Below are positions 1 through 64,000 of a stretch of DNA of 64,000 nucleotides, piece after piece (position 1 is the first letter of the stretch; the number at the start of each line of letters is the position of its first letter). The stretch comes from Escherichia coli (GTDB lineage: Bacteria; Pseudomonadota; Gammaproteobacteria; Enterobacterales; Enterobacteriaceae): NCBI RefSeq assembly GCF_041886205.1, contig NZ_CP169029.1; one strand, written 5' to 3'. The translations under genes and the position numbers were made by a program. The notes below the pieces were generated by a model. The model had not been told where the DNA came from. It was given only the letters and a program-made list of their open reading frames with translations, and made no database searches.

Positions 1-456
1 TGCGGCTCCACCGCGTTTCTGCTTGGGCGGGAAATGTGTGGCAAGCCAGTGCAAATCATCACTAATTATCTACCGCTGGCAAATTACCTGATCGATCAAG
101 AACATGACAGCGTGATCATTATGGGTGGACAGTACAACAAAAGTCAGTCCATCACTTTAAGCCCGCAGGGCAGCGAAAACAGTCTCTATGCCGGGCACTG
201 GATGTTTACCAGCGGAAAAGGGCTGACCGCAGAAGGGTTGTATAAAACCGATATGCTGACAGCAATGGCAGAGCAGAAGATGCTGAGCGTGGTAGGGAAA
301 CTGGTGGTACTGGTTGATAGCAGTAAGATTGGCGAACGCGCGGGAATGCTTTTTAGCCGTGCCGATCAAATCGATATGCTTATCACCGGCAAAAATGCTA
401 ACCCGGAAATCCTGCAACAACTGGAAGCGCAAGGGGTCAGCATTCTGCGTGTTTAA
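1..456 (+). CDS. ulaR: DeoR-family repressor UlaR, 3' portion (5' end outside window)
   Basis: Open frame from position 1 to stop at 456; C-terminal sequence recognised as UlaR; convergent with yjfP as in E. coli. Confidence 0.8.
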
Positions 457-1202
457 AGATGCTGGCGGAAAAATGTCACGGCAGCATCTAACGCCTCAGG
501 CGTAATGCGGTGACGCACGCCTGGCTGCCATGAACAGGTTAGCAGTTTATCCCGTCCCGTCTCGCTTAAGGCCTGCTGCAAACGTAGTGATTCGTCGGCA
601 GGCACAACGTCATCGTCGAGGCCATGCCACAGCAGTAGAGGTCTGTCACCAAGTTGTTCCAGGTGGTTTGTCGCTTCCCACTCTGCCAGCGGCGCGACAA
701 TGTTATTGAATTCATTCTGCTGTGCTGCCGTTTCAGGTATCAGCGGTGGAAACAGTGAACGGGCGAGCGATGTAAAATAGCCCGATCCCATCATGCTGGC
801 GGTACATTTCACCGTGGGGTGGCGAGCGGTAATTCCCAGTGCCGTCATCGCGCCCATCGACGCGCCACCGACTGCCAGACGGTCATCAAGCAGCCAGTTT
901 TCTTCGGCTATTGCCGCACGTAAAGTACTGAATTCCTGCATACTTTGTAGCAAGATTTGCCAGAATTGATTTAACCGCCGCGCTGCGTCACCACTAAAAC
1001 GGCTACCGTGATCGGGCGCATCCGGCATGATCACCCGCAAACCAGCCTGCGCCAGCGCAACGGCAAAATAGCTATACACCAGACTGGATGAAGTAAAGCC
1101 GTGATAAAAAATTACGCACGGTAACGGGGTATCTTTTTGCCCGACAGGATAAGCATGAAGAACGGGAATATCTGCCAGCTCGCGTGATTCTATTTCAATC
1201 AT
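453..1202 (-). CDS. yjfP: esterase YjfP (alpha/beta hydrolase)
   Basis: 249 aa ORF, length and sequence match E. coli YjfP; hydrolase GxSxG-like motif (GGASMG). Confidence 0.9.
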
Positions 1203-1383
1203 CTGTCTCTCCTTTTTGTCTGGTATGACATGAAGAAATCCTTAGCACAAGTTTCTGCTGGCGGTATTAGTTCATAATGTTGAGATGTGGGTTACGCTTT
1301 CGTCACGTTTTCATTCAAAAATCGCGTACCAGGTAACAATTCGGGAACATTCCCCCAAAGTTAAATTAATAAGGCACTACACT

Positions 1384-1713
1384 ATGGTTAGCAGGAAACG
1401 TAATAGCGTTATTTACCGGTTTGCCAGTTTATTATTGGTGTTGATGTTAAGTGCCTGTAGCGCACTGCAAGGTACGCCACAGCCAGCACCGCCAGTAACG
1501 GACCATCCGCAAGAGATTCGCCGCGACCAGACGCAAGGGTTACAGCGAATAGGTAGCGTAAGCACGATGGTTCGGGGTTCTCCGGATGACGCATTAGCAG
1601 AAATCAGAGCGAAAGCTGTCGCTGCAAAAGCTGATTATTACGTTGTCGTCATGGTGGACGAAACCATCGTGACAGGACAGTGGTATTCACAAGCCATTTT
1701 GTACCGTAAATAA
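1384..1713 (+). CDS. bsmA: DUF1471 lipoprotein BsmA (biofilm stress and motility)
   Basis: Track ORF 1285..1713 trimmed to internal ATG giving the 109 aa lipoprotein (signal peptide ending LSAC). Confidence 0.85.
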   Translation: MVSRKRNSVIYRFASLLLVLMLSACSALQGTPQPAPPVTDHPQEIRRDQTQGLQRIGSVSTMVRGSPDDALAEIRAKAVAAKADYYVVVMVDETIVTGQWYSQAILYRK

Positions 1714-1861
1714 ATCAGACAACTTACATAGTCAGCTTTACATTGCTTTGCGTCCCTATGCGTTTACCTGTGCACAATAAATTACCGGCTGGAAGCCTGG
1801 GCGTTTATTACCGCGATGGAATGCCCTGCAACATGTGGGGAAACGAAAAATGGAGCTGACG

Positions 1862-2137
1862 ATGAAACAATTACTTGCCTCACCCTCGCTGCAATTAGTG
1901 ACTTATCCTGCGAGCGCCACGGCACAGTCTGCAGAATTCGCCAGTGCTGACTGCGTGACGGGCCTGAATGAAATAGGTCAGATCTCAGTTAGCAATATTT
2001 CAGGGGATCCGCAGGACGTGGAACGTATCGTGGCGTTAAAGGCCGATGAACAAGGTGCGTCATGGTACCGCATTATTACCATGTACGAAGACCAGCAGCC
2101 TGATAACTGGCGCGTGCAGGCGATACTGTATGCGTGA
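1862..2137 (+). CDS. yjfN: DUF1471 family periplasmic protein YjfN
   Basis: Track ORF 1835..2137 trimmed to MKQLLASPSL start (91 aa); paralogous to bsmA C-terminal domain. Confidence 0.8.
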   Translation: MKQLLASPSLQLVTYPASATAQSAEFASADCVTGLNEIGQISVSNISGDPQDVERIVALKADEQGASWYRIITMYEDQQPDNWRVQAILYA

Positions 2138-2162
2138 GTGTCATCTACAGCAAATGAACAAT

Positions 2163-2196
2163 GCCGGATGCGGCGCGAGCGCCTTGTCCGGCCTAC
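2163..2196. repeat. REP (repetitive extragenic palindrome) element
   Basis: gccggatgcggcg...ccggcctac palindromic unit typical of E. coli REP, located between convergent yjfN and aidB. Confidence 0.55.
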
Positions 2197-2253
2197 AATT
2201 TTCACATATTTCATTGAGTTAATCGAAACCAGCGTCGCATCAGTCGTATACGC

Positions 2254-3879
2254 TTACACACACACTCCCCCCGTCGCCCGCAGCAATAAATCATTCTGGA
2301 TCTGCTCTGACAACCGTACGCCGCCGCGCGTATCTAACATCACCTGACACCACGCCTGCGCCATTGGCGGAGAGGCATATTTCAACATTTGCGCACCGCA
2401 GCCCAGCAGGAATAGCTGATGAGTAATCTCTCGCCCCAGTTCTTCAGCTGGCTTACGCAGCTGCTGCTGTAAACGACGAACCGCGCGATCAAAATAGCGA
2501 TCCTGCCCTTTCACTTCCACAAATGCTTCCGACAATAAGTCGTATACGCCCGCTTGCTTATTGAGAACGCGCAGCACATCCAGGCACATAATGTTGCCGG
2601 AACCTTCCCAAATACTGTTTACCGGCATCTCCCGGTAAAGCCGCGGCAGCTCGCTCTCCTCGCAATAACCAATGCCGCCCAGCACCTCCATCGCTTCGGC
2701 CACAAACGGCATACCTCGTTTGCAGATCACAAATTTTGCCGCAGGTGTAAATAAACGCGCCCACAGAGCTTCTTTGGCATCGGCGCGCCGGTCCCACGCT
2801 CGCGCAAGACGAAACAGCAACGCCGTTTGCCCTTCAAGCTGAAGTGCCATGCGACTTAAGACATGACGCATAAGGGGCTGTTGGATCAATGGATTACCAA
2901 AAACATGGCGTTGATGTGCATGATAAATCGCCAGCGAAAATGCACGGCGCATCATGGCATGGCTACCCAGGGCGCAATCAAAACGCGTCATCCCCCCCAT
3001 TTTCAGGATCAGACGAATTCCTTCCCCTTCCTGCCCCAATAACCAGCCAATGGCATCCTGAAACTCCACTTCACAACTGGCGTTAGAGCGATTACCCAGC
3101 TTATCTTTCAGCCGTTCGAGGCGAATCGCGTTGCGTTGCCCGTCAGGCAAAAAGCGCGGCACAAAAAAGCAGGACAAACCGCCCGCGGTCTGCGCCAGCA
3201 CCAGATGCGCATCGCTTTGCGGAACCGAGAAAAACCATTTATGCCCCACCAGCCGATAAGAGCCATCCTCCAGACGCTCTGCGCGGGTGGTGTTGCTCAT
3301 GACATCGGAACCGCCCTGCTTTTCCGTCATTCCCATGCCAATCAACAAACCGCGTTTTTGCCCACCTGGCAATAAGTGAGAATCGTAGCGATCGCTCAAC
3401 AGCGGCGTGGTCCAGTCCTGAAACGGCGTGGGTAACATCTGTAACAACAATGGCGTGGCGGCAAAGGTCATCGTTATTGGACATAACGACCCCGCCTCAA
3501 CCTGTGCGTGCAACATAAAACGCGCCGCGCGCGCCACAAATGCGCCGGAGCGAGCGTCTTCTTCCCAGGCAAGATTGTGCACCCGATTGGTACATAGCGC
3601 CTGCATCAGCAGGTGCCAGGCGGGGTGAAAACGCACATCGTCCAGACGGCGTCCTTGCGCATCGTAGCGCAATAATTCGGGCGGATTCACATTCGCCAGC
3701 CGCCCCAGTTCAAGGGATTCAGCCGTTCCTAACTGCTGACCAATACTGGCTAGAAAATCGCTATCCCAGCCAGCTCCTTCACGCGTTACCGCTTCGCAAA
3801 GCGCGCCATCAGACAGGTATAAGTTGCTGTTATTTAATGGTATAGGTTGATTAAAAACGGTGTGAGTTTGCCAGTGCAC
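2254..3879 (-). CDS. aidB: isovaleryl-CoA dehydrogenase-like adaptive-response protein AidB
   Basis: Track ORF 547 aa; recognised AidB sequence beginning at GTG (VHWQTHTVFNQ) giving 541 aa. Confidence 0.9.
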   Translation of the reverse strand: MHWQTHTVFNQPIPLNNSNLYLSDGALCEAVTREGAGWDSDFLASIGQQLGTAESLELGRLANVNPPELLRYDAQGRRLDDVRFHPAWHLLMQALCTNRVHNLAWEEDARSGAFVARAARFMLHAQVEAGSLCPITMTFAATPLLLQMLPTPFQDWTTPLLSDRYDSHLLPGGQKRGLLIGMGMTEKQGGSDVMSNTTRAERLEDGSYRLVGHKWFFSVPQSDAHLVLAQTAGGLSCFFVPRFLPDGQRNAIRLERLKDKLGNRSNASCEVEFQDAIGWLLGQEGEGIRLILKMGGMTRFDCALGSHAMMRRAFSLAIYHAHQRHVFGNPLIQQPLMRHVLSRMALQLEGQTALLFRLARAWDRRADAKEALWARLFTPAAKFVICKRGMPFVAEAMEVLGGIGYCEESELPRLYREMPVNSIWEGSGNIMCLDVLRVLNKQAGVYDLLSEAFVEVKGQDRYFDRAVRRLQQQLRKPAEELGREITHQLFLLGCGAQMLKYASPPMAQAWCQVMLDTRGGVRLSEQIQNDLLLRATGGVCV

Positions 3880-3962
3880 TGTGTCTCCCTCCATCAATGG
3901 CAGTCACCATTAGTATGGTCACTGCCATGGATTCATGACAGAAAGAGATTGCTAAAACATTC

Positions 3963-5126
3963 TTATCCAGCAATGTAATGCGGAACGAAACGTGAGCTGT
4001 CTTTGGTGATCAGCGTGTTATCTTCACGGATCCCCATTCCGCACGCTTCATCATCGACAATCCAGCTACCGATGAGTGTGTAGCTATCGCCAAATCGCGG
4101 CAGAGGTTGAAACGCCTGGTAGATCATCGGTTCATCGGCGTAATCACCATCAGCGTGGTCAACGACGTTATTCTGACCGTCGAAAATGGTGACGTTGCCG
4201 CCTTCGCGCGAGTAGATCGGTTTACGCACATAGCTTTCGCCAGCGGCAATCTGCGATTTTTCACCCTCAAACCAGGATGCAAGAAGGTTAGGATGACCAG
4301 GAAAGAAGCGCCAAAGCAGCGGCATTAGCCCTTTATTACTCAAGATACTTTTCCATAACGGCTCCACCCATTGCTCGCGACGCTTGCGCAGCAGCGGACC
4401 GTTATCGTCACGCATCATCCACTCCAGCGGATACAGCTTAAATGCACGCTGGATGACATTATCATCAAGATCGGTCAGTACGCCGCCGACGCCCAAACCG
4501 AGATCTTCAATGTAGATAAACCGCGACTCCTGCCCTGCCTGCTGGGCGCAGTCCTGCAAGTACAGCACGGTGCTCCTGTCTTCATCGGTGTCCTGACAGC
4601 AGCAAAAATAAAACGGTTCCCGACTGTAAAGCTCACTAAAGCGCGAAATCAGGCGTTCCTGAATGGCATTGTACTGATCGGCATCACGCGGAATAATGCC
4701 GCTGCGCCGGGCATCCTCCAGCCACAACCACTGGAAATAAGCCGACTCATACAACGAGGTCGGCGTATCAGCGTTGTACTCCAGCAACTTAACCGGTGCA
4801 TTGCCACACCAGGCAAAATCCATACGGCCATACAGCGAAGGATCGCGTGCGCGCCAGCTTTCGGCGATCACATCCCAGTACAACGACGGGATCGCCAGTT
4901 GCGTCAGGATCTCTTCGTCTTTAACCGCGCGATCCACCACCTCAAGACACATCTGATGCAGTTCCGCAGTCGGTTTTTCGATCTGCTCTTCAATCTGGCG
5001 CAGAGTAAAACGGTAAGCCCGACTCTCGTCCCAATAGATTTCATTGTCGATGATATGAAAGTCGAAACCGTTGTCAGCGGCGATTTGGTCCAGATCCCGC
5101 CGCACAGGAACGTTGTGTCTCAGCAT
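3963..5126 (-). CDS. yjfC: ATP-grasp protein YjfC (glutathionylspermidine synthetase-like)
   Basis: Track ORF trimmed to MLRHNVPVRR start (387 aa); matches E. coli YjfC. Confidence 0.85.
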   Translation of the reverse strand: MLRHNVPVRRDLDQIAADNGFDFHIIDNEIYWDESRAYRFTLRQIEEQIEKPTAELHQMCLEVVDRAVKDEEILTQLAIPSLYWDVIAESWRARDPSLYGRMDFAWCGNAPVKLLEYNADTPTSLYESAYFQWLWLEDARRSGIIPRDADQYNAIQERLISRFSELYSREPFYFCCCQDTDEDRSTVLYLQDCAQQAGQESRFIYIEDLGLGVGGVLTDLDDNVIQRAFKLYPLEWMMRDDNGPLLRKRREQWVEPLWKSILSNKGLMPLLWRFFPGHPNLLASWFEGEKSQIAAGESYVRKPIYSREGGNVTIFDGQNNVVDHADGDYADEPMIYQAFQPLPRFGDSYTLIGSWIVDDEACGMGIREDNTLITKDSSRFVPHYIAG

Positions 5127-5128
5127 GA

Positions 5129-5767
5129 TTAGCCTCCCCAATGCCCACGGGCGCTGGAAGAACGACCATAGCCGCCGCGCGAAACGGTCGACGCTTTTCT
5201 GGTGGTAAAGCCGCCTGAAGAGTAAGACTCTTTTTTGCCAGAACCGGAGCGCCAGGAGTAATCACCAGAAGTGTTGCGCCAGACGGGGCGCGAAGCAAAA
5301 GAGGAACCGCCGCTGTTATAAACAAACTGCTCATCGCGATCTTTACGAATAACCCGGCTTAACAAAAATCCAGAAACGACCGGGATCCAACTCTGTTCAA
5401 CGTTGTCGTAGTAACAATTTTCATACTTAGACTGACAATTCTGCTGAGTCATATTCTTCGGAACATCGGCATAAAATGCTGCTTTGGCGTTGTTCCAGCC
5501 ACGCGCGCAAATGTCGGCATTATTACCGTCATCAATACAATCCTGCACAGTCGAGTAAAACGTTCCGTCGCCGTCGTTATCGACATCGCTACTTTCACTC
5601 CATCCTTTGACTATTAAAAAAGCGGCACCGCCCATTAGCGCCAACGTTAAGTATTTTTGTGCGTAGCGATTGCGACGCGGTTCAAAAGGATTATTCGGTC
5701 TACCAATGCGACTGATCGCTCCGTGACCAATTTTACTGTTATTTCTTGATTTGCGTTTTCTGGCCAT
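5129..5767 (-). CDS. yjfM: DUF1190 protein YjfM
   Basis: 212 aa ORF matching YjfM; N-terminal hydrophobic segment, Gly/Ser-rich C-terminus. Confidence 0.85.
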   Translation of the reverse strand: MARKRKSRNNSKIGHGAISRIGRPNNPFEPRRNRYAQKYLTLALMGGAAFLIVKGWSESSDVDNDGDGTFYSTVQDCIDDGNNADICARGWNNAKAAFYADVPKNMTQQNCQSKYENCYYDNVEQSWIPVVSGFLLSRVIRKDRDEQFVYNSGGSSFASRPVWRNTSGDYSWRSGSGKKESYSSGGFTTRKASTVSRGGYGRSSSARGHWGG

Positions 5768-5776
5768 GATCGTCCA

Positions 5777-6175
5777 TTACCATGTCATACAAGCTGCGTT
5801 AAAAATACCGCCAGCCAGCGCGGCGGTTCCCATAAACATTCCTGCTGCGGTATTGTGATTAATAATTTTTTCGCTTAATGCGGGCATATAAAGTCTGACA
5901 CCAGCAAAAACGAGTAACTGAATCACCAGTGCAATCCCGCCCCAGGCGAAATAGTCTGGAATACTCACCGCATTGATTGCCGCACTGGATAAGGGGATCA
6001 CGTAACCCAACAATGTACCGCTGAATGCTAGTGACGCCGCGGTATTATTGTTTTTGATTAATTGCCATTCGTTGTGCGGTGTAATTTTGGAGTAGATAAA
6101 CAGAAAAATAATCACCATAGCCACGCCAATAAAAAAATAGGCGCTAAAGGCAAGAAGTGAATCCAGTATATGCAT
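5777..6175 (-). CDS. yjfL: DUF350 inner-membrane protein YjfL
   Basis: Track ORF trimmed to MHILDSLLAF start (132 aa); four predicted hydrophobic helices. Confidence 0.8.
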   Translation of the reverse strand: MHILDSLLAFSAYFFIGVAMVIIFLFIYSKITPHNEWQLIKNNNTAASLAFSGTLLGYVIPLSSAAINAVSIPDYFAWGGIALVIQLLVFAGVRLYMPALSEKIINHNTAAGMFMGTAALAGGIFNAACMTW

Positions 6176-6192
6176 TGTAAACGTCCTTGTAA

Positions 6193-6852
6193 TTAACCAA
6201 TAATATGAAGTGATGTCAGCGGAATATCGACACCCAACGCGCGCGAAAATAACCACTCTGGCTCGCCGAGATCGTTAAAAGATTCCTCACCATTTAACAG
6301 CAAATATTCGTAAGTATCTTCGGTCACTTGCCGCTGGTAGCCCATGGTAAAATTATGGACCTCCCATTTGGCATGGTTTTGATTTTCTACTTTTTCCAGC
6401 ATGTAGACGGGTTCGATATTTCCCGGTTCTTCGCTGTTAAAAAATCGCTGCCAGCGTTTTCCCTGCCAGTTTAAGGTCATTGCCCCCATCGCTTTAGCGT
6501 TGATCGCCTCGCGCCAGTGACTCTCTTTACTGATACCGTAGCTCTCTTCATAGACAAAGAGCTTGATATCATCAATGTCATCAATATTTTCGCCGCCGGT
6601 GGTATTGATTTGCAGAAACTCATCGCCTGAAGTGTAGTAGCGGAAAATCTGGCTACCGCCGCCCAGATCGATGCGACTGACAGCGGCTACCGTAAATTCC
6701 TCACCCGGCAGCGCAATCAGCAATTCATCTTCCAGCAAACGAAACGCTAACGTGTCAAGCGTAAAGCCACTATTGAGATGAAGTCCCAGCGGACCGCGAG
6801 CGATAGCAGGCTTATTATCCTTGCCAAACAGACGCTGGAAAAAACCAGACAT
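6193..6852 (-). CDS. yjfK: DUF2491 protein YjfK
   Basis: 219 aa ORF matching YjfK. Confidence 0.85.
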   Translation of the reverse strand: MSGFFQRLFGKDNKPAIARGPLGLHLNSGFTLDTLAFRLLEDELLIALPGEEFTVAAVSRIDLGGGSQIFRYYTSGDEFLQINTTGGENIDDIDDIKLFVYEESYGISKESHWREAINAKAMGAMTLNWQGKRWQRFFNSEEPGNIEPVYMLEKVENQNHAKWEVHNFTMGYQRQVTEDTYEYLLLNGEESFNDLGEPEWLFSRALGVDIPLTSLHIIG

Positions 6853-6902
6853 ATTTTATCCTTAAAATAGTTGCCAGCCTTGCAGTGAGGCTGGCAAAAA
6901 AA

Positions 6903-7601
6903 TTACTCGCCCTGTTGGCGTTGCAGTCTTGCTAATACATCCTGGGCGCTACTTTTATTGCTACCGCCAATTCCGGCTTCCGCCAGCTTTTCGTCAAGGT
7001 CGCGACCGTCTGCGACTTTCTCCAACTGTGCGGCAGCATCCAGGCGAGCCTGACGTTCGGCCTGACGCGTTTGCAGGCGTTTTAAGGATTCTGCCGCTGT
7101 CGAAACGCTGGAAGATGCGCCAACGGTAGAGGTTGTTACAGCCTGTTGTGCACGCTGCATGGCTTCAGTGGCTTTAACGACTTCCATTTGCTGCTCAAAC
7201 TGAGCGATACGCTGCGCTGTCGCTGTAACTGCTTTTTCCACGCCATCACGGGAGACTTCCAGATTCGACAACACTTGCTCTTCAGCGGTAATGAGATTCT
7301 CAAGGCGCGCGATTTCTTCAGCAACTTCGTTAATCAACGACGGATTAACGTTCTTGCTTAACGCTTCCAGCGCACGGGCTTCCAGACTGGCTTTGCGCTC
7401 ACGTAAATCTTTCAGCTTATCGTGACTTAATTTCACCCGCGCCAGCAGATCAACGCGAGATTTTCCGGCTTTATCGAGTTCAGCTTTAGCGTCACGAATA
7501 TGCTGTTCCAGCATGCGCACGCCCTGGGTTTCTTCAATGGATTCTTCCGCCTGGGAGATAAACGATTTCCCCAGCGTAAATAAACTTTTTAAAATTCCCA
7601 T
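6903..7601 (-). CDS. yjfJ: PspA/IM30-family protein YjfJ
   Basis: 232 aa coiled-coil-rich ORF matching YjfJ (PspA/Vipp1 family). Confidence 0.85.
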   Translation of the reverse strand: MGILKSLFTLGKSFISQAEESIEETQGVRMLEQHIRDAKAELDKAGKSRVDLLARVKLSHDKLKDLRERKASLEARALEALSKNVNPSLINEVAEEIARLENLITAEEQVLSNLEVSRDGVEKAVTATAQRIAQFEQQMEVVKATEAMQRAQQAVTTSTVGASSSVSTAAESLKRLQTRQAERQARLDAAAQLEKVADGRDLDEKLAEAGIGGSNKSSAQDVLARLQRQQGE

Positions 7602-7619
7602 AAATACCCGTCCTTGTAA

Positions 7620-8021
7620 TTAGTGTGAATATTCTTCTGTAATTTCAGCCAGATCCAATGCGTTATCTACCAGCGAGGTTATCTCAAGCAGGATATCTTC
7701 AAGAGAAGATTTAAGCGATAACGCCCCGAAAACAATGTAATACTCTTCCTGTTGTACGCTGGAGATCCCTACCGATGACAACGGCATCATCTTCTGATTT
7801 CTTAATAAGAAGGTATTAAATTCATCTGGATTGCTGATACTACTCACCGGACAAATAAAGGTTTCGATAATCATTTGGCGGGAAGTAAAAAGAATATTGA
7901 TTTGCAAATCGCCATAATCATTCATTTTAATAATTAATGCGTTCTCGCTATTTGTTACATCAATATTTTGTTCAGGTACAGTTTGCAGCGCTGTCGCTAG
8001 CGCCAACGGATTCCATGTCAT
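7620..8021 (-). CDS. yjfI: DUF2170 protein YjfI
   Basis: 133 aa ORF matching YjfI; first gene of yjfIJKLMC cluster. Confidence 0.8.
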   Translation of the reverse strand: MTWNPLALATALQTVPEQNIDVTNSENALIIKMNDYGDLQINILFTSRQMIIETFICPVSSISNPDEFNTFLLRNQKMMPLSSVGISSVQQEEYYIVFGALSLKSSLEDILLEITSLVDNALDLAEITEEYSH

Positions 8022-8100
8022 ATATTATTCCATATAGATTAAGTTTAAATATTAATAAAATGAATATTTGCAATACGTAATTATCTTACCAGCTATAGAC

Positions 8101-8127
8101 AAAAAAAAACCATCCAAATCTGGATGG
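8101..8127 (-). terminator. Rho-independent terminator downstream of rlmB
   Basis: Perfect hairpin ccatcca-aat-ctggatgg followed by a 9-nt T-run on the minus strand, 20 nt after rlmB stop. Confidence 0.6.
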
Positions 8128-8147
8128 CTTTTCATAATTCTGAGAAA

Positions 8148-8879
8148 TTAGCTGCGCTGGCGCACCGCTTCAAATAAGCAAATTCCGGTCGCAACCGAAA
8201 CGTTCAGGGAAGAAACGCTTCCAGCCATCGGGATGCTGATCAACTCATCGCAATGTTCACGAGTCAGGCGACGCATACCTTCACCTTCCGCACCCATCAC
8301 CAGCGCCAGGCGTCCGGTCATTTTGCTCTGATAGAGTGTATGATCCGCCTCGCCTGCCGTACCGACGATCCAGATATTCTCTTCCTGCAACATACGCATG
8401 GTGCGCGCAAGGTTAGTCACCCGAATCAGCGGAACGCTTTCTGCCGCGCCGCAGGCTACTTTTTTCGCCGTAGCGTTGAGCTGTGCGGAGCGATCTTTCG
8501 GCACAATCACCGCATGAACGCCTGCGGCGTCCGCACTACGCAGGCACGCGCCGAGGTTGTGCGGATCGGTTACGCCGTCGAGGATCAGCAGGAACGGTTG
8601 ATCGAGCGAAGCGATCAGATCCGGCAGATCGTTTTCCTGATACTGACGTCCTGGCTTCACGCGGGCGATAATGCCCTGATGCACGGCACCGTCGCTTTTC
8701 TCGTCGAGATATTGGCGGTTTGCCAACTGGATAACCACGCCCTGAGACTCAAGGGCGTGAATCAGCGGTAACAGACGTTTATCTTCACGGCCTTTTAAAA
8801 TAAAGACTTCCTGAAAACGTTCAGGGGCGCGCTCCAGCAGGGCCTGCACTGCGTGGATGCCGTAAATCATTTCGCTCAT
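8148..8879 (-). CDS. rlmB: 23S rRNA (Gm2251) 2'-O-methyltransferase RlmB
   Basis: 243 aa ORF matching RlmB (SpoU family). Confidence 0.9.
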
Positions 8880-8903
8880 TAATGTACTCGTTGTTTACGT
8901 TTT

Positions 8904-9002
8904 GCCTGATGCACTACGTTTATCCGGCCTACATGATCTCTGCAATATATTGAATTTGCGTGATTATGTAGGCCGGATAAGGCGTTCACGCCGCATCCGG
9001 CA
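8904..9002. repeat. BIME (pair of inverted REP units)
   Basis: gcctgatgcactacgtttatccggcctac and gtaggccggataaggcgttcacgccgcatccggca in inverted orientation between rnr and rlmB. Confidence 0.6.
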
Positions 9003-9058
9003 TGAACAAAGCGCATTTTGTCAGCAATCTAACCCTCTTCTTTTAAAGAGGGTATTGA

Positions 9059-11500
9059 TCACTCTGCCACTTTTTTCTTCGCCGCACGCTTCGCTTTGGT
9101 CGCTGCAGCTATTTTCTGCGTTTTCGCCGATGGCTTTTTCGCTTTTCTCGCGTCTTTCTTCGCCGCTTTCGGCTTCGTTTTTTTCTCACCGCGGAAGGCG
9201 CTGTCTGGCTCAAAGTTTACCTTTTTACCGACCTGACGACGCTTGCCGCCTTTTTTACCTGCATCGCCTTTTTTCGCTTTCTCGCGCGCCGTTTTACCGA
9301 CGTTGCGCGGTGCGCGTTCGCTGGAGATCAGGCTAAAGTCGATTTTGCGCTCGTCCATATTAACCGCTTCGACGCGAACTTCCACGCGATCGCCCAGGCG
9401 ATAAGTCTGGCCGCTGGATTCCCCCATCAGGCGTTGCCCCACCTGGTCAAAGCGATAGTAGTCATTGTCCAGCGAAGAGACATGGACCAGACCATCAATG
9501 AACAAGTCGTCCAGACGGACGAAGAAGCCAAAGCCAGTGACGCTGGAAATTACGCCTTTAAAGACGTTACCTACCTGGTCGAGCATGAAGTCACACTTCA
9601 GCCAGTCAGCCACATCGCGCGTTGCTTCGTCGGCACGACGTTCCGCCATCGAACAGTGCTGACCCAGTTGCAGCATCTCTTCCATCGAATAATGGTAGCC
9701 GCCGGTTTCAGTGGTGTTGCCCTGATGCCCCTGCTCTTTCGCCAGCAGATATTTAATGGCGCGGTGCAGCGTCAGGTCTGGATAACGACGAATCGGCGAA
9801 GTAAAGTGCGCATAGGACTGCAATGCCAGGCCAAAGTGACCACGGTTTTCTGGATCGTAAATCGCCTGTTTCATCGAGCGCAGCAGCATGGTTTGCAGCA
9901 TTTCTGCATCAGGACGATCGGCAACCGACTCCAGCAGCTCCGCGTAGTCACGCGGTTCCGGCTTGTTACCGCCCGGCAGTTCCAGCCCCAGCTCCGCCAG
10001 CACTGAACGGAAAGAGGTAATCGCTTCGGTGCTCGGCTTGTCGTGAATACGGAACAGTGCCGGTTCTTTCGCTTTCTCAACGAAACGCGCCGCCGAGATA
10101 TTCGCCAGAATCATGCACTCTTCAATTAATTTGTGCGCGTCGTTACGCTGAGTCTGTTCGATACGTTCAATACGGCGTTCAGCGTTGAAAATGAACTTCG
10201 CTTCTTCGCTCTCAAATGAGATCCCACCGCGTTCTTCACGGGCTTTATCCAGCACTTTATAGAGGTTATGCAACTCTTCGAGATGCTTAACCAGCGGGGC
10301 GTACTGCTCGCGCAGATCCTGATCGCCCTGCAGAATATGCCAGACTTTGGTGTAGGTCAGACGCGCGTGAGAGCTCATCACCGCTTCGTAGAATTTGTAG
10401 CCCGTCAGGCGGCCTTTCGACGAAACCGTCATCTCGCACACCATACACAGGCGGTCTACCTGCGGGTTGAGCGAACACAGGCCGTTAGAGAGCACTTCCG
10501 GCAGCATCGGGATAACCTGCGAAGGGAAGTACACCGACGTGCCACGGTTACGCGCTTCTCTGTCCAGCGGCGTTGACGGACGCACATAGTAGCTGACGTC
10601 GGCAATCGCGACCCATAAACGCCAGCCGCCGCCGCGTTTTTTCTCGCAGTAAACTGCATCGTCAAAGTCACGGGCGTCTTCGCCATCAATGGTGACCAGC
10701 GGTAAATAGCGCAGATCAACACGGCCCGCTTTTGCTTCTTCCGGCACTTCTTCTTTCAGCCCGGCAACCTGTTGCTCAACAGCCTGCGGCCAGATGTACG
10801 GAATTTCATGGGTACGCAGAGCGATATCAACCGCCATGCCGGTGCCCATATTGTCGCCCAGCACTTCGACGATTTTACCCACCGCTTTGGTGCGGCGAGT
10901 CGGACGCTGAGTCAGTTCGACTACGACCACAAAGCCCATCCGCGCGCCCATGATCTGATCGGGCGGGATTAAGATATCGAAGCTCAGACGGCTGTCGTCA
11001 GGAACCACAAAGCCGACGCCCGCTTCGGTAAAGTAGCGACCAACAATCTGGCTGGTTTTTGGCACCAGTACGCGGACAATACGCGCTTCACGACGACCTT
11101 TACGGTCAGCACCCAGCGGCTGAGCCAGCACCTGATCGCCATGAATGCAGGTTTTCATCTGCTCGCTGGAGAGATACAAATCATCTTTACGCCCTTCAAC
11201 CCGTAGAAAGCCGTAGCCATCACGGTGGCCAATAACGGTACCTTTCACCAGGTCGAGGCGTTCCGGCAGCGCATAGCACTGACGACGAGTGAAGACCAGT
11301 TGACCATCGCGCTCCATCGCGCGCAGGCGGCGACGCAGGCCTTCAAGCTGCTCTTCGCCTTCAATGTGCAGTTCTACCGCCAGCTCATCACGGCTGGCCG
11401 GTTTTTCACGTTTGGTTAAATGTTCGAGGATAAATTCCCGACTAGGGATGGGATTCGCGTATTTTTCAGCTTCGCGTTCCTGGAAAGGATCTTGTGACAT
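9059..11500 (-). CDS. rnr: ribonuclease R
   Basis: Track ORF 827 aa trimmed to [10 protein letters not shown] start (813 aa); lysine-rich C-terminal tail typical of RNase R. Confidence 0.9.
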
Positions 11501-11538
11501 CTCGGTTCCTCCGTTGTCATCTCTGATGAAGATTTTCG

Positions 11539-11964
11539 TCACTCCACCAGCAATAATTTATAAAGCGGTTGATTCTCTTCAACCAAATCGGCAAGCGTGT
11601 AGTTATCCAGTTCCGTAAGAAAACTTTGCACGGCCTTAGAAAGTGCCTGTTTCAACCTACAGGCAGGTGTAATGTGGCAAAACTCACTGCTGCAATTCAC
11701 CAGCGATAAGGGCTCCAGCTCGCGCACCACATCACCAATACGTATCGCACTCGCCGGTTTACCCAGGCGAATGCCGCCATTTTTTCCACGAACAGCAGTC
11801 ACGTAGCCGGCACGACTAAGTTGATTGATTATTTTGACCATATGATTACGGGAGACGCCGTAGACGTCAGTCACTTCAGAAATACTGGTCATCCGCCCTT
11901 CTGGCAATGACGCCATGTAGATCAGCGCACGTAATCCGTAATCAGTGAAACTCGTTAACTGCAC
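11539..11964 (-). CDS. nsrR: nitric-oxide-sensing Rrf2-family repressor NsrR
   Basis: 141 aa ORF matching NsrR. Confidence 0.9.
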
Positions 11965-12168
11965 ATCAACCTCAAAAGGGAAATCGGGAAAAAATACATT
12001 TATATTGATGATAAACCAGCCACAAGCTGTGTCGCTAATTTATTTCAGTTCGGGGAAGGAAAAAAGCGAGGATTTAACACTGTGTCGGATAGCGTAATGG
12101 CTTACCCGACACAGCAATGTATCACACTGTTCGCCCGGCAGGCAAAATATCTGCCAGGCGTACCAGAA

Positions 12169-13470
<1,302 letters not shown>

Positions 13471-13570
13471 TCAAAATCACCGTTTGCTTAAAAATGGATT
13501 CTACCATCGCTTTTTCAGAGTTACAGCACTTTTTGCACTCAAAAATGACCTCGATCAGTCTGTTTTTTGT

Positions 13571-13768
13571 TCAGCCAATCGTTTTCCTCAACATGTAGTA
13601 GACCACAACGCCCGCAACCACAAGTCCACCGCCAAAACGACGTAAAATATTATCGGGCAAATTGGTCATCGCAGAGATCATCTTCTTCCATGCCTTCGGG
13701 TAAAGCATCGGCCCTAAACCTTCCAGTACCAAAACCAGGGCAAGCGCCAGCCAGATTGTCGAATTCAT
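13571..13768 (-). CDS. yjeT: DUF2065 small membrane protein YjeT
   Basis: 65 aa hydrophobic ORF between purA and hflC as in E. coli. Confidence 0.8.
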   Translation of the reverse strand: MNSTIWLALALVLVLEGLGPMLYPKAWKKMISAMTNLPDNILRRFGGGLVVAGVVVYYMLRKTIG

Positions 13769-13849
13769 TCATTATCCTTATAGAAAAAGAAAACCACCGA
13801 CATCCCTGAGGATGCGGTGGCTTTATTGACCTGTACCGCAGTCGTTATA

Positions 13850-14854
13850 TTAACGCGTTGCGGAAGTCGGCGTCTTCATGTAGCGGAAGAAATCGCTATC
13901 CGGGCTCATGACCATCACGTCCTGATTGCCAGAGAAGCTGTTCTCATAAGCACGCAGGCTACGGATGAATGCGTAGAAGTCCGGATCTTTACTGAATGCA
14001 TCAGCAAACAGTTTGGCTGCTTCGGCATCGCCTTCACCACGCATGATGCGGCCCTGACGCTCAGCTTCTGCCAGCGTTCTGGTCACTTCATAGTCGGCAG
14101 TCGCGCGCAGTTTTTCCGCTTCTTCCTGACCTTGTGAACGGTGACGACGCGCTACCGCTTCACGCTCGGCGCGCATACGGTTGTAGATCGCTTCAGACAC
14201 TTCGGTCGGCAGGTTGATCTGCTTGATACGCACATCGACAACTTCAATACCCAGCGCCGCCATACTGTTCGGGTTGATGACCGGAACTTTGCCCTTCGTC
14301 TCAGCCGTTACGCGCTCTGCCGCTTCGGCAATGGCGTTATCTGCCGCCGGGGTAGTAACTTCATCTTCTGTACCCGCAGAACCGGAGTTCAGCGCGTCAC
14401 GTACTTCGAGGGTCAGACGACCACGGGAATCGGTGACGATATCTTTCACGTCCAGACGACCAATTTCAGAACGCAGACGGTCAGAGAACTTACGTTTCAA
14501 CAGCACTTCCGCTTGCGAAATGTCGCCACCACCCGTTGCCAGGTAGTAACGGCTGAAATCGCTGATGCGCCATTTGATGTAAGAGTCGACGATCAGGTCT
14601 TTCTTCTCTTTGGTCACAAAGCGGTCGGCCTGGTTGTCCATGGTCTGAATACGTGCGTCGAGCATTTTCACCGTTTCAATGAACGGTATCTTGAAATGCA
14701 GACCCGGCTCATAAACCAGAGGTTTGTTGTCATCGTCACGCAGTACCTTACCAAAACGCAGCGTAATACCGCGCTCACCTTCTTTGACGACAAAGACAGA
14801 CATGTAAAGCACTACCAGCACGATGATGATAATCGCGATAACTGACTTACGCAT
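13850..14854 (-). CDS. hflC: FtsH protease modulator HflC
   Basis: 334 aa ORF matching HflC (SPFH/band-7 family). Confidence 0.95.
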   Translation of the reverse strand: MRKSVIAIIIIVLVVLYMSVFVVKEGERGITLRFGKVLRDDDNKPLVYEPGLHFKIPFIETVKMLDARIQTMDNQADRFVTKEKKDLIVDSYIKWRISDFSRYYLATGGGDISQAEVLLKRKFSDRLRSEIGRLDVKDIVTDSRGRLTLEVRDALNSGSAGTEDEVTTPAADNAIAEAAERVTAETKGKVPVINPNSMAALGIEVVDVRIKQINLPTEVSEAIYNRMRAEREAVARRHRSQGQEEAEKLRATADYEVTRTLAEAERQGRIMRGEGDAEAAKLFADAFSKDPDFYAFIRSLRAYENSFSGNQDVMVMSPDSDFFRYMKTPTSATR

Positions 14855-14856
14855 CG

Positions 14857-16116
14857 TTATTCCCCCTGACGCTGGTAGTCGTTACGCTGCGCGTTGGCGC
14901 GGCGTTGGTCCATAATATCGCCCTGACTGGTGGACGACGTGTTGCTTGCTCCACTGGTTGTGGAGGAAGAGGCTGGCGGCAGACGCAGCAGATTGCTGGC
15001 ACCGTTATCGCTCTTCGCCGCAGGGGCGTTACCACCTTTCAGCATCTGGTCTAACGGCAGAACCATCAGGTTGCCACCTTTATCGTTAACCAGCACTTTG
15101 CGGGTGTTACCCAACACTTTTTCCATCGTCTCGATATACAGACGCTCGCGAGTAATTTCCGGCGCGGCTTTATATTCCGGCAGAAGTTTAGCAAAGCGCG
15201 CCACTTCACCCTGAGCTTCCAGGATGGTCTGGGCCTTGTACGCACGCGCCTCTTCGAGGATACGTTGCGCCTGACCGTTCGCACGCGGCTGAACTTCGTT
15301 GGTATACGCTTCTGCTTCACGAATGTATTGCTGTTCGTTTTCACGCGCGGCAATCGCATCGTCAAACGCCGCTTTTACTTCTTCCGGCGGACGAGCAGCC
15401 TGGAAGTTGACGTCCAGCAGCGTGATACCCATGTCATACGGACGAATCGTCTCTTCCAGTTCGCGCTGAGTATCGCTACGAATCACGGTACGACCTTCCG
15501 TCAGAATGCGGTCCATGGTGTATTTACCGATAACTCCACGCAGGGCGCTGTCGGTAGCCTGACGCAGGCTGTCATCCGGGCTGGTCACGCTATACAGATA
15601 TTTTTCCGGATTGGTGACGCGGTACTGCACGTTCATCTCAACGCGCACTACGTTCTCGTCCGACGTCAGCATCACACCAGAAGCGGCCAGTTCACGCACG
15701 GCTTCCACGTTCACCGGTTTGACTTCGTCGATAAACGTCGGTTTCCAGTTCAGACCCGGCTCAACCAGATGGCTGAATTTACCAAAGCGTGTTACCACGC
15801 CGCGTTCGGCTTCTTTAATGGTATAGAAACCACTGGCCGCCCAGATAATGACAATCGCTGCCGCTGCGATGGTAACGACACGACCGCCAAGCTGCGGGCG
15901 CGGGCCTTGCGATGAACTGCCACCGCCAGATCCGGTGCCTTTACCGCCGCCCAGACCACCGAGCTTTTTACTCAGTTTGCGGAAGATATCATCTAAATCA
16001 GGTGGCCCTTGATCGCGACCGCCTTTGTTTCCATTTCCCTCAGAGTTGCCGCCAGGTTTGCTGCTTCCCCACGGGTCGCGGTCTTGTCCGTTATTACCGG
16101 GCTGATTCCACGCCAT
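14857..16116 (-). CDS. hflK: FtsH protease modulator HflK
   Basis: 419 aa ORF matching HflK; Gly-rich N-terminus. Confidence 0.95.
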   Translation of the reverse strand: MAWNQPGNNGQDRDPWGSSKPGGNSEGNGNKGGRDQGPPDLDDIFRKLSKKLGGLGGGKGTGSGGGSSSQGPRPQLGGRVVTIAAAAIVIIWAASGFYTIKEAERGVVTRFGKFSHLVEPGLNWKPTFIDEVKPVNVEAVRELAASGVMLTSDENVVRVEMNVQYRVTNPEKYLYSVTSPDDSLRQATDSALRGVIGKYTMDRILTEGRTVIRSDTQRELEETIRPYDMGITLLDVNFQAARPPEEVKAAFDDAIAARENEQQYIREAEAYTNEVQPRANGQAQRILEEARAYKAQTILEAQGEVARFAKLLPEYKAAPEITRERLYIETMEKVLGNTRKVLVNDKGGNLMVLPLDQMLKGGNAPAAKSDNGASNLLRLPPASSSTTSGASNTSSTSQGDIMDQRRANAQRNDYQRQGE

Positions 16117-16201
16117 GTTTGTGCTCCATATTTGTTATGCGGTGATCCCTGTTGTCTTTCGACGCCAGAGGATATGACTCCACGCTTCAGACGCTACGCC
16201 G

Positions 16202-17482
16202 TTAGATCAGGTAATCGATCAACGCCGGTTCTTGTTTACAGAGGCGACGCCAGTCAACGATCGGCATACGAACTTGCAGACTTACGCTGCCGTCCTCCTC
16301 CATCCACTCTTTTTCTATTGCCTGAAGCTGATAAAAACGACTTCTCAGACGCCCTTCCTGCGGTGGCAGACGCAATGTATGCTGCGCCACCTCGCCGGAA
16401 AGCCGCTCCGTCAAAGCCTGAAAAAGCTGTGGTATCCCCGCTCCGGTCTGTGCGGAAAGCCAGACACGGATCGGTTTGTTCTCTTCGTCCCGATCAATAC
16501 GCGGTTCGAAATCTTCCAGCATATCGATCTTGTTCATCACCAGCAGGGTTGGGATCTCGTGAGCGTCGATCTCTTCAAGAACCGTATTCACCGCTTCGAT
16601 GTTTTCTTGTACACGCACATCCGCCGCATCAATGACATGCAGCAGTAATGTGGCTTGCCGCGTCTCTTGTAACGTGGCTTTAAATGCTGCCACCAGATCG
16701 TGCGGCAGGTGGCGAATAAACCCTACGGTATCTGCAAGTACGGTTTCACCGACATCTGCAACGTCAATACGCCGCAACGTCGGGTCGAGAGTGGCAAACA
16801 ACTGGTCTGCCGCGTAGACCCGCGCTTCGGTGATGCGATTGAAAAGGGTAGATTTACCGGCGTTGGTATATCCCACCAGCGAAACAGTAGGAACGTCGGC
16901 TTTGATACGCGATTGCCGCCCCTGCTCACGCTGCTTTTCAACTCTTTCCAGGCGTGACTGTATCTGCACGATGCGATTACGCAACAAACGACGGTCGGTT
17001 TCGAGCTGGGTTTCACCCGGACCACGCAAACCTATCCCGCCTTTCTGTCTTTCAAGGTGGGTCCAGCCACGCACCAGGCGCGTAGCCAGATGGCGCAGCT
17101 GCGCCAGCTCAACCTGCAACTTACCCTCATGGGTACGCGCACGTTGGGCGAAAATATCTAAAATAAGGCCGGTGCGGTCGATAACACGACACTCGCACAA
17201 ACGCTCCAGGTTACGCTCCTGCGCCGGGCTCAGGGCATGGTCAAAAAGAACGACCGAAGCTCCCGTCGCTTTTACGGCTTCCGCAATTTCAACTGCTTTA
17301 CCTTCACCTACAAAATACTTCGGGTGCGGCGCTTTACGGCTACCGGTAATCACCTGCAATGCTTCGACACCGGCGGAAGAGACCAGAGATTCAAACTCCT
17401 GGAGGTCTTCCATATCTTTGTCTTGCGTAAAATAGATGTGTACCAGTACCGCCTGCTCACCAGCATCATAACGGTCAAACAA
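16202..17482 (-). CDS. hflX: GTPase HflX
   Basis: 426 aa ORF with G1 motif GYTNAGKST. Confidence 0.95.
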
Positions 17483-17557
17483 GCGTATAACCCTCTAAAT
17501 AGATCAGCGGGGAACGCAGGATCGCTGGCTCCCCGTGTAAAAAAACAGCCCGAAACC

Positions 17558-17878
<321 letters not shown>

Positions 17879-17951
17879 TTATATGCTTATTTGTACTTTG
17901 AACCTTTCGATTCTGAAAAAATTGCGCACGATACGTCTCAATTGTACACAT

Positions 17952-18902
17952 TCAGCCTGCGATAGCACCAACAACCTGTAATACTTCGTCACGCGCCTGT
18001 TCTGGTTTTTCACTGTCAAGCCAGTGAACCCCTTCCCAACCACGCAGCCAGGTTATCTGCCGCTTCGCCAACTGTCTCGTGGCGCAAATACCTCGATAAA
18101 CCATTTCATCGTATGAGATTTCGCCTTCAAGGTAAGACCACATCTGGCGATAACCCACGCAACGAATGGAAGGCAAGTCCGTATGCAAATCTCCTCGGGC
18201 AAAAAGCGCCCGGACTTCTGCTTCAAAACCTGAAGCCAACATCTGATGAAAACGCTGCTCAATGCGTTGATGGAGCAGTTCACGGCTCGCCGGGGCGATG
18301 GCGAACTGATGCACCTGATACGGTAGAGCGTCTCCTGACGTTTGCGTCAGTTCCGTTAAAGTTTTACCCGAAATGAAAAAAACTTCCAGTGCCCGGGAAA
18401 GCCTTTGTGGATCATTTGGATGAATCCTTGCTGCCGCAACCGGATCGATCTCCTGAAGTTGACGATGCAATGACTCCCAACCTTGCTCTGCCGCCTGTTG
18501 CTCAATTCTGGCCCGTACTTCCGGGTCTGCCGACGGTAGCGGCGACAACCCTTCCAGCAATGCCTTGAAATACAACATCGTACCGCCCACTAACAGTGGG
18601 ATCCGCCCCGCCGCGGTGATATCGGCCATTTCCGCCAGCGCATCGCGGCGAAAATCAGCAGCCGAGTAAGCCTGCGACGGATCGCGAATATCCAGCAATC
18701 GGTGCGGCGCGGCGAGTAACTCTTCAGCGTTCGGCTTCGCCGTCCCGATATCCATCCCTTTGTAAATAAGGGCAGAATCAACGCTTATCAACTCTACTGG
18801 TAAAATTTTACGCAGCTCAATGGCTAACGCCGTTTTACCGGAGGCCGTCGGCCCCATCAAAAAAATCGCCTTAGGCAGGCTCGCCTTACTGATATCACTC
18901 AT
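17952..18902 (-). CDS. miaA: tRNA dimethylallyltransferase MiaA
   Basis: 316 aa ORF with P-loop GPTASGKT. Confidence 0.95.
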
Positions 18903-20742
18903 CTTTCAGGGCTTTTATCGCCGGATGTAAATCAACAGATTGTAACAGACCACCCGGCGGCGTTTTCACAAGTTGCGGACATAACCGTTCCACGTCCGCC
19001 AGCAGGGTTATGGCCTGTGCCATTGACCACTGCGCATGTTCGCTCATCAGATTTCGTGCAATCCACTGCGCAATATTGCCAGGTTCGAATACGGACTGCT
19101 TCGCCAGGTAGCCTATCAGTTCAGGAATCAAGATTTGTAAATTTTGTTGGCGTAAGGGTAAAGGCACGGCCCTGATGGTCACATGCTGCGCATCGGACTG
19201 AAATTCAATACCCAATTCCGCCAGGGCAGACTGCGCTTTTTCTAATGCCGATTTTTCTTCGCCAGAAACTTTTAGCCGCAACGGAATCAGCAACGGCTGG
19301 GCGCAAACGGGCGCTTCACCCGGCGTCAATTGTGCCTGACGCAGCCAACGTTCTGCCACTGGCAAGGCTAAAAGTGAAATGTTGCCGTCGCGCTCCAGCA
19401 ACGCACAGTCGGAATGGACGATAGTCAGTACCCGACCAAAACTCTGACTGTTCGCCGCAAGTGCAGGTTCCTGCGGTTCTGGCGCTTTTGGTTTTTGCAT
19501 CGGCGCGGGCGTTTGCAAAAGCTGGCGATACACTTCACCTTGCTGTTTCTGGTAACCTGGCTGCGCATTCGGCCAGGGGGCAGCCGGACGACTGCCTGAT
19601 GCTGGCGCAGGAGTGTAGCGCGGAGCTACTGGCTCACAAACTGCCGGTTCAGCAAAGTGATTGCGCCCCGCCGCCACGCGGTTTTCCGGAATGGTACGCG
19701 GTGCAGGTTGTGGTTCATCGTCCAGCGGTAGCGGCGTTTCCAGTTGCTGTTGTAGCACGCTCAGCACGCCCTGATAGATAAAGTCATGCACCAGACGCGA
19801 CTGATGGAAACGCACTTCGTGTTTGGCGGGGTGTACGTTGACGTCCACCTGATGCGGGTCGATCTCCAGATACAACACAAACGCCGGTTGTTGATCGGCC
19901 CCCAGTTTGTCTTCACAGGCCTGGCGGATCGCATGATTGATCAGGCGATCGCGCATCATGCGACCATTCACGTAGCAATACTGAATTTCTGCCAGGGCGG
20001 GCGTGGTGTGATTCGGATCGGCCACCCAGCCGCGCAGCGTGAGATCGCCGTGTTGCCATTCAATCGCCAGCGCTTGTTCGAGAAAAGCGGTGCCACAAAT
20101 CGCGCCTAAGCGCCGTTCTTTTTGCCCGCCTTCCGGCACCGCGCGGTACTGGCGTACGATTTTGCCGTTATGCGACAGGTTGATCGTGACGTCGAAACGC
20201 GCCAGTGCGATGCGGCGGATGATTTCATCGATATGGTTAAATTCGGTTTTCTCGGTGCGCAGGAATTTGCGCCGCGCCGGGGTGTTGTAGAACAGGTCCA
20301 GTACCTCCAGCGTCGTTCCCACCGGATGCGCCGCCGGTTTAACCGTCACGTCCATATCGCGCCCTTCGGCATAGGCCTGCCAGGCTTCCTGCTGTTCTGC
20401 GGTGCGTGAAGTGAGCGTCAGGCGGGAAACCGAACTGATACTCGCCAGCGCCTCACCGCGAAAGCCCAGGCTGATAATGGCTTCGAGATCGTCCAGAGAG
20501 GCGATTTTACTGGTGGCATGACGAGCCAGCGCCAGCGCCAGCTCATCTTTTTTGATACCGCAGCCGTTATCACGAATGCGGATAAGTTTCGCCCCACCGC
20601 GTTCGATATCAATATCGATACGCGTCGCACCTGCATCGAGGCTGTTTTCCACCAGTTCTTTGACTACCGACGCAGGTCGCTCGACCACCTCACCTGCGGC
20701 AATCTGGTTCGCCAGTTGTGGCGGTAAGACCTGAATTGGCAT
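18895..20742 (-). CDS. mutL: DNA mismatch repair protein MutL
   Basis: Track ORF 616 aa trimmed by one codon to [23 protein letters not shown] (615 aa). Confidence 0.95.
20525..20542 (-). repeat. three tandem GCTGGC hexanucleotide units inside mutL (codons LALALA)
   Basis: Plus strand reads gccagcgccagcgccagc; positioned at MutL codons 69-74 by track arithmetic. Confidence 0.8.
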
Positions 20743-20751
20743 CAATCGTCC

Positions 20752-22089
20752 TTAGTTTGGCAGCGTGCGATCTGGCGTCGTCACCGTACTGGCCGTTTGT
20801 GCCGTTGCCCCCTGCGGCGCAGATTGCATCGGATGCGCAAGGAAATAATTGCGCAGGCCTTTGTAAATGGCTTCTGCCAGCTGTTGTTGGTAATCGTCGC
20901 TCGCCAGCAAACGTTCTTCGCTGTTGTTGCTGATAAAACCGGTTTCGACCAGTACTGATGGGATATCCGGCGAACGCAGAACGCCAAGGCTGGCATGTTC
21001 TGGCCGACGTTTATGTATTTCGCCAATGCGTTGCAACTGACTGATCATACTGGTCGCTACATCATACCCTACCCGCTGGGAATGACCGAACTGTAAATCC
21101 AGCACCGCCTGGCTTAAATAGGGGTCAGACTGACTGTTCGCCAGCACATCACCCGCCCCGCCCAGCAGCTCCGACTGTTTCTCGTGCTGCTCCAGCCAGC
21201 TGGCCATTTCGCTGTTGGCGCGACGGTTAGAGAGCACCCATACAGAAGCGCCAGTCGCACTGCGGTTCGGTGCGGCATCAGCGTGAATCGACACGAGGAA
21301 ATTGGCGTTTTGCTTACGTGCCACATCGCTGCGCCCCATCACCGAGATAAAGTAATCACCGTCACGGGTTAAAACGCCCTTAAACATCGGATCGTCATTG
21401 AGCAAAGTACGCAATTTACGCGCGATGGCGATGGTGACATTTTTCTCCCGCGTACCGCCGGGGCCGATAGCGCCAGGGTCCTGACCGCCGTGTCCGGCAT
21501 CAATAGCGATGATAATTTTATCGCCAGTGTTAGCCGTCGCGCGCGCAGCCGGTCGCGTTACCGTATTACTGCTGATAACACCCGTAGTGCGGTTACTTTC
21601 CGTTTTAAACGGATTGCGCGCCGGTTCGCTGACGCGCGGTGCGACAACCGTAGGCGTTTCAACGCGTTTCGCAACCACAGGCGGCGGAGGAGGCGGTGGC
21701 GGCGCATCGGCGTTAATCGTAAAGACGACAGTGTAATTGCTGCCATTCTGCCGCTTCACCGCTTCGGTTTTACCATTTTCGGTAAGATCGACCACCAGCC
21801 GTAGCGTTTGTGCATCTTTAGGCGTTCCGGAGCGAATCGCCTTCACCAGATTATTACCGCTGAACAACAACGGCAGTCCCTGAATCACGCCCGTTTGTTT
21901 GATATCGAGCGCCACGGTGCGTTTGCTTTGATGGCTAAACGCATAATCAGGATCGCCAATAAAACTCAACGTTATCCGCGCCTGTTGATTACCGTTAGAA
22001 ACCTGAATATCAGAGAGCGTCGCGGCACCCACCTGCGCGCACAGCAGCAGCAACGTCGCTACCAACCAATTTCTGATGCGATACATCAT
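20752..22089 (-). CDS. amiB: N-acetylmuramoyl-L-alanine amidase AmiB
   Basis: Track ORF trimmed to [10 protein letters not shown] start (445 aa); contains an 8-proline run. Confidence 0.9.
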
Positions 22090-22107
22090 CCCGCCACCTT
22101 TCAAAGG

Positions 22108-24086
<1,979 letters not shown>

Positions 24087-24088
<2 letters not shown>

Positions 24089-25226
24089 GTCAGAGCCCCT
24101 CGATCTCAATCAGTTAGCGCAAAAAATTAAACAGTGGGGGCTGGAACTGGGCTTTCAGCAGGTAGGTATTACCGATACCGATCTCAGCGAGTCCGAGCCC
24201 AAACTGCAAGCATGGCTGGACAAACAATACCACGGCGAAATGGACTGGATGGCACGTCACGGTATGCTGCGCGCTCGCCCTCATGAGTTATTGCCCGGTA
24301 CGCTGCGCGTGATCAGCGTGCGGATGAATTACCTTCCTGCTAACGCCGCATTTGCCAGCACGCTGAAAAACCCCAAACTCGGCTATGTTAGCCGTTATGC
24401 GCTGGGCCGTGACTATCACAAACTTCTGCGCAACCGACTCAAAAAGCTGGGCGAGATGATTCAGCAACATTGTGTTTCGCTGAATTTTAGACCGTTTGTC
24501 GATTCTGCGCCTATTCTCGAGTGCCCGTTAGCTGAAAAAGCTGGGCTCGGCTGGACAGGTAAGCACTCACTTATCCTCAATCGCGAGGCCGGTTCGTTCT
24601 TCTTTTTAGGCGAATTGCTGGTCGATATTCCGCTGCCCGTGGATCAACCAGTCGAGGAAGGATGCGGTAAATGCGTGGCCTGTATGACTATTTGCCCGAC
24701 CGGTGCCATCGTCGAGCCATATACCGTCGATGCTCGCCGCTGTATCTCTTATCTCACCATCGAACTTGAAGGGGCGATCCCGGAAGAGTTGCGACCGTTA
24801 ATGGGAAACCGTATTTACGGTTGCGATGACTGCCAGCTTATCTGCCCGTGGAATCGCTATTCACAACTCACCACAGAAGAGGATTTCAGCCCGCGTAAGC
24901 CGCTACACGCACCGGAACTCATTGAGTTATTCGCCTGGAGCGAAGAGAAGTTTTTAAAAGTCACGGAAGGATCGGCGATTCGTCGTATTGGTCACCTGCG
25001 TTGGCTGCGTAATATCGCCGTAGCATTAGGCAATGCCCCTTGGGATGAAACGATTTTGACAGCGCTGGAAAGTCGTAAAGGTGAGCACCCACTTCTCGAT
25101 GAGCACATAGCGTGGGCGATTGCGCAGCAAATAGAGAGACGAAATGCGTGCATAGTCGAAGTGCAATTGCCGAAAAAACAGCGTCTGGTTCGGGTGATTG
25201 AAAAAGGGTTACCGCGTGACGCCTGA
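24087..25226 (+). CDS. queG: epoxyqueuosine reductase QueG
   Basis: Track ORF 415 aa trimmed to MSEPLDLNQL start (379 aa); 4Fe-4S Cys clusters CGKCVACMTICP and CDDCQLICP. Confidence 0.9.
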
Positions 25227-25495
25227 TTCATCCACAGCTTGTGAATAAAAATAAAAACGCATTGCAATTCAAGACGAATAAAATCGTCAAGTGATCGACT
25301 CGACAAAACGGAATCTTAATTTTTAACTTATCTATCAATAGGTTAAAAAAATACTATTCACCGTGCGAAGTTTCTTTGAAATTAAGATTACAGCCTGAGG
25401 CTGTGGATAACTCTGTTTACAAGAGTTTGTCAGAGACAACAAAAACCAGCAATAACGCATCGCGTCGCTGTGGATATTTTATTGAGAGAAGAATT

Positions 25496-25571
<76 letters not shown>

Positions 25572-25606
25572 TTGGGTGGTCTGTGCCTTACAGCACTTTC
25601 AAATTT

Positions 25607-25682
<76 letters not shown>

Positions 25683-25718
25683 TTGGGTGGTCTGTGCTTT
25701 GTAGCACTTTTCAAATTT

Positions 25719-25794
<76 letters not shown>

Positions 25795-26004
25795 GTACTA
25801 CTTAATTTTGCTTTCGTAATTTTCGCATTTCTGCGTCGTTACGGGAGGCGCATTATACGAGAAATCTTTCCCTCTGCAACCCCCCTAAAAAATTTTTTTT
25901 GAGTTTTTATCTCAAGTGCTGAAATTATCAGCAAGACGTTCAATTTAGCGTCAAAATCACGCCGCCGCAAGTGGATTCCGGCGCTTACGTGACCAGCAAA
26001 AATT

Positions 26005-26550
26005 TTACAGCTTGATAAAATGCTCGCGGTAGTAAGCCAGCTCCGCCACCGATTCACGGATATCATCCATCGCCTGATGCGTCCCCTGCTTGGTAAAACC
26101 ATCCAGAATTTCCGGCTTCCAGCGGCGCGCCAGCTCTTTCAGGGTGCTGACATCGAGATAACGGTAGTGGAAGTAGGCTTCCAGCTCCGGCATGTATTTA
26201 AACAGGAAACGACGGTCCTGTCCGATGCTGTTACCGCAAATCGGCGATTTTCCCGCAGGCACCCACTGTTTTAAGAATTCGAGCGTTGCCAGTTCAGCTT
26301 CCCGATCGCCCATCGTGCTCGCTTTCACGCGCTCTACCAGCCCGCTGGCGGTATGGGTGCGCACGTTCCAGTCATCCATCAGCGCCAGCTGTTCATCGGA
26401 CTGGTGTACTGCAATGGTCGGCCCTTCTGCCAGAATATTCAGGTTGGCATCGGTCACCAGCGTGGCAATCTCAATAATGCGATCGCGCTCGGGATCCAGA
26501 CCGGTCATCTCAAGATCGATCCAAATCAGGTTGTTTTCATTGGCACTCAT
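26005..26550 (-). CDS. orn: oligoribonuclease
   Basis: Track ORF 229 aa trimmed to [18 protein letters not shown] start (181 aa). Confidence 0.9.
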
Positions 26551-26644
26551 GCTATTTTCCACCCATTCACAGTGACTATATTGATCCACAATTGCGTGTA
26601 TCATAGATGTTTTGCCCATCAGGGGCGACCAGGAGTCTGTACGA

Positions 26645-27697
26645 TTGAGTAAAAATAAACTCTCCAAAGGCCAGCAGCGCCGCGTGAACGCCAATCACCA
26701 GCGTCGTCTTAAAACGTCTAAGGAGAAGCCCGACTACGACGACAATCTGTTTGGCGAGCCTGATGAAGGTATCGTCATCAGCCGCTTTGGTATGCACGCT
26801 GATGTGGAATCCGCCGATGGCGACGTTCACCGCTGCAATATTCGCCGTACCATCCGTTCGCTGGTGACCGGCGACCGCGTAGTCTGGCGTCCGGGTAAAC
26901 CGGCGGCGGAAGGCGTAAATGTCAAAGGGATCGTGGAAGCGGTGCATGAGCGCACCTCGGTGTTGACGCGTCCGGATTTCTACGACGGCGTGAAACCTAT
27001 TGCCGCCAACATCGACCAGATTGTCATTGTCTCCGCCATTTTGCCGGAGCTGTCGCTCAATATTATCGACCGTTACCTGGTGGCCTGCGAAACCTTGCAG
27101 ATTGAGCCGATTATTGTGCTCAACAAGATAGACCTGCTGGACGACGAAGGCATGGCGTTCGTCAACGAACAGATGGATATCTACCGCAATATCGGTTATC
27201 GCGTATTGATGGTTTCCAGCCATACTCAGGATGGGCTGAAACCGCTGGAAGAGGCGTTGACCGGGCGCATCAGCATTTTTGCCGGCCAGTCTGGCGTCGG
27301 CAAATCCAGCCTGCTGAACGCGTTGCTGGGGCTGCAAAAAGAGATCCTGACCAACGATGTCTCTGACAACTCGGGGCTTGGTCAGCACACCACGACCGCC
27401 GCTCGGCTGTATCACTTCCCGCACGGCGGTGATGTGATTGATTCCCCTGGTGTGCGTGAGTTCGGCCTCTGGCACCTGGAGCCGGAACAAATCACTCAGG
27501 GCTTTGTCGAATTCCATGACTATTTAGGTCTGTGTAAATATCGCGATTGCAAACACGATACCGATCCGGGCTGCGCTATCCGGGAAGCGGTTGAGGAAGG
27601 GAAAATCGCGGAAACCCGTTTCGAAAACTATCACCGTATTCTGGAAAGCATGGCGCAGGTAAAAACGCGTAAAAACTTTTCTGATACGGATGACTGA
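26645..27697 (+). CDS. rsgA: ribosome small-subunit-dependent GTPase RsgA
   Basis: Track ORF trimmed to TTG start giving [19 protein letters not shown] (350 aa); G motifs and C-terminal zinc-finger Cys cluster. Confidence 0.9.
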
Positions 27698-27793
27698 CAA
27701 TTAAGCTAACCGTCGTTAGAATCGTCCCCTTTTTTTCAGGATCCGGCATGTAGGCCGGATCAGGAACGACAAAACAATGGCCTGGAGGCTACC

Positions 27794-28762
27794 TTGTTAA
27801 ATTCATTTAAACTTTCGCTACAGTACATTCTGCCGAAACTATGGCTTACTCGCCTGGCGGGTTGGGGCGCAAGCAAGCGGGCAGGATGGCTGACAAAACT
27901 GGTTATCGATCTGTTCGTTAAATACTACAAGGTCGACATGAAAGAGGCGCAAAAGCCGGACACCGCCAGCTACCGCACCTTTAACGAATTCTTTGTCCGT
28001 CCGCTGCGTGACGAAGTACGCCCAATCGATACCGATCCAAATGTCCTGGTCATGCCTGCCGATGGCGTTATCAGCCAGTTGGGTAAAATCGAAGAAGATA
28101 AAATCCTGCAAGCCAAAGGCCACAACTACAGCCTCGAAGCCCTGCTGGCAGGCAACTATCTGATGGCGGACCTGTTCCGCAACGGTACGTTTGTGACCAC
28201 TTACCTCTCCCCGCGTGACTACCACCGCGTACACATGCCGTGCAACGGTATTCTGCGTGAAATGATCTACGTGCCGGGCGATCTCTTCTCCGTTAACCAT
28301 CTCACTGCTCAGAACGTGCCGAATCTGTTTGCCCGTAACGAACGCGTGATCTGCCTGTTCGATACCGAATTTGGCCCAATGGCGCAGATTCTGGTCGGTG
28401 CGACGATTGTAGGCAGCATTGAGACGGTCTGGGCGGGCACCATTACGCCGCCGCGCGAAGGCATCATCAAACGCTGGACCTGGCCTGCCGGGGAAAACGA
28501 CGGTTCTGTGGCGCTGCTGAAAGGCCAGGAAATGGGTCGCTTTAAACTCGGTTCCACCGTTATCAACCTGTTTGCACCGGGTAAAGTGAATCTGGTTGAG
28601 CAACTGGAAAGCCTGTCTGTCACGAAAATTGGCCAGCCGCTGGCAGTATCTACCGAAACCTTTGTTACGCCAGACGCTGAACCGGCCCCGCTTCCTGCTG
28701 AAGAGATCGAAGCAGAACACGACGCCAGCCCATTGGTTGACGACAAAAAAGACCAGGTCTAA
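27794..28762 (+). CDS. psd: phosphatidylserine decarboxylase proenzyme
   Basis: 322 aa ORF with the GST self-cleavage motif (FKLGSTV). Confidence 0.95.
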
Positions 28763-28783
28763 TCCATCAAAGGAAACGCTGAC

Positions 28784-31700
28784 GTGCGCCTGATTATCAC
28801 TTTTCTGATGGCCTGGTGCCTCAGTTGGGGGGCGTACGCCGCGACGGCCCCCGATAGCAAACAAATCACTCAGGAACTGGAGCAGGCAAAAGCGGCGAAA
28901 CCCGCACAGCCGGAAGTCGTAGAGGCGCTCCAGTCTGCCTTAAATGCGCTTGAGGAACGAAAAGGTTCCCTTGAGCGCATCAAACAATATCAGCAAGTTA
29001 TCGATAATTATCCGAAACTCTCCGCTACTCTGCGCGCACAATTAAACAACATGCGTGACGAGCCGCGCAGCGTGTCGCCGGGAATGTCTACCGACGCGCT
29101 GAATCAGGAAATTCTCCAGGTCAGCAGCCAGTTGCTGGATAAAAGCCGTCAGGCCCAGCAAGAGCAGGAGCGCGCCCGCGAGATTGCCGATTCGCTGAAT
29201 CAACTGCCGCAACAGCAAACCGACGCCCGCCGTCAGTTAAATGAGATCGAGCGCCGCCTGGGAACGCTTACCGGCAATACTCCGCTCAATCAGGCACAAA
29301 ATTTCGCGTTGCAGTCTGACTCCGCACGCCTGAAAGCGCTCGTTGATGAACTGGAACTGGCGCAGCTGTCTGCCAATAACCGTCAGGAATTAGCGCGCTT
29401 ACGCTCAGAGCTGGCGGAAAAAGAGAGCCAGCAACTGGATGCGTATTTGCAGGCCTTACGTAATCAGTTGAACAGCCAACGTCAGCTTGAGGCGGAGCGG
29501 GCGCTGGAAAGTACCGAATTGCTGGCAGAAAACAGCGCCGATTTGCCGAAAGACATCGTCGCGCAATTCAAAATTAACCGCGAACTATCGGCGGCACTGA
29601 ATCAACAGGCGCAGCGGATGGATCTCGTTGCCTCGCAACAGCGCCAGGCCACCAGCCAGACGTTACAGGTTCGGCAGGCGCTGAATACGCTGCGTGAACA
29701 GTCGCAATGGCTGGGATCGTCCAACCTGCTCGGCGAAGCGTTGCGGGCGCAGGTGGCACGGCTGCCGGAAATGCCGAAACCACAACAGCTTGATACCGAA
29801 ATGGCGCAGTTGCGTGTGCAACGGTTACGTTATGAGGATCTGCTTAATAAACAGCCGCTGCTACGGCAAATTCATCAGGCCGACGGTCAGCCGCTGACCG
29901 CCGAGCAAAACCGTATTCTGGAAGCACAACTACGCACTCAGCGTGAGTTGCTGAACTCATTGTTGCAGGGTGGCGACACGCTACTATTGGAACTGACCAA
30001 GCTGAAAGTCTCCAACGGGCAACTGGAGGATGCGCTGAAAGAGGTGAACGAAGCAACGCACCGCTATCTGTTCTGGACCTCTGACGTGCGCCCGATGACC
30101 ATCGCCTGGCCGCTGGAAATCGCCCAGGATCTGCGTCGTCTCATTTCGCTGGACACCTTCAGTCAGTTGGGCAAAGCCAGTGTGATGATGCTGACCAGCA
30201 AAGAGACAATTTTGCCGCTGTTTGGCGCGTTGATTCTGGTCGGTTGCAGTATTTACTCGCGCCGCTATTTCACCCGTTTTCTTGAACGTTCGGCGGCGAA
30301 AGTCGGCAAAGTGACTCAGGATCACTTCTGGCTGACGTTGCGCACTCTTTTCTGGTCGATTCTCGTCGCGTCACCGCTGCCGGTGCTGTGGATGACGCTG
30401 GGTTACGGCTTGCGCGAGGCGTGGCCTTATCCGCTGGCGGTCGCGATTGGCGATGGCGTAACGGCCACCGTGCCGCTGCTGTGGGTAGTGATGATTTGCG
30501 CCACCTTTGCCCGCCCGAACGGCTTGTTTATCGCTCATTTTGGCTGGCCGCGCGAACGTGTTTCCCGTGGGATGCGCTACTACCTGATGAGCATCGGGCT
30601 TATTGTGCCGCTGATTATGGCGCTGATGATGTTCGATAACCTCGACGACCGTGAATTCTCCGGTTCGCTGGGACGGCTTTGCTTTATCCTCATTTGCGGT
30701 GCGCTGGCGGTGGTCACCCTCAGCCTGAAAAAGGCCGGGATCCCACTGTATCTCAACAAAGAGGGCAGCGGCGACAACATTACCAACCATATGCTGTGGA
30801 ACATGATGATTGGCGCGCCGTTGGTTGCCATTCTGGCGTCGGCTGTGGGTTATCTGGCAACGGCACAGGCGCTGTTAGCGAGGCTTGAAACCTCGGTTGC
30901 CATCTGGTTCCTGCTACTGGTGGTTTATCACGTTATCCGCCGCTGGATGCTGATCCAGCGCCGCAGGCTGGCGTTTGACCGGGCGAAGCATCGCCGGGCA
31001 GAGATGTTAGCGCAACGTGCGCGTGGCGAAGAGGAAGCGCATCATCACAGTAGCCCGGAAGGAGCAATTGAAGTCGATGAAAGCGAAGTCGATCTCGATG
31101 CCATCAGTGCGCAATCCTTGCGGCTGGTGCGCTCAATTTTGATGTTGATCGCCCTGCTTTCGGTCATTGTGCTGTGGTCAGAAATCCATTCCGCTTTCGG
31201 CTTCCTCGAAAATATTTCGTTGTGGGATGTCACTTCCACGGTACAGGGCGTGGAAAGTCTGGAGCCGATTACCCTCGGTGCGGTGCTGATTGCCATTCTG
31301 GTATTTATCATCACCACGCAGCTGGTGCGCAACCTGCCCGCGCTGCTGGAACTGGCGATTTTGCAGCACCTGGATTTAACGCCGGGTACGGGCTACGCCA
31401 TCACCACCATCACCAAATATCTGCTGATGCTGATTGGCGGGCTGGTCGGCTTCTCAATGATTGGTATTGAGTGGTCGAAATTGCAGTGGCTGGTTGCCGC
31501 GCTCGGTGTTGGTCTCGGTTTTGGTTTGCAGGAAATTTTCGCCAACTTTATCTCTGGCCTGATCATCCTGTTCGAAAAACCGATTCGCATTGGCGATACG
31601 GTAACGATCCGCGATCTTACTGGTAGCGTGACGAAAATTAATACCCGCGCAACCACCATCAGCGACTGGGACCGTAAAGAGATAATCGTGCCGAACAAGG

Positions 31701-32107
31701 CGTTTATTACCGAGCAGTTTATCAACTGGTCGCTCTCTGACTCGGTCACGCGCGTGGTGTTGACGATTCCGGCCCCTGCCGATGCCAACAGTGAAGAAGT
31801 GACGGAAATCCTGCTCACCGCAGCGCGTCGCTGCTCGCTGGTGATCGACAACCCGGCACCGGAAGTCTTCCTGGTGGATCTGCAACAGGGGATTCAGATT
31901 TTCGAGCTGCGTATTTACGCCGCTGAGATGGGTCACCGTATGCCGCTACGCCATGAGATCCACCAGCTAATTCTGGCAGGCTTCCATGCCCACGGTATCG
32001 ATATGCCATTCCCGCCCTTCCAGATGCGTCTGGAAAGCCTGAATGGTAAACAAACGGGGAGAACATTAACTTCTGCGGGCAAAGGTCGTCAGGCGGGAAG
32101 TTTGTAA
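28784..32107 (+). CDS. mscM: miniconductance mechanosensitive channel MscM
   Basis: 1107 aa ORF: signal peptide, long Gln-rich coiled-coil periplasmic domain, multi-TM region and MscS-like C-terminal domain. Confidence 0.9.
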   Translation: MRLIITFLMAWCLSWGAYAATAPDSKQITQELEQAKAAKPAQPEVVEALQSALNALEERKGSLERIKQYQQVIDNYPKLSATLRAQLNNMRDEPRSVSPGMSTDALNQEILQVSSQLLDKSRQAQQEQERAREIADSLNQLPQQQTDARRQLNEIERRLGTLTGNTPLNQAQNFALQSDSARLKALVDELELAQLSANNRQELARLRSELAEKESQQLDAYLQALRNQLNSQRQLEAERALESTELLAENSADLPKDIVAQFKINRELSAALNQQAQRMDLVASQQRQATSQTLQVRQALNTLREQSQWLGSSNLLGEALRAQVARLPEMPKPQQLDTEMAQLRVQRLRYEDLLNKQPLLRQIHQADGQPLTAEQNRILEAQLRTQRELLNSLLQGGDTLLLELTKLKVSNGQLEDALKEVNEATHRYLFWTSDVRPMTIAWPLEIAQDLRRLISLDTFSQLGKASVMMLTSKETILPLFGALILVGCSIYSRRYFTRFLERSAAKVGKVTQDHFWLTLRTLFWSILVASPLPVLWMTLGYGLREAWPYPLAVAIGDGVTATVPLLWVVMICATFARPNGLFIAHFGWPRERVSRGMRYYLMSIGLIVPLIMALMMFDNLDDREFSGSLGRLCFILICGALAVVTLSLKKAGIPLYLNKEGSGDNITNHMLWNMMIGAPLVAILASAVGYLATAQALLARLETSVAIWFLLLVVYHVIRRWMLIQRRRLAFDRAKHRRAEMLAQRARGEEEAHHHSSPEGAIEVDESEVDLDAISAQSLRLVRSILMLIALLSVIVLWSEIHSAFGFLENISLWDVTSTVQGVESLEPITLGAVLIAILVFIITTQLVRNLPALLELAILQHLDLTPGTGYAITTITKYLLMLIGGLVGFSMIGIEWSKLQWLVAALGVGLGFGLQEIFANFISGLIILFEKPIRIGDTVTIRDLTGSVTKINTRATTISDWDRKEIIVPNKAFITEQFINWSLSDSVTRVVLTIPAPADANSEEVTEILLTAARRCSLVIDNPAPEVFLVDLQQGIQIFELRIYAAEMGHRMPLRHEIHQLILAGFHAHGIDMPFPPFQMRLESLNGKQTGRTLTSAGKGRQAGSL

Positions 32108-32257
32108 TGCATGAAGCTGCCAAATGATGTCAACGTGGCTCATTTAGCAGCTTAACATCATCTTCAGTTATCACCGGCCCTGGAGAGTATCATCCATACG
32201 CATTACTTCCAGACAACTCATCGCCGGAGAGACGATGAGTTGCAGGATTTCATATGA

Positions 32258-33760
32258 TCAGTCGAGAGCTAACTCAGGTTTGTTCGCCATGCGACTGCAA
32301 TAGTTCTGGTAAATCGCCATCGCTAACAGCGAGAAGAAGACAGGGCCGCCAATCATCCACAATGTGCTGTCCCAGTCTCCGGCTTCAACCACAGGTTGAA
32401 TGATGGTGAAGACGTTCGCAAATGTCACCACCAGTACGACAACCACTGTTGCGATCATTGCCGACATACGCGTTTTGAAAATCACAAACGGTCTGTCGAG
32501 ATCCTGACGTGCTTTAAAGAATGGGAAAGCCAGCGCGAGGAACAGGTAAGGAAGCGTCATAGACACGTTCGCCATCAGCGTCAGTTTGTTAAAGAACGCC
32601 GATGCGGTGCCACCGCCAAACGAAACCAGCAGGATGAAGACAGTAACCAACCCGCACTGCATCCACATGGCGATAGAAGGCATACCCATCGTATTCAGGC
32701 GCGTCATCGGTTCCGGCCACAATGCTTTCGGCGTTCCCTGGATGATGGCTTTCAGCGGTGAATAGCAAAGCGTAAAGAACGCACCGGTATAAGCGAGGAA
32801 CATCGAAAGCCCGGTAATACGCGCAAACCATACGCCCAGCGACAATGACGCTTCTGGTGACAAATGCAGTGCGTTACCCAGCGTCACCCCGAGGCTCTTC
32901 ATCAGCACATAGGTAATATTGCCGAGGTTAACGGAACCATTACTTAATACCTGCTGCCAGTTTGTGCTGACGCCCCATAAAAATATTGCCAGCGAATAAC
33001 CGATTGAAATAACAATAGCGGCAAAAACAATACCTTTGGCAAAGTTCTTTTCTGGATTTTCCGTTTTATCGACCAGACCACCAACCGCTTCAATTCCGCC
33101 ATAGGCAAAAATGGCAAATACCACAAACGATAGCATTGCCAGACCGGACTGATAACCTGGGTTCGGTGATGCAAGGAAATTAATATCCTGCGCGAAATGC
33201 CCACCATTTAATAACAAAATAGTAATGCTTACTAACAGCAATACTAAGTTCAGACACATTACTGCAATACCGCCCACCGCAGTAATGCGGGCAATTTTAT
33301 TAATCCCCTTTGAAGCAACGACGGTGACCAGAATCATCCATGCCACTGCCAGCAGACCAACCACCTGCGTAGGCTCCAGTCCGGCAATACGCCAGTGCTG
33401 GGTCATGTCGCTACCATAGAGGAATGTTGAGAACGGTACCCAAACTTTCGCGGAGGTGCTCACCATCCAGATGATATAAGAGGAAAACCACATAAACGTA
33501 CCAATGAAGGCAAAACGTGGTCCGACACTATTATTCATCCAGGAATAGATACCACCTTCTTCTTTGCGATAAGCAGCTCCCATTTCAGCCATCATTAAGG
33601 CGAATGGAATAAAGAATAACAATGCAGAAAATATATAAAAGGGAATCGCACTATAACCCATTAAGTAATAAGCCGATGGGCTATTGGCAAATCCAAATAC
33701 GGAAGTAAAGATCATCAATATGAGTCCTATCAGACTCATCTTTTTTATCGTGTGAGGCAT
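32258..33760 (-). CDS. yjeM: APC-family amino acid/polyamine transporter YjeM
   Basis: Track ORF 514 aa trimmed to MPHTIKKMSL start (500 aa). Confidence 0.85.
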   Translation of the reverse strand: MPHTIKKMSLIGLILMIFTSVFGFANSPSAYYLMGYSAIPFYIFSALLFFIPFALMMAEMGAAYRKEEGGIYSWMNNSVGPRFAFIGTFMWFSSYIIWMVSTSAKVWVPFSTFLYGSDMTQHWRIAGLEPTQVVGLLAVAWMILVTVVASKGINKIARITAVGGIAVMCLNLVLLLVSITILLLNGGHFAQDINFLASPNPGYQSGLAMLSFVVFAIFAYGGIEAVGGLVDKTENPEKNFAKGIVFAAIVISIGYSLAIFLWGVSTNWQQVLSNGSVNLGNITYVLMKSLGVTLGNALHLSPEASLSLGVWFARITGLSMFLAYTGAFFTLCYSPLKAIIQGTPKALWPEPMTRLNTMGMPSIAMWMQCGLVTVFILLVSFGGGTASAFFNKLTLMANVSMTLPYLFLALAFPFFKARQDLDRPFVIFKTRMSAMIATVVVVLVVTFANVFTIIQPVVEAGDWDSTLWMIGGPVFFSLLAMAIYQNYCSRMANKPELALD

Positions 33761-33978
33761 GAAACCATCCTTCATTTCAGCGCGTGTATAAAACGCGCCC
33801 ACTGAACTGCACTGCCCAACATTGAGCGGGCAGCGTAAAAACCAATACAGAATTGATACCTGGATGATATCAAATATCCAGTCTTAAATTGTGGCCTTTA
33901 ACAGAAAAATGAAAACATATGCTACAGAATGGCGCTTATCACGCCATTCTTCGCTGTTAATTCAGTAATTTTTCAGAA

Positions 33979-34956
33979 TTATGCCCGGTCAACGCTAAAG
34001 GCGATGACTTCAGCCAGTGTCTCCGCGCCCAGCGCCAACATCACCAGACGATCAACGCCTAATGCCACGCCGGAACAGTCAGGCATACCGACTTTCAAGG
34101 CTTCAATCAGATTCTGGTCAATGGGGTGCTGCGGCAAACCACGCGCCGCTCGCTTACGGTTATCTTGTTCAAAGCGTTGTTGCTGCTCACGGGCATCCGT
34201 CAATTCATGGAAACCATTCGCCAGCTCAATACCTTTATAATAAACCTCAAAGCGTTCAGCGACCCGATGATCTTCGGTACTGATTTGCGCCAGTGATGCC
34301 TGGCTGGCTGGAAAGTGGTACACAAAGGTCGGTTTTTCTTTACCAATATTTGGCTCTACGCCAAAGGTAAACAGCAATTGTAGCAACGTGTCGCGGTCTT
34401 CTTCGGTATCAGCAACGTTGCTCAAATCCAGTTTCGCTGCCACTTCCCGCAGTTGCGTTTTGTCGGCAGAGAGTGGGTCAATTTCCAGATAACGCAAGAA
34501 AGCTTGTTGATAAGAAAGGCTTTCTGCTGCCGGGCAGTCCAGCACCTGTTGTAAGAGATCGTCCACCTCGTTCATCAACCGGTACATATCATAGTGCGGT
34601 CGATACCACTCAAGCATAGTGAACTCAGGGTTGTGATAACGCCCCATCTCTTCATTACGGAAGCTGCGGCACAGCTGGAATACTGGCCCACAACCAGCAA
34701 CCAGCAGGCGTTTCATATGGTATTCAGGGCTGGTCATTAACCAGAGATTCATCCCCTGCGAATGCCCGGGGCCAACGAAACGTGTCTCAAACGGGACCAA
34801 ATGAATATCGGTTACCGTCGCCTGGCTCATACAAGGCGTCTCCACCTCCAGCACTCCACGATCGGCAAAGAAACGACGGATCTCCGCCATAATCGCCGCG
34901 CGTTTTAATAAGTTAGGAATGGATGCGCTCGGCTGCCAGGATGCCGTTTCGCTCAT
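33979..34956 (-). CDS. epmA: EF-P (R)-beta-lysine ligase EpmA
   Basis: Track ORF trimmed to [10 protein letters not shown] start (325 aa); class II lysyl-tRNA-synthetase-like catalytic domain. Confidence 0.9.
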
Positions 34957-35134
34957 AGTTAAATCTCCAGTTTTTGACAAGGGCACGAAGTCTACTCGCA
35001 ACGCGACGGCGAGACAAATTTTACGCAGGAATAAAACAACGGTGGGCAGTGACTAAAAAAAGCACGATCTGATGGTTTAGTAATTAAATTAATCATCTTC
35101 AGTGATAATTTAGCCCTCTTGCGCACTAAAAAAA

Positions 35135-35148
35135 TCGATCTCGTCAAA
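35135..35148 (+). promoter_or_regulatory. FNR binding site of the frdA promoter
   Basis: tcgatctcgtcaaa (FNR half-sites TCGAT / GTCAA) about 130 nt upstream of frdA start, where the known frd FNR box lies. Confidence 0.55.
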
Positions 35149-35280
35149 TTTCAGACTTATCCATCAGACTATACTGTTGTACCTATAAAGGAGCAGTGGA
35201 ATAGCGTTCGCAGACCGTAACTTTCAGGCACTTACCCTGAAGTACGGGGCTGTGGGATAAAAACAATCTGGAGGAATGTC

Positions 35281-37081
35281 GTGCAAACCTTTCAAGCCGA
35301 TCTTGCCATTGTAGGCGCCGGTGGCGCGGGATTACGTGCTGCAATTGCTGCCGCGCAGGCAAATCCAAATGCAAAAATCGCACTAATCTCAAAAGTATAC
35401 CCGATGCGTAGCCATACCGTTGCTGCAGAAGGGGGCTCCGCCGCTGTCGCGCAGGATCATGACAGCTTCGAATATCACTTTCACGATACAGTAGCGGGTG
35501 GCGACTGGTTGTGTGAGCAGGATGTCGTGGATTATTTCGTCCACCACTGCCCCACCGAAATGACCCAACTGGAACTGTGGGGGTGCCCATGGAGCCGTCG
35601 CCCGGATGGTAGCGTCAACGTACGTCGCTTCGGCGGCATGAAAATCGAGCGTACCTGGTTCGCCGCCGATAAGACCGGCTTCCATATGCTGCACACGCTG
35701 TTCCAGACCTCTCTGCAATTCCCGCAGATCCAGCGTTTTGACGAACATTTCGTGCTGGATATTCTGGTTGATGATGGTCATGTTCGCGGCCTGGTAGCAA
35801 TGAACATGATGGAAGGCACGCTGGTGCAGATCCGTGCTAACGCGGTCGTTATGGCTACCGGCGGTGCGGGTCGCGTTTATCGTTACAACACCAACGGCGG
35901 CATCGTTACCGGTGACGGTATGGGTATGGCGCTAAGCCACGGCGTTCCGCTGCGTGACATGGAATTCGTTCAGTATCACCCAACCGGTCTGCCAGGTTCC
36001 GGTATCCTGATGACCGAAGGCTGCCGTGGTGAAGGCGGTATTCTGGTCAACAAAAATGGCTACCGTTATCTGCAAGATTACGGCATGGGCCCGGAAACTC
36101 CGCTGGGCGAGCCGAAAAACAAATATATGGAACTGGGTCCACGCGACAAAGTTTCTCAGGCCTTCTGGCACGAATGGCGTAAAGGCAACACCATCTCCAC
36201 GCCGCGTGGTGATGTGGTTTATCTCGACCTGCGTCACCTCGGCGAGAAAAAACTGCATGAACGTCTGCCGTTCATCTGCGAACTGGCGAAAGCGTACGTT
36301 GGCGTCGATCCGGTTAAAGAACCGATTCCGGTACGTCCGACCGCACACTACACCATGGGCGGTATCGAAACCGATCAGAACTGTGAAACCCGCATTAAAG
36401 GTCTGTTCGCCGTGGGTGAATGTTCCTCTGTTGGTCTGCACGGTGCAAACCGTCTGGGTTCTAACTCCCTGGCGGAACTGGTGGTCTTCGGCCGTCTGGC
36501 CGGTGAACAAGCGACAGAGCGTGCAGCAACTGCCGGTAATGGCAACGAAGCGGCAATTGAAGCGCAGGCAGCTGGCGTTGAACAACGTCTGAAAGATCTG
36601 GTTAACCAGGATGGCGGCGAAAACTGGGCGAAGATCCGCGACGAAATGGGTCTGGCTATGGAAGAAGGCTGCGGTATCTACCGTACGCCGGAACTGATGC
36701 AGAAAACCATCGACAAGCTGGCAGAGCTGCAGGAACGCTTCAAGCGCGTGCGCATCACCGACACTTCCAGCGTGTTCAACACCGACCTGCTCTACACCAT
36801 TGAACTGGGCCACGGTCTGAACGTTGCTGAATGTATGGCACACTCCGCAATGGCACGTAAAGAGTCCCGCGGCGCACACCAGCGTCTGGACGAAGGTTGC
36901 ACCGAGCGTGACGACGTCAACTTCCTCAAACACACCCTCGCCTTCCGCGATGCTGATGGCACGACTCGCCTGGAGTACAGCGACGTGAAGATTACTACGC
37001 TGCCGCCAGCTAAACGCGTTTACGGTGGCGAAGCGGATGCAGTCGATAAGGCGGAAGCAGCCAATAAGAAGGAGAAGGCGA

Positions 37082-37089
<8 letters not shown>
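35281..37089 (+). CDS. frdA: fumarate reductase flavoprotein subunit
   Basis: 602 aa ORF, GTG start, FAD-binding N-terminus [16 protein letters not shown]. Confidence 0.95.
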
Positions 37090-38222
<1,133 letters not shown>

Positions 38223-38232
38223 GGAGCCTGAG

Positions 38233-39788
<1,556 letters not shown>

Positions 39789-39876
39789 AATTTCATCGGG
39801 TCCGAATTTTCGGACCTTTTCTGCGCTTTTCCTTGCTGTCATCTACACTTAGAAAAAAACCAGTAAGGAAACATTT

Positions 39877-40410
39877 ATGCGCCTGCTCCCTCTCGTTGCC
39901 GCAGCGACAGCTGCATTTCTGGTCGTTGCCTGCAGTTCTCCTACGCCGCCGCGTGGCGTGACAGTAGTGAATAATTTCGACGCTAAACGCTATCTCGGTA
40001 CCTGGTATGAGATTGCCCGTTTTGATCACCGTTTTGAACGTGGACTGGAAAAAGTCACCGCAACATACAGTCTGCGTGATGACGGCGGCCTGAATGTCAT
40101 CAATAAAGGCTATAACCCTGACAGAGAAATGTGGCAGCAGAGTGAAGGGAAAGCGTACTTTACCGGCGCACCAACACGCGCTGCGCTGAAAGTGTCATTC
40201 TTTGGTCCTTTCTATGGCGGTTATAACGTCATTGCACTTGATCGGGAATACCGCCATGCGCTGGTTTGCGGCCCGGACCGCGACTACCTGTGGATACTCT
40301 CCCGCATGCCAACCATTTCTGACGAAGTGAAACAGGAGATGCTGGCAGTCGCGACCCGGGAAGGGTTTGATGTCAGTAAGTTTATTTGGGTACAGCAGCC
40401 CGGTAGTTAG
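39877..40410 (+). CDS. blc: outer-membrane lipocalin Blc
   Basis: 177 aa ORF with lipoprotein signal peptide (LVVAC). Confidence 0.9.
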
Positions 40411-40724
40411 TGAGTGCTGAGTTTCAGACCAATAATCCCCAATACGATTAACGCCAGACTCGCCAGGCGCATCGGGTTAGCGGACTCACCGAGCAGCACA
40501 ATGCCGGTGATAGCCGCGCCGACTGCGCCAATACCCGTCCACACGGCATAAGCCGTCCCTACTGGTAACGATTTCATCGCCCAGGCAAGTAGCGCCATAC
40601 TGACAATCATCGCCGTCACGGTAATAACACTCGGCGTCAAACGACTAAAGCCGTGGGTATATTTCAGGCCAACGGCCCATACCACTTCCAGCAGACCAGC
40701 AATAACTAAGATAATCCAGGACAT
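40407..40724 (-). CDS. gdx: SMR-family guanidinium exporter Gdx (SugE)
   Basis: Track ORF 155 aa trimmed to [14 protein letters not shown] start (105 aa, four TM helices, conserved Glu in TM1). Confidence 0.9.
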
Positions 40725-40742
40725 ATCAGGCTCCGGAGAATT

Positions 40743-40787
40743 GGGGCCGTCCCCGGTGAAAAGACGCGTTTGCAGGTCGTCCTGCAA
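40743..40787 (-). ncRNA. guanidine-II (mini-ykkC) riboswitch in the gdx leader
   Basis: Two hairpins on the minus strand with ACGR tetraloops: uugcagg-ACGA-ccugcaa and gggg-ACGG-cccc, separated by a 15-nt linker, followed by GGAG Shine-Dalgarno and the gdx ATG. Confidence 0.75.
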
Positions 40788-40905
40788 AGCTGATGGTTGA
40801 ACGGATATTTTGCCAGGTGGCAGGGGAATTTCAACTATTACCTTAGTGACTATCGCAGAAAAAACAAACGGCACGACATAGCTGTCGTACCGTTATTGCT
40901 TATTG

Positions 40906-41052
40906 CTATTGCTGCGCTTTCGTTGCTGCGCCAGAAATCGCGTTACCGCCATCAGAAATGTCTTCACCAACGCCACGCGTGGTGTTGCAGGCAGTTAATA
41001 CTGTTGAAAGCACCAGAACAGAAAAGATCGCTGCAATTGTCTTCTTCACCAT
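40906..41052 (-). CDS. ecnB: entericidin B lipoprotein
   Basis: Hand-translated 48 aa [51 protein letters not shown] (not in the ORF track because under its length cutoff). Confidence 0.85.
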
Positions 41053-41162
41053 AACGTCTTCCTTTTAGGTAATGTTATTTATGTTTGCCTATAGCAAATT
41101 AATAATAGACAACATCGCCAAAAATGACGGAAATCTGATGATTTTTCGGAAGAGAAGAAAAA

Positions 41163-41288
41163 TTAGCTGGCAGCGCGAGAGATGGAGTTGCCGAGATGTT
41201 TGATGTCTTCGCCGAAACCGCGAGCGGTGTTACAGCCCGTGAGCAGCGTGCTGGCAAGCAAAACAAGAACGATAAGGCGTTTCATCAT
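41163..41288 (-). CDS. ecnA: entericidin A lipoprotein
   Basis: Hand-translated 41 aa [44 protein letters not shown]. Confidence 0.85.
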
Positions 41289-41339
41289 CTCTGACCTGAA
41301 TAAGTGATGGTGCAGCCTGCAGGCCGCACCACAACCGCA

Positions 41340-41906
41340 TTACTTCACGCGAGAGACGTATTCACCAGAGCGGGTATCCACTTTGATGACTTCGCCGATT
41401 TGTACGAACAGCGGAACTTTAACCACTGCGCCAGTAGACAGGGTAGCCGGTTTGCCGCCAGTACCTGCGGTATCACCTTTCAGGCCCGGATCGGTATCAA
41501 CGATTTCCAGTTCAACGAAGTTCGGCGGAGTAACGGAGATCGGCTGACCATTCCACAGAGTTACGATACACTCTGCCTGATCCAGCAGCCATTTAGCGTT
41601 GTCGCCAATTGCTTTTGCGTCAGCAGACAGCTGCTCGAAAGTTTCGTTGTTCATGAAGTGCCAGAACTCACCGTCGTTGTACAGGTAAGTCAGGTTCATA
41701 TCGACAACATCAGCGCCTTCAGCGGAATCAGTAGATTTGAAGGTTTTTTCTACGCGAGTACCGGTCAGCAGACGACGCAGTTTAACGCGAGCAAATGCCT
41801 GGCCTTTACCCGGTTTTACGAATTCACTCGCTTCAACCGCGTAAGGTTCGCCGTCTAACATGATTTTAAGACCAGCACGAAAATCGTTGCTATAGTACGT
41901 TGCCAT
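41340..41906 (-). CDS. efp: elongation factor P
   Basis: 188 aa ORF with the modified-lysine loop KPGKGQAF. Confidence 0.95.
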
Positions 41907-41947
41907 AAGGCCCTCTGAAATTTGTTAATTGGTAGCTAAGCCACAAA

Positions 41948-42976
41948 ATGGCGCATATTGTAACCCTAAATACCCCATCCAGAGAAGATTGGTTAACGCA
42001 ACTTGCCGATGTTGTGACCGATCCTGATGAACTTCTGCGTCTTTTGAATATAGACGCGGACGAAAAACTGTTGGCCGGACGCAACGCCAAAAAGCTGTTT
42101 GCCCTGCGTGTGCCCCGCTCATTTATCGATCGCATGGAGAAAGGCAATCCGGACGATCCGCTTTTGCGTCAGGTACTTACCTCGCAAGATGAGTTTGCCA
42201 TCGCGCCCGGATTCTCCACCGACCCGCTGGAAGAACAGCACAGCGTAGTGCCTGGTTTGTTGCATAAATACCACAACCGGGCGCTTTTGCTGGTCAAAGG
42301 CGGCTGCGCGGTAAATTGCCGTTATTGCTTCCGTCGCCACTTCCCTTATGCCGAAAATCAGGGCAACAAGCGTAACTGGCAAACTGCACTTGAGTATGTT
42401 GCTGCGCATCCGGAACTGGACGAGATGATTTTCTCCGGCGGCGATCCGCTGATGGCGAAAGATCACGAGCTGGACTGGTTGCTCACACAACTGGAAGCCA
42501 TCCCGCATATCAAACGTCTGCGGATTCACAGTCGTCTGCCGATTGTGATCCCGGCACGCATCACAGATGCGCTGGTTGAACGCTTTTCACATTCTACGCT
42601 GCAAATCTTGCTGGTGAATCACATCAACCATGCCAATGAGATAGATGAAACATTCCGTCAGGCGATGGCTAAGTTGCGCCGGGCGGGCGTTACTTTGCTG
42701 AACCAGAGCGTTCTGTTACGTGGTGTGAACGATAACGCACAAACGCTGGCAAACCTGAGTAATGCGTTGTTCGATGCCGGCGTGATGCCGTATTACCTGC
42801 ATGTGCTCGATAAAGTACAGGGCGCGGCGCATTTTATGGTGAGTGATGACGAAGCACGGCAGATTATGCGTGAGTTGCTGACACTGGTGTCCGGATATCT
42901 GGTGCCGAAACTGGCGCGAGAAATTGGCGGCGAACCCAGCAAAACGCCGCTGGATCTCCAGCTACGCCAGCAGTAA
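41948..42976 (+). CDS. epmB: EF-P lysine 2,3-aminomutase EpmB
   Basis: 342 aa ORF with radical-SAM CxxxCxxC motif (CAVNCRYCFRR). Confidence 0.9.
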   Translation: MAHIVTLNTPSREDWLTQLADVVTDPDELLRLLNIDADEKLLAGRNAKKLFALRVPRSFIDRMEKGNPDDPLLRQVLTSQDEFAIAPGFSTDPLEEQHSVVPGLLHKYHNRALLLVKGGCAVNCRYCFRRHFPYAENQGNKRNWQTALEYVAAHPELDEMIFSGGDPLMAKDHELDWLLTQLEAIPHIKRLRIHSRLPIVIPARITDALVERFSHSTLQILLVNHINHANEIDETFRQAMAKLRRAGVTLLNQSVLLRGVNDNAQTLANLSNALFDAGVMPYYLHVLDKVQGAAHFMVSDDEARQIMRELLTLVSGYLVPKLAREIGGEPSKTPLDLQLRQQ

Positions 42977-43008
42977 CTGATTAAACAGGGAAGTCAAAAA
43001 TTAAAATT

Positions 43009-43107
<99 letters not shown>

Positions 43108-43370
43108 AAGAGCAACAAACGCAAGTACAGCAACCTGTCATTAAACTGGGAAGTTTAATCTTTGCCCGTTGCATAACCTTTAATTATTCATATGCATTGC
43201 TGTTGTTACTTTTTATATAGCTAACACCAATAATTAACCTTTCTTTTCTGTTTATATAGAGTGAGCACGGCTATTTATGTTATTTTAACAACTATTACTA
43301 CCAAGCCCATTTATCTGGCTTATAAATTAAAATTAATTATTTAATTGAGAAATGGTTAGGGAGAACCTAC

Positions 43371-44240
43371 ATGGCCATAAGCATCAAGGGTGTTAATACC
43401 GGTGTTATTCGCAAGAGTAATAATTTCATTGCAATGGCGCTGAAAATTAAAGAACCTCGCAATAAAGAATCGTTGTTCTTTATGTCTGTCATGGAACTGC
43501 GCGACCTGCTGATTGCGCTGGAAAGTCGTCTGCATCAAAAGCATAAACTGGATGCTGCTGCACGCCTTCAGTATGAGCAAGCTCGCGATAAAGTCATTAA
43601 GAAAATGGCAGAAAACATCCCAGAAATTCTGGTTGATGAGCTTAAAAATGCCGATATTAATCGTCGGGTTAACACGCTGGAACTTACCGATAATCAAGGC
43701 GAAAATCTTACCTTCGTATTAACGCTACATGACGGTAGCAAATGTGAGTTAGTCGTCAATGAGTTGCAGATTGAAATGCTGGCGCGAGCAATCATTCATG
43801 CAATTAATAATGCGGAAATGCGTGAACTGGCATTACGTATTACCTCACTGTTAGATTTCCTGCCGTTATATGACGTTGACTGCCAGGAAAATGGCAATCT
43901 GGAATATGACACCTATTCCCAACCGGAATGGAAACATAACCTGTTCGACCATTATCTGGCGGTGCTTTACCGCTTTAAAGATGAAAGTGGCAAAGAACAA
44001 TTTAGCGGCGCAGTGGTGAAAACGCGTGAAGCAACGCCGGGTAAAGAAATAGAGGCGATCACTCGCCGAATGCTTGATTTCAGCCCACGACTGAAAAAAC
44101 TCGCGGGTGTGCCATGTCAGGTCTATGTTCGCACCGTAGCGGCGAATAACGCCCAACCGCTAACCCAGGATCAATGCTTACGCGCGCTGCATCACTTACG
44201 TGTTCAATCCACCAGCAAAACTGCACCACAGGCGAAATAA
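43371..44240 (+). CDS. yjeJ: uncharacterised protein YjeJ
   Basis: 289 aa ORF matching YjeJ; AT-rich gene preceded by a very AT-rich 5' region. Confidence 0.8.
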   Translation: MAISIKGVNTGVIRKSNNFIAMALKIKEPRNKESLFFMSVMELRDLLIALESRLHQKHKLDAAARLQYEQARDKVIKKMAENIPEILVDELKNADINRRVNTLELTDNQGENLTFVLTLHDGSKCELVVNELQIEMLARAIIHAINNAEMRELALRITSLLDFLPLYDVDCQENGNLEYDTYSQPEWKHNLFDHYLAVLYRFKDESGKEQFSGAVVKTREATPGKEIEAITRRMLDFSPRLKKLAGVPCQVYVRTVAANNAQPLTQDQCLRALHHLRVQSTSKTAPQAK

Positions 44241-44309
44241 TCTCATCTTTGCTAATGCGAGGCTGGAGCCATCCAGCCTGAAATGACTGATAACGTGATC
44301 GTTGGTCAT

Positions 44310-44408
<99 letters not shown>

Positions 44409-44432
44409 AATTATACGTTTGTCACCATCACA

Positions 44433-44786
44433 TCAGTTCGGGCACTTATAAACCTGACCGATAATCTGGCTATCCGTCGGGACAAAACTGGACAACATTC
44501 CCTGCGACGGGCTGCTGATGCCATAAATCACGTTACCGCCCATTGCAGCCGCCTGGTTGCGCAGATCGTTTGCTGCGCCGCGCATAGAACCGCCCTCTTC
44601 TCCGTGTTGCCCGGAAAGCCAGTTGCTTTGCTTACCTGTCGCAGTACCAATCAGCTGGCACTCTGCGCCTGGCTGCTCGTCCACAATGCGTACACTCTGA
44701 CCGGCAGCACTCAATTCGTTGCTGGAGCTACAACCCGCCATCAGTAGCGCGGCACCGACAATCCCTGATAAGTATTTTACGTGCAT
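44433..44786 (-). CDS. yjeI: DUF4156 lipoprotein YjeI
   Basis: Track ORF trimmed to MHVKYLSGIVGAALLMAGC start (117 aa, lipobox LMAGC). Confidence 0.8.
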   Translation of the reverse strand: MHVKYLSGIVGAALLMAGCSSSNELSAAGQSVRIVDEQPGAECQLIGTATGKQSNWLSGQHGEEGGSMRGAANDLRNQAAAMGGNVIYGISSPSQGMLSSFVPTDSQIIGQVYKCPN

Positions 44787-44923
44787 GTTATTCCCCATAA
44801 TCAATGAGCTGGACGCCACTCGCGTCGTCCGTGTCTGAATCTTATACTAGAAAGATGACCAAAAGAAAAACCCCCAGACATTTCTGCCCGGGGGTTTGTT
44901 TATTTCTGCGAGGTGCAGGGCAA

Positions 44924-46582
<1,659 letters not shown>

Positions 46583-46613
46583 TTAAATTCGTATGTTCAG
46601 TGTCGTGCGAGGA

Positions 46614-46958
<345 letters not shown>

Positions 46959-46984
46959 TTACGTGGTTTCCCGGCTGGTGACCA

Positions 46985-47020
46985 GAGAAATGGGGATGAG
47001 GATTCGCCCCTTCAAGGGGG
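46985..47020 (-). promoter_or_regulatory. sigma-32 heat-shock promoter of groSL
   Basis: On minus strand: cccccTTGAAggggcgaa ... CCCCATtTc, matching the sigma-32 -35 CTTGAA and -10 CCCCATNT consensus, about 80 nt upstream of groS. Confidence 0.75.
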
Positions 47021-47182
47021 AAAAAGAAAAAAAATTCTGATCAGCACAAAATCGGGTGAAAACCCTGATTCACCTCACATTTCATCGCAATTTCTTCATC
47101 GCCGTCATAAGCGAATCTGATTGTGCTACCATCGAAAATCTACGCAGTTGCCCAAAATTTGGGCGCAATCGGATATCAACCC

Positions 47183-48439
47183 ATGAGTGGACTCAAACAA
47201 GAACTGGGGCTGGCCCAGGGCATTGGACTGCTATCGACGTCATTATTAGGCACTGGCGTGTTTGCCGTTCCTGCGTTAGCTGCGCTGGTAGCGGGCAATA
47301 ACAGCCTGTGGGCGTGGCCCGTTTTGATTATCTTAGTGTTCCCGATTGCGATTGTGTTTGCGATTCTGGGTCGCCACTATCCCAGTGCAGGCGGCGTCGC
47401 GCACTTCGTCGGTATGGCGTTTGGTTCGCGGCTTGAGCGAGTCACCGGCTGGCTGTTTTTATCGGTCATTCCCGTGGGTTTGCCTGCCGCGCTACAAATT
47501 GCCGCCGGGTTCGGCCAGGCGATGTTTGGCTGGCATAGCTGGCAACTGTTGTTGGCAGAACTCGGTACGCTGGCGTTGGTGTGGTATATCGGTACTCGCG
47601 GTGCCAGTTCCAGTGCAAATCTACAAACCGTTATTGCCGGACTTATCGTCGCACTGATTGTCGCTATCTGGTGGGCGGGCGATATCAAACCTGCGAGTAT
47701 CCCCTTCCCCGCGCCAGGAAATATCGAACTTACCGGGTTATTTGCTGCGTTATCAGTGATGTTCTGGTGTTTTGTCGGTCTGGAAGCATTTGCCCATCTT
47801 GCCTCGGAATTTAAAAATCCAGAACGTGATTTTCCTCGTGCTTTGATGATTGGTCTGCTGCTGGCAGGATTAGTCTACTGGGGCTGTACGGTAGTCGTCT
47901 TACACTTCGACGCCTATGGTGAACAAATGGCCGCGGCAGCATCGCTTCCAAAAATTGTAGTGCAACTGTTCGGTGTAGGAGCGTTATGGATTGCCTGCGT
48001 AATTGGCTATCTGGCCTGCTTTGCCAGTCTCAACATTTATATACAGAGCTTCGCCCGCCTGGTCTGGTCGCAGGCGCAACATAATCCTGACCACTACCTG
48101 GCACGCCTCTCTTCTCGCCATATCCCGAATAATGCCCTCAATGCGGTGCTCGGCTGCTGCGTGGTGAGCACTTTGGTGATTCATGCTTTAGAGATCAATC
48201 TGGACGCTCTTATTATTTATGCCAATGGCATCTTTATTATGATTTATCTGTTATGCATGCTGGCAGGCTGTAAATTATTGCAAGGACGTTATCGACTACT
48301 GGCGGTGGTTGGCGGGCTGTTATGCGTTCTGTTACTGGCAATGGTCGGCTGGAAAAGTCTCTATGCGCTGATCATGCTGGCGGGGTTATGGCTGTTGCTG
48401 CCAAAACGAAAAACGCCGGAAAATGGCATAACCACATAA
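47183..48439 (+). CDS. yjeH: APC-family amino acid exporter YjeH
   Basis: Track ORF trimmed to MSGLKQELGLAQ start (418 aa). Confidence 0.85.
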   Translation: MSGLKQELGLAQGIGLLSTSLLGTGVFAVPALAALVAGNNSLWAWPVLIILVFPIAIVFAILGRHYPSAGGVAHFVGMAFGSRLERVTGWLFLSVIPVGLPAALQIAAGFGQAMFGWHSWQLLLAELGTLALVWYIGTRGASSSANLQTVIAGLIVALIVAIWWAGDIKPASIPFPAPGNIELTGLFAALSVMFWCFVGLEAFAHLASEFKNPERDFPRALMIGLLLAGLVYWGCTVVVLHFDAYGEQMAAAASLPKIVVQLFGVGALWIACVIGYLACFASLNIYIQSFARLVWSQAQHNPDHYLARLSSRHIPNNALNAVLGCCVVSTLVIHALEINLDALIIYANGIFIMIYLLCMLAGCKLLQGRYRLLAVVGGLLCVLLLAMVGWKSLYALIMLAGLWLLLPKRKTPENGITT

Positions 48440-48454
48440 TCCGGCGTTTCGACA

Positions 48455-48931
48455 TTAATCCTGGCGATCGTCTTTATGATCAAGGCGGTCGCGCTCATCA
48501 TCCTTTCGCTGGTACTCACCATCAAAAGTATTACCGCCACCGGTCCCGGCGCTAAAACCGCCGCCTGGCATACGAGAAAAGCGCAAATGCGGCATCAACT
48601 TCACTGTCAGATGCTTTTGCACCGGCGGTAATAAAAGCAGAAGACCGAGGAAGTCGGTGAAAAAGCCCGGTAATAAAAGCAGCAAACCGGCAATGATCAG
48701 CGAAACACTTTTAATCATCTCCGCCGCTGGGTTTTCACCCGCCGCCATTTTTTGCTGCATCAGCACGAAATTCTTAAAGCCCTGGTTACGTACCAGTGAC
48801 ATCCCGATAACTGACGTGAATATAACCAGCACGAGGGTCAGCAATACCCCCAATACATGGGCAACCTGAATAAAGATTGAAATCTCAATATAGACATAAA
48901 GGAAAATGGCAATAAAAGGTAACCAGCGCAA
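48455..48931 (-). CDS. fxsA: inner-membrane protein FxsA
   Basis: 158 aa ORF matching FxsA. Confidence 0.9.
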   Translation of the reverse strand: MRWLPFIAIFLYVYIEISIFIQVAHVLGVLLTLVLVIFTSVIGMSLVRNQGFKNFVLMQQKMAAGENPAAEMIKSVSLIIAGLLLLLPGFFTDFLGLLLLLPPVQKHLTVKLMPHLRFSRMPGGGFSAGTGGGNTFDGEYQRKDDERDRLDHKDDRQD

Positions 48932-49267
48932 AGGTTTCTCCTGTAATAGCAGCCGGTAAAACCCGGCTACCTGAATGGGTTGCGAATCGCGTTCAGCTTA
49001 TATTGTGGTCATTAGCAAAATTTCAAGATGTTTGCGCAACTATTTTTGGTAGTAATCCCAAAGCGGTGATCTATTTCACAAATTAATAATTAAGGGGTAA
49101 AAACCGACACTTAAAGTGATCCAGATTACGGTAGAAATCCTCAAGCAGCATATGATCTCGGGTATTCGGTCGATGCAGGGGATAATCGTCGGTCGAAAAA
49201 CATTCGAAACCACATATATTCTGTGTGTTTAAAGCAAATCATTGGCAGCTTGAAAAAGAAGGTTCAC

Positions 49268-50704
49268 ATGTCAAACAACATTCGTATCGAAGAAGATCTG
49301 TTGGGTACCAGGGAAGTTCCAGCTGATGCCTACTATGGTGTTCACACTCTGAGAGCGATTGAAAACTTCTATATCAGCAACAACAAAATCAGTGATATTC
49401 CTGAATTTGTTCGCGGTATGGTAATGGTTAAAAAAGCCGCAGCTATGGCAAACAAAGAGCTGCAAACCATTCCTAAAAGTGTAGCGAATGCCATCATTGC
49501 CGCATGTGATGAAGTCCTGAACAACGGAAAATGCATGGATCAGTTCCCGGTAGACGTCTACCAGGGCGGCGCAGGTACTTCCGTAAACATGAACACCAAC
49601 GAAGTGCTGGCCAATATCGGTCTGGAACTGATGGGTCACCAGAAAGGTGAATATCAGTACCTGAACCCGAACGACCATGTTAACAAATGTCAGTCCACTA
49701 ACGACGCCTACCCGACCGGTTTCCGTATCGCAGTTTACTCTTCCCTGATTAAGCTGGTAGATGCGATTAACCAACTGCGTGAAGGCTTTGAACGTAAAGC
49801 TGTCGAATTCCAGGACATCCTGAAAATGGGTCGTACCCAGCTGCAGGACGCAGTACCGATGACCCTCGGTCAGGAATTCCGCGCTTTCAGCATCCTGCTG
49901 AAAGAAGAAGTGAAAAATATCCAACGTACCGCTGAACTGCTGCTGGAAGTTAACCTTGGCGCAACAGCAATCGGTACTGGTCTGAACACGCCGAAAGAGT
50001 ACTCTCCGCTGGCAGTGAAAAAACTGGCTGAAGTCACTGGCTTCCCATGCGTACCGGCTGAAGACCTGATCGAAGCGACCTCTGACTGCGGCGCTTATGT
50101 TATGGTTCACGGCGCGCTGAAACGCCTGGCTGTGAAGATGTCCAAAATCTGTAACGACCTGCGCTTGCTCTCTTCTGGTCCACGTGCCGGCCTGAACGAG
50201 ATCAACCTGCCGGAACTGCAGGCGGGCTCTTCCATCATGCCAGCTAAAGTAAACCCGGTTGTTCCGGAAGTGGTTAACCAGGTATGCTTCAAAGTCATCG
50301 GTAACGACACCACTGTTACCATGGCAGCAGAAGCAGGTCAGCTGCAGTTGAACGTTATGGAGCCGGTCATTGGCCAGGCTATGTTCGAATCCGTTCACAT
50401 TCTGACCAACGCTTGCTACAACCTGCTGGAAAAATGCATTAACGGCATCACTGCTAACAAAGAAGTGTGCGAAGGTTACGTTTACAACTCTATCGGTATC
50501 GTTACTTACCTGAACCCGTTCATCGGTCACCACAACGGTGACATCGTGGGTAAAATCTGTGCCGAAACCGGTAAGAGTGTACGTGAAGTCGTTCTGGAAC
50601 GCGGTCTGTTGACTGAAGCGGAACTTGACGATATTTTCTCCGTACAGAATCTGATGCACCCGGCTTACAAAGCAAAACGCTATACTGATGAAAGCGAACA
50701 GTAA
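49268..50704 (+). CDS. aspA: aspartate ammonia-lyase
   Basis: Track ORF trimmed to [18 protein letters not shown] start (478 aa); fumarase/aspartase signature GSSxMPxKxN. Confidence 0.95.
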
Positions 50705-50730
50705 TCGTACAGGGTAGTACAAATAAAGAA

Positions 50731-50756
50731 GGCACGTCAGATGACGTGCCTTTTTT
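50731..50756 (+). terminator. Rho-independent terminator after aspA
   Basis: Hairpin ggcacgtca-g-atgacgtgcc followed by tttttt, 26 nt after aspA stop. Confidence 0.7.
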
Positions 50757-50821
50757 CTTGTGAGCAGTAACTTAAAAACAACAATCTAATATCAACTTGT
50801 TAAAAAACAAGGAAGGCTAAT

Positions 50822-52123
50822 ATGCTAGTTGTAGAACTCATCATAGTTTTGCTGGCGATCTTCTTGGGCGCCAGATTGGGGGGAATAGGTATTGGTTTTG
50901 CAGGCGGATTGGGGGTGCTGGTTCTTGCCGCTATTGGCGTTAAACCCGGTAACATCCCGTTCGATGTCATTTCCATTATCATGGCGGTTATCGCCGCTAT
51001 TTCTGCCATGCAGGTTGCTGGCGGTCTGGACTATCTGGTTCATCAGACAGAAAAGCTGCTGCGCCGTAACCCGAAATACATCACGATCCTCGCACCTATC
51101 GTGACCTATTTCCTGACAATCTTTGCTGGTACTGGCAACATCTCTCTGGCGACACTGCCAGTTATCGCTGAAGTTGCGAAGGAACAAGGCGTTAAACCTT
51201 GCCGTCCGCTGTCTACTGCAGTGGTATCCGCGCAGATTGCGATCACCGCATCGCCAATCTCAGCGGCAGTGGTTTACATGTCTTCCGTGATGGAAGGTCA
51301 TGGCATCAGCTACCTCCATCTGCTCTCCGTGGTCATCCCGTCCACCCTGCTGGCGGTTCTGGTGATGTCCTTTCTGGTCACTATGCTGTTCAACTCCAAA
51401 CTCTCTGACGATCCGATTTATCGCAAGCGTCTGGAAGAGGGCTTGGTTGAACTGCGCGGTGAAAAGCAGATTGAAATCAAATCCGGTGCAAAAACGTCCG
51501 TTTGGCTGTTCCTGCTGGGCGTAGTTGGCGTGGTTATCTATGCAATCATCAACAGCCCAAGCATGGGTCTGGTTGAAAAACCGCTGATGAACACCACCAA
51601 CGCAATCCTGATCATCATGCTCAGCGTTGCAACTCTGACCACCGTTATCTGTAAAGTCGATACCGACAACATCCTCAACTCCAGCACCTTCAAAGCAGGT
51701 ATGAGCGCCTGTATTTGTATCCTGGGTGTTGCGTGGCTGGGCGATACTTTCGTTTCCAACAACATCGACTGGATCAAAGATACCGCTGGTGAAGTGATTC
51801 AGGGTCATCCGTGGCTGCTGGCCGTCATCTTCTTCTTTGCTTCTGCTCTGCTGTACTCTCAGGCTGCAACCGCAAAAGCACTGATGCCGATGGCTCTGGC
51901 ACTGAACGTTTCTCCGCTGACCGCTGTTGCTTCTTTCGCTGCGGTGTCTGGTCTGTTCATTCTGCCGACCTATCCGACGCTGGTTGCTGCGGTACAGATG
52001 GATGACACGGGTACTACCCGTATCGGTAAATTCGTCTTCAACCATCCGTTCTTCATCCCGGGTACTCTGGGTGTTGCCCTGGCCGTTTGCTTCGGCTTCG
52101 TGCTGGGTAGCTTCATGCTGTAA
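50822..52123 (+). CDS. dcuA: anaerobic C4-dicarboxylate transporter DcuA
   Basis: 433 aa polytopic membrane ORF matching DcuA. Confidence 0.95.
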   Translation: MLVVELIIVLLAIFLGARLGGIGIGFAGGLGVLVLAAIGVKPGNIPFDVISIIMAVIAAISAMQVAGGLDYLVHQTEKLLRRNPKYITILAPIVTYFLTIFAGTGNISLATLPVIAEVAKEQGVKPCRPLSTAVVSAQIAITASPISAAVVYMSSVMEGHGISYLHLLSVVIPSTLLAVLVMSFLVTMLFNSKLSDDPIYRKRLEEGLVELRGEKQIEIKSGAKTSVWLFLLGVVGVVIYAIINSPSMGLVEKPLMNTTNAILIIMLSVATLTTVICKVDTDNILNSSTFKAGMSACICILGVAWLGDTFVSNNIDWIKDTAGEVIQGHPWLLAVIFFFASALLYSQAATAKALMPMALALNVSPLTAVASFAAVSGLFILPTYPTLVAAVQMDDTGTTRIGKFVFNHPFFIPGTLGVALAVCFGFVLGSFML

Positions 52124-52238
52124 TGACCAATCGCGGGGCGTTCACGCCCCGCTTTCTTTCCCGCCGACTAACATCCTTCCCCCGTCCGTTGTATAGTGAC
52201 CTCTCTCTTGCGGTTCCATCTGTTCTTGCGAGGTGTTT

Positions 52239-52577
52239 ATGCTTGATGAAAAAAGTTCGAATACCGCGTCTGTCGTGGTGCTATGTACGGCACCAGATGA
52301 AGCGACAGCCCAGGATTTAGCCGCCAAAGTGCTGGCGGAAAAACTGGCGGCCTGCGCGACCTTGATCCCCGGCGCTACCTCTCTCTATTACTGGGAAGGT
52401 AAGCTGGAGCAAGAATACGAAGTGCAGATGATTTTAAAAACTACCGTATCTCACCAGCAGGCACTGCTGGAATGCCTGAAGTCTCATCATCCATATCAAA
52501 CCCCGGAACTTCTGGTTTTACCTGTTACACACGGAGACACAGATTACCTCTCATGGCTCAACGCATCTTTACGCTGA
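52239..52577 (+). CDS. cutA: divalent-cation tolerance protein CutA
   Basis: Track ORF trimmed to [15 protein letters not shown] start (112 aa). Confidence 0.9.
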
Positions 52578-54250
52578 TCCTGCTACTTTGCAGCACTTCC
52601 GTTTTTGCCGGATTATTCGACGCGCCGGGACGTTCACATTTTGTCCCCGCGGATCAAGCCTTTGCTTTTGATTTTCAGCAAAACCAACATGACCTGAATC
52701 TGACCTGGCAGATCAAAGACGGTTACTACCTCTACCGTAAACAGATCCGCATTACGCCGGAACACGCGAAAATTGCCGACGTGCAGCTGCCGCAAGGCGT
52801 CTGGCATGAAGATGAGTTTTACGGCAAAAGCGAGATTTACCGCGATCGGCTGACGCTTCCCGTAACCATCAACCAGGCGAGTGCGGGAGCGACGTTAACT
52901 GTCACCTACCAGGGCTGTGCTGATGCCGGTTTCTGTTATCCGCCAGAAACCAAAACCGTTCCGTTAAGCGAAGTGGTAGCCAACAACGCAGCGTCACAGC
53001 CTGTGTCTGTTCCGCAGCAAGAGCAGCACACCGCGCAATTGCCCTTTTCCGCGCTCTGGGCGTTGTTGATCGGTATTGGTATCGCCTTTACGCCATGCGT
53101 GCTGCCAATGTACCCACTGATTTCTGGCATCGTGCTGGGTGGTAAACAGCGGCTCTCCACTGCCAGAGCATTGTTGCTGACCTTTATTTATGTGCAGGGG
53201 ATGGCACTGACTTACACGGCGCTGGGTCTGGTAGTTGCCGCCGCAGGGTTACAGTTCCAGGCGGCGCTACAGCACCCATACGTGCTCATTGGCCTCGCCA
53301 TCGTCTTTACCTTGCTGGCGATGTCAATGTTTGGCTTGTTTACTCTACAACTCCCCTCTTCGCTGCAAACACGTCTCACGTTGATGAGCAATCGCCAACA
53401 GGGCGGCTCACCTGGCGGTGTGTTTGTTATGGGGGCGATTGCCGGACTGATCTGTTCACCATGCACCACCGCACCGCTTAGCGCGATTCTGCTGTATATC
53501 GCCCAAAGCGGGAACATGTGGCTGGGCGGCGGCACGCTTTATCTCTATGCGTTGGGCATGGGCCTGCCGCTGATGCTAATTACCGTCTTTGGTAACCGCT
53601 TGCTGCCGAAAAGCGGCCCGTGGATGGAACAAGTCAAAACCGCGTTTGGTTTTGTGATCCTCGCACTGCCGGTCTTCCTGCTGGAGCGAGTGATTGGTGA
53701 TGTATGGGGATTACGCTTGTGGTCGGCGCTGGGTGTCGCATTCTTTGGCTGGGCCTTTATCACCAGCCTACAGGCTAAACGCGGCTGGATGCGTATTGTG
53801 CAAATTATTCTGCTGGCAGCGGCATTGGTTAGCGTGCGCCCACTTCAGGATTGGGCATTTGGTGCGACGCATACCGCGCAAACTCAGACGCATCTCAACT
53901 TTACACAAATCAAAACGGTAGATGAGTTAAATCAGGCGCTCGTTGAAGCCAAAGGCAAACCGGTGATGTTAGATCTTTATGCCGACTGGTGCGTCGCCTG
54001 TAAAGAGTTTGAGAAATACACCTTCAGCGACCCGCAGGTGCAAAAAGCGTTAGCAGACACGGTCTTACTTCAGGCCAACGTCACTGCTAACGACGCACAA
54101 GATGTGGCGCTGTTAAAGCATCTTAATGTCCTTGGCCTACCGACAATTCTCTTTTTTGACGGACAAGGCCAGGAGCATCCACAAGCACGCGTCACGGGCT
54201 TTATGGATGCTGAAACCTTCAGCGCACATTTGCGCGATCGCCAACCGTGA
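52553..54250 (+). CDS. dsbD: thiol:disulfide interchange protein DsbD
   Basis: Track ORF trimmed to [14 protein letters not shown] start (565 aa); C-terminal thioredoxin CVAC motif; overlaps cutA 3' end. Confidence 0.9.
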
Positions 54251-54286
54251 ACGACACTTGCAGTGGGAAAGACGGAGGAAAATAGC

Positions 54287-54862
54287 GTGCAACGTGAAGA
54301 TGTACTGGGAGAAGCCCTGAAATTATTAGAATTACAAGGGATTGCCAACACCACGCTGGAGATGGTTGCTGAACGTGTGGATTATCCACTGGACGAGCTA
54401 CGCCGCTTCTGGCCAGACAAAGAGGCAATCCTCTACGATGCGCTGCGTTATCTTAGCCAACAGATAGATGTCTGGCGTCGTCAGCTGATGCTGGACGAAA
54501 CGCAAACCGCCGAACAAAAGCTGCTGGCACGTTATCAGGCGTTATCGGAGTGCGTTAAAAACAACCGCTATCCGGGCTGTCTATTTATCGCTGCCTGTAC
54601 GTTTTATCCCGATCCTGGCCACCCTATTCATCAACTGGCCGATCAGCAAAAAAGCGCGGCCTACGATTTCACCCACGAACTGTTAACCACACTGGAAGTT
54701 GACGATCCGGCGATGGTAGCAAAGCAGATGGAACTGGTGCTGGAAGGCTGTTTAAGCCGAATGCTGGTGAATCGTAGCCAGGCGGATGTCGACACTGCAC
54801 ATCGGCTGGCGGAAGATATCCTGCGCTTCGCCCGCTGCCGCCAGGGTGGTGCATTGACCTGA
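54287..54862 (+). CDS. yjdC: TetR-family transcriptional regulator YjdC
   Basis: Track ORF trimmed to GTG start giving [11 protein letters not shown] (191 aa). Confidence 0.8.
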
Positions 54863-54968
54863 CAGAAACACAGAAAAGAAGCGATTTGCCGCAATCTTAA
54901 GCAGTTGAATCGCTTTTACTGAAATTAGGTTGACGAGATGTGCAGATTACGGTTTAATGCGCCCCGTT

Positions 54969-55044
54969 GCCCGGATAGCTCAGTCGGTAGAGCAGGGGAT
55001 TGAAAATCCCCGTGTCCTTGGTTCGATTCCGAGTCCGGGCACCA
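54969..55044 (+). tRNA. pheU: tRNA-Phe (GAA)
   Basis: 76 nt exact match to E. coli tRNA-Phe (gcccggatagctcagtcggtagagcaggggattgaaaatcccc...cacca); located after yjdC as pheU is in E. coli. Confidence 0.95.
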
Positions 55045-55241
55045 AATTCATATCAACGGACCTCCACGGAGGTCCGTTTTTCGTTTCAGAACGCCACAAT
55101 TTAAGCGTTCTACCTACAAATCAATTCTACCGAACTCAACCAGATTCCCCCCACATCAACCCCATTGTGTGGGTATAATTGCGGGCATACCCCAGTTCGA
55201 CAGAATTTGTACCCTCTTTAACGCATTCAGAAGGCTATACT

Positions 55242-56504
55242 ATGGCACTGACTGACGCAAAAATCCGGGCTGCAAAGCCCACTGACAAGGCTTATAAACT
55301 CACTGACGGGGCTGGCATGTTCCTACTGGTTCATCCTAATGGTTCCCGTTACTGGCGTCTCCGTTATCGTATTCTGGGTAAGGAGAAGACTCTGGCACTT
55401 GGTGTGTATCCAGAAGTTTCTCTCTCCGAAGCTCGTACAAAACGGGATGAGGCCCGAAAACTGATTTCGGAGGGGATTGACCCTTGCGAACTGAAAAGAG
55501 CTAAAAAAGTAGTCCCTGATTTACAACTCTCTTTTGAACATATTGCACGACGCTGGCATGCCAGTAATAAACAATGGGCACAATCACACAGCGATAAAGT
55601 ACTCAAAAGCCTCGAGACACACGTTTTCCCCTTTATCGGCAACCGGGATATCACAACACTCAGTACCCCGGACCTGCTTATCCCTGTTCGTGCTGCAGAA
55701 GCTAAACAAATTTATGAAATCGCCAGTCGTCTGCAGCAAAGAATATCTGCTGTAATGCGTTATGCCGTACAGTCTGGCATCATCAGATATAACCCGGCTC
55801 TGGATATGGCTGGTGCATTGACCACGGTAAAACGCCAGCATCGCCCTGCACTGGATCTTTCACGCCTGCCTGAACTTCTGTCGCGTATTGACGGTTATAA
55901 AGGCCAGCCTGTCACCCGACTGGCAGTTATGCTGAATTTACTGGTTTTTATTCGTTCCAGTGAACTCAGATACGCCCGCTGGTCTGAAATTGATATTGAC
56001 AATGCCATGTGGACTATTCCAGCCGAACGCGAACCTCTGCCTGGCGTAAAATTCTCACACCGGGGCTCCAAGATGCGAACACCACATCTTGTGCCACTCA
56101 GCAAACAGGCTGTAGCCATACTGGCAGAACTACAGACATGGGCTGGTGAAAATGGTCTGATCTTTACGGGAGCACATGACCCGCGTAAACCAATCAGTGA
56201 AAATACTGTAAATAAAGCCCTGAGGGTGATGGGGTATGACACAACCCAGGATGTCTGTGGCCATGGATTCCGGGCGATGGCGTGCAGTGCATTGATTGAA
56301 TCAGGTTTGTGGTCCCGCGATGCTGTGGAACGTCAGATGAGCCATCAGGAGCGTAATGGTGTACGTGCTGCGTATATCCATAAAGCAGAACATCTGGAAG
56401 AACGGCGACTGATGTTGCAATGGTGGGCCGATTTTCTGGATGCGAACCGGGAGAAGGGTATCAGTCCGTTTGAATATGCAAAAATTAACAATCCATTAAA
56501 ATAG
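55242..56504 (+). CDS. P4-type tyrosine integrase (tRNA-associated genomic-island integrase)
   Basis: 420 aa ORF starting MALTDAKIRAAKP, 198 nt downstream of tRNA-Phe; C-terminal catalytic region with HGFRAMACS (H-x-x-R) and nucleophile Tyr in RAAYIHK; appears full length. Confidence 0.85.
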   Translation: MALTDAKIRAAKPTDKAYKLTDGAGMFLLVHPNGSRYWRLRYRILGKEKTLALGVYPEVSLSEARTKRDEARKLISEGIDPCELKRAKKVVPDLQLSFEHIARRWHASNKQWAQSHSDKVLKSLETHVFPFIGNRDITTLSTPDLLIPVRAAEAKQIYEIASRLQQRISAVMRYAVQSGIIRYNPALDMAGALTTVKRQHRPALDLSRLPELLSRIDGYKGQPVTRLAVMLNLLVFIRSSELRYARWSEIDIDNAMWTIPAEREPLPGVKFSHRGSKMRTPHLVPLSKQAVAILAELQTWAGENGLIFTGAHDPRKPISENTVNKALRVMGYDTTQDVCGHGFRAMACSALIESGLWSRDAVERQMSHQERNGVRAAYIHKAEHLEERRLMLQWWADFLDANREKGISPFEYAKINNPLK

Positions 56505-56590
56505 TAAGCAGTCCGGGCAATCAGCCCGGACTGCTGGTGATGCTGCCAACTTACTGATTTAGTGTATGATGGTGTTTTTGAGGTGCTCCA

Positions 56591-56866
56591 GTGGCTTCTG
56601 TTTCTATCAGCTGTCCCTCCTGTTCAGCTACTGACGGGGTGGTACGTAACGGCAAAAGCACCGCCGGACATCAGCGCTATCTCTGCTCTCACTGCCGTAA
56701 AACATGGCAACTGCAGTTCACTTACACCGCTTCTCAACCCGGTACGCACCAGAAAATCATTGATATGGCCATGAATGGCGTTGGATGCCGGGCAACTGCC
56801 CGCATTATGGGCGTTGGCCTCAACACGATTTTACGTCACTTAAAAAACTCAGGCCGCAGTCGGTAA
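56591..56866 (+). CDS. insA: IS1 protein InsA
   Basis: 91 aa [43 protein letters not shown]. Confidence 0.95.
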
Positions 56867-57288
56867 CCTCGCGCATACAGCCGGGCAGTGACGTCATCGT
56901 CTGCGCGGAAATGGACGAACAGTGGGGCTATGTCGGGGCTAAATCGCGCCAGCGCTGGCTGTTTTACGCGTATGACAGGCTCCGGAAGACGGTTGTTGCG
57001 CACGTATTCGGTGAACGCACTATGGCGACGCTGGAGCGTCTTCTGGGCCTGCTGTCGGCCTTTGAGGTCGTGGTATGGATGACGGATGGCTGGCCGCTTT
57101 ATGAATCACGCCTGAAGGGAGAACTGCACGTTATCAGCAAGCGATATACGCAGCGCATTGAGCGGCATAACCTGAATCTGAGGCAGCATCTGGCAAGGCT
57201 GGGCAGGAAGTCACTGTCGTTCTCAAAATCGGTGGAGCTGCATGACAAAGTTATCGGGCATTATCTGAACATAAAACACTATCAATAA
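56785..57288 (+). CDS. insB: IS1 InsB frame (expressed as InsAB' transposase by -1 frameshift)
   Basis: 167 aa ORF overlapping insA in the -1 frame, ending ...[19 protein letters not shown]. Confidence 0.9.
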
Positions 57289-57354
57289 GTTGGAGTCATT
57301 ACCCGCTTTGCTTTAGCGAGAACTGGTCTTTTATTCGCACTCAGGAGTACATGT

Positions 57355-58116
57355 ATGAGGATTTGCAGCGACCAACCTTGTATTGTTTTATTGACTGAAA
57401 AAGATGTCTGGATAAGGGTGAATGGGAAAGAACCTATTAGCCTTAAAGCTAACCATATGGCGTTATTAAATTGTGAAAATAATATTATCGACGTCTCCTC
57501 TCTTAACAACACTTTGGTTGCTCATATTAGTCACGACATCATCAAAGATTACCTCCGGTTTCTGAATAAAGATCTCTCGCAAATACCAGTATGGCAACGT
57601 AGCGCTACGCCCATACTCACCCTGCCATGCCTGACGCCAGACGTCTTTCGCGTTGCCGCGCAACACAGCATGATGCCCGCAGAAACTGAGTCAGAAAAGG
57701 AACGAACACGCGCATTATTATTCACGGTGCTATCCCGTTTTCTCGACAGTAAAAAATTCGTTTCATTAATGATGTATATGTTACGTAATTGTGTAAGTGA
57801 CAGCGTTTATCAAATTATTGAAAGCGATATTCACAAAGACTGGAATCTTAGTATGGTAGCCAGTTGTTTATGTCTTAGCCCAAGTCTGTTAAAGAAAAAG
57901 TTGAAAAGCGAAAACACCAGTTATAGCCAAATAATCACCACCTGCCGCATGCGTTATGCCGTAAATGAATTAATGATGGACGGTAAAAATATCTCTCAGG
58001 TATCACAGTCCTGCGGCTACAACAGTACGTCGTACTTTATTTCTGTCTTTAAAGACTTCTACGGTATGACGCCGCTGCATTATGTTAGTCAGCACAGAGA
58101 ACGCACTGTCGCCTGA
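57355..58116 (+). CDS. adiY: AraC-family regulator AdiY
   Basis: 253 aa ORF MRICSDQPCIVLLTEKDVWIRVNGKEP matching AdiY; begins only 51 nt after the IS1 end. Confidence 0.9.
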   Translation: MRICSDQPCIVLLTEKDVWIRVNGKEPISLKANHMALLNCENNIIDVSSLNNTLVAHISHDIIKDYLRFLNKDLSQIPVWQRSATPILTLPCLTPDVFRVAAQHSMMPAETESEKERTRALLFTVLSRFLDSKKFVSLMMYMLRNCVSDSVYQIIESDIHKDWNLSMVASCLCLSPSLLKKKLKSENTSYSQIITTCRMRYAVNELMMDGKNISQVSQSCGYNSTSYFISVFKDFYGMTPLHYVSQHRERTVA

Positions 58117-58252
58117 TTTTTAACCTTAACGAAGAGCTATATTAATAACGGCATCAGCGATAACCCGGTCGATAATAATTCAACTATCGAATGCAGGCGT
58201 ATGATATGACGTAATTTATTGTCACGAAGCTCGCCTTCGCAGGAGTTTAATT

Positions 58253-59590
58253 ATGTCTTCGGATGCTGATGCTCACAAAGTGGGCTTAATCCCCGTCACC
58301 CTGATGGTGTCGGGGAATATTATGGGGTCAGGTGTTTTTCTGTTACCTGCAAACCTGGCCTCTACTGGCGGGATTGCCATTTATGGATGGTTGGTGACGA
58401 TTATCGGTGCACTGGGGCTCTCGATGGTATACGCCAAAATGTCGTTCCTCGACCCAAGTCCTGGTGGTTCTTACGCTTACGCCCGCCGCTGCTTTGGCCC
58501 GTTTCTCGGTTATCAAACCAACGTCCTCTACTGGCTGGCCTGCTGGATCGGCAATATCGCCATGGTGGTCATTGGCGTAGGATATTTAAGTTACTTCTTC
58601 CCGATTCTGAAAGATCCATTGGTATTAACCATCACCTGCGTCGTGGTGCTGTGGATCTTCGTCCTGCTGAACATTGTCGGTCCGAAAATGATCACCCGTG
58701 TGCAGGCAGTTGCCACCGTGCTGGCGCTGATCCCCATCGTCGGGATTGCCGTATTTGGCTGGTTCTGGTTCCGTGGTGAAACCTATATGGCGGCATGGAA
58801 CGTCAGCGGCCTGGGCACCTTCGGTGCAATTCAAAGTACCCTTAACGTTACGCTGTGGTCGTTCATCGGTGTGGAAAGTGCCTCCGTTGCCGCAGGTGTG
58901 GTGAAAAACCCGAAACGCAATGTCCCTATCGCCACCATTGGTGGGGTATTGATTGCCGCCGTTTGCTATGTACTTTCTACCACCGCGATTATGGGGATGA
59001 TCCCTAATGCCGCACTGCGCGTTTCTGCTTCGCCATTCGGTGATGCCGCACGGATGGCGTTGGGTGACACCGCCGGGGCCATTGTTTCCTTCTGCGCAGC
59101 TGCGGGTTGCTTAGGTTCACTGGGCGGCTGGACGTTGCTGGCGGGTCAAACGGCGAAAGCCGCTGCCGATGACGGACTGTTCCCACCGATTTTTGCCCGT
59201 GTAAATAAAGCGGGTACGCCAGTGGCGGGGCTGATTATCGTCGGTATTTTGATGACCATCTTCCAGCTCAGCAGCATTTCACCAAACGCGACCAAAGAGT
59301 TCGGTCTGGTTTCTTCCGTCTCGGTCATCTTTACACTGGTGCCATATCTTTACACCTGTGCGGCGTTACTGCTGCTCGGACACGGTCACTTTGGTAAAGC
59401 ACGCCCGGCATATCTGGCAGTTACTACCATTGCCTTCCTCTACTGCATCTGGGCCGTGGTGGGGTCCGGAGCGAAAGAGGTTATGTGGTCATTTGTCACC
59501 CTGATGGTCATCACCGCCATGTATGCGCTGAATTACAACCGGCTACATAAAAACCCGTATCCCTTAGATGCACCAATAAGCAAAGATTAA
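58253..59590 (+). CDS. adiC: arginine:agmatine antiporter AdiC
   Basis: 445 aa [39 protein letters not shown] matching AdiC. Confidence 0.95.
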
Positions 59591-59693
59591 TTCCCCTTAA
59601 TCCAGCAAACATAAAAGCCAACCTTAAGAACTTAAGGTTGGCTTAATTTTGCTTTGCGAGCATATGCGCACTTTGTTCGATGGAAACACCGTG

Positions 59694-61337
59694 ATGTTGA
59701 AGCGCCTACTAAAAAGACCCTCTTTGAATTTACTCGCCTGGCTATTGTTGGCCGCTTTTTATATCTCTATCTGCCTGAATATTGCCTTTTTTAAACAGGT
59801 GTTGCAGGCGCTGCCGCTGGATTCGCTGCATAACGTACTGGTTTTCTTGTCGATGCCGGTCGTCGCTTTCAGCGTGATTAATATTGTCCTGACACTAAGC
59901 TCTTTCTTATGGCTTAATCGACCACTGGCCTGCCTGTTTATTCTGGTTGGCGCGGCTGCACAATATTTCATAATGACTTACGGCATCGTCATCGACCGCT
60001 CGATGATTGCCAATATTATTGATACCACTCCGGCAGAAAGTTATGCGCTGATGACACCGCAAATGTTATTAACGCTGGGATTCAGCGGCGTGCTTGCTGC
60101 GCTGATTGCCTGCTGGATAAAAATCAAACCTGCCACCTCGCGTCTGCGCAGTGTTCTTTTCCGTGGAGCCAATATTCTGGTTTCTGTACTACTGATTTTG
60201 CTGGTCGCCGCACTGTTTTATAAAGACTACGCCTCGTTGTTCCGCAATAACAAAGAGCTGGTGAAATCCTTAAGCCCCTCTAACAGCATTGTTGCCAGCT
60301 GGTCATGGTACTCCCATCAGCGACTGGCAAATCTGCCGCTGGTGCGAATTGGTGAAGACGCGCACCGCAACCCGTTAATGCAGAACGAAAAACGTAAAAA
60401 TTTGACCATCCTGATTGTCGGCGAAACCTCGCGGGCGGAGAACTTCTCCCTCAACGGCTACCCGCGTGAAACTAACCCGCGGCTGGCGAAAGATAACGTG
60501 GTCTATTTCCCTAATACCGCATCTTGCGGCACGGCAACGGCAGTTTCAGTACCGTGCATGTTCTCGGATATGCCGCGTGAGCACTACAAAGAAGAGCTGG
60601 CACAGCACCAGGAAGGCGTGCTGGATATCATTCAGCGAGCGGGCATCAACGTGCTGTGGAATGACAACGATGGCGGCTGTAAAGGTGCCTGCGACCGCGT
60701 GCCTCACCAGAACGTCACCGCGCTGAATCTACCTGATCAGTGCATCAACGGCGAATGCTATGACGAAGTGCTGTTCCACGGGCTTGAAGAGTACATCAAT
60801 AACCTGCAAGGTGATGGCGTGATTGTCTTACACACCATCGGCAGCCACGGTCCGACCTATTACAACCGCTATCCGCCTCAGTTCAGGAAATTTACCCCAA
60901 CCTGCGACACCAATGAGATCCAGACCTGTACCAAAGAGCAACTGGTGAACACTTACGACAACACGCTGGTTTACGTCGACTATATTGTTGATAAAGCGAT
61001 TAATCTGCTTAAAGAACATCAGGATAAATTTACCACCAGCCTGGTTTATCTTTCTGACCACGGTGAATCGTTAGGTGAAAATGGCATCTATCTGCACGGT
61101 CTGCCTTATGCCATCGCCCCGGATAGCCAAAAACAGGTGCCAATGCTGCTGTGGCTGTCGGAGGATTATCAAAAACGGTATCAGGTTGACCAGAACTGCC
61201 TGCAAAAACAGGCGCAAACGCAACACTATTCACAAGACAATTTATTCTCCACGCTATTGGGATTAACTGGCGTTGAGACGAAGTATTACCAGGCTGCGGA
61301 TGATATTCTGCAAACTTGCAGGAGAGTGAGTAAATGA
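59694..61337 (+). CDS. eptA: lipid A phosphoethanolamine transferase EptA (PmrC)
   Basis: Track ORF trimmed to [22 protein letters not shown] start (547 aa). Confidence 0.9.
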
Positions 61338-62002
61338 AAATTCTGATTGTTGAAGACGATACGCTGTTATTGCAGGGACTGATTCTGGCGGCGCAAACCG
61401 AAGGCTACGCGTGCGATGGCGTGACAACCGCGCGGATGGCGGAACAAAGCCTTGAGGCCGGTCATTACAGCCTGGTGGTACTGGATTTAGGGTTACCCGA
61501 CGAAGATGGACTGCATTTTCTCGCCCGTATCCGGCAGAAAAAATACACCCTGCCGGTACTGATCCTCACCGCTCGCGATACGCTGACCGACAAAATCGCC
61601 GGGCTGGATGTCGGTGCCGATGACTATCTGGTGAAGCCCTTTGCGCTGGAAGAGTTACACGCCCGTATCCGAGCCCTGCTACGACGCCATAATAATCAGG
61701 GCGAAAGTGAGCTGATTGTTGGCAATCTGACGCTGAATATGGGTCGCCGTCAGGTATGGATGGGCGGTGAAGAGTTGATTCTGACGCCCAAAGAATATGC
61801 TCTGCTGTCACGGTTAATGCTCAAAGCAGGCAGTCCGGTGCATCGGGAAATTCTCTACAACGACATCTATAACTGGGACAATGAACCCTCGACCAACACC
61901 CTGGAAGTGCATATCCACAATCTGCGCGACAAAGTGGGCAAAGCCCGTATCCGCACCGTGCGCGGCTTTGGCTATATGCTGGTCGCGAATGAGGAAAACT
62001 AA
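61334..62002 (+). CDS. basR: two-component response regulator BasR (PmrA)
   Basis: 222 aa [19 protein letters not shown] with receiver-domain Asp; start overlaps eptA stop (ATGA). Confidence 0.95.
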
Positions 62003-62011
62003 TTGAATCTG

Positions 62012-63103
62012 ATGCGTTTTCTGCGCCGACCAATATCGCTGCGCCAACGGCTGATATTGACCATCGGGGCCATTTTGTTGGTGTTTGAGCTGATCAGCGT
62101 CTTCTGGCTATGGCATGAAAGTACCGAGCAGATTCAGCTGTTTGAGCAGGCGCTACGCGACAATCGCAACAACGATCGCCACATCATGCGTGAGATCCGC
62201 GAGGCGGTCGCCAGCCTGATTGTCCCCGGCGTCTTTATGGTCAGCCTGACGCTATTTATCTGCTATCAGGCGGTACGCCGCATCACCCGCCCGCTGGCGG
62301 AGCTGCAAAAAGAGCTGGAAGCGCGCACCGCCGACAACTTAACGCCCATTGCCATTCACAGCGCCACCCTCGAAATCGAAGCGGTGGTTTCGGCGTTAAA
62401 CGATCTGGTCAGTCGCCTGACCAGCACGCTGGATAACGAAAGGTTGTTTACCGCTGACGTCGCGCACGAACTGCGAACGCCACTGGCGGGGGTGCGTTTG
62501 CATCTGGAACTGCTGGCGAAAACGCATCACATTGATGTAGCACCGTTAGTGGCACGGCTTGATCAGATGATGGAGAGCGTCTCCCAGCTGCTGCAACTGG
62601 CGCGTGCCGGACAGTCATTTTCTTCCGGTAATTATCAACATGTAAAACTGCTGGAAGATGTCATTCTCCCCTCGTATGACGAACTCAGTACCATGCTCGA
62701 CCAGCGACAGCAAACCCTGCTATTGCCAGAGAGCGCCGCCGACATCACCGTTCAGGGTGATGCAACCCTGCTGCGGATGTTATTGCGAAACCTGGTAGAA
62801 AACGCCCATCGTTACAGCCCGCAAGGCAGCAACATTATGATTAAGCTGCAAGAAGATGACGGAGCGGTCATGGCAGTTGAAGATGAAGGACCAGGTATTG
62901 ATGAGAGTAAATGCGGGGAGTTGAGTAAAGCGTTTGTACGTATGGACAGCCGTTATGGCGGGATTGGTCTGGGGTTAAGTATTGTCAGCCGCATTACACA
63001 GTTGCATCACGGGCAGTTTTTCCTGCAAAACCGGCAAGAGACTTCCGGCACGCGGGCCTGGGTACGGCTGAAGAAAGATCAGTACGTGGCAAACCAGATA
63101 TAA
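62012..63103 (+). CDS. basS: two-component sensor kinase BasS (PmrB)
   Basis: Track ORF (TTG at 62003) trimmed to ATG giving MRFLRRPISLRQ (363 aa); H-box ADVAHELRTPL. Confidence 0.9.
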   Translation: MRFLRRPISLRQRLILTIGAILLVFELISVFWLWHESTEQIQLFEQALRDNRNNDRHIMREIREAVASLIVPGVFMVSLTLFICYQAVRRITRPLAELQKELEARTADNLTPIAIHSATLEIEAVVSALNDLVSRLTSTLDNERLFTADVAHELRTPLAGVRLHLELLAKTHHIDVAPLVARLDQMMESVSQLLQLARAGQSFSSGNYQHVKLLEDVILPSYDELSTMLDQRQQTLLLPESAADITVQGDATLLRMLLRNLVENAHRYSPQGSNIMIKLQEDDGAVMAVEDEGPGIDESKCGELSKAFVRMDSRYGGIGLGLSIVSRITQLHHGQFFLQNRQETSGTRAWVRLKKDQYVANQI

Positions 63104-63279
63104 AGAAAGCTGCTGACCACCAGCACGCTGAACACGGTAGTTAAACTTTCATAAACACGGTTTTTCATTGCACTCTCCTCCGTTAACCTGGAGGAGAGTA
63201 TGCGCGTCAGAGATTAAGTGAACCTTAAGAGTTCAATTGGCCTGATAAGACAGCGTCACATCAGGCCATCCGTTTCAGC

Positions 63280-64000
63280 TTATTCATCAATTCGCGGATG
63301 TTGCTGCACCAGGCGGGTACGTTTCGCCTGCAAATCGGCAATCTCGTGGTCAATATTATCGATTTTCTGCTCGATATTATCGTAATGCTCGACGAGAATT
63401 TCCTTCGCTTCCTGTATATCTGACGCCGCCGGTGTCGCACCTTTCAACGGACGATTTGCCGTCTCTTTCATGGTTACGCCGGTGATTAAACCAATCACCG
63501 CCACTACCATCAGGTAATAGGCAGGCATCATCAGATTCTGCGAGCTTTCGACCAGCCAGGCCGCCAGTGTTGGCGTCAGACCGGCAACCAGCACCGAAAT
63601 ATTAAATGCCGCCGCCAGCGCGCTGTAACGGATATGCGTCGGGAACATCGCTGGCAAGGTAGAAGCCATAACGCCCGTAAAGCAGTTAAGGATCACCGCC
63701 AGCATCAGTAACCCGGCAAAAATCAGGCCGATGACGTTACTGTTAATCAGAATAAACGCCGGGATCGCCAACACAAACAGGGCAACACTACCAAGTAGCA
63801 CAAACGGACGACGGCCAAAACGGTCACTCAGCAAGCCCATCACCGGCTGGACAAACAGCATACCGATCATAATGGCGATAATAATCAGCACCCCGTGGTC
63901 TTCGGAGTAATGCAAGTTATGCGACAAATAACTCGGCATATAGGTCAGCAACATGTAGTAAGTCACGTTGGTGGCAATTACCAGACCAATACATGTCAAC
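63280..64000 (-). CDS. proP: osmoprotectant/proton symporter ProP, 3' portion (5' end outside window)
   Basis: ORF open to window edge; C-terminal coiled-coil tail ...DIQEAKEILVEHYDNIEQKIDNIDHEIADLQAKRTRLVQQHPRIDE characteristic of ProP. Confidence 0.85.
   Translation of the reverse strand, partial: LTCIGLVIATNVTYYMLLTYMPSYLSHNLHYSEDHGVLIIIAIMIGMLFVQPVMGLLSDRFGRRPFVLLGSVALFVLAIPAFILINSNVIGLIFAGLLMLAVILNCFTGVMASTLPAMFPTHIRYSALAAAFNISVLVAGLTPTLAAWLVESSQNLMMPAYYLMVVAVIGLITGVTMKETANRPLKGATPAASDIQEAKEILVEHYDNIEQKIDNIDHEIADLQAKRTRLVQQHPRIDE

Follow-up and report, generated by a model that had tools for sequence, protein, structure and literature searches.

The yjeJ locus of Escherichia coli: a core gene flanked by BIMEs, with relatives beside microcin exporters in other genera

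The class II microcin clusters, such as that of microcin V (cvaC, cvi, cvaA and cvaB), are among the described systems closest to the gene family considered here, and they export their product through a C39-peptidase ABC transporter (PCAT), an MFP and TolC. Five components have been described for class II microcin systems, the canonical precursor, the MFP and the PCAT among them, and they do not include a soluble protein as long as YjeJ, at about 285 aa (PMC9746304). The known immunity proteins of this class are 51–216 aa long, membrane-embedded and encoded beside the precursor gene (PMC9746304, PMC12219008). The modules that contain relatives of YjeJ in other genera share precursors, MFP and PCAT with these clusters, but the classical E. 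coli clusters, by that five-component description, work without YjeJ, and E. coli yjeJ stands without a precursor, MFP or PCAT gene of its own.

Two other kinds of described element bear on the locus. H-NS-silenced xenogeneic islands are AT-rich, a property that is shared by the yjeJ promoter region and echoed in the below-average GC content of the coding sequence; yjeJ differs from such islands, however, in being a core gene that is syntenic, codon-adapted and expressed, with neither mobility genes nor an H-NS flag in genomic SELEX. The repeats on either side of yjeJ agree with known REP/BIME elements in their consensus, in the inverted pairing of Y and Z types around a short linker, in their position outside genes and in belonging to a kind of repeat found at hundreds of places per genome; the yjeJ-flanking pairs show nothing unusual, and an IHF site is not convincing. 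The feature as described is ordinary and already annotated, being an E. coli gene with a Pfam family (PF15922) and known repeats on both sides. An initial annotation had interpreted it as a horizontally acquired and probably H-NS-silenced gene, which proved largely wrong. What the present analysis adds to the annotated gene and its family is the split of that family into solo and PCAT-linked proteins, a plasmid form that consists of the N domain only, and the linkage to exporter genes. Out of it comes a specific, testable hypothesis, in which a gene of the E. coli core is connected with class II microcin systems.

Gene order and conservation of the yjeJ locus

The window analyzed here is a stretch of 64,000 nucleotides of an E. 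coli chromosome, for which strain 6EVA is the best match (99.9% identity) and to which K-12 is 98.6% identical. The yjeJ coding sequence (43371–44240, plus strand) specifies a protein of 289 aa that belongs to PF15922. Its conserved left neighbor, evident both as an ORF and in the annotation, is epmB for the EF-P beta-lysylation protein (41948–42976, plus strand), with efp (41340–41906, minus strand) beyond it. The conserved right neighbor is yjeI (44433–44786, minus strand), which encodes a DUF4156 lipoprotein and is followed by groL-groS (groL at 44924–46570, minus strand). Amplicons of ampC have been reported to end repeatedly in the spacer between yjeJ and epmB (PMC12625342).

With a 1.6-kb query across the locus, a coverage of 80% or more was obtained in 5382 of 5426 complete E. 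coli genomes, and the gene was always annotated as 'YjeJ family protein'. A cross-genus scan, in which a 10-sequence query was run on a single genome for each species, gave 48 loci, and the 47 from Enterobacteriaceae were compared. The order efp-epmB-yjeJ-yjeI-groL was retained in 44 of them, across more than 14 genera; at the remaining three, yjeI and groL were not detectable within the stretch fetched. The genera of the scan include Escherichia, Citrobacter, Pseudocitrobacter, Kluyvera, Superficieibacter and Salmonella, as well as Trabulsiella, Yokenella, Intestinirhabdus, Kosakonia, Phytobacter and Pluralibacter, and two loci from Atlantibacter, which were added later, have the same gene order. 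The identity of the YjeJ protein drops with phylogenetic distance from 99% to 42%, and that of epmB is 83–97% across the 47 related loci. Within Escherichia, yjeJ has a dN/dS of 0.05–0.07, similar to that of epmB.

The promoter and leader region of yjeJ (43109–43370, plus strand) is AT-rich, at 31% GC, and most genera have, as the ancestral state, an AT-rich spacer of 125–230 nt. Genomic SELEX assigned a constitutive RpoD (sigma-70) promoter for yjeJ to the epmB-yjeJ spacer, and the proposed sequence, TTAACC-17-TAGAGT (43234–43262, plus strand), comes from the same work (PMC3946193). In the cross-genus alignment this sequence is conserved only within Escherichia. A scan for two-hexamer promoters gave no match 5' of yjeJ, and it was the alignment that revealed a candidate extended −10 element, TGtTATTTT (43278–43286, plus strand; TG at 43278–79 and the hexamer TATTTT at 43281–86), situated 93 nt before the ATG. 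The pattern TGnTAnnnT occurs 60–110 nt upstream in 37 of the 47 solo loci, and about 32 of those 37 have the fuller TGnTATTTTA, 84–104 nt before the start codon, suggesting that the extended −10 is a phylogenetically conserved promoter candidate for yjeJ. Transcription from it would be predicted to start about 77–80 nt before the ATG, at about 43292–43295. A GGTT-AGGGAG-AACC block (43354–43367, plus strand), in which the Shine-Dalgarno sequence lies within a 4-nt inverted repeat, is likewise conserved across genera. The YjeJ protein has been quantified by proteomics in LB (PMC9508795), and the gene has been cited as Nac-regulated (PMC7417836). It is well supported that yjeJ is a long-standing core gene with its own promoter and a fixed position.

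YjeJ relatives in microcin export modules

Every divergent chromosomal relative of YjeJ that was examined lies in an export module, 11 modules in all, and in each of them the genes run MFP-PCAT-YjeJ on one strand, with YjeJ 9–36 nt downstream of PCAT and an HlyD-type MFP preceding the PCAT. The hosts are Klebsiella grimontii, K. quasipneumoniae, K. pneumoniae, Entomohabitans, a Scandinavium-like genome, Budvicia and three metagenomic contigs. One to three genes nearby encode glycine-rich peptides with double-glycine (GG/GA) leaders, as in MKELTVFEMDTISGG followed by YSWDF..., and the YjeJ gene is always beside the PCAT gene, not beside those of the precursors. The modules are usually located in the epmB-yjeI interval, and they often occupy the site where E. 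coli holds only yjeJ. In K. pneumoniae, two modules flank a fimbrial operon between epmB and yjeI; the Budvicia module is at a different chromosomal site. One contig (L069) has the order epmB-wHTH-microcin-MFP-PCAT-YjeJ-yjeI, its module exactly filling an interval that in E. coli contains only spacer and yjeJ.

The modules also stand out in composition and in their rates of change. In Enterobacteriaceae, the MFP, PCAT and YjeJ genes of the modules have 36–47% GC, compared to 55–62% for the flanking core genes, and the glycine-rich precursor genes mostly have about 49–55%. From module to module, the PCAT proteins are 73–90% identical and the linked YjeJ proteins only 25–50%. An ancient foreign origin of yjeJ is plausible, given that its family is part of AT-rich microcin modules elsewhere among the genera. 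It was also considered whether YjeJ might itself be a secreted PCAT substrate; this was rejected, as its N terminus (MxxxIKGxNTG) has no leader consensus and is modeled confidently as a beta strand.

At the E. coli locus itself, the ORF list of the window has no precursor, MFP or PCAT gene adjoining yjeJ, and it is only the PCAT-linked relatives of other genera that lie in a class II microcin cluster. Nor do the E. coli spacers around yjeJ hold any relic of a PCAT, MFP or microcin gene, so that E. coli can only be inferred to have lost a module from its line, and the modules may instead have been inserted in the other genera. All syntenic proteins, that of E. coli included, form a solo clade that was separated in 100 of 100 neighbor-joining (NJ) bootstraps, and in this tree, which was built by NJ only, the PCAT-linked group itself is not well supported (39 of 100). 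The solo proteins are mostly basic (pI 7.7–9.5 in 14 of 17), whereas the PCAT-linked ones are acidic (pI 5.1–6.1), and one genome (L055) has the two types side by side. Members of the family are also found without an exporter on Serratia conjugative plasmids, and a 163-aa form with the N domain only, again without an exporter, is encoded after parF-parG on E. coli plasmids about 30 kb in size. Only seven unnamed proteins were found as relatives of this plasmid form.

The explanation that is favored, with a confidence that goes a little beyond even, is that yjeJ is an old, vertically inherited and non-essential core gene whose family is tied to microcin export elsewhere, that E. coli has the solo clade of this family, and that the BIMEs came later. 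In Klebsiella, Entomohabitans, the Scandinavium-like genome, Budvicia and uncultured enterobacteria, an AT-rich class II microcin module would end with YjeJ, the genes ahead of it being, in order, one or more glycine-rich precursors with double-glycine leaders, the MFP and the C39-peptidase ABC exporter (PCAT). E. coli would have only the separate solo paralogue, expressed from its own putative extended −10 promoter with a strong ribosome-binding site. The protein is predicted to be soluble and cytoplasmic, with two domains built from beta-sheet-plus-helix modules, and in the producers it would most likely work as a partner of the microcin exporter, in cargo handling or in self-protection. The solo YjeJ of E. 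coli appears to have kept the fold and the invariant residues of the C domain with a changed surface charge, and its candidate ligand may be a peptide or a nucleic acid.

The link between YjeJ and microcins is one of gene order only. The tight coupling to the exporter genes, together with the toxin-like rates of divergence, is suggestive of a cytoplasmic protein that takes part in the handling of microcins or in self-protection. A bolder version, which is unlikely, would make the YjeJ family an unrecognized fifth component of a class II microcin system widespread among enterobacteria, a soluble and cytoplasmic protein, translationally coupled to the PCAT exporter, that handles or neutralizes glycine-rich precursors, with E. 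coli yjeJ as a stand-alone descendant that possibly protects against Klebsiella-type microcins. If the link is functional, YjeJ would be assigned a role, a gap could be filled in the Klebsiella-type modules examined, which show no conventional immunity gene, and the finding would bear on the competition between E. coli and Klebsiella in the gut.

The fold of YjeJ and readings of its function

YjeJ matches the Pfam family PF15922 (YjeJ-like) over residues 1–283 of 283 profile positions, with 578.5 bits (gathering score, 27 bits) and E=3e-174, but this full-length match is to an entry that carries no function. The family spans 275–291 aa in length, and an exhaustive search of 1.84 billion representatives yielded only 97 YjeJ clusters, all of them apparently from Enterobacterales. 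In NCBIfam the only match was to adenosine deaminase and far below threshold (15.9 bits, the cut-off being 510); no match came from PADLOC and none better than E=0.0095 from PHROGs, and sequence and profile searches of the PDB gave nothing for YjeJ. The initial annotation had called yjeJ a gene of unknown function with no recognizable catalytic motif, and this description held, as no homologue of known function turned up across Pfam, NCBIfam, PADLOC, PHROGs and the PDB.

An alignment of 24 full-length members showed W187 and K217 to be invariant, and at least 90% of the family have kept D162 and Y167. The most conserved stretch is LDFLPLYD (161–168) of the C domain, and both the solo proteins and the closer members have it intact. 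The AlphaFold (AF2) model of YjeJ has a pLDDT of 93.1 and a pTM of 0.88, and comprises an N domain (about 1–160) of two strand-strand-strand-helix units and a mixed C domain (about 161–289). No TM-like segment is present, the maximum of the 19-residue hydropathy profile (KD19) being 1.23 and falling inside the confidently folded globular model. Foldseek searches against the PDB and BFVD returned no match for YjeJ at E≤0.001, and no internal sequence repeat was detected among the three sheet-helix units (hhalign probability <5%). The structure prediction and remote homology search proposed earlier as a check therefore ended in a confident model with no significant relative of known function.

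The modeled fold does recall Pur-alpha, a resemblance that is to be taken as a lead, not as a family assignment, and from it comes the rival that survives best. According to this reading, E. coli YjeJ would be a PUR/PC4-like (Whirly-like) binder of single-stranded DNA or RNA, acting as a regulator or a nucleoid-associated factor, and would at present have nothing to do with microcins. Both the Pur-alpha-like fold and the basic pI of most solo proteins would point equally in this direction, and in view of this fold and of the change of charge in the solo clade, nucleic-acid binding by E. coli YjeJ should be regarded as a serious rival, even if it is put at rather less than an even chance and nearer to a minority view. 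There are several differences from the Pur-alpha and PC4-like folds, in which a pair of beta-beta-beta-beta-alpha repeats makes up a domain of about 150 aa. Neither similarity at the sequence level nor a significant Foldseek match relates YjeJ to them, no internal repeat is detectable in its sequence, the units of YjeJ have three long strands, not four, and YjeJ has an extra, conserved C domain. It is in this C domain, outside the PUR-like part, that the most conserved residues are found; moreover, the PCAT-linked relatives are acidic, and the linkage to an exporter in 11 of 11 modules is left unexplained.

A second rival keeps the microcins and gives E. coli yjeJ the part of an orphan, immunity-like gene against the glycine-rich microcins of Klebsiella-type gut neighbors. 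The K. pneumoniae module mcc1-mcc2-MFP-PCAT-YjeJ offers some ground for this, as it has no other candidate for an immunity ORF and no small TM ORF is evident in it. The fast divergence of the PCAT-linked YjeJ proteins beside conserved exporters is also what is seen with toxin/immunity pairs (for the principle, see PMC9746304), and yjeJ is under strong purifying selection in a setting without the module. Published immunity-gene pipelines would have missed YjeJ in any event, because their size filter (250 aa or less) excludes longer proteins (PMC9746304). However, at 289 aa, with no TM-like segment and with its gene beside PCAT, YjeJ does not look like a class II microcin immunity protein. The known ones are small membrane proteins encoded next to the precursor, and the microcins act from the periplasm, whereas YjeJ is predicted to be soluble and cytoplasmic and its gene adjoins PCAT, not the precursors. 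A difference in charge separates the solo clade from the PCAT-linked one as well, and orphan immunity genes are usually variable rather than core genes with a conserved promoter. Such a role for E. coli YjeJ is accordingly doubtful.

Base composition, the BIMEs and the question of transfer

The very AT-rich stretch of some 260 nt 5' of yjeJ that had first drawn attention to the locus was borne out by computation: the 263 nt at 43108–43370 have 31.2% GC, the window mean being 51.7%, and only 0.17% of the 263-nt windows in the 64 kb are as low. The AT-run ttaattatttaattgag is located at about 43333–43349. The lower GC content of yjeJ itself relative to its neighbors was likewise confirmed (45.2%, against 52% for the window), with 45% GC3 and the fourth lowest GC among the 52 long ORFs of the window (z about −1.7). 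The proposed check on GC and codon usage came out divided, the GC content being atypical and the synonymous codon preference lying at the window mean (log-likelihood 0.139, with 0.123 ± 0.085 for the window). The GC of yjeJ is below that of epmB at 46 of the 47 loci, and it tracks the host, reaching 63% in Pluralibacter. As the deficit is present in 46 of 47 loci and GC follows the host, it is a long-standing property of yjeJ, and both the low GC and the AT-rich leader characterize the gene family and do not betray a recent transfer.

Each side of the gene bears a BIME. BIME-A (43009–43108) consists of a Z-type REP (43009–43038), a linker (43039–43072) and an inverted Y-type REP (43073–43108), and BIME-B (44309–44409) of a Y-type REP (44309–44344), a linker and an inverted Z-type REP (44380–44409). 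The Z-type REP of both reads GCCTGATGCG...CTTATCAGGCCTACA and the Y-type REP GCCGGATGCGGCG...CGCCTTATCCGGCCTACA, the REPs being inverted around a linker of 34–35 nt in each. BIME-B is an inverted copy of BIME-A, with Y-type arms that are 100% identical over 36 nt. These positions agree to within 1 nt with those given for the repeats in the initial annotation (43009..43107 and 44310..44408). They are REP/BIME elements by their imperfect palindromes of about 30–36 nt with the consensus GCC[GT]GATGCG...CTTATC[CA]GGCCTAC in inverted pairs, by their extragenic position and by their copy number, E. coli genomes having a median of at least 39 places that match. Further REPs of these types are present in the window, at about 2163 and 8902–9005. 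BIME-B has an IHF-like motif with one mismatch at 44356, of which BIME-A has no counterpart, and BIME-A has a sub-threshold Rfam match to naRNA4, which is REP-derived.

The claim that these BIMEs bracket an islet could not be upheld, as they vary between strains independently of the presence of yjeJ. In E. coli ATCC 25922 (phylogroup B2) both BIMEs are absent and yjeJ is present, between spacers of 234 and 49 bp; O157:H7 has the downstream BIME, not the upstream one, and keeps yjeJ; and E. albertii has no upstream BIME (259-bp spacer) and keeps yjeJ too. The corresponding spacers in other genera are about 125–230 and 40–100 bp. Because both elements are absent from ATCC 25922 and the upstream one is missing in O157:H7 and E. 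albertii, the BIMEs joined an already resident yjeJ within Escherichia; both are later REP insertions that differ between strains, and not the borders of an island. The yjeJ spacers of some strains also have an inserted IS621 or IS1, with IS621 in the yjeJ-yjeI spacer.

A horizontally acquired, BIME-delimited and H-NS-silenced islet is consequently a very improbable account of yjeJ. It can draw on the upstream region and the coding sequence, whose 31% and 45% GC are among the lowest in the window, on the AT-rich accessory modules and plasmids in which the YjeJ family is found elsewhere, and on the fact that AT-rich tracts of such length can bind H-NS. It is contradicted by a gene that belongs to the E. 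coli core genome, keeps its synteny across more than 14 genera, is typical in codon usage and has a GC that tracks its host and a dN/dS of 0.05–0.07, and by the strains in which yjeJ is kept with one or both BIMEs missing. The presence of yjeJ is not patchy, as would be expected of a recent islet, nor do its borders carry signatures of mobility such as an integrase, a tRNA or direct repeats around an insert, the ORF list of the window having no genes of this kind and the flanking BIMEs being inverted and polymorphic. From these comparisons of sequence and gene order, a recent transfer appears largely refuted. A phage origin was also tried and rejected, as the matches in a 'phage collection' were only to chromosomal fragments of Salmonella or E. 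coli. Silencing by H-NS is not supported either, given the constitutive RpoD promoter and the protein detected in LB. The yjeJ/epmB spacer had no H-NS flag in genomic SELEX, in which the neighboring cadBA and adiA spacers were flagged (PMC3946193). H-NS binding at yjeJ is thus unlikely.

That yjeJ might be a decaying relic with no function in E. coli is scarcely credible, for although the deletion is viable and has served as a neutral linked marker (PMC10679819) and disabling changes are found in S. diarizonae and S. arizonae, virtually all E. coli have the gene intact, its dN/dS is low, its promoter and Shine-Dalgarno sequence are conserved and the protein is detected. The changes in Salmonella are of more than one kind. 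In S. diarizonae, yjeJ has lost its start codon and gained an internal stop, in S. arizonae the match comes in two pieces, and on two S. enterica contigs there are two CDSs annotated under the yjeJ match.

Spacers and repeats flanking yjeJ

In other genera, insertions recur in the spacers flanking yjeJ, which form a hot spot for them. In Kosakonia and Phytobacter (related loci L040, L043 and L050), a gene for a methyl-accepting chemotaxis protein separates yjeJ from yjeI, and in C. youngae (L012) an ORF of 572 amino acids encoding an unknown product separates epmB from yjeJ. Within E. coli, the presence of the BIMEs differs among lineages, as seen when the two elements of the window (43009–43108 and 44309–44409) are set against the related loci L064, L065 and L066. 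Both BIMEs are found at yjeJ in K-12 and the window strain, only the downstream one in O157:H7, and neither in ATCC 25922. IS elements were also encountered; the yjeJ–yjeI spacer of some E. coli strains holds IS621, a member of the IS110 family, and IS1 is annotated at the yjeJ locus of others.

The spacer between yjeJ and epmB (window 42977–43370), within which the upstream BIME lies, has been described as the recurrent start point of ampC amplicons under amoxicillin selection (2025 paper, PMC12625342). This BIME is a plausible recombination site.

The yjeJ translation start, RpoH binding and other low-GC ORFs

The Shine-Dalgarno sequence of yjeJ lies inside a GGTT-AGGGAG-AACC block (window 43354–43367) that is kept in many genera, and the block could form a 4-bp hairpin with the Shine-Dalgarno sequence in its loop. 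By genomic SELEX, a binding peak of the RpoH holoenzyme (type D, intensity 4.9) was reported within yjeJ (PMC5493296); the gene occupies window 43371–44240, and the peak is a few hundred bases from groL-groS. The GC content of two further ORFs in the window is below that of yjeJ, one of 133 amino acids on the minus strand (7620–8021; 38.6% GC, with a stretch of 30% GC at about 7850) and one of 253 amino acids (57355–58116; 41.4% GC).

Relatives of YjeJ on plasmids and in Klebsiella pneumoniae

On the E. coli plasmid pLAU-OXA4 (L052, 7144–8492), a 163-amino-acid protein has a match confined to the N domain of YjeJ. The E. coli plasmids that carry the gene for this form, 10 of which matched, are about 30 kb in size; the gene follows parF-parG at a distance of 27 nt and is adjoined by a RelE/ParE toxin-antitoxin pair.

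In K. pneumoniae, the epmB–yjeI interval carries two AT-rich modules encoding an HlyD-type exporter partner (MFP), a C39-peptidase ABC transporter (PCAT) and YjeJ, one on either side of a chaperone-usher fimbrial operon (L057/L059, 3692–8864; L058, 4622–9861). The second module is preceded by two tandem double-glycine microcin genes of 121–122 amino acids, and a small immunity ORF of the conventional type is not seen. The first module of strain 176 has a frameshifted MFP.

yjeJ in Salmonella and in unrelated assemblies

In Salmonella (loci L028 and L045; matches H69 and H71), yjeJ looks like a pseudogene. The start codon in S. diarizonae is changed from ATG to ATA and is accompanied by an internal stop, the match in S. 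arizonae is broken into two pieces, and both loci also lack the conserved yjeJ promoter motif. On two S. enterica contigs, one labelled serovar Infantis and the other subsp. houtenae, the match overlies two CDSs annotated as “hypothetical protein”.

Contigs with E. coli yjeJ, at 98–99% identity, were also found in two public assemblies of unrelated organisms, labelled Bacillus coahuilensis m4-4 (L003) and a Bacteroidales MAG (L017), and are almost certainly assembly contamination.

Follow-up and report, generated by a model that had tools for sequence, protein, structure and literature searches.

The 64-kb stretch of Escherichia coli chromosome analyzed here (hereafter, the window) very probably records two events at the tRNA-Phe gene pheU, namely the acquisition of a genomic island and then an IS1-associated deletion that removed the island's cargo together with approximately 23 kb of chromosome. 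In their place, an intact integrase gene (int) and a single IS1 now connect pheU to adiY, in the following order.

54969..55044, + strand: pheU, tRNA-Phe(GAA), identified with ARAGORN
55045..55241, + strand: left end of the acquired island, comprising the pheU terminator hairpin and the region upstream of int
55242..56504, + strand: full-length P4-type tyrosine integrase, 420 aa, open reading frame from the ATG at 55242
56507..56535: perfect hairpin with a 12-bp stem and a 5-nt loop, directly after the int stop codon
56536..57303, + strand: complete IS1, 768 bp, with insA, the A6C frameshift site and the insB' frame; the deletion joint
57304..57354, + strand: remaining 51 nt of the adiA–adiY spacer, placed by K-12 coordinates
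57355..58116, + strand: adiY, intact AraC-type activator, without adiA; 100% identical in strains wlxctx60 and 6EVA and annotated as adiY in matching records
58253..59590, + strand: adiC, intact arginine/agmatine antiporter, without its decarboxylase partner (NCBIfam NF007929, 892 bits against a cut-off of 574)

An earlier note, made from the letters of the window, had placed the tRNA-Phe gene, the full-length integrase, the 768-bp IS1 and adiY, and all of these features were found at those positions. Its spacings of 31 nt from the int stop codon to IS1 and of 51 nt from the IS1 right end to the adiY ATG (57355) were likewise reproduced. The adjacency of tRNA and integrase also stood, but the gap, given as 198 nt, measured 197 nt from the tRNA-Phe 3' end to the integrase ATG. 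The 3' part of pheU serves pheU/pheV islands as attachment site (attL core), a terminator-like hairpin of pheU lies at 55055..55078, and the left end of IS1 abuts the last base of the int-proximal hairpin.

To the left of the junction, window positions 2154..55158 were collinear with K-12 4416000..4362437, and to the right, 57304..64000 matched K-12 4337980..4331284. The K-12 interval absent from the window, 4337981..4362436, spans 24,456 bp and contains the yjdQ integrase remnant, cadC, cadB, cadA, dtpC, lysU, ghoST, yjdIJ, dcuSR, dcuB, fumB, yjdF, melBAR and adiA, as well as 273 of the 324 bp of the adiA–adiY spacer, upstream of adiY. Within the 64-kb window, cadCBA was absent between pheU and adiY. 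The K-12 gene order from pheU to adiY was correctly given in the earlier note, as was a missing cadC-to-adiA block of roughly 25 kb. Its list of lost genes is accurate for K-12 content but not for melB, which was already missing in the strain's own clone; hence, the block really lost from this chromosome is 22,926 bp, measured from the tRNA end, rather than 24,456 bp. Both flanks retain the K-12 orientation relative to each other, which rules out a single inversion and agrees with the original reading of a deletion. It is also hardly credible that the block was relocated, either as an IS1-bounded circle or composite transposon reinserted elsewhere or through multiple inversions. Two directly oriented IS1 copies around the block would constitute a composite, potentially mobile unit, but relocation requires at least two rare events, and a 19-kb query recovered no complete E. 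coli genome in which pheU and adiY were less than 10 kb apart. In the two high-coverage matches to this query, the full block was present, bridged by an internal IS1.

The switch from core chromosome to island occurs at the end of the tRNA gene. Up to the tRNA 3' end, window and clonal relatives were identical; immediately beyond it they diverged, with six mismatches to wlxctx60 and 6EVA at 55054..55148 and homology to these relatives stopping at 55158. Conversely, all 1491 positions of 55045..56535 were identical to the head of a pheU island of more than 70 kb in E. coli ZYB39, a genome identical to the window over 54089..56535. Since mismatches to the relatives were confined to 55054..55148 and identity to ZYB39 ran across this region, the island boundary lies at the tRNA end, substantiating the proposal in the earlier note that an island had integrated at pheU.

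The integrase DNA was 100% identical to that of ZYB39, and the identical protein is on record with the domains Arm-DNA-bind_3 (PF13356), Phage_int_M (PF22022) and Phage_integrase (PF00589). It shared 55.1% identity with phage P4 Int (X51522) across residues 1-408 (97% of length, E=4e-152) and matched the phrog_1 integrase (E=7e-64), and HGFR and AAY motifs are visible in the translation of this putative recombinase. In ZYB39, AT-rich island DNA directly follows the int hairpin, and the genes beyond the integrase encode a large helicase/PLD-like protein, a phosphoethanolamine transferase, an outer-membrane protein and other modules. This integrase also stands at the head of pheU or pheV islands with cargo in at least nine assemblies besides ZYB39. 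Exact matches to the protein occurred on 20 contigs; seven of the 10 listed carry island cargo after int, and the remaining three end before any cargo could show. None of these 10 of the 20 contigs had IS1 and adiY after the identical integrase.

Other tRNA-Phe islands with P4-type integrases, at pheU in EAEC 042 and in ZYB39 and CP52E, have the same 197-nt integrase spacing and the same domain architecture. Unlike them, the window preserves no island DNA further than 31 nt past the integrase, neither cargo nor attR. The clonal relative CP52E illustrates the undeleted arrangement with a different, 21-kb island bounded by a 50-nt direct repeat of the tRNA 3' part, after which come an old integrase remnant and cadC through adiA. 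In the window, the integrase adjoins the pheU 3' end, and a search of all 64 kb gave no further copy of this 3' end (attR), as expected after the deletion.

At the joint itself, the left inverted repeat of IS1, GGTGATGCTGCCAACTTACTGAT, is an exact match to the canonical sequence, and the right inverted repeat matches at 18 of 23 positions. Its open reading frames occupy 56591..56866 (insA) and 56785..57288 (insB' frame), with the A6C frameshift motif at 56842..56848, within TTAAAAAAC at 56840..56848, and the InsB' part scored 147 bits against NCBIfam NF033558 (IS1 family transposase; cut-off 100). A simple insertion should leave a target-site duplication of 8-9 bp, but none surrounds this IS1, the left flank being CGGACTGCT and the right flank CGCTTTGCT. 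The missing duplication marks a rearrangement joint and is no argument against the identity of the element as IS1; insertion sequences without a duplication have been attributed to IS–IS recombination or adjacent deletions (PMC11708052). Taken together, the absent duplication, the absent attR and the native orientation of the flanks fit an IS1-associated deletion. Among 5,426 complete E. coli genomes, the closest variant of this IS1 was 99.2% identical. Comparison of variable sites with seven other IS1 copies placed it, with two private changes of its own, in a known variant group at 6-10 mismatches and revealed no clear two-parent mosaic.

Both ends of the joint fall where IS1 inserts repeatedly. 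The right junction lies on a 9-bp target, CGCTTTGCT (57304..57312), that is a recurrent IS1 target: strains KFu022, TOE3 and STIN_95 carry simple IS1 insertions at the same nucleotide, each with a 9-bp duplication, CGCTT(T/C)GCT, and with adiA intact. The three IS1 variants at this site differ from that of the window by 22, 38 and 50 mismatches, and the three insertions are independent of one another; the search that found them joined same-strand pieces only, such that inverted IS1 copies would escape it. Nothing relevant to an IS1 hot spot at adiY was found in the literature, and the exact reuse of a single 9-bp target upstream of adiY adds a minor new point on how IS1 chooses its targets. 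On the left, the zone after the int hairpin holds IS1 at +9, at +33 or within the int 3' end in other genomes. In L73, E308 and GPT21-003_1, an IS1 in this int-proximal zone is accompanied by truncated cargo and no duplication. Compared with a known precedent for IS-bounded deletion, the window likewise has one IS copy at the joint, no target-site duplication and a loss of tens of kilobases beside the IS. In contrast to that precedent, both junctions here lie in recurrent IS1 target zones, one of them exactly that of three independent insertions, and the product does not reveal which event came first.

These observations suggest the following history. In its ancestral state, the clone carried a decayed integrase remnant after pheU, then cadCBA through adiA, and then adiY. 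A ZYB39-family island entered the pheU 3' end, which would have moved the remnant and the cad-to-adi block further from the tRNA, comparable to what the different island has done in CP52E. Subsequently, an IS1-associated deletion joined the base 31 nt past the int stop codon to the 9-bp IS1 target 51 nt upstream of adiY, taking the island cargo, attR and 22.9 kb of chromosome and leaving one duplication-free IS1 at the joint. The island entry and the deletion are evident from the sequence, whereas the route taken by the deletion is conjectural. One route, with a chance somewhat short of even, begins with insertion of IS1 at the adiY hot spot, after which the left end of the element attacked the site beyond int by intramolecular transposition. 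In another, to which we give a comparable chance, directly oriented IS1 copies stood at both sites and recombined in a RecA-dependent manner. The reverse order, in which an IS1 already seated just past int attacked the adiY hot spot with its right end, is rather unlikely. Since all three routes yield the same product, they are not separable from the window. The earlier note's IS1-mediated adjacent deletion therefore holds as an IS1-associated removal of cargo and block, while "adjacent" describes one of three routes. No intermediate with IS1 and a duplication at either site was found in this clone.

Two further explanations bear on the same joint. The left flank and the hot-spot duplication share a terminal TGCT, so a transposase-independent deletion could be envisaged, in which slippage or illegitimate recombination between TGCT copies acted on an IS1 pre-existing at the adiY hot spot. 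This 4-nt identity at the joint (the foot of the int hairpin and the end of the left target duplication) and the perfect 12-bp hairpin exactly at the breakpoint would favor such an event. However, 4 nt offer little homology for the removal of more than 23 kb, and in unrelated genomes the ends of IS1 lie within a few nucleotides of the int hairpin, pointing to IS1 targeting; we consider slippage very unlikely. An assembly artefact, whereby two IS1 copies with cargo and block between them were collapsed into one, would look exactly like the window, and each junction alone is plausible as a simple insertion, given that IS1 occurs at or near both in other genomes. Nevertheless, contiguous sequence through IS1 over 64 kb suggests a long-read or finished assembly, finished genomes carry duplication-free IS1-bounded deletions at the same int-proximal zone (L73, E308 and GPT21-003_1), and a genuine IS-bounded deletion exists in this region of the sister strain wlxctx60, all of which render an artefact improbable. 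The IS1 deletion at pheU is real but routine, a rearrangement of a known kind.

By its core sequence, the window belongs to a commensal-type, ordinary E. coli clone, the same as that of wlxctx60, an isolate from bear faeces. The two differed by six SNPs in 52,247 bp on the left and none in 6,697 bp on the right, and the core was approximately 99.9% identical to isolates of human origin (faeces and an anal swab), to isolates from pig faeces and to one isolate of unrecorded source. The block is intact in the close relatives 6EVA, VE-T9, LHM10-1 and CP52E, and its loss is thus recent and private. Neither the int–IS1 junction nor the whole int–IS1–adiY allele occurred in any of the 5,426 complete E. 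coli genomes, a set without Shigella genomes. The IS1–adiY junction alone was common to three of the 5,426, as simple insertions. An exact-match scan for the int–IS1 junction returned no hits in a metagenome collection or in species-representative genomes. Strain wlxctx60 carries its own, smaller deletion of cadCBA, with its left end in the old integrase remnant and its right end in dtpC. Although this deletion arose in the same clone and locus and is likewise IS-bounded, it involves a divergent IS1-family element whose nucleotide sequence shows no detectable resemblance to the IS1 of the window, and lysU through adiA are kept. Given this second deletion, the cad genes in the window may have been lost before the IS1 event.

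Loss of cadCBA beside an IS1 had led the earlier note to propose a Shigella or enteroinvasive E. coli (EIEC) origin, a proposal our data do not support. Maurelli in 1998 and Day in 2001 reportedly described the cadA "black hole" and the erosion of the cad locus in Shigella. Both have since been summarized (PMC7373316, PMC5723341). Within the window, cadA is indeed missing, and as in Shigella, cadCBA was lost beside pheU at a site with a P4-like integrase and IS elements. However, the core is six SNPs per 52 kb from the bear isolate, and the nearest genomes, at 99.9-100% core identity, stem from faecal or anal-swab samples of bear, human and pig. The high IS load of an invasive, pINV-bearing lineage is also lacking, as the window contains one IS in 64 kb, compared with 229-348 IS in Shigella chromosomes and a median of 32 in E. 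coli (PMC7373316). Among EIEC strains, the cad region is generally collinear with K-12 and cadC is mutated (PMC5723341). Moreover, the window's deletion runs through adiA, whereas at least S. flexneri keeps this gene, strain M90T still expressing adiA and fumB (PMC4229854). Finally, cadA was absent from 215 of the 5,426 complete E. coli genomes (4%). We regard a pathoadaptive deletion in a Shigella or EIEC lineage as a most unlikely explanation. In practical terms, Shigella or EIEC cannot be diagnosed from a cadA deletion beside a P4-type integrase and IS1.

The deletion is predicted to leave the strain with neither lysine decarboxylase nor the acid-inducible arginine decarboxylase, and hence without AR3 and AR4. 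DcuSR, DcuB, FumB, alpha-galactosidase and LysU would also be missing, adiY and adiC would be intact but orphaned, and the integrase, itself intact, would have no attR partner. A single event would consequently have cost two of four acid-resistance systems, the DcuSR/DcuB/FumB fumarate-respiration module and melibiose use, presenting a clean, datable case of tRNA-linked islands and IS1 jointly remodelling the E. coli chromosome.

Across the 5,426 complete genomes, cadA is absent from 215 and adiA from 15, a 14-fold difference between loci approximately 20 kb apart. The window and wlxctx60, separated by about 1 SNP per 10 kb, have lost cadCBA via two different IS-bounded deletions. Loss of the cad region might be recurrently favored in this non-invasive commensal clone, through selection or through a mutational hot spot formed by the tRNA island site and IS1 targets, although we regard this as doubtful. 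If true, "black hole" formation at pheU would be general in E. coli and no speciality of Shigella or EIEC. In biochemical identification, cadA-less E. coli, approximately 4% of finished genomes, would score lysine-decarboxylase negative.

The layout at pheU proposed in the earlier note agrees with the ARAGORN call, the ORFs and the IS1 ends, the sole slip in the described anatomy being the tRNA-int gap, which is 197 nt rather than 198 nt. The features are as follows.

54969..55044: tRNA-Phe(GAA) (pheU), called by ARAGORN
55242 (ATG) to 56504 (stop): integrase (int), 420-aa ORF
56536..57303: IS1, 768 bp
57304..57312: IS1 hot spot CGCTT(T/C)GCT, 51 nt upstream of adiY
57355: start of adiY, 51 nt past IS1, followed by adiC and eptA
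L003 (database sequence) 6378..7163, with equivalent positions in L004 and L005: IS1 at the adiY hot spot in other strains

The left inverted repeat of IS1 is an exact canonical match, found once in the 64-kb window, and the right one matches at 18 of 23 positions. The element contains insA, the frameshift site TTAAAAAAC and the insB' frame, and the NCBIfam IS1 transposase model scores above cut-off.

Window positions 2154..55158 are collinear with K-12 4416000..4362437 (98.9% identity) and 57304..64000 correspond to K-12 4337980..4331284 (99.76% identity), leaving 24,456 bp of K-12 (4337981..4362436) without counterpart; the K-12 MG1655 gene order on which the absence of the cadC-to-adiA block had been based was checked and is right. 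The right breakpoint lies within the adiA-adiY spacer, of which 51 bp are kept while 273 bp and the whole of adiA are gone. A single inversion is ruled out because both flanks retain their native relative orientation. The only break in left collinearity is a short replacement at the yjeN-yjeO position, where 187 bp (32108..32294) stand in place of a 742-bp K-12 segment carrying both genes; in the relative wlxctx60, likewise, mscM directly follows yjeM. The three tandem tRNA-Gly genes glyV, glyX and glyY (25494..25794) are ordinary and the same in K-12.

Relatives were ranked with a 22.9-kb core query. wlxctx60 (bear faeces, Japan) was the top match at 100.0% identity, followed at ~99.9% each by 6EVA (human faeces), VE-T9 (source unrecorded), LHM10-1 (pig faeces) and CP52E (human anal swab). 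By nucleotide comparison the window strain and wlxctx60 are one clone: the 52,247 bp left of pheU contain 6 differences, and the 6,697 bp right of IS1 are identical. In 6EVA, VE-T9 and LHM10-1 the order is pheU, a decayed integrase remnant, cadC to adiA, and adiY, with 22,926 bp from the tRNA end to the point where the window carries IS1. melB is already missing throughout the clone, melA abutting yjdF in these three genomes, so the ancestral block was 22.9 kb, versus 24.6 kb in K-12. Their intact block shows that the window deletion is recent and private to this strain. wlxctx60 has a deletion of its own, independent of that in the window, which removes only cadC, cadB and cadA: pheU and the remnant are followed by a divergent IS1-family element (36708..37557 of its sequence, L008) and a dtpC truncated at its 5' end. 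No nucleotide similarity was detectable between this element and the window IS1.

The proposal that an island had integrated at pheU was borne out by the switch away from the clonal relatives at the tRNA 3' end and by identity with ZYB39, a bovine strain. Against the relatives, the window matches perfectly to the tRNA 3' end, then differs at six positions within 55054..55148 and ceases to be homologous at 55158. ZYB39 differs in its core, yet is identical to window 54089..56535, up to the base before IS1, and there the same integrase stands at the start of a composite island of >70 kb at pheU, encoding a 1171-aa AAA/PLD-like protein, a phosphoethanolamine transferase, an outer-membrane protein, CBASS, CDI and F17 fimbriae. 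Among the contigs listed for the exact integrase protein, 7 of 10 have it at pheU or pheV in front of similar cargo. Its designation as P4-type is justified by its domain architecture (Arm-DNA-bind_3, Phage_int_M, Phage_integrase) and by 55% identity to Int of phage P4 across 97% of the protein. The clone's old remnant, which aligns only to 55045..55213 (83%) and 56308..56521 (70%), was rejected as the source of full-length int; this K-12-type yjdQ remnant (LHM10-1, L028 982..1600) retains the upstream region and last ~200 nt of the island integrase, and is an internally deleted paralogue of it. The effect of an integration within this clone can be seen in CP52E, where a different island of 21 kb occupies pheU (L027 1294..22593). 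Its genes include another integrase, type I restriction-modification and DUF262, and 50 nt from the 3' part of the tRNA stand as a direct repeat at its two ends; displaced to the distal side of the island are the remnant, matching LHM10-1 at 300/300 positions, and an intact cadC-to-adiA block. In the window the tRNA end occurs only once; the distal copy, attR, was removed together with the deletion.

The left flank of IS1 reads CGGACTGCT and its right flank CGCTTTGCT; as these differ, the element lacks a target duplication. Such absence is put down to adjacent deletion or to IS copies recombining with each other (PMC11708052). Island integration came first, and the IS1-associated deletion followed. 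IS1 may have entered at adiY with an adjacent deletion leftwards, or after int with one rightwards, or two direct IS1 copies may have undergone homologous recombination; all three routes give the observed product. The IS1-mediated adjacent deletion originally suggested thus stands as an IS1-associated deletion without duplication, adjacent deletion being one of three routes. Deletion by microhomology, to which four identical nucleotides (TGCT) at the joint could point, is a weak alternative. The window IS1 falls within a known variant group, the nearest variant being 99.2% identical, and has two changes of its own; no clear two-parent mosaic was found in its sequence.

Both ends of the deletion coincide with sites that IS1 uses elsewhere. 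At the left junction IS1 directly follows the final base of a perfect 12-bp hairpin past the int stop codon. IS1 lies at +9 in L73, at +33 in GPT21-003_1 and inside the int 3' end in E308, each time without target duplication and abutting truncated or unrelated DNA, which makes the zone past int (window 56505..56535; L001 7606..7615, L002 7592 and L030 6239 in database sequences) one in which IS1 habitually inserts and gives rise to deletions. Same-strand IS1 near the int 3' end occurs in 60 genomes (those covering 80% or more of a 421-bp junction query); together with the truncated cargo in those three strains, this indicates that IS1-mediated loss of island cargo beside int is common. About 50 bp around the int-family 3' end and terminator hairpin collect IS1 in many genomes. 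On the right, three unrelated E. coli strains (KFu022, TOE3 and STIN_95) have a simple IS1 insertion at exactly the junction nucleotide and an intact adiA, each insertion flanked by the 9-bp duplication CGCTT(T/C)GCT. Since their elements are different variants (22, 38 and 50 mismatches to the window IS1), the three insertions arose independently at one hot spot, of which the window is the fourth use. STIN_95 has another IS1 within adiY. Same-strand IS1 in or near the adiA-adiY spacer or adiY occurs in 12 of 5,426 genomes, and a literature search found no report of an IS1 hot spot upstream of adiY.

Neither the int-IS1 junction nor the whole allele was found among 5,426 complete E. coli genomes, none of which has pheU and adiY <10 kb apart, and exact junction scans of metagenome and species-representative collections were empty. 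cadA is missing from 215 of the 5,426 (4.0%) versus 15 (0.28%) for adiA; hence cad loss is not rare in E. coli, whereas loss of everything through adiA is. The allele is new, and the type of event, here in a commensal-type E. coli, is well known. That cad-region loss recurs in non-invasive E. coli, by selection or through a mutational hot spot, seems rather unlikely.

The suggested Shigella/EIEC origin was not supported: the clone's sequenced relatives were isolated from faeces or anal swabs of a bear, humans and a pig, apart from one whose source is unrecorded, and the window holds a single IS in 64 kb. Shigella chromosomes carry 229-348 IS, versus a median of 32 in typical E. coli (PMC7373316). 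Expression of adiA and fumB persists in S. flexneri (PMC4229854), whereas the window region lacks both. The strain may have acquired the invasion plasmid pINV recently, but nothing in this one window points to it.

Judged from K-12 functional annotation of the missing genes, lysine- and arginine-dependent acid resistance would be lost, as would the DcuSR sensor, DcuB antiporter and fumarase B, and alpha-galactosidase with its regulator, LysU, DtpC and GhoST. adiY and adiC are intact, yet presumably functionally orphaned, and the integrase, also intact, is probably stranded without attR.

Follow-up and report, generated by a model that had tools for sequence, protein, structure and literature searches.

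IS1 without a target-site duplication at a deletion joint between a pheU island integrase and adiY in Escherichia coli

Organization of the pheU-adiY region

We analyzed a stretch of 64,000 nucleotides of Escherichia coli DNA (hereafter referred to as the window), in which one complete IS1 element separates an integrase gene of a tRNA-associated island from adiY (Table 1). No other IS was found in the 64-kb window, which is collinear with K-12 outside the IS1 locus. Upstream of IS1, the dsbD-dicD-pheU context is the same as in K-12, and homology to the K-12-type integrase remnant stops at position 55158. The intact integrase encoded beyond this point contains the Pfam domains Arm-DNA-bind_3, Phage_int_M, and Phage_integrase, and exactly the same protein is encoded on 20 contigs, among them one from E. 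coli ZYB39. A spacer of 31 nt (56505–56535) lies between the integrase stop codon and IS1. Downstream of IS1, the gene order is adiY, adiC, eptA, and basRS.

Table 1 Features of the IS1 locus, and coordinates of comparable IS1 junctions in other loci. Positions refer to the window unless a locus is named.
Feature	Position	Strand	Remarks
tRNA-Phe (GAA), pheU	54969–55044	+	Island attachment site; ARAGORN
Island stub	55045–56535	+	attL-side DNA and integrase gene, sole remainder of the island; 1491 bp, 100% identical to ZYB39
P4-type tyrosine integrase	55242–56504	+	Intact, 420 aa; stop codon TAG at 56502–56504
Perfect hairpin	56507–56535	+	12-bp stem, 5-nt loop aatca; arms 56507–56518 and 56524–56535
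Left flanking 9-mer	56527–56535		cggactgct; left deletion joint between 56535 and 56536
IS1	56536–57303	+	Complete, 768 bp; direct sequence reading; start GGTGATGCTGCC, end GGAGTCATTACC
IS1 terminal repeat IRL	56536–56558		GGTGATGCTGCCAACTTACTGAT
IS1 terminal repeat IRR	57281–57303		Complement present
insA	56591–56866	+	91 aa, GTG start; protein identical to K-12 InsA (IS1A)
insB frame	56785–57288	+	167 aa, intact; match to PF03400 (DDE_Tnp_IS1)
A6C slippery motif	56842–56848	+	ttaaaaaactc; -1 frameshift yielding the InsAB' transposase
Right flanking 9-mer	57304–57312		cgctttgct; right joint between 57303 and 57304
adiY	57355–58116	+	51 bp from the right end of IS1; cut off from the deleted adiA
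IS1 junctions at integrase hairpins	56507–56535 (window); 4600–4615 (L001); 3070–3103 (L018); 2575–2595 (L035); 2555–2576 (L036)
9-mer copies flanking IS1 upstream of adiY	3996–4004 and 4773–4781 (L002)		Two further cases in L019 (STIN_95) and L020

The integrase hairpin and the left flank

A preliminary description of the locus had reported a perfect inverted repeat with an 11-bp stem in the spacer, immediately followed by IS1. The repeat is real and lies within the 31-nt spacer, but its stem comprises 12 bp; IS1 does begin at the very next base. As RNA, the hairpin folds with -28.6 kcal/mol (z = -5.1 compared to shuffled sequences). In intact islands, a T-rich tail (tttaactgattatttttc) follows a stem of 13 bp. 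Hence, the junction in the window removed the outermost pair of the hairpin and replaced the T-rich tail by IS1. Of the 12–13 pairs in the stem, nine are G-C; the native tail on the integrase strand, TTTAACTGATTATTTTTC, is T-rich but interrupted, and a terminator scan flagged the hairpin element on the opposite strand only. A related integrase at leuX has a different hairpin at the same place, which fits a conserved role in termination. Since the element is present in intact islands, we rejected an origin from IS1 or from the rearrangement itself and regard the hairpin as native to the 3' end of the integrase gene, where it likely serves as a terminator.

How the left flank continues in the presence of an island can be seen in ZYB39: beyond the pheU-int-hairpin segment, this strain carries a composite island that exceeds 50 kb. 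At the point of the joint, the ZYB39 sequence reads gcccggactgct and then ttaactgattattttt (also given as gcccggactgct and then ttaactgattatttttc) into the island. Strain SCU-102 and several draft genomes show the same continuation past the hairpin. The ZYB39 pheU island (locus L037, 19000–27000) is densely packed with IS remnants and defence genes, the latter including those for a CBASS cyclase, a large AAA/PLD helicase-like protein, a reverse transcriptase, and a CdiI/VENN toxin fragment. None of 5,426 complete E. coli genomes contains the exact left junction of the window, and a 36-mer spanning it was absent from the GTDB species representative genomes.

The IS1 element

The element has the features of IS1 proper, namely a length of ~768 bp, imperfect inverted repeats of ~23 bp, insA and insB, the A6C site, and the DDE_Tnp_IS1 domain. 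In homologous IS1 copies, the programmed frameshift is annotated in RefSeq. Compared to IS1A of K-12, the copy in the window is 97% identical, with 23 differences that are unevenly distributed: an exact-anchor comparison located three of them in positions 1–499 and 20 in positions 500–717. The InsB protein differs from K-12 InsB at nine of 167 residues (S5C, S65R, G84E, M87L, S88G, P92A, D94E, I97V, and K113E), so that the earlier remark on a variant InsB was correct.

IS1 is thus a mosaic. Its positions 1–495 represent the IS1A haplotype and have best matches of at least 99% identity in 5,726 records; the type represented by positions 496–768 is less common, with just 62 records at 99% or above. 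The exact InsB protein is rare, as a look-up in the gene collection retrieved only eight short contigs. Four IS1 copies elsewhere (L041, L043, L045, and L046) are identical to the one in the window except for position 109 (56644 in the window), where the difference, G109A, is synonymous in insA. Since this nearly identical mosaic occurs in other assemblies with unrelated flanks, it must be older than the present locus and is uninformative on the event that took place here. We also looked for a chimeric IS1 specific to this locus, which would favor recombination between two copies, but did not find one, as the mosaic is shared with other contexts. The nearest chromosomal copies of the isoform are from E. 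coli (99.2% identity), and further E. coli and metagenome contigs carry it as well. Among the plasmid matches, the top ones listed have at most 98.9% identity and none of them is from Shigella; 72 Shigella records match the isoform.

Sequences flanking IS1

IS1 in the window lacks the direct duplication of 8–9 bp that a simple insertion leaves. The 9-mers on its two sides match at only six of nine positions, as already stated in the preliminary description, and our script found neither an identical 9-bp nor an identical 8-bp direct repeat upon re-examination of the flanks. The same script recovered perfect duplications of 8–9 bp for five control IS1 copies (in KFu022, TOE3, STIN_95, Tig228, and isolate 12). 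The six positions that the two unrelated 9-mers have in common form the pattern CG....TGCT. By a binomial estimate that assumes equal base use, the chance of a match at six or more of nine positions is ~0.01. This likeness is mildly unusual, yet it is no duplication; it could reflect a target preference of IS1 or coincidence.

The right flank begins exactly at cgctttgct and is 100% identical to wlxctx60 (6697/6697 positions) and 99.95% identical to K-12. In K-12, wlxctx60, 6EVA, and LHM10-1, this 9-mer is present as a single, uninterrupted copy. In contrast, IS1 separates adiA from adiY in KFu022, TOE3, and STIN_95; it occupies exactly the same base pair in the same orientation as in the window, and a perfect duplication of the 9-mer flanks it. 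Both copies of the duplication in STIN_95 carry a SNP of that lineage (cgcttcgct). Each of the three strains has an IS1 isoform of its own; compared to the copy in the window, these isoforms show 22, 38, and 50 differences. Three isoforms at the same base pair indicate independent hits of a recurrent IS1 target. Other strains contain IS1 elsewhere within the adiA-adiY spacer. The divergent IS1 of STIN_95 occurs once more inside adiY (locus L019, 3684–4451), with an 8-bp duplication (CAAGTCTG).

Size and content of the deletion

Each flank was compared separately with related genomes, ZYB39 for the left flank and K-12, wlxctx60, and 6EVA for the right flank. The two flanks are not adjacent in these relatives, and each of them is collinear with its reference up to the terminus of IS1. 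Because the flanks are distant from each other in the relatives and each is perfect up to the IS1 tip, we interpret the missing duplication as a deletion joint. The preliminary description had named a reference with a simple IS1 insertion in the same uninterrupted target as evidence against a deletion. Such insertions do exist, but they concern the right half of the joint only, which strengthens the deletion reading.

The gap between the two flank points amounts to 22,812 bp in 6EVA and 24,456 bp in K-12. The missing interval contains cadCBA, dtpC, lysU, ghoST, yjdIJ, dcuSR, dcuB, fumB, yjdF, melA, melR, and adiA, and additionally melB in K-12. In the closest relatives (loci L032–L034), melB is absent and melA adjoins yjdF. 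As the closest relatives thus do not have melB, the missing backbone is 22.8 kb compared to them and 24.5 kb compared to K-12. The closest relatives 6EVA and LHM10-1 retain pheU, an integrase remnant, and the segment from cadCBA to adiA-adiY, and they contain neither a full integrase nor IS1 at adiY. In the window, no cad DNA is found between pheU and adiY. Taken together, these genome comparisons indicate that at least 23 kb have been removed, comprising the cad/adi backbone and the rest of the interior of the tRNA-Phe island. None of the 5,426 complete E. coli genomes has the integrase, IS1, and adiY together in one place.

Genomic background of the strain

The window is closely related to ordinary E. 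coli. Positions 1–33298 are 99.991% and positions 57304–64000 are 100% identical to wlxctx60, and the segment 32300–55044 is essentially identical to wlxctx60, 6EVA, LHM10-1, CP52E, and VE-T9, all of which are ordinary E. coli isolates from animals and humans. At positions 32107–32295, 188 bp replace ~743 bp of K-12 (yjeN-yjeO region); since this replacement also occurs in wlxctx60, it is a lineage feature unlinked to the IS1 event. The preliminary description had connected the variant IS1 with Shigella-type IS1 families. This connection finds no support: the flanks are 99.99–100% identical to those of non-Shigella E. coli, the 64 kb contain one IS, and the isoform is found in E. coli and metagenome contigs.

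In the nearest relative, wlxctx60 (NZ_AP045833; locus L032, 42560–43860), an independent loss has removed cadCBA together with the 5' portion of dtpC. The scar there is a quite different element of the IS1 family, which is not IS1 proper, next to the pheU integrase remnant.

Recurrent IS1 junctions at integrase hairpins and upstream of adiY

Together with the one in the window, we identified five independent IS1 junctions in or beside 3' hairpins of P4-type integrase genes, and in all five the IRL of IS1 faces the integrase. A target-site duplication is absent from four of the five. In GPT21-003_1, IS1 is positioned 2 bp further to the right at the hairpin, without a duplication, and a deletion extends into an AAA gene of the island. 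In L73, IS1 lies 22 bp further to the left, again without a duplication, and the deletion extends into a phosphoethanolamine-transferase gene. In strain 3908, IS1 is located beside the K-12-type integrase remnant, and the region from cadCBA to ghoT is deleted. The exception is Tig228, where a simple IS1 insertion with an 8-bp duplication resides in a hairpin arm of a related integrase. Two draft contigs (L013 and L014) end inside the integrase hairpin.

One conceivable explanation is an orientation-biased preference of IS1 for the bases of P4-type integrase hairpins and for the 9-mer upstream of adiY, which different isoforms have targeted on four or more occasions, each time in the same orientation; alternatively, the recurrent insertions upstream of adiY may have been selected through altered expression of the H-NS-silenced adiY. 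We regard both ideas as speculative and improbable. If either were true, the loss of cad, adi, and island cargo would be repeatable and predictable rather than random.

Origin of the deletion joint

An IS1-bounded deletion joint is a textbook case of a well-understood kind of IS rearrangement, of which the locus studied here is another instance. Adjacent deletions and recombination between IS copies are frequent documented causes of IS copies without target-site duplications (PMC11708052; PMC7373316). Three routes would yield exactly the observed sequence: an adjacent deletion that started from the adiY site, the same process with the hairpin site as its origin, and homologous recombination of two directly repeated IS1 copies. 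With moderate confidence, we favor an adjacent deletion for which one IS1 copy and its transposase would have been responsible, leaving the IS1 in the window as the scar. In this scenario, an island would first have integrated at pheU, giving rise to the order pheU-int-island-cadCBA...adiA-adiY. IS1 would then have entered the recurrent site upstream of adiY, at a distance of 51 bp, where it duplicated cgctttgct; this state is seen in KFu022, TOE3, and STIN_95. During a subsequent intramolecular replicative transposition, the IS1 ends would have attacked cggactgct just past the integrase hairpin, and resolution would have retained a single IS1 whose right flank was the old one and whose left flank was new, while the interval would have been lost on a non-replicating circle. 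IS1 may alternatively have inserted at the hairpin first and then attacked the adiY site. This order would lead to the same product, and we rate it as less likely.

Sequence and genome comparisons show that the flanks come from different places in related genomes, that both breaks fall exactly at the IS1 termini, that the right one coincides with a 9-mer proven to be an IS1 target, and that the element is intact; from this we infer both the order of events and the action of transposase rather than RecA. The one-IS1 route, and more specifically insertion at adiY first, is favored because the adiY precursor has been observed and because no insertion is needed at a left site where IS1 has never been seen. 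None of the 5,426 genomes, 3,323 of which contain the integrase region, has a simple IS1 insertion at the left site; as no such insertion is known, the one-IS1 route needs fewer unobserved steps. That both junction regions are recurrent IS1 sites, however, counts against fixing the order of events.

The preliminary description had read the absence of a duplication as the product of either an IS-mediated deletion or recombination between two IS1 copies. A deletion, as opposed to a simple insertion, is well borne out. RecA-dependent recombination between two directly repeated copies, located at the cggactgct and cgctttgct sites and deleting the interval, is in our view possible but rather unlikely. 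It would account for the exact flanks, with half of each duplication left, and missing duplications have been traced to such recombination before (PMC11708052; PMC7373316). Insertions at the adiY site are present in three genomes, the simple insertion of Tig228 in an integrase hairpin arm is flanked by the 8-bp duplication GTCCGGGG, and the IS1 copies at both sites are all in the orientation required for a deletion. On the other hand, two earlier insertions and a crossover would be required, one of these insertions being at the left site where the complete genomes show none, and the window and its relatives are poor in IS in this region. The IS1 in the window also shows no locus-specific chimerism, which is still compatible with this route since recombination of identical copies would leave no trace.

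The remaining explanations are far less probable. A joint formed by illegitimate recombination at a TGCT microhomology that ended at the IS1 tip, or by capture of IS1 at a double-strand break, would be in line with the 4 bp shared at the joint between the island (...gacTGCT/ttaa) and the precursor (...cttTGCT/GGTG), and break capture has been proposed for some duplication-less IS movements (PMC11708052). However, a 4-bp match is weak and arises fairly often by chance, the left joint lies exactly at the IS1 terminus, and the right joint is to the base the 9-bp target that IS1 used three other times. Classical IS1 chemistry suffices here without extra assumptions, and we thus consider both variants very improbable. 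We give equally little credit to an assembly artefact, in which two IS1 copies around an intact island-cad-adiA segment would have been collapsed by the assembler. Draft assemblies often contain collapsed IS1 contigs (such as the 768-bp contig L046, or L013 and L014 with their ends at the hairpin), and the structure occurs in none of the 5,426 complete E. coli genomes. Yet the window is a continuous 64-kb sequence, both sides of which are collinear with wlxctx60 at 99.99–100% identity, no ambiguous bases, hybrid IS1, or other signs of a collapse are present in its sequence, and comparable IS-bounded losses of cadCBA are found in the finished genomes of wlxctx60 and strain 3908. The match at six of nine flanking positions might finally suggest a simple IS1 insertion whose 9-bp duplication decayed by point mutation. 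This explanation has next to no probability, as all related genomes have at least 22.8 kb between the flanks, and either flank agrees fully with its reference up to the IS1 end; we rejected it because it would require three substitutions in a stretch of 9 bp next to 6.7 kb without a single one, which is not credible.

Consequences of the deletion

The deletion left int, adiY, and adiC as orphans and the terminator-like element of the integrase gene without its T-rich tail. From the genes missing in the interval, the strain is predicted to have lost lysine decarboxylase, adiA-dependent arginine acid resistance, the use of melibiose, DcuSR, DcuB, and FumB, and LysU. The locus demonstrates that a loss of cadCBA beside pheU occurs outside Shigella and enteroinvasive E. 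coli. Together, wlxctx60, strain 3908, and the window point to repeated, independent IS-mediated losses of cadCBA at almost the same place in non-Shigella E. coli. Beyond annotation, the significance of the scar itself is small, as it adds one more natural IS1-bounded deletion. In practice, the lack of a target duplication together with a separate comparison of each flank suffices to call such scars.

Comparison with known systems

Maurelli et al. (1998) and Day et al. (2001) reportedly described cadA 'black holes' in Shigella and enteroinvasive E. coli (EIEC). The locus in the window resembles a black hole in that cadCBA has been lost beside pheU, and that an IS and a P4-like integrase are found at the scar. 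Unlike in these pathogens, the background is non-Shigella, the 64-kb window has one IS, which is unlike the IS-rich chromosomes of Shigella/EIEC, adiA is lost as well, and no virulence context is visible in the window. Black holes of Shigella and EIEC are also covered by later literature (PMC4156367; PMC7373316). Expression of adiA and fumB has been reported for S. flexneri (PMC4229854), and both genes are thus apparently retained there. As judged from the sequence, the resemblance to the cadA black hole is functional only, and membership in this class is not supported.

The tRNA gene pheU is also the location of the SHI-3 island in S. boydii (PMC1550401). With other islands of pheU and pheV that encode P4-type integrases, the locus shares the attachment tRNA, and its integrase and 3' hairpin are those of ZYB39. 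In contrast to intact pheU islands, only 1.49 kb (attL and int) are left, and neither attR nor cargo remains.

Adjacent (replicative) deletions mediated by IS1 are said to have been described by Reif and Saedler (1975) and by Turlan and Chandler (1995, EMBO J 14:5410). The locus is similar to such deletions in having one intact IS1, one original and one new flank, a joint exactly at the IS terminus, and no duplication. It differs from the laboratory cases because it stems from a natural isolate, its far end lies beside a terminator-like hairpin, the flank that was kept is a recurrent insertion site, and the role of the transposase is deduced from the product.

Large IS-associated deletions without target duplications were also observed in evolution experiments with E. 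coli by Ngan et al. 2024 (PMC11708052). In these experiments, all 14 IS-associated deletions in E. coli B lines involved IS150 and a case in E. coli C involved IS5, and time series support a two-step route (PMC11708052). Whereas that study concerned IS150 and IS5 and followed time series, the element in the window is IS1; in both systems, an IS without a duplication lies beside a deletion at the kb scale, and the same causes come into consideration (PMC11708052).

Follow-up and report, generated by a model that had tools for sequence, protein, structure and literature searches.

Arginine-dependent acid resistance, conferred by the AR3 or Adi system of Escherichia coli, needs both AdiA, which is an arginine decarboxylase, and AdiC, which exchanges arginine for agmatine as an antiporter. 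The gene order adiA-adiY-adiC, on which the original prediction for this locus relied, was confirmed by comparison with K-12. In the absence of AdiY, neither the adiA nor the adiC promoter is active, and a 300-bp fragment from upstream of adiY is only weakly active (PMC12826058, a 2025 study). In Shigella, loss of the cad locus is the typical pathoadaptive mutation (PMC4229854). E. coli is known to undergo deletions of 11-66 kb adjacent to IS1 in which the IS fixes one end (PMC10569738), and IS-mediated deletions leave behind an element without direct repeats (PMC9330008). The window (the whole stretch of E. coli DNA that was analysed, 64,000 nucleotides in length) contains an adi locus. The features of the region are as follows.

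54969-55044, + strand: tRNA-Phe gene pheU (identified by ARAGORN and Rfam), the integration site
55045-55241, + strand: left end of the island at pheU, with mismatches to strain wlxctx60
55242-56504, + strand: P4-like tyrosine integrase gene, intact, 420 aa (Pfam Arm-DNA-bind_3, Phage_int_M and Phage_integrase)
56507-56535, + strand: hairpin stem of the integrase terminator, abutting IS1, its + strand T-tract lost
56536-57303, + strand: IS1, 768 bp, sole copy within the window, both terminal inverted repeats present
56591-56866: insA, within IS1, joined to insB' by an A6C frameshift motif
56785-57288: insB', within IS1
57304-57354, + strand: residual adiY leader, 51 nt, with the Shine-Dalgarno sequence AGGAG, identical to K-12; site of the right junction and of the IS1 hot spot
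57355-58116, + strand: adiY, AraC-family activator, 253 aa, 100% nucleotide identity to K-12
58117-58252, + strand: adiY-adiC spacer, 136 nt, the AdiY-dependent adiC promoter region (PMC12826058), 100% identical to K-12
58253-59590, + strand: adiC, arginine:agmatine antiporter, 445 aa, 100% nucleotide identity to K-12
59694-61337, + strand: eptA, followed by basR and basS; right-hand backbone, undisturbed and collinear with K-12

An IS1-associated deletion, recent and specific to this strain, very probably produced this arrangement in what is otherwise an ordinary E. coli chromosome. The blocks on either side align with K-12 at 99.38% identity (window 51595-55158) and 99.76% identity (window 57304-64000), and both are collinear and co-oriented with it. 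In K-12, these two blocks are separated by 24,456 bp that the window lacks. The missing interval contains 18 genes and one pseudogene, running from adiA through cadCBA: the genes absent are adiA, melR, melAB, yjdF, fumB, dcuB, dcuRS, yjdIJ, ghoST, lysU, dtpC and cadABC, and the integrase remnant yjdQ also lies within it. In its place, the window has the P4-like integrase at pheU and IS1. When the K-12 interval was compared with the window by sensitive blastn, the matches were the 51-nt leader, weak integrase-to-integrase similarity and a few stretches of 38-125 nt (approximately 77-87% identity). An IS thus sits exactly at the junction of collinear, co-oriented segments that are separated in relatives, and because the flanks keep their orientation the event is a deletion and not an inversion. 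The single IS1 evidently marks the site of this chromosomal deletion of approximately 23-24 kb. The locus has lost cadCBA, some 14 further genes, and adiA along with its terminator and 3'-UTR. As cadCBA lie inside the same missing interval as adiA, the predicted loss of the cad operon is upheld and can be assigned to the same event.

The element at the junction has the length, terminal inverted repeats and insA/insB' organization (with the A6C frameshift site) of IS1. Its ends read GGTGATGCTGCCAACTTACTGAT and, reverse-complemented, GGTAATGACTCCAACTTATTGAT. The InsA and InsB' frames are intact and match InsA domains and DDE_Tnp_IS1 in Pfam and transpos_IS1 in NCBIfam. No target-site duplication (8-9 bp) is found at this IS1, the left flank being CGGACTGCT and the right flank CGCTTTGCT. 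The missing duplication fits the product of an IS-mediated deletion or recombination, not a simple insertion. Rfam returned no match within the interval under study.

The left deletion junction (56535/56536) falls directly after the terminator stem of the integrase gene. Intact islands continue past this stem with TTTAACTGATTATTTTT (the island sequence after the stem is also given as TTTAACTG), and the T-tract is part of what the window has lost. The integrase is the sole surviving island gene in the window, where neither cargo nor a second pheU 3' end (attR) was found; a 25-mer search allowing up to 3 mismatches gave 1 match only. A tRNA-associated island would be expected to have an integrase next to the tRNA 3' end and cargo bounded by a direct repeat of that end; of these, the integrase alone is present here. 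In other assemblies, exactly the same integrase protein heads full islands of >10 kb at pheU or at another tRNA-Phe site. In an exact look-up, every other occurrence of this integrase either headed an intact island or lay at the end of a contig, in backbones 98.9-99.5% identical to the window, and none had the order int-IS1-adiY. The islands that it heads encode a 1171-aa helicase/PLD-domain protein, a sulfatase and an outer-membrane beta-barrel protein (loci L005-L012).

On the right side of the deletion, adiY and adiC are intact, as had been predicted: these genes and the spacer between them match K-12 MG1655 at every nucleotide. With the NCBIfam equivalog NF007929 (cut-off 574), AdiC reaches a score of 892 bits. 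The adiC gene and its promoter region are untouched. Upstream of adiY, 51 of the 324 nt of native spacer are retained (from 57304 to the ATG at 57355, the length given by the original prediction) and everything beyond position -51 is gone. The predicted absence of adiA between pheU and adiY also holds, as only the 420-aa integrase gene and IS1 are found there, and a tblastn search of the whole 64-kb window with K-12 AdiA gave a best E-value of 0.85, i.e. no adiA. Within the window, AdiC is thus encoded and AdiA is not. The antiporter and its activator are accordingly orphaned at this locus, the neighbouring adiA and the native upstream region of adiY both being missing. Along the 6.7-kb right flank, divergence from K-12 is patchy, with adiY and adiC 100% identical; 16 nt differ, and 8 of the 16 are in basR (61334-62002), including the substitution S29G. 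EptA carries E547K relative to K-12 (61335-61337 region).

Among complete E. coli genomes, adiA is present at a coverage of at least 80% in 5407 of 5426 (99.65%) and adiY-adiC in 5411 of 5426, so the pair without adiA is rare. Because adiA is a single-copy gene at its native site in these 5407 genomes, a second copy elsewhere is unlikely, and adiA has likely been lost genome-wide. Without AdiA there would be no acid-induced supply of agmatine for the antiporter. AdiC should therefore be unable to support arginine-dependent acid resistance, and lysine-dependent resistance is predicted to be lost as well. The intactness of adiY and adiC carries no information on selection or retained function, since they show zero divergence from close relatives and there has been no time for decay.

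The relatives of the strain indicate how recent the deletion is. Over the 22 kb leftward of pheU, the complete genomes that match best are wlxctx60, 6EVA, VE-T9, LHM10-1 and CP52E (99.9-100.0% identity), and the closest complete genomes are those of faecal and environmental E. coli. Strains wlxctx60 (from bear faeces) and 6EVA (from human faeces) are each about 99.97% identical to the window over this 22 kb, which for wlxctx60 corresponds to approximately 7 mismatches as estimated from the bit score. All 6 left-side mismatches to wlxctx60 are located at 55054-55148, just past pheU, and the preceding backbone is identical. Over the 6,697 nt of the right flank, wlxctx60 is identical and 6EVA differs at 1 nt. 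6EVA keeps the complete ancestral interval (about 22.8 kb), with adiA at its native locus. As this near-identical strain is intact, the deletion in the window is recent and strain-specific. In the clone most similar to the window, melB is missing and melA adjoins yjdF directly (L019, L020 and L021), and the interval deleted from the window would thus have been approximately 22.8 kb, as against 24.5 kb in K-12.

Two further relatives vary at pheU. CP52E has a different, 21-kb island there. In wlxctx60 (L019 36600-37700), an IS1-family element lies beside a pheU integrase remnant, and cadC, cadB, cadA and the 5' part of dtpC are deleted. A shared IS1 was considered and rejected, as the wlxctx60 element is an unrelated family member with no significant nucleotide match to that of the window. 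Strain wlxctx60 represents an independent second loss of cad in the same clone. The pheU-cad region is unstable in this clone.

This second loss bears on the possibility that the deletion is a pathoadaptive 'black hole' of the Shigella and enteroinvasive E. coli type, selected for removal of cadA, with adiA a bystander. Such an origin would agree with the Shigella precedent cited above, with a deletion that begins at pheU beside cadC and with the repeated loss of cadCBA in wlxctx60. It is nevertheless unlikely. Outside the pheU-to-basS stretch, 46 K-12 genes were tested and every one has its full length, and the 64 kb contain a single IS, such that neither the IS expansion nor the pseudogenes of an invasive pathovar, nor any other Shigella-like decay, is found within the window; a virulence marker is likewise absent from it. 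The nearest relatives are the bear and human faecal strains. An S. flexneri origin was rejected, because in S. flexneri M90T adiA, adiY and adiC (yjdE) are contiguous and expressed, and the deletion does not correspond to the usual Shigella arrangement. Elsewhere, the window follows the K-12 gene order at approximately 98.8% identity. Of K-12, yjeN-yjeO alone are absent there, with about 190 nt instead at 32108-32294 between mscM and yjeM, which looks like ordinary accessory-gene variation. Two expected K-12 features were detected with Rfam: a guanidine-II riboswitch upstream of gdx (40742-40788, - strand) and the sRNA STnc630 beside basS/pmrR (63072-63237, - strand).

The proposed history of the locus under an IS1-associated deletion is as follows. 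The ancestor would have resembled 6EVA, with the order pheU, cadCBA, dtpC, lysU, ghoST, yjdIJ, dcuSR, dcuB, fumB, yjdF, mel, adiA, adiY, adiC. It would then have gained an island with a P4-like integrase at pheU. IS1 most likely entered a hot spot that has been hit repeatedly and lies 51 nt upstream of adiY, and the DNA from the left end of IS1 to a point just past the integrase terminator stem would subsequently have been lost. Abortive intramolecular transposition could have caused this loss, as could recombination with another IS1 in direct orientation; there is precedent for both with IS1. The first step could have been an insertion at adiY or one near int, or two IS1 copies could have recombined.

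The best sigma-70-like site in the native adiY spacer is TTTATG-17-TACAAT, with its -10 ending at -73, and is located upstream of the breakpoint. On a rough scoring matrix, used beside a separate consensus scan, this candidate scores 8.4 (90th percentile of the background: 7.9), and the IS1 end plus leader score 5.3, which equals the background median. The native adiY promoter has thus probably been removed, as far as such a matrix can indicate, from in front of a coding sequence identical to that of K-12. The original prediction had adiY transcribed from an IS1-derived or fortuitous promoter, which these results do not support. IS1 ends carry an outward -35 able to form hybrid promoters (PMC8764528); that of the right end here is TTGGAG, and the hexamers standing at 16-18 nt from it are TTTAGC, TTAGCG and TAGCGA. 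As none is a usable -10, an IS1 hybrid promoter was rejected, and the consensus scan found no promoter at the IS1/leader junction. The genes int, insA/insB', adiY and adiC are all co-directional and no + strand terminator was detected between the IS1 promoter and adiY, so adiY could presumably be transcribed only by read-through from the int or IS1 promoter.

The right junction of the window IS1 is a site that has been hit in other strains. Three complete E. coli genomes (KFu022, TOE3 and STIN_95) have an IS1 at the same nucleotide and in the same orientation. In KFu022 and TOE3, the two of these strains in which the flanking duplication was read, the element is a simple insertion with the 9-bp duplication CGCTTTGCT on both sides. 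All three strains keep adiA. The KFu022 and TOE3 copies differ from that of the window by 22 and 38 nt (22-41 nt when they are also compared with each other), and the STIN_95 copy is 93.5% identical to it (6.5% different). As these copies have diverged from one another, the hits at the adiY site are independent. Other strains have IS1 elsewhere in the adiA-adiY and adiY-adiC spacers. The positions of the shared junction and of the other copies are as follows.

Window 57295-57312: hot-spot junction
L001 5996-6013 and 6764-6781: hot-spot junction
L003, same positions: hot-spot junction
L022 (STIN_95), about 10944-10961: hot-spot junction
L022 (STIN_95) 11538-12305: other adi-locus IS1 copy
L002 (Ecol_AZ147) 6836-7603: other adi-locus IS1 copy
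L016 and L017 4002-4769: other adi-locus IS1 copies
L015 (GN04171) 10317-11084: other adi-locus IS1 copy

The sites other than the hot spot are within adiY, in the adiY-adiC spacer, at the 3' end of adiA and downstream of adiC; in the last case, the insertion comes with loss of eptA through part of alsA. All of the fetched adi-locus copies are co-directional with adiY, and as the search joins same-strand pieces only and so favours this orientation itself, no reading of an orientation bias was drawn. The position 51 nt upstream of adiY, with its insertions in KFu022, TOE3 and STIN_95, is thus apparently a hot spot for IS1. The spacer that carries it has 36% G+C and IS1 prefers AT-rich targets (PMC5009759), which would explain its recurrence at adiY.

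A functional reading of the same site is that the insertion rewired adiY, freeing it from its H-NS-bound, AT-rich upstream region to be expressed constitutively, with the orphan pair kept for another role (action of AdiY on gad and glt genes, or arginine import by AdiC). The adiY gene is repressed by H-NS, and the gadA, gadBC and gltBD promoters are affected or bound by AdiY (PMC2984483). The co-directional genes, the lack of a + strand terminator, the capacity of IS1 ends for hybrid promoters and the independent hits in three other strains could all be accommodated. Such rewiring is nonetheless quite improbable: the -35 of IS1 has no usable -10 at the right distance, the hot-spot IS1 of STIN_95 is accompanied by a second IS1 inside adiY that destroys this gene, the AT-rich preference of IS1 accounts for the recurrence and, with zero divergence from relatives, retention of the pair is no evidence of selection. 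It is very doubtful that the -51 site could act as a recurrent, selectable IS1 'switch' that releases adiY from control by H-NS and anaerobiosis and gives rise to deletions by which acid-resistance capacity is tuned, with an orphan AdiY-AdiC kept for control of the glutamate system or for AdiA-independent transport by AdiC.

The join itself could in principle be an assembly artefact, in which an IS1 following int and another preceding adiY, still separated by the 23-kb interval, have been collapsed as a repeat. Being a multicopy repeat of 768 bp, IS1 breaks assemblies made from short reads or joins them wrongly. The int-IS1-adiY arrangement is found in 0 of the 5426 complete E. coli genomes, and exact searches with the left (37-mer) and right (38-mer) junctions gave 0 matches in GTDB species representatives and JGI metagenomes. 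Against this, IS1-adjacent deletions of such a size are common (PMC10569738). The join is also base-perfect at both IS1 ends, its right end is a known true insertion site and a close relative has an independent IS-associated deletion beside pheU, which together make an artefact highly improbable. Relocation of the interval, as an IS1-flanked composite segment or on a plasmid, with adiA and cadCBA still in the genome, is scarcely credible, for although IS1 can form composite transposons and the E. coli collection has adiA matches on plasmids (3 places) and twice in some genomes (2 places per genome being the highest), the median is 1 place per carrying genome, 6EVA has adiA at its native locus and the collinear, same-orientation flanks rule out a simple inversion.

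The IS1-associated deletion is an event of a well-known kind and an ordinary strain-specific loss of genes; the recurrent IS1 hot spot upstream of adiY is its sole mildly interesting feature. If the rest of the genome agrees, two inducible decarboxylase systems of acid resistance (arginine and lysine) have been lost in one event, which also removed the anaerobic C4-dicarboxylate genes dcuSR, dcuB and fumB. The strain would then be a rare natural adiA knockout, for which 6EVA and similar near-isogenic, intact relatives could serve as partners. IS1 has repeatedly targeted the AT-rich neighbourhood of adiY, and even in bear faecal E. coli (wlxctx60) the pheU-cad region is prone to deletion. Loss of cad alone is therefore no reliable mark of an invasive lineage.

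The cad 'black holes' known from Shigella and from enteroinvasive E. coli resemble this locus in that cadCBA beside pheU are gone, an IS is involved and a lysine-decarboxylase-negative phenotype is predicted. Unlike them, the window has an undecayed background with no sign within it of an invasive lifestyle, its relatives are faecal E. coli from bear and human, and its deletion runs through adiA, which is kept and expressed in S. flexneri M90T. With the K-12 adi system, the window shares nucleotide-identical adiY, adiC and adiC promoter spacer and the downstream synteny of eptA and basRS. It differs in lacking adiA together with the adiA promoter, 3'-UTR and terminator, and in the 51 of 324 nt left upstream of adiY, and the locus as encoded in the window cannot consume protons. 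In KFu022, TOE3 and STIN_95, the junction of IS1 with CGCTTTGCT and the orientation of IS1 are identical to those of the window. All three of these strains retain adiA and have different IS1 copies, however, and KFu022 and TOE3 carry the 9-bp duplication on both sides, whereas the window IS1 has none. The nfsB deletions of 11-66 kb (PMC10569738) and the classical gal deletions likewise have one end at an IS1 terminus, extend over tens of kb and leave an IS1 without target duplication between collinear flanks. The window deletion differs from these in its locus, in having a natural IS1 hot spot as its fixed end and in having its other end inside a tRNA-associated island, just past the integrase.
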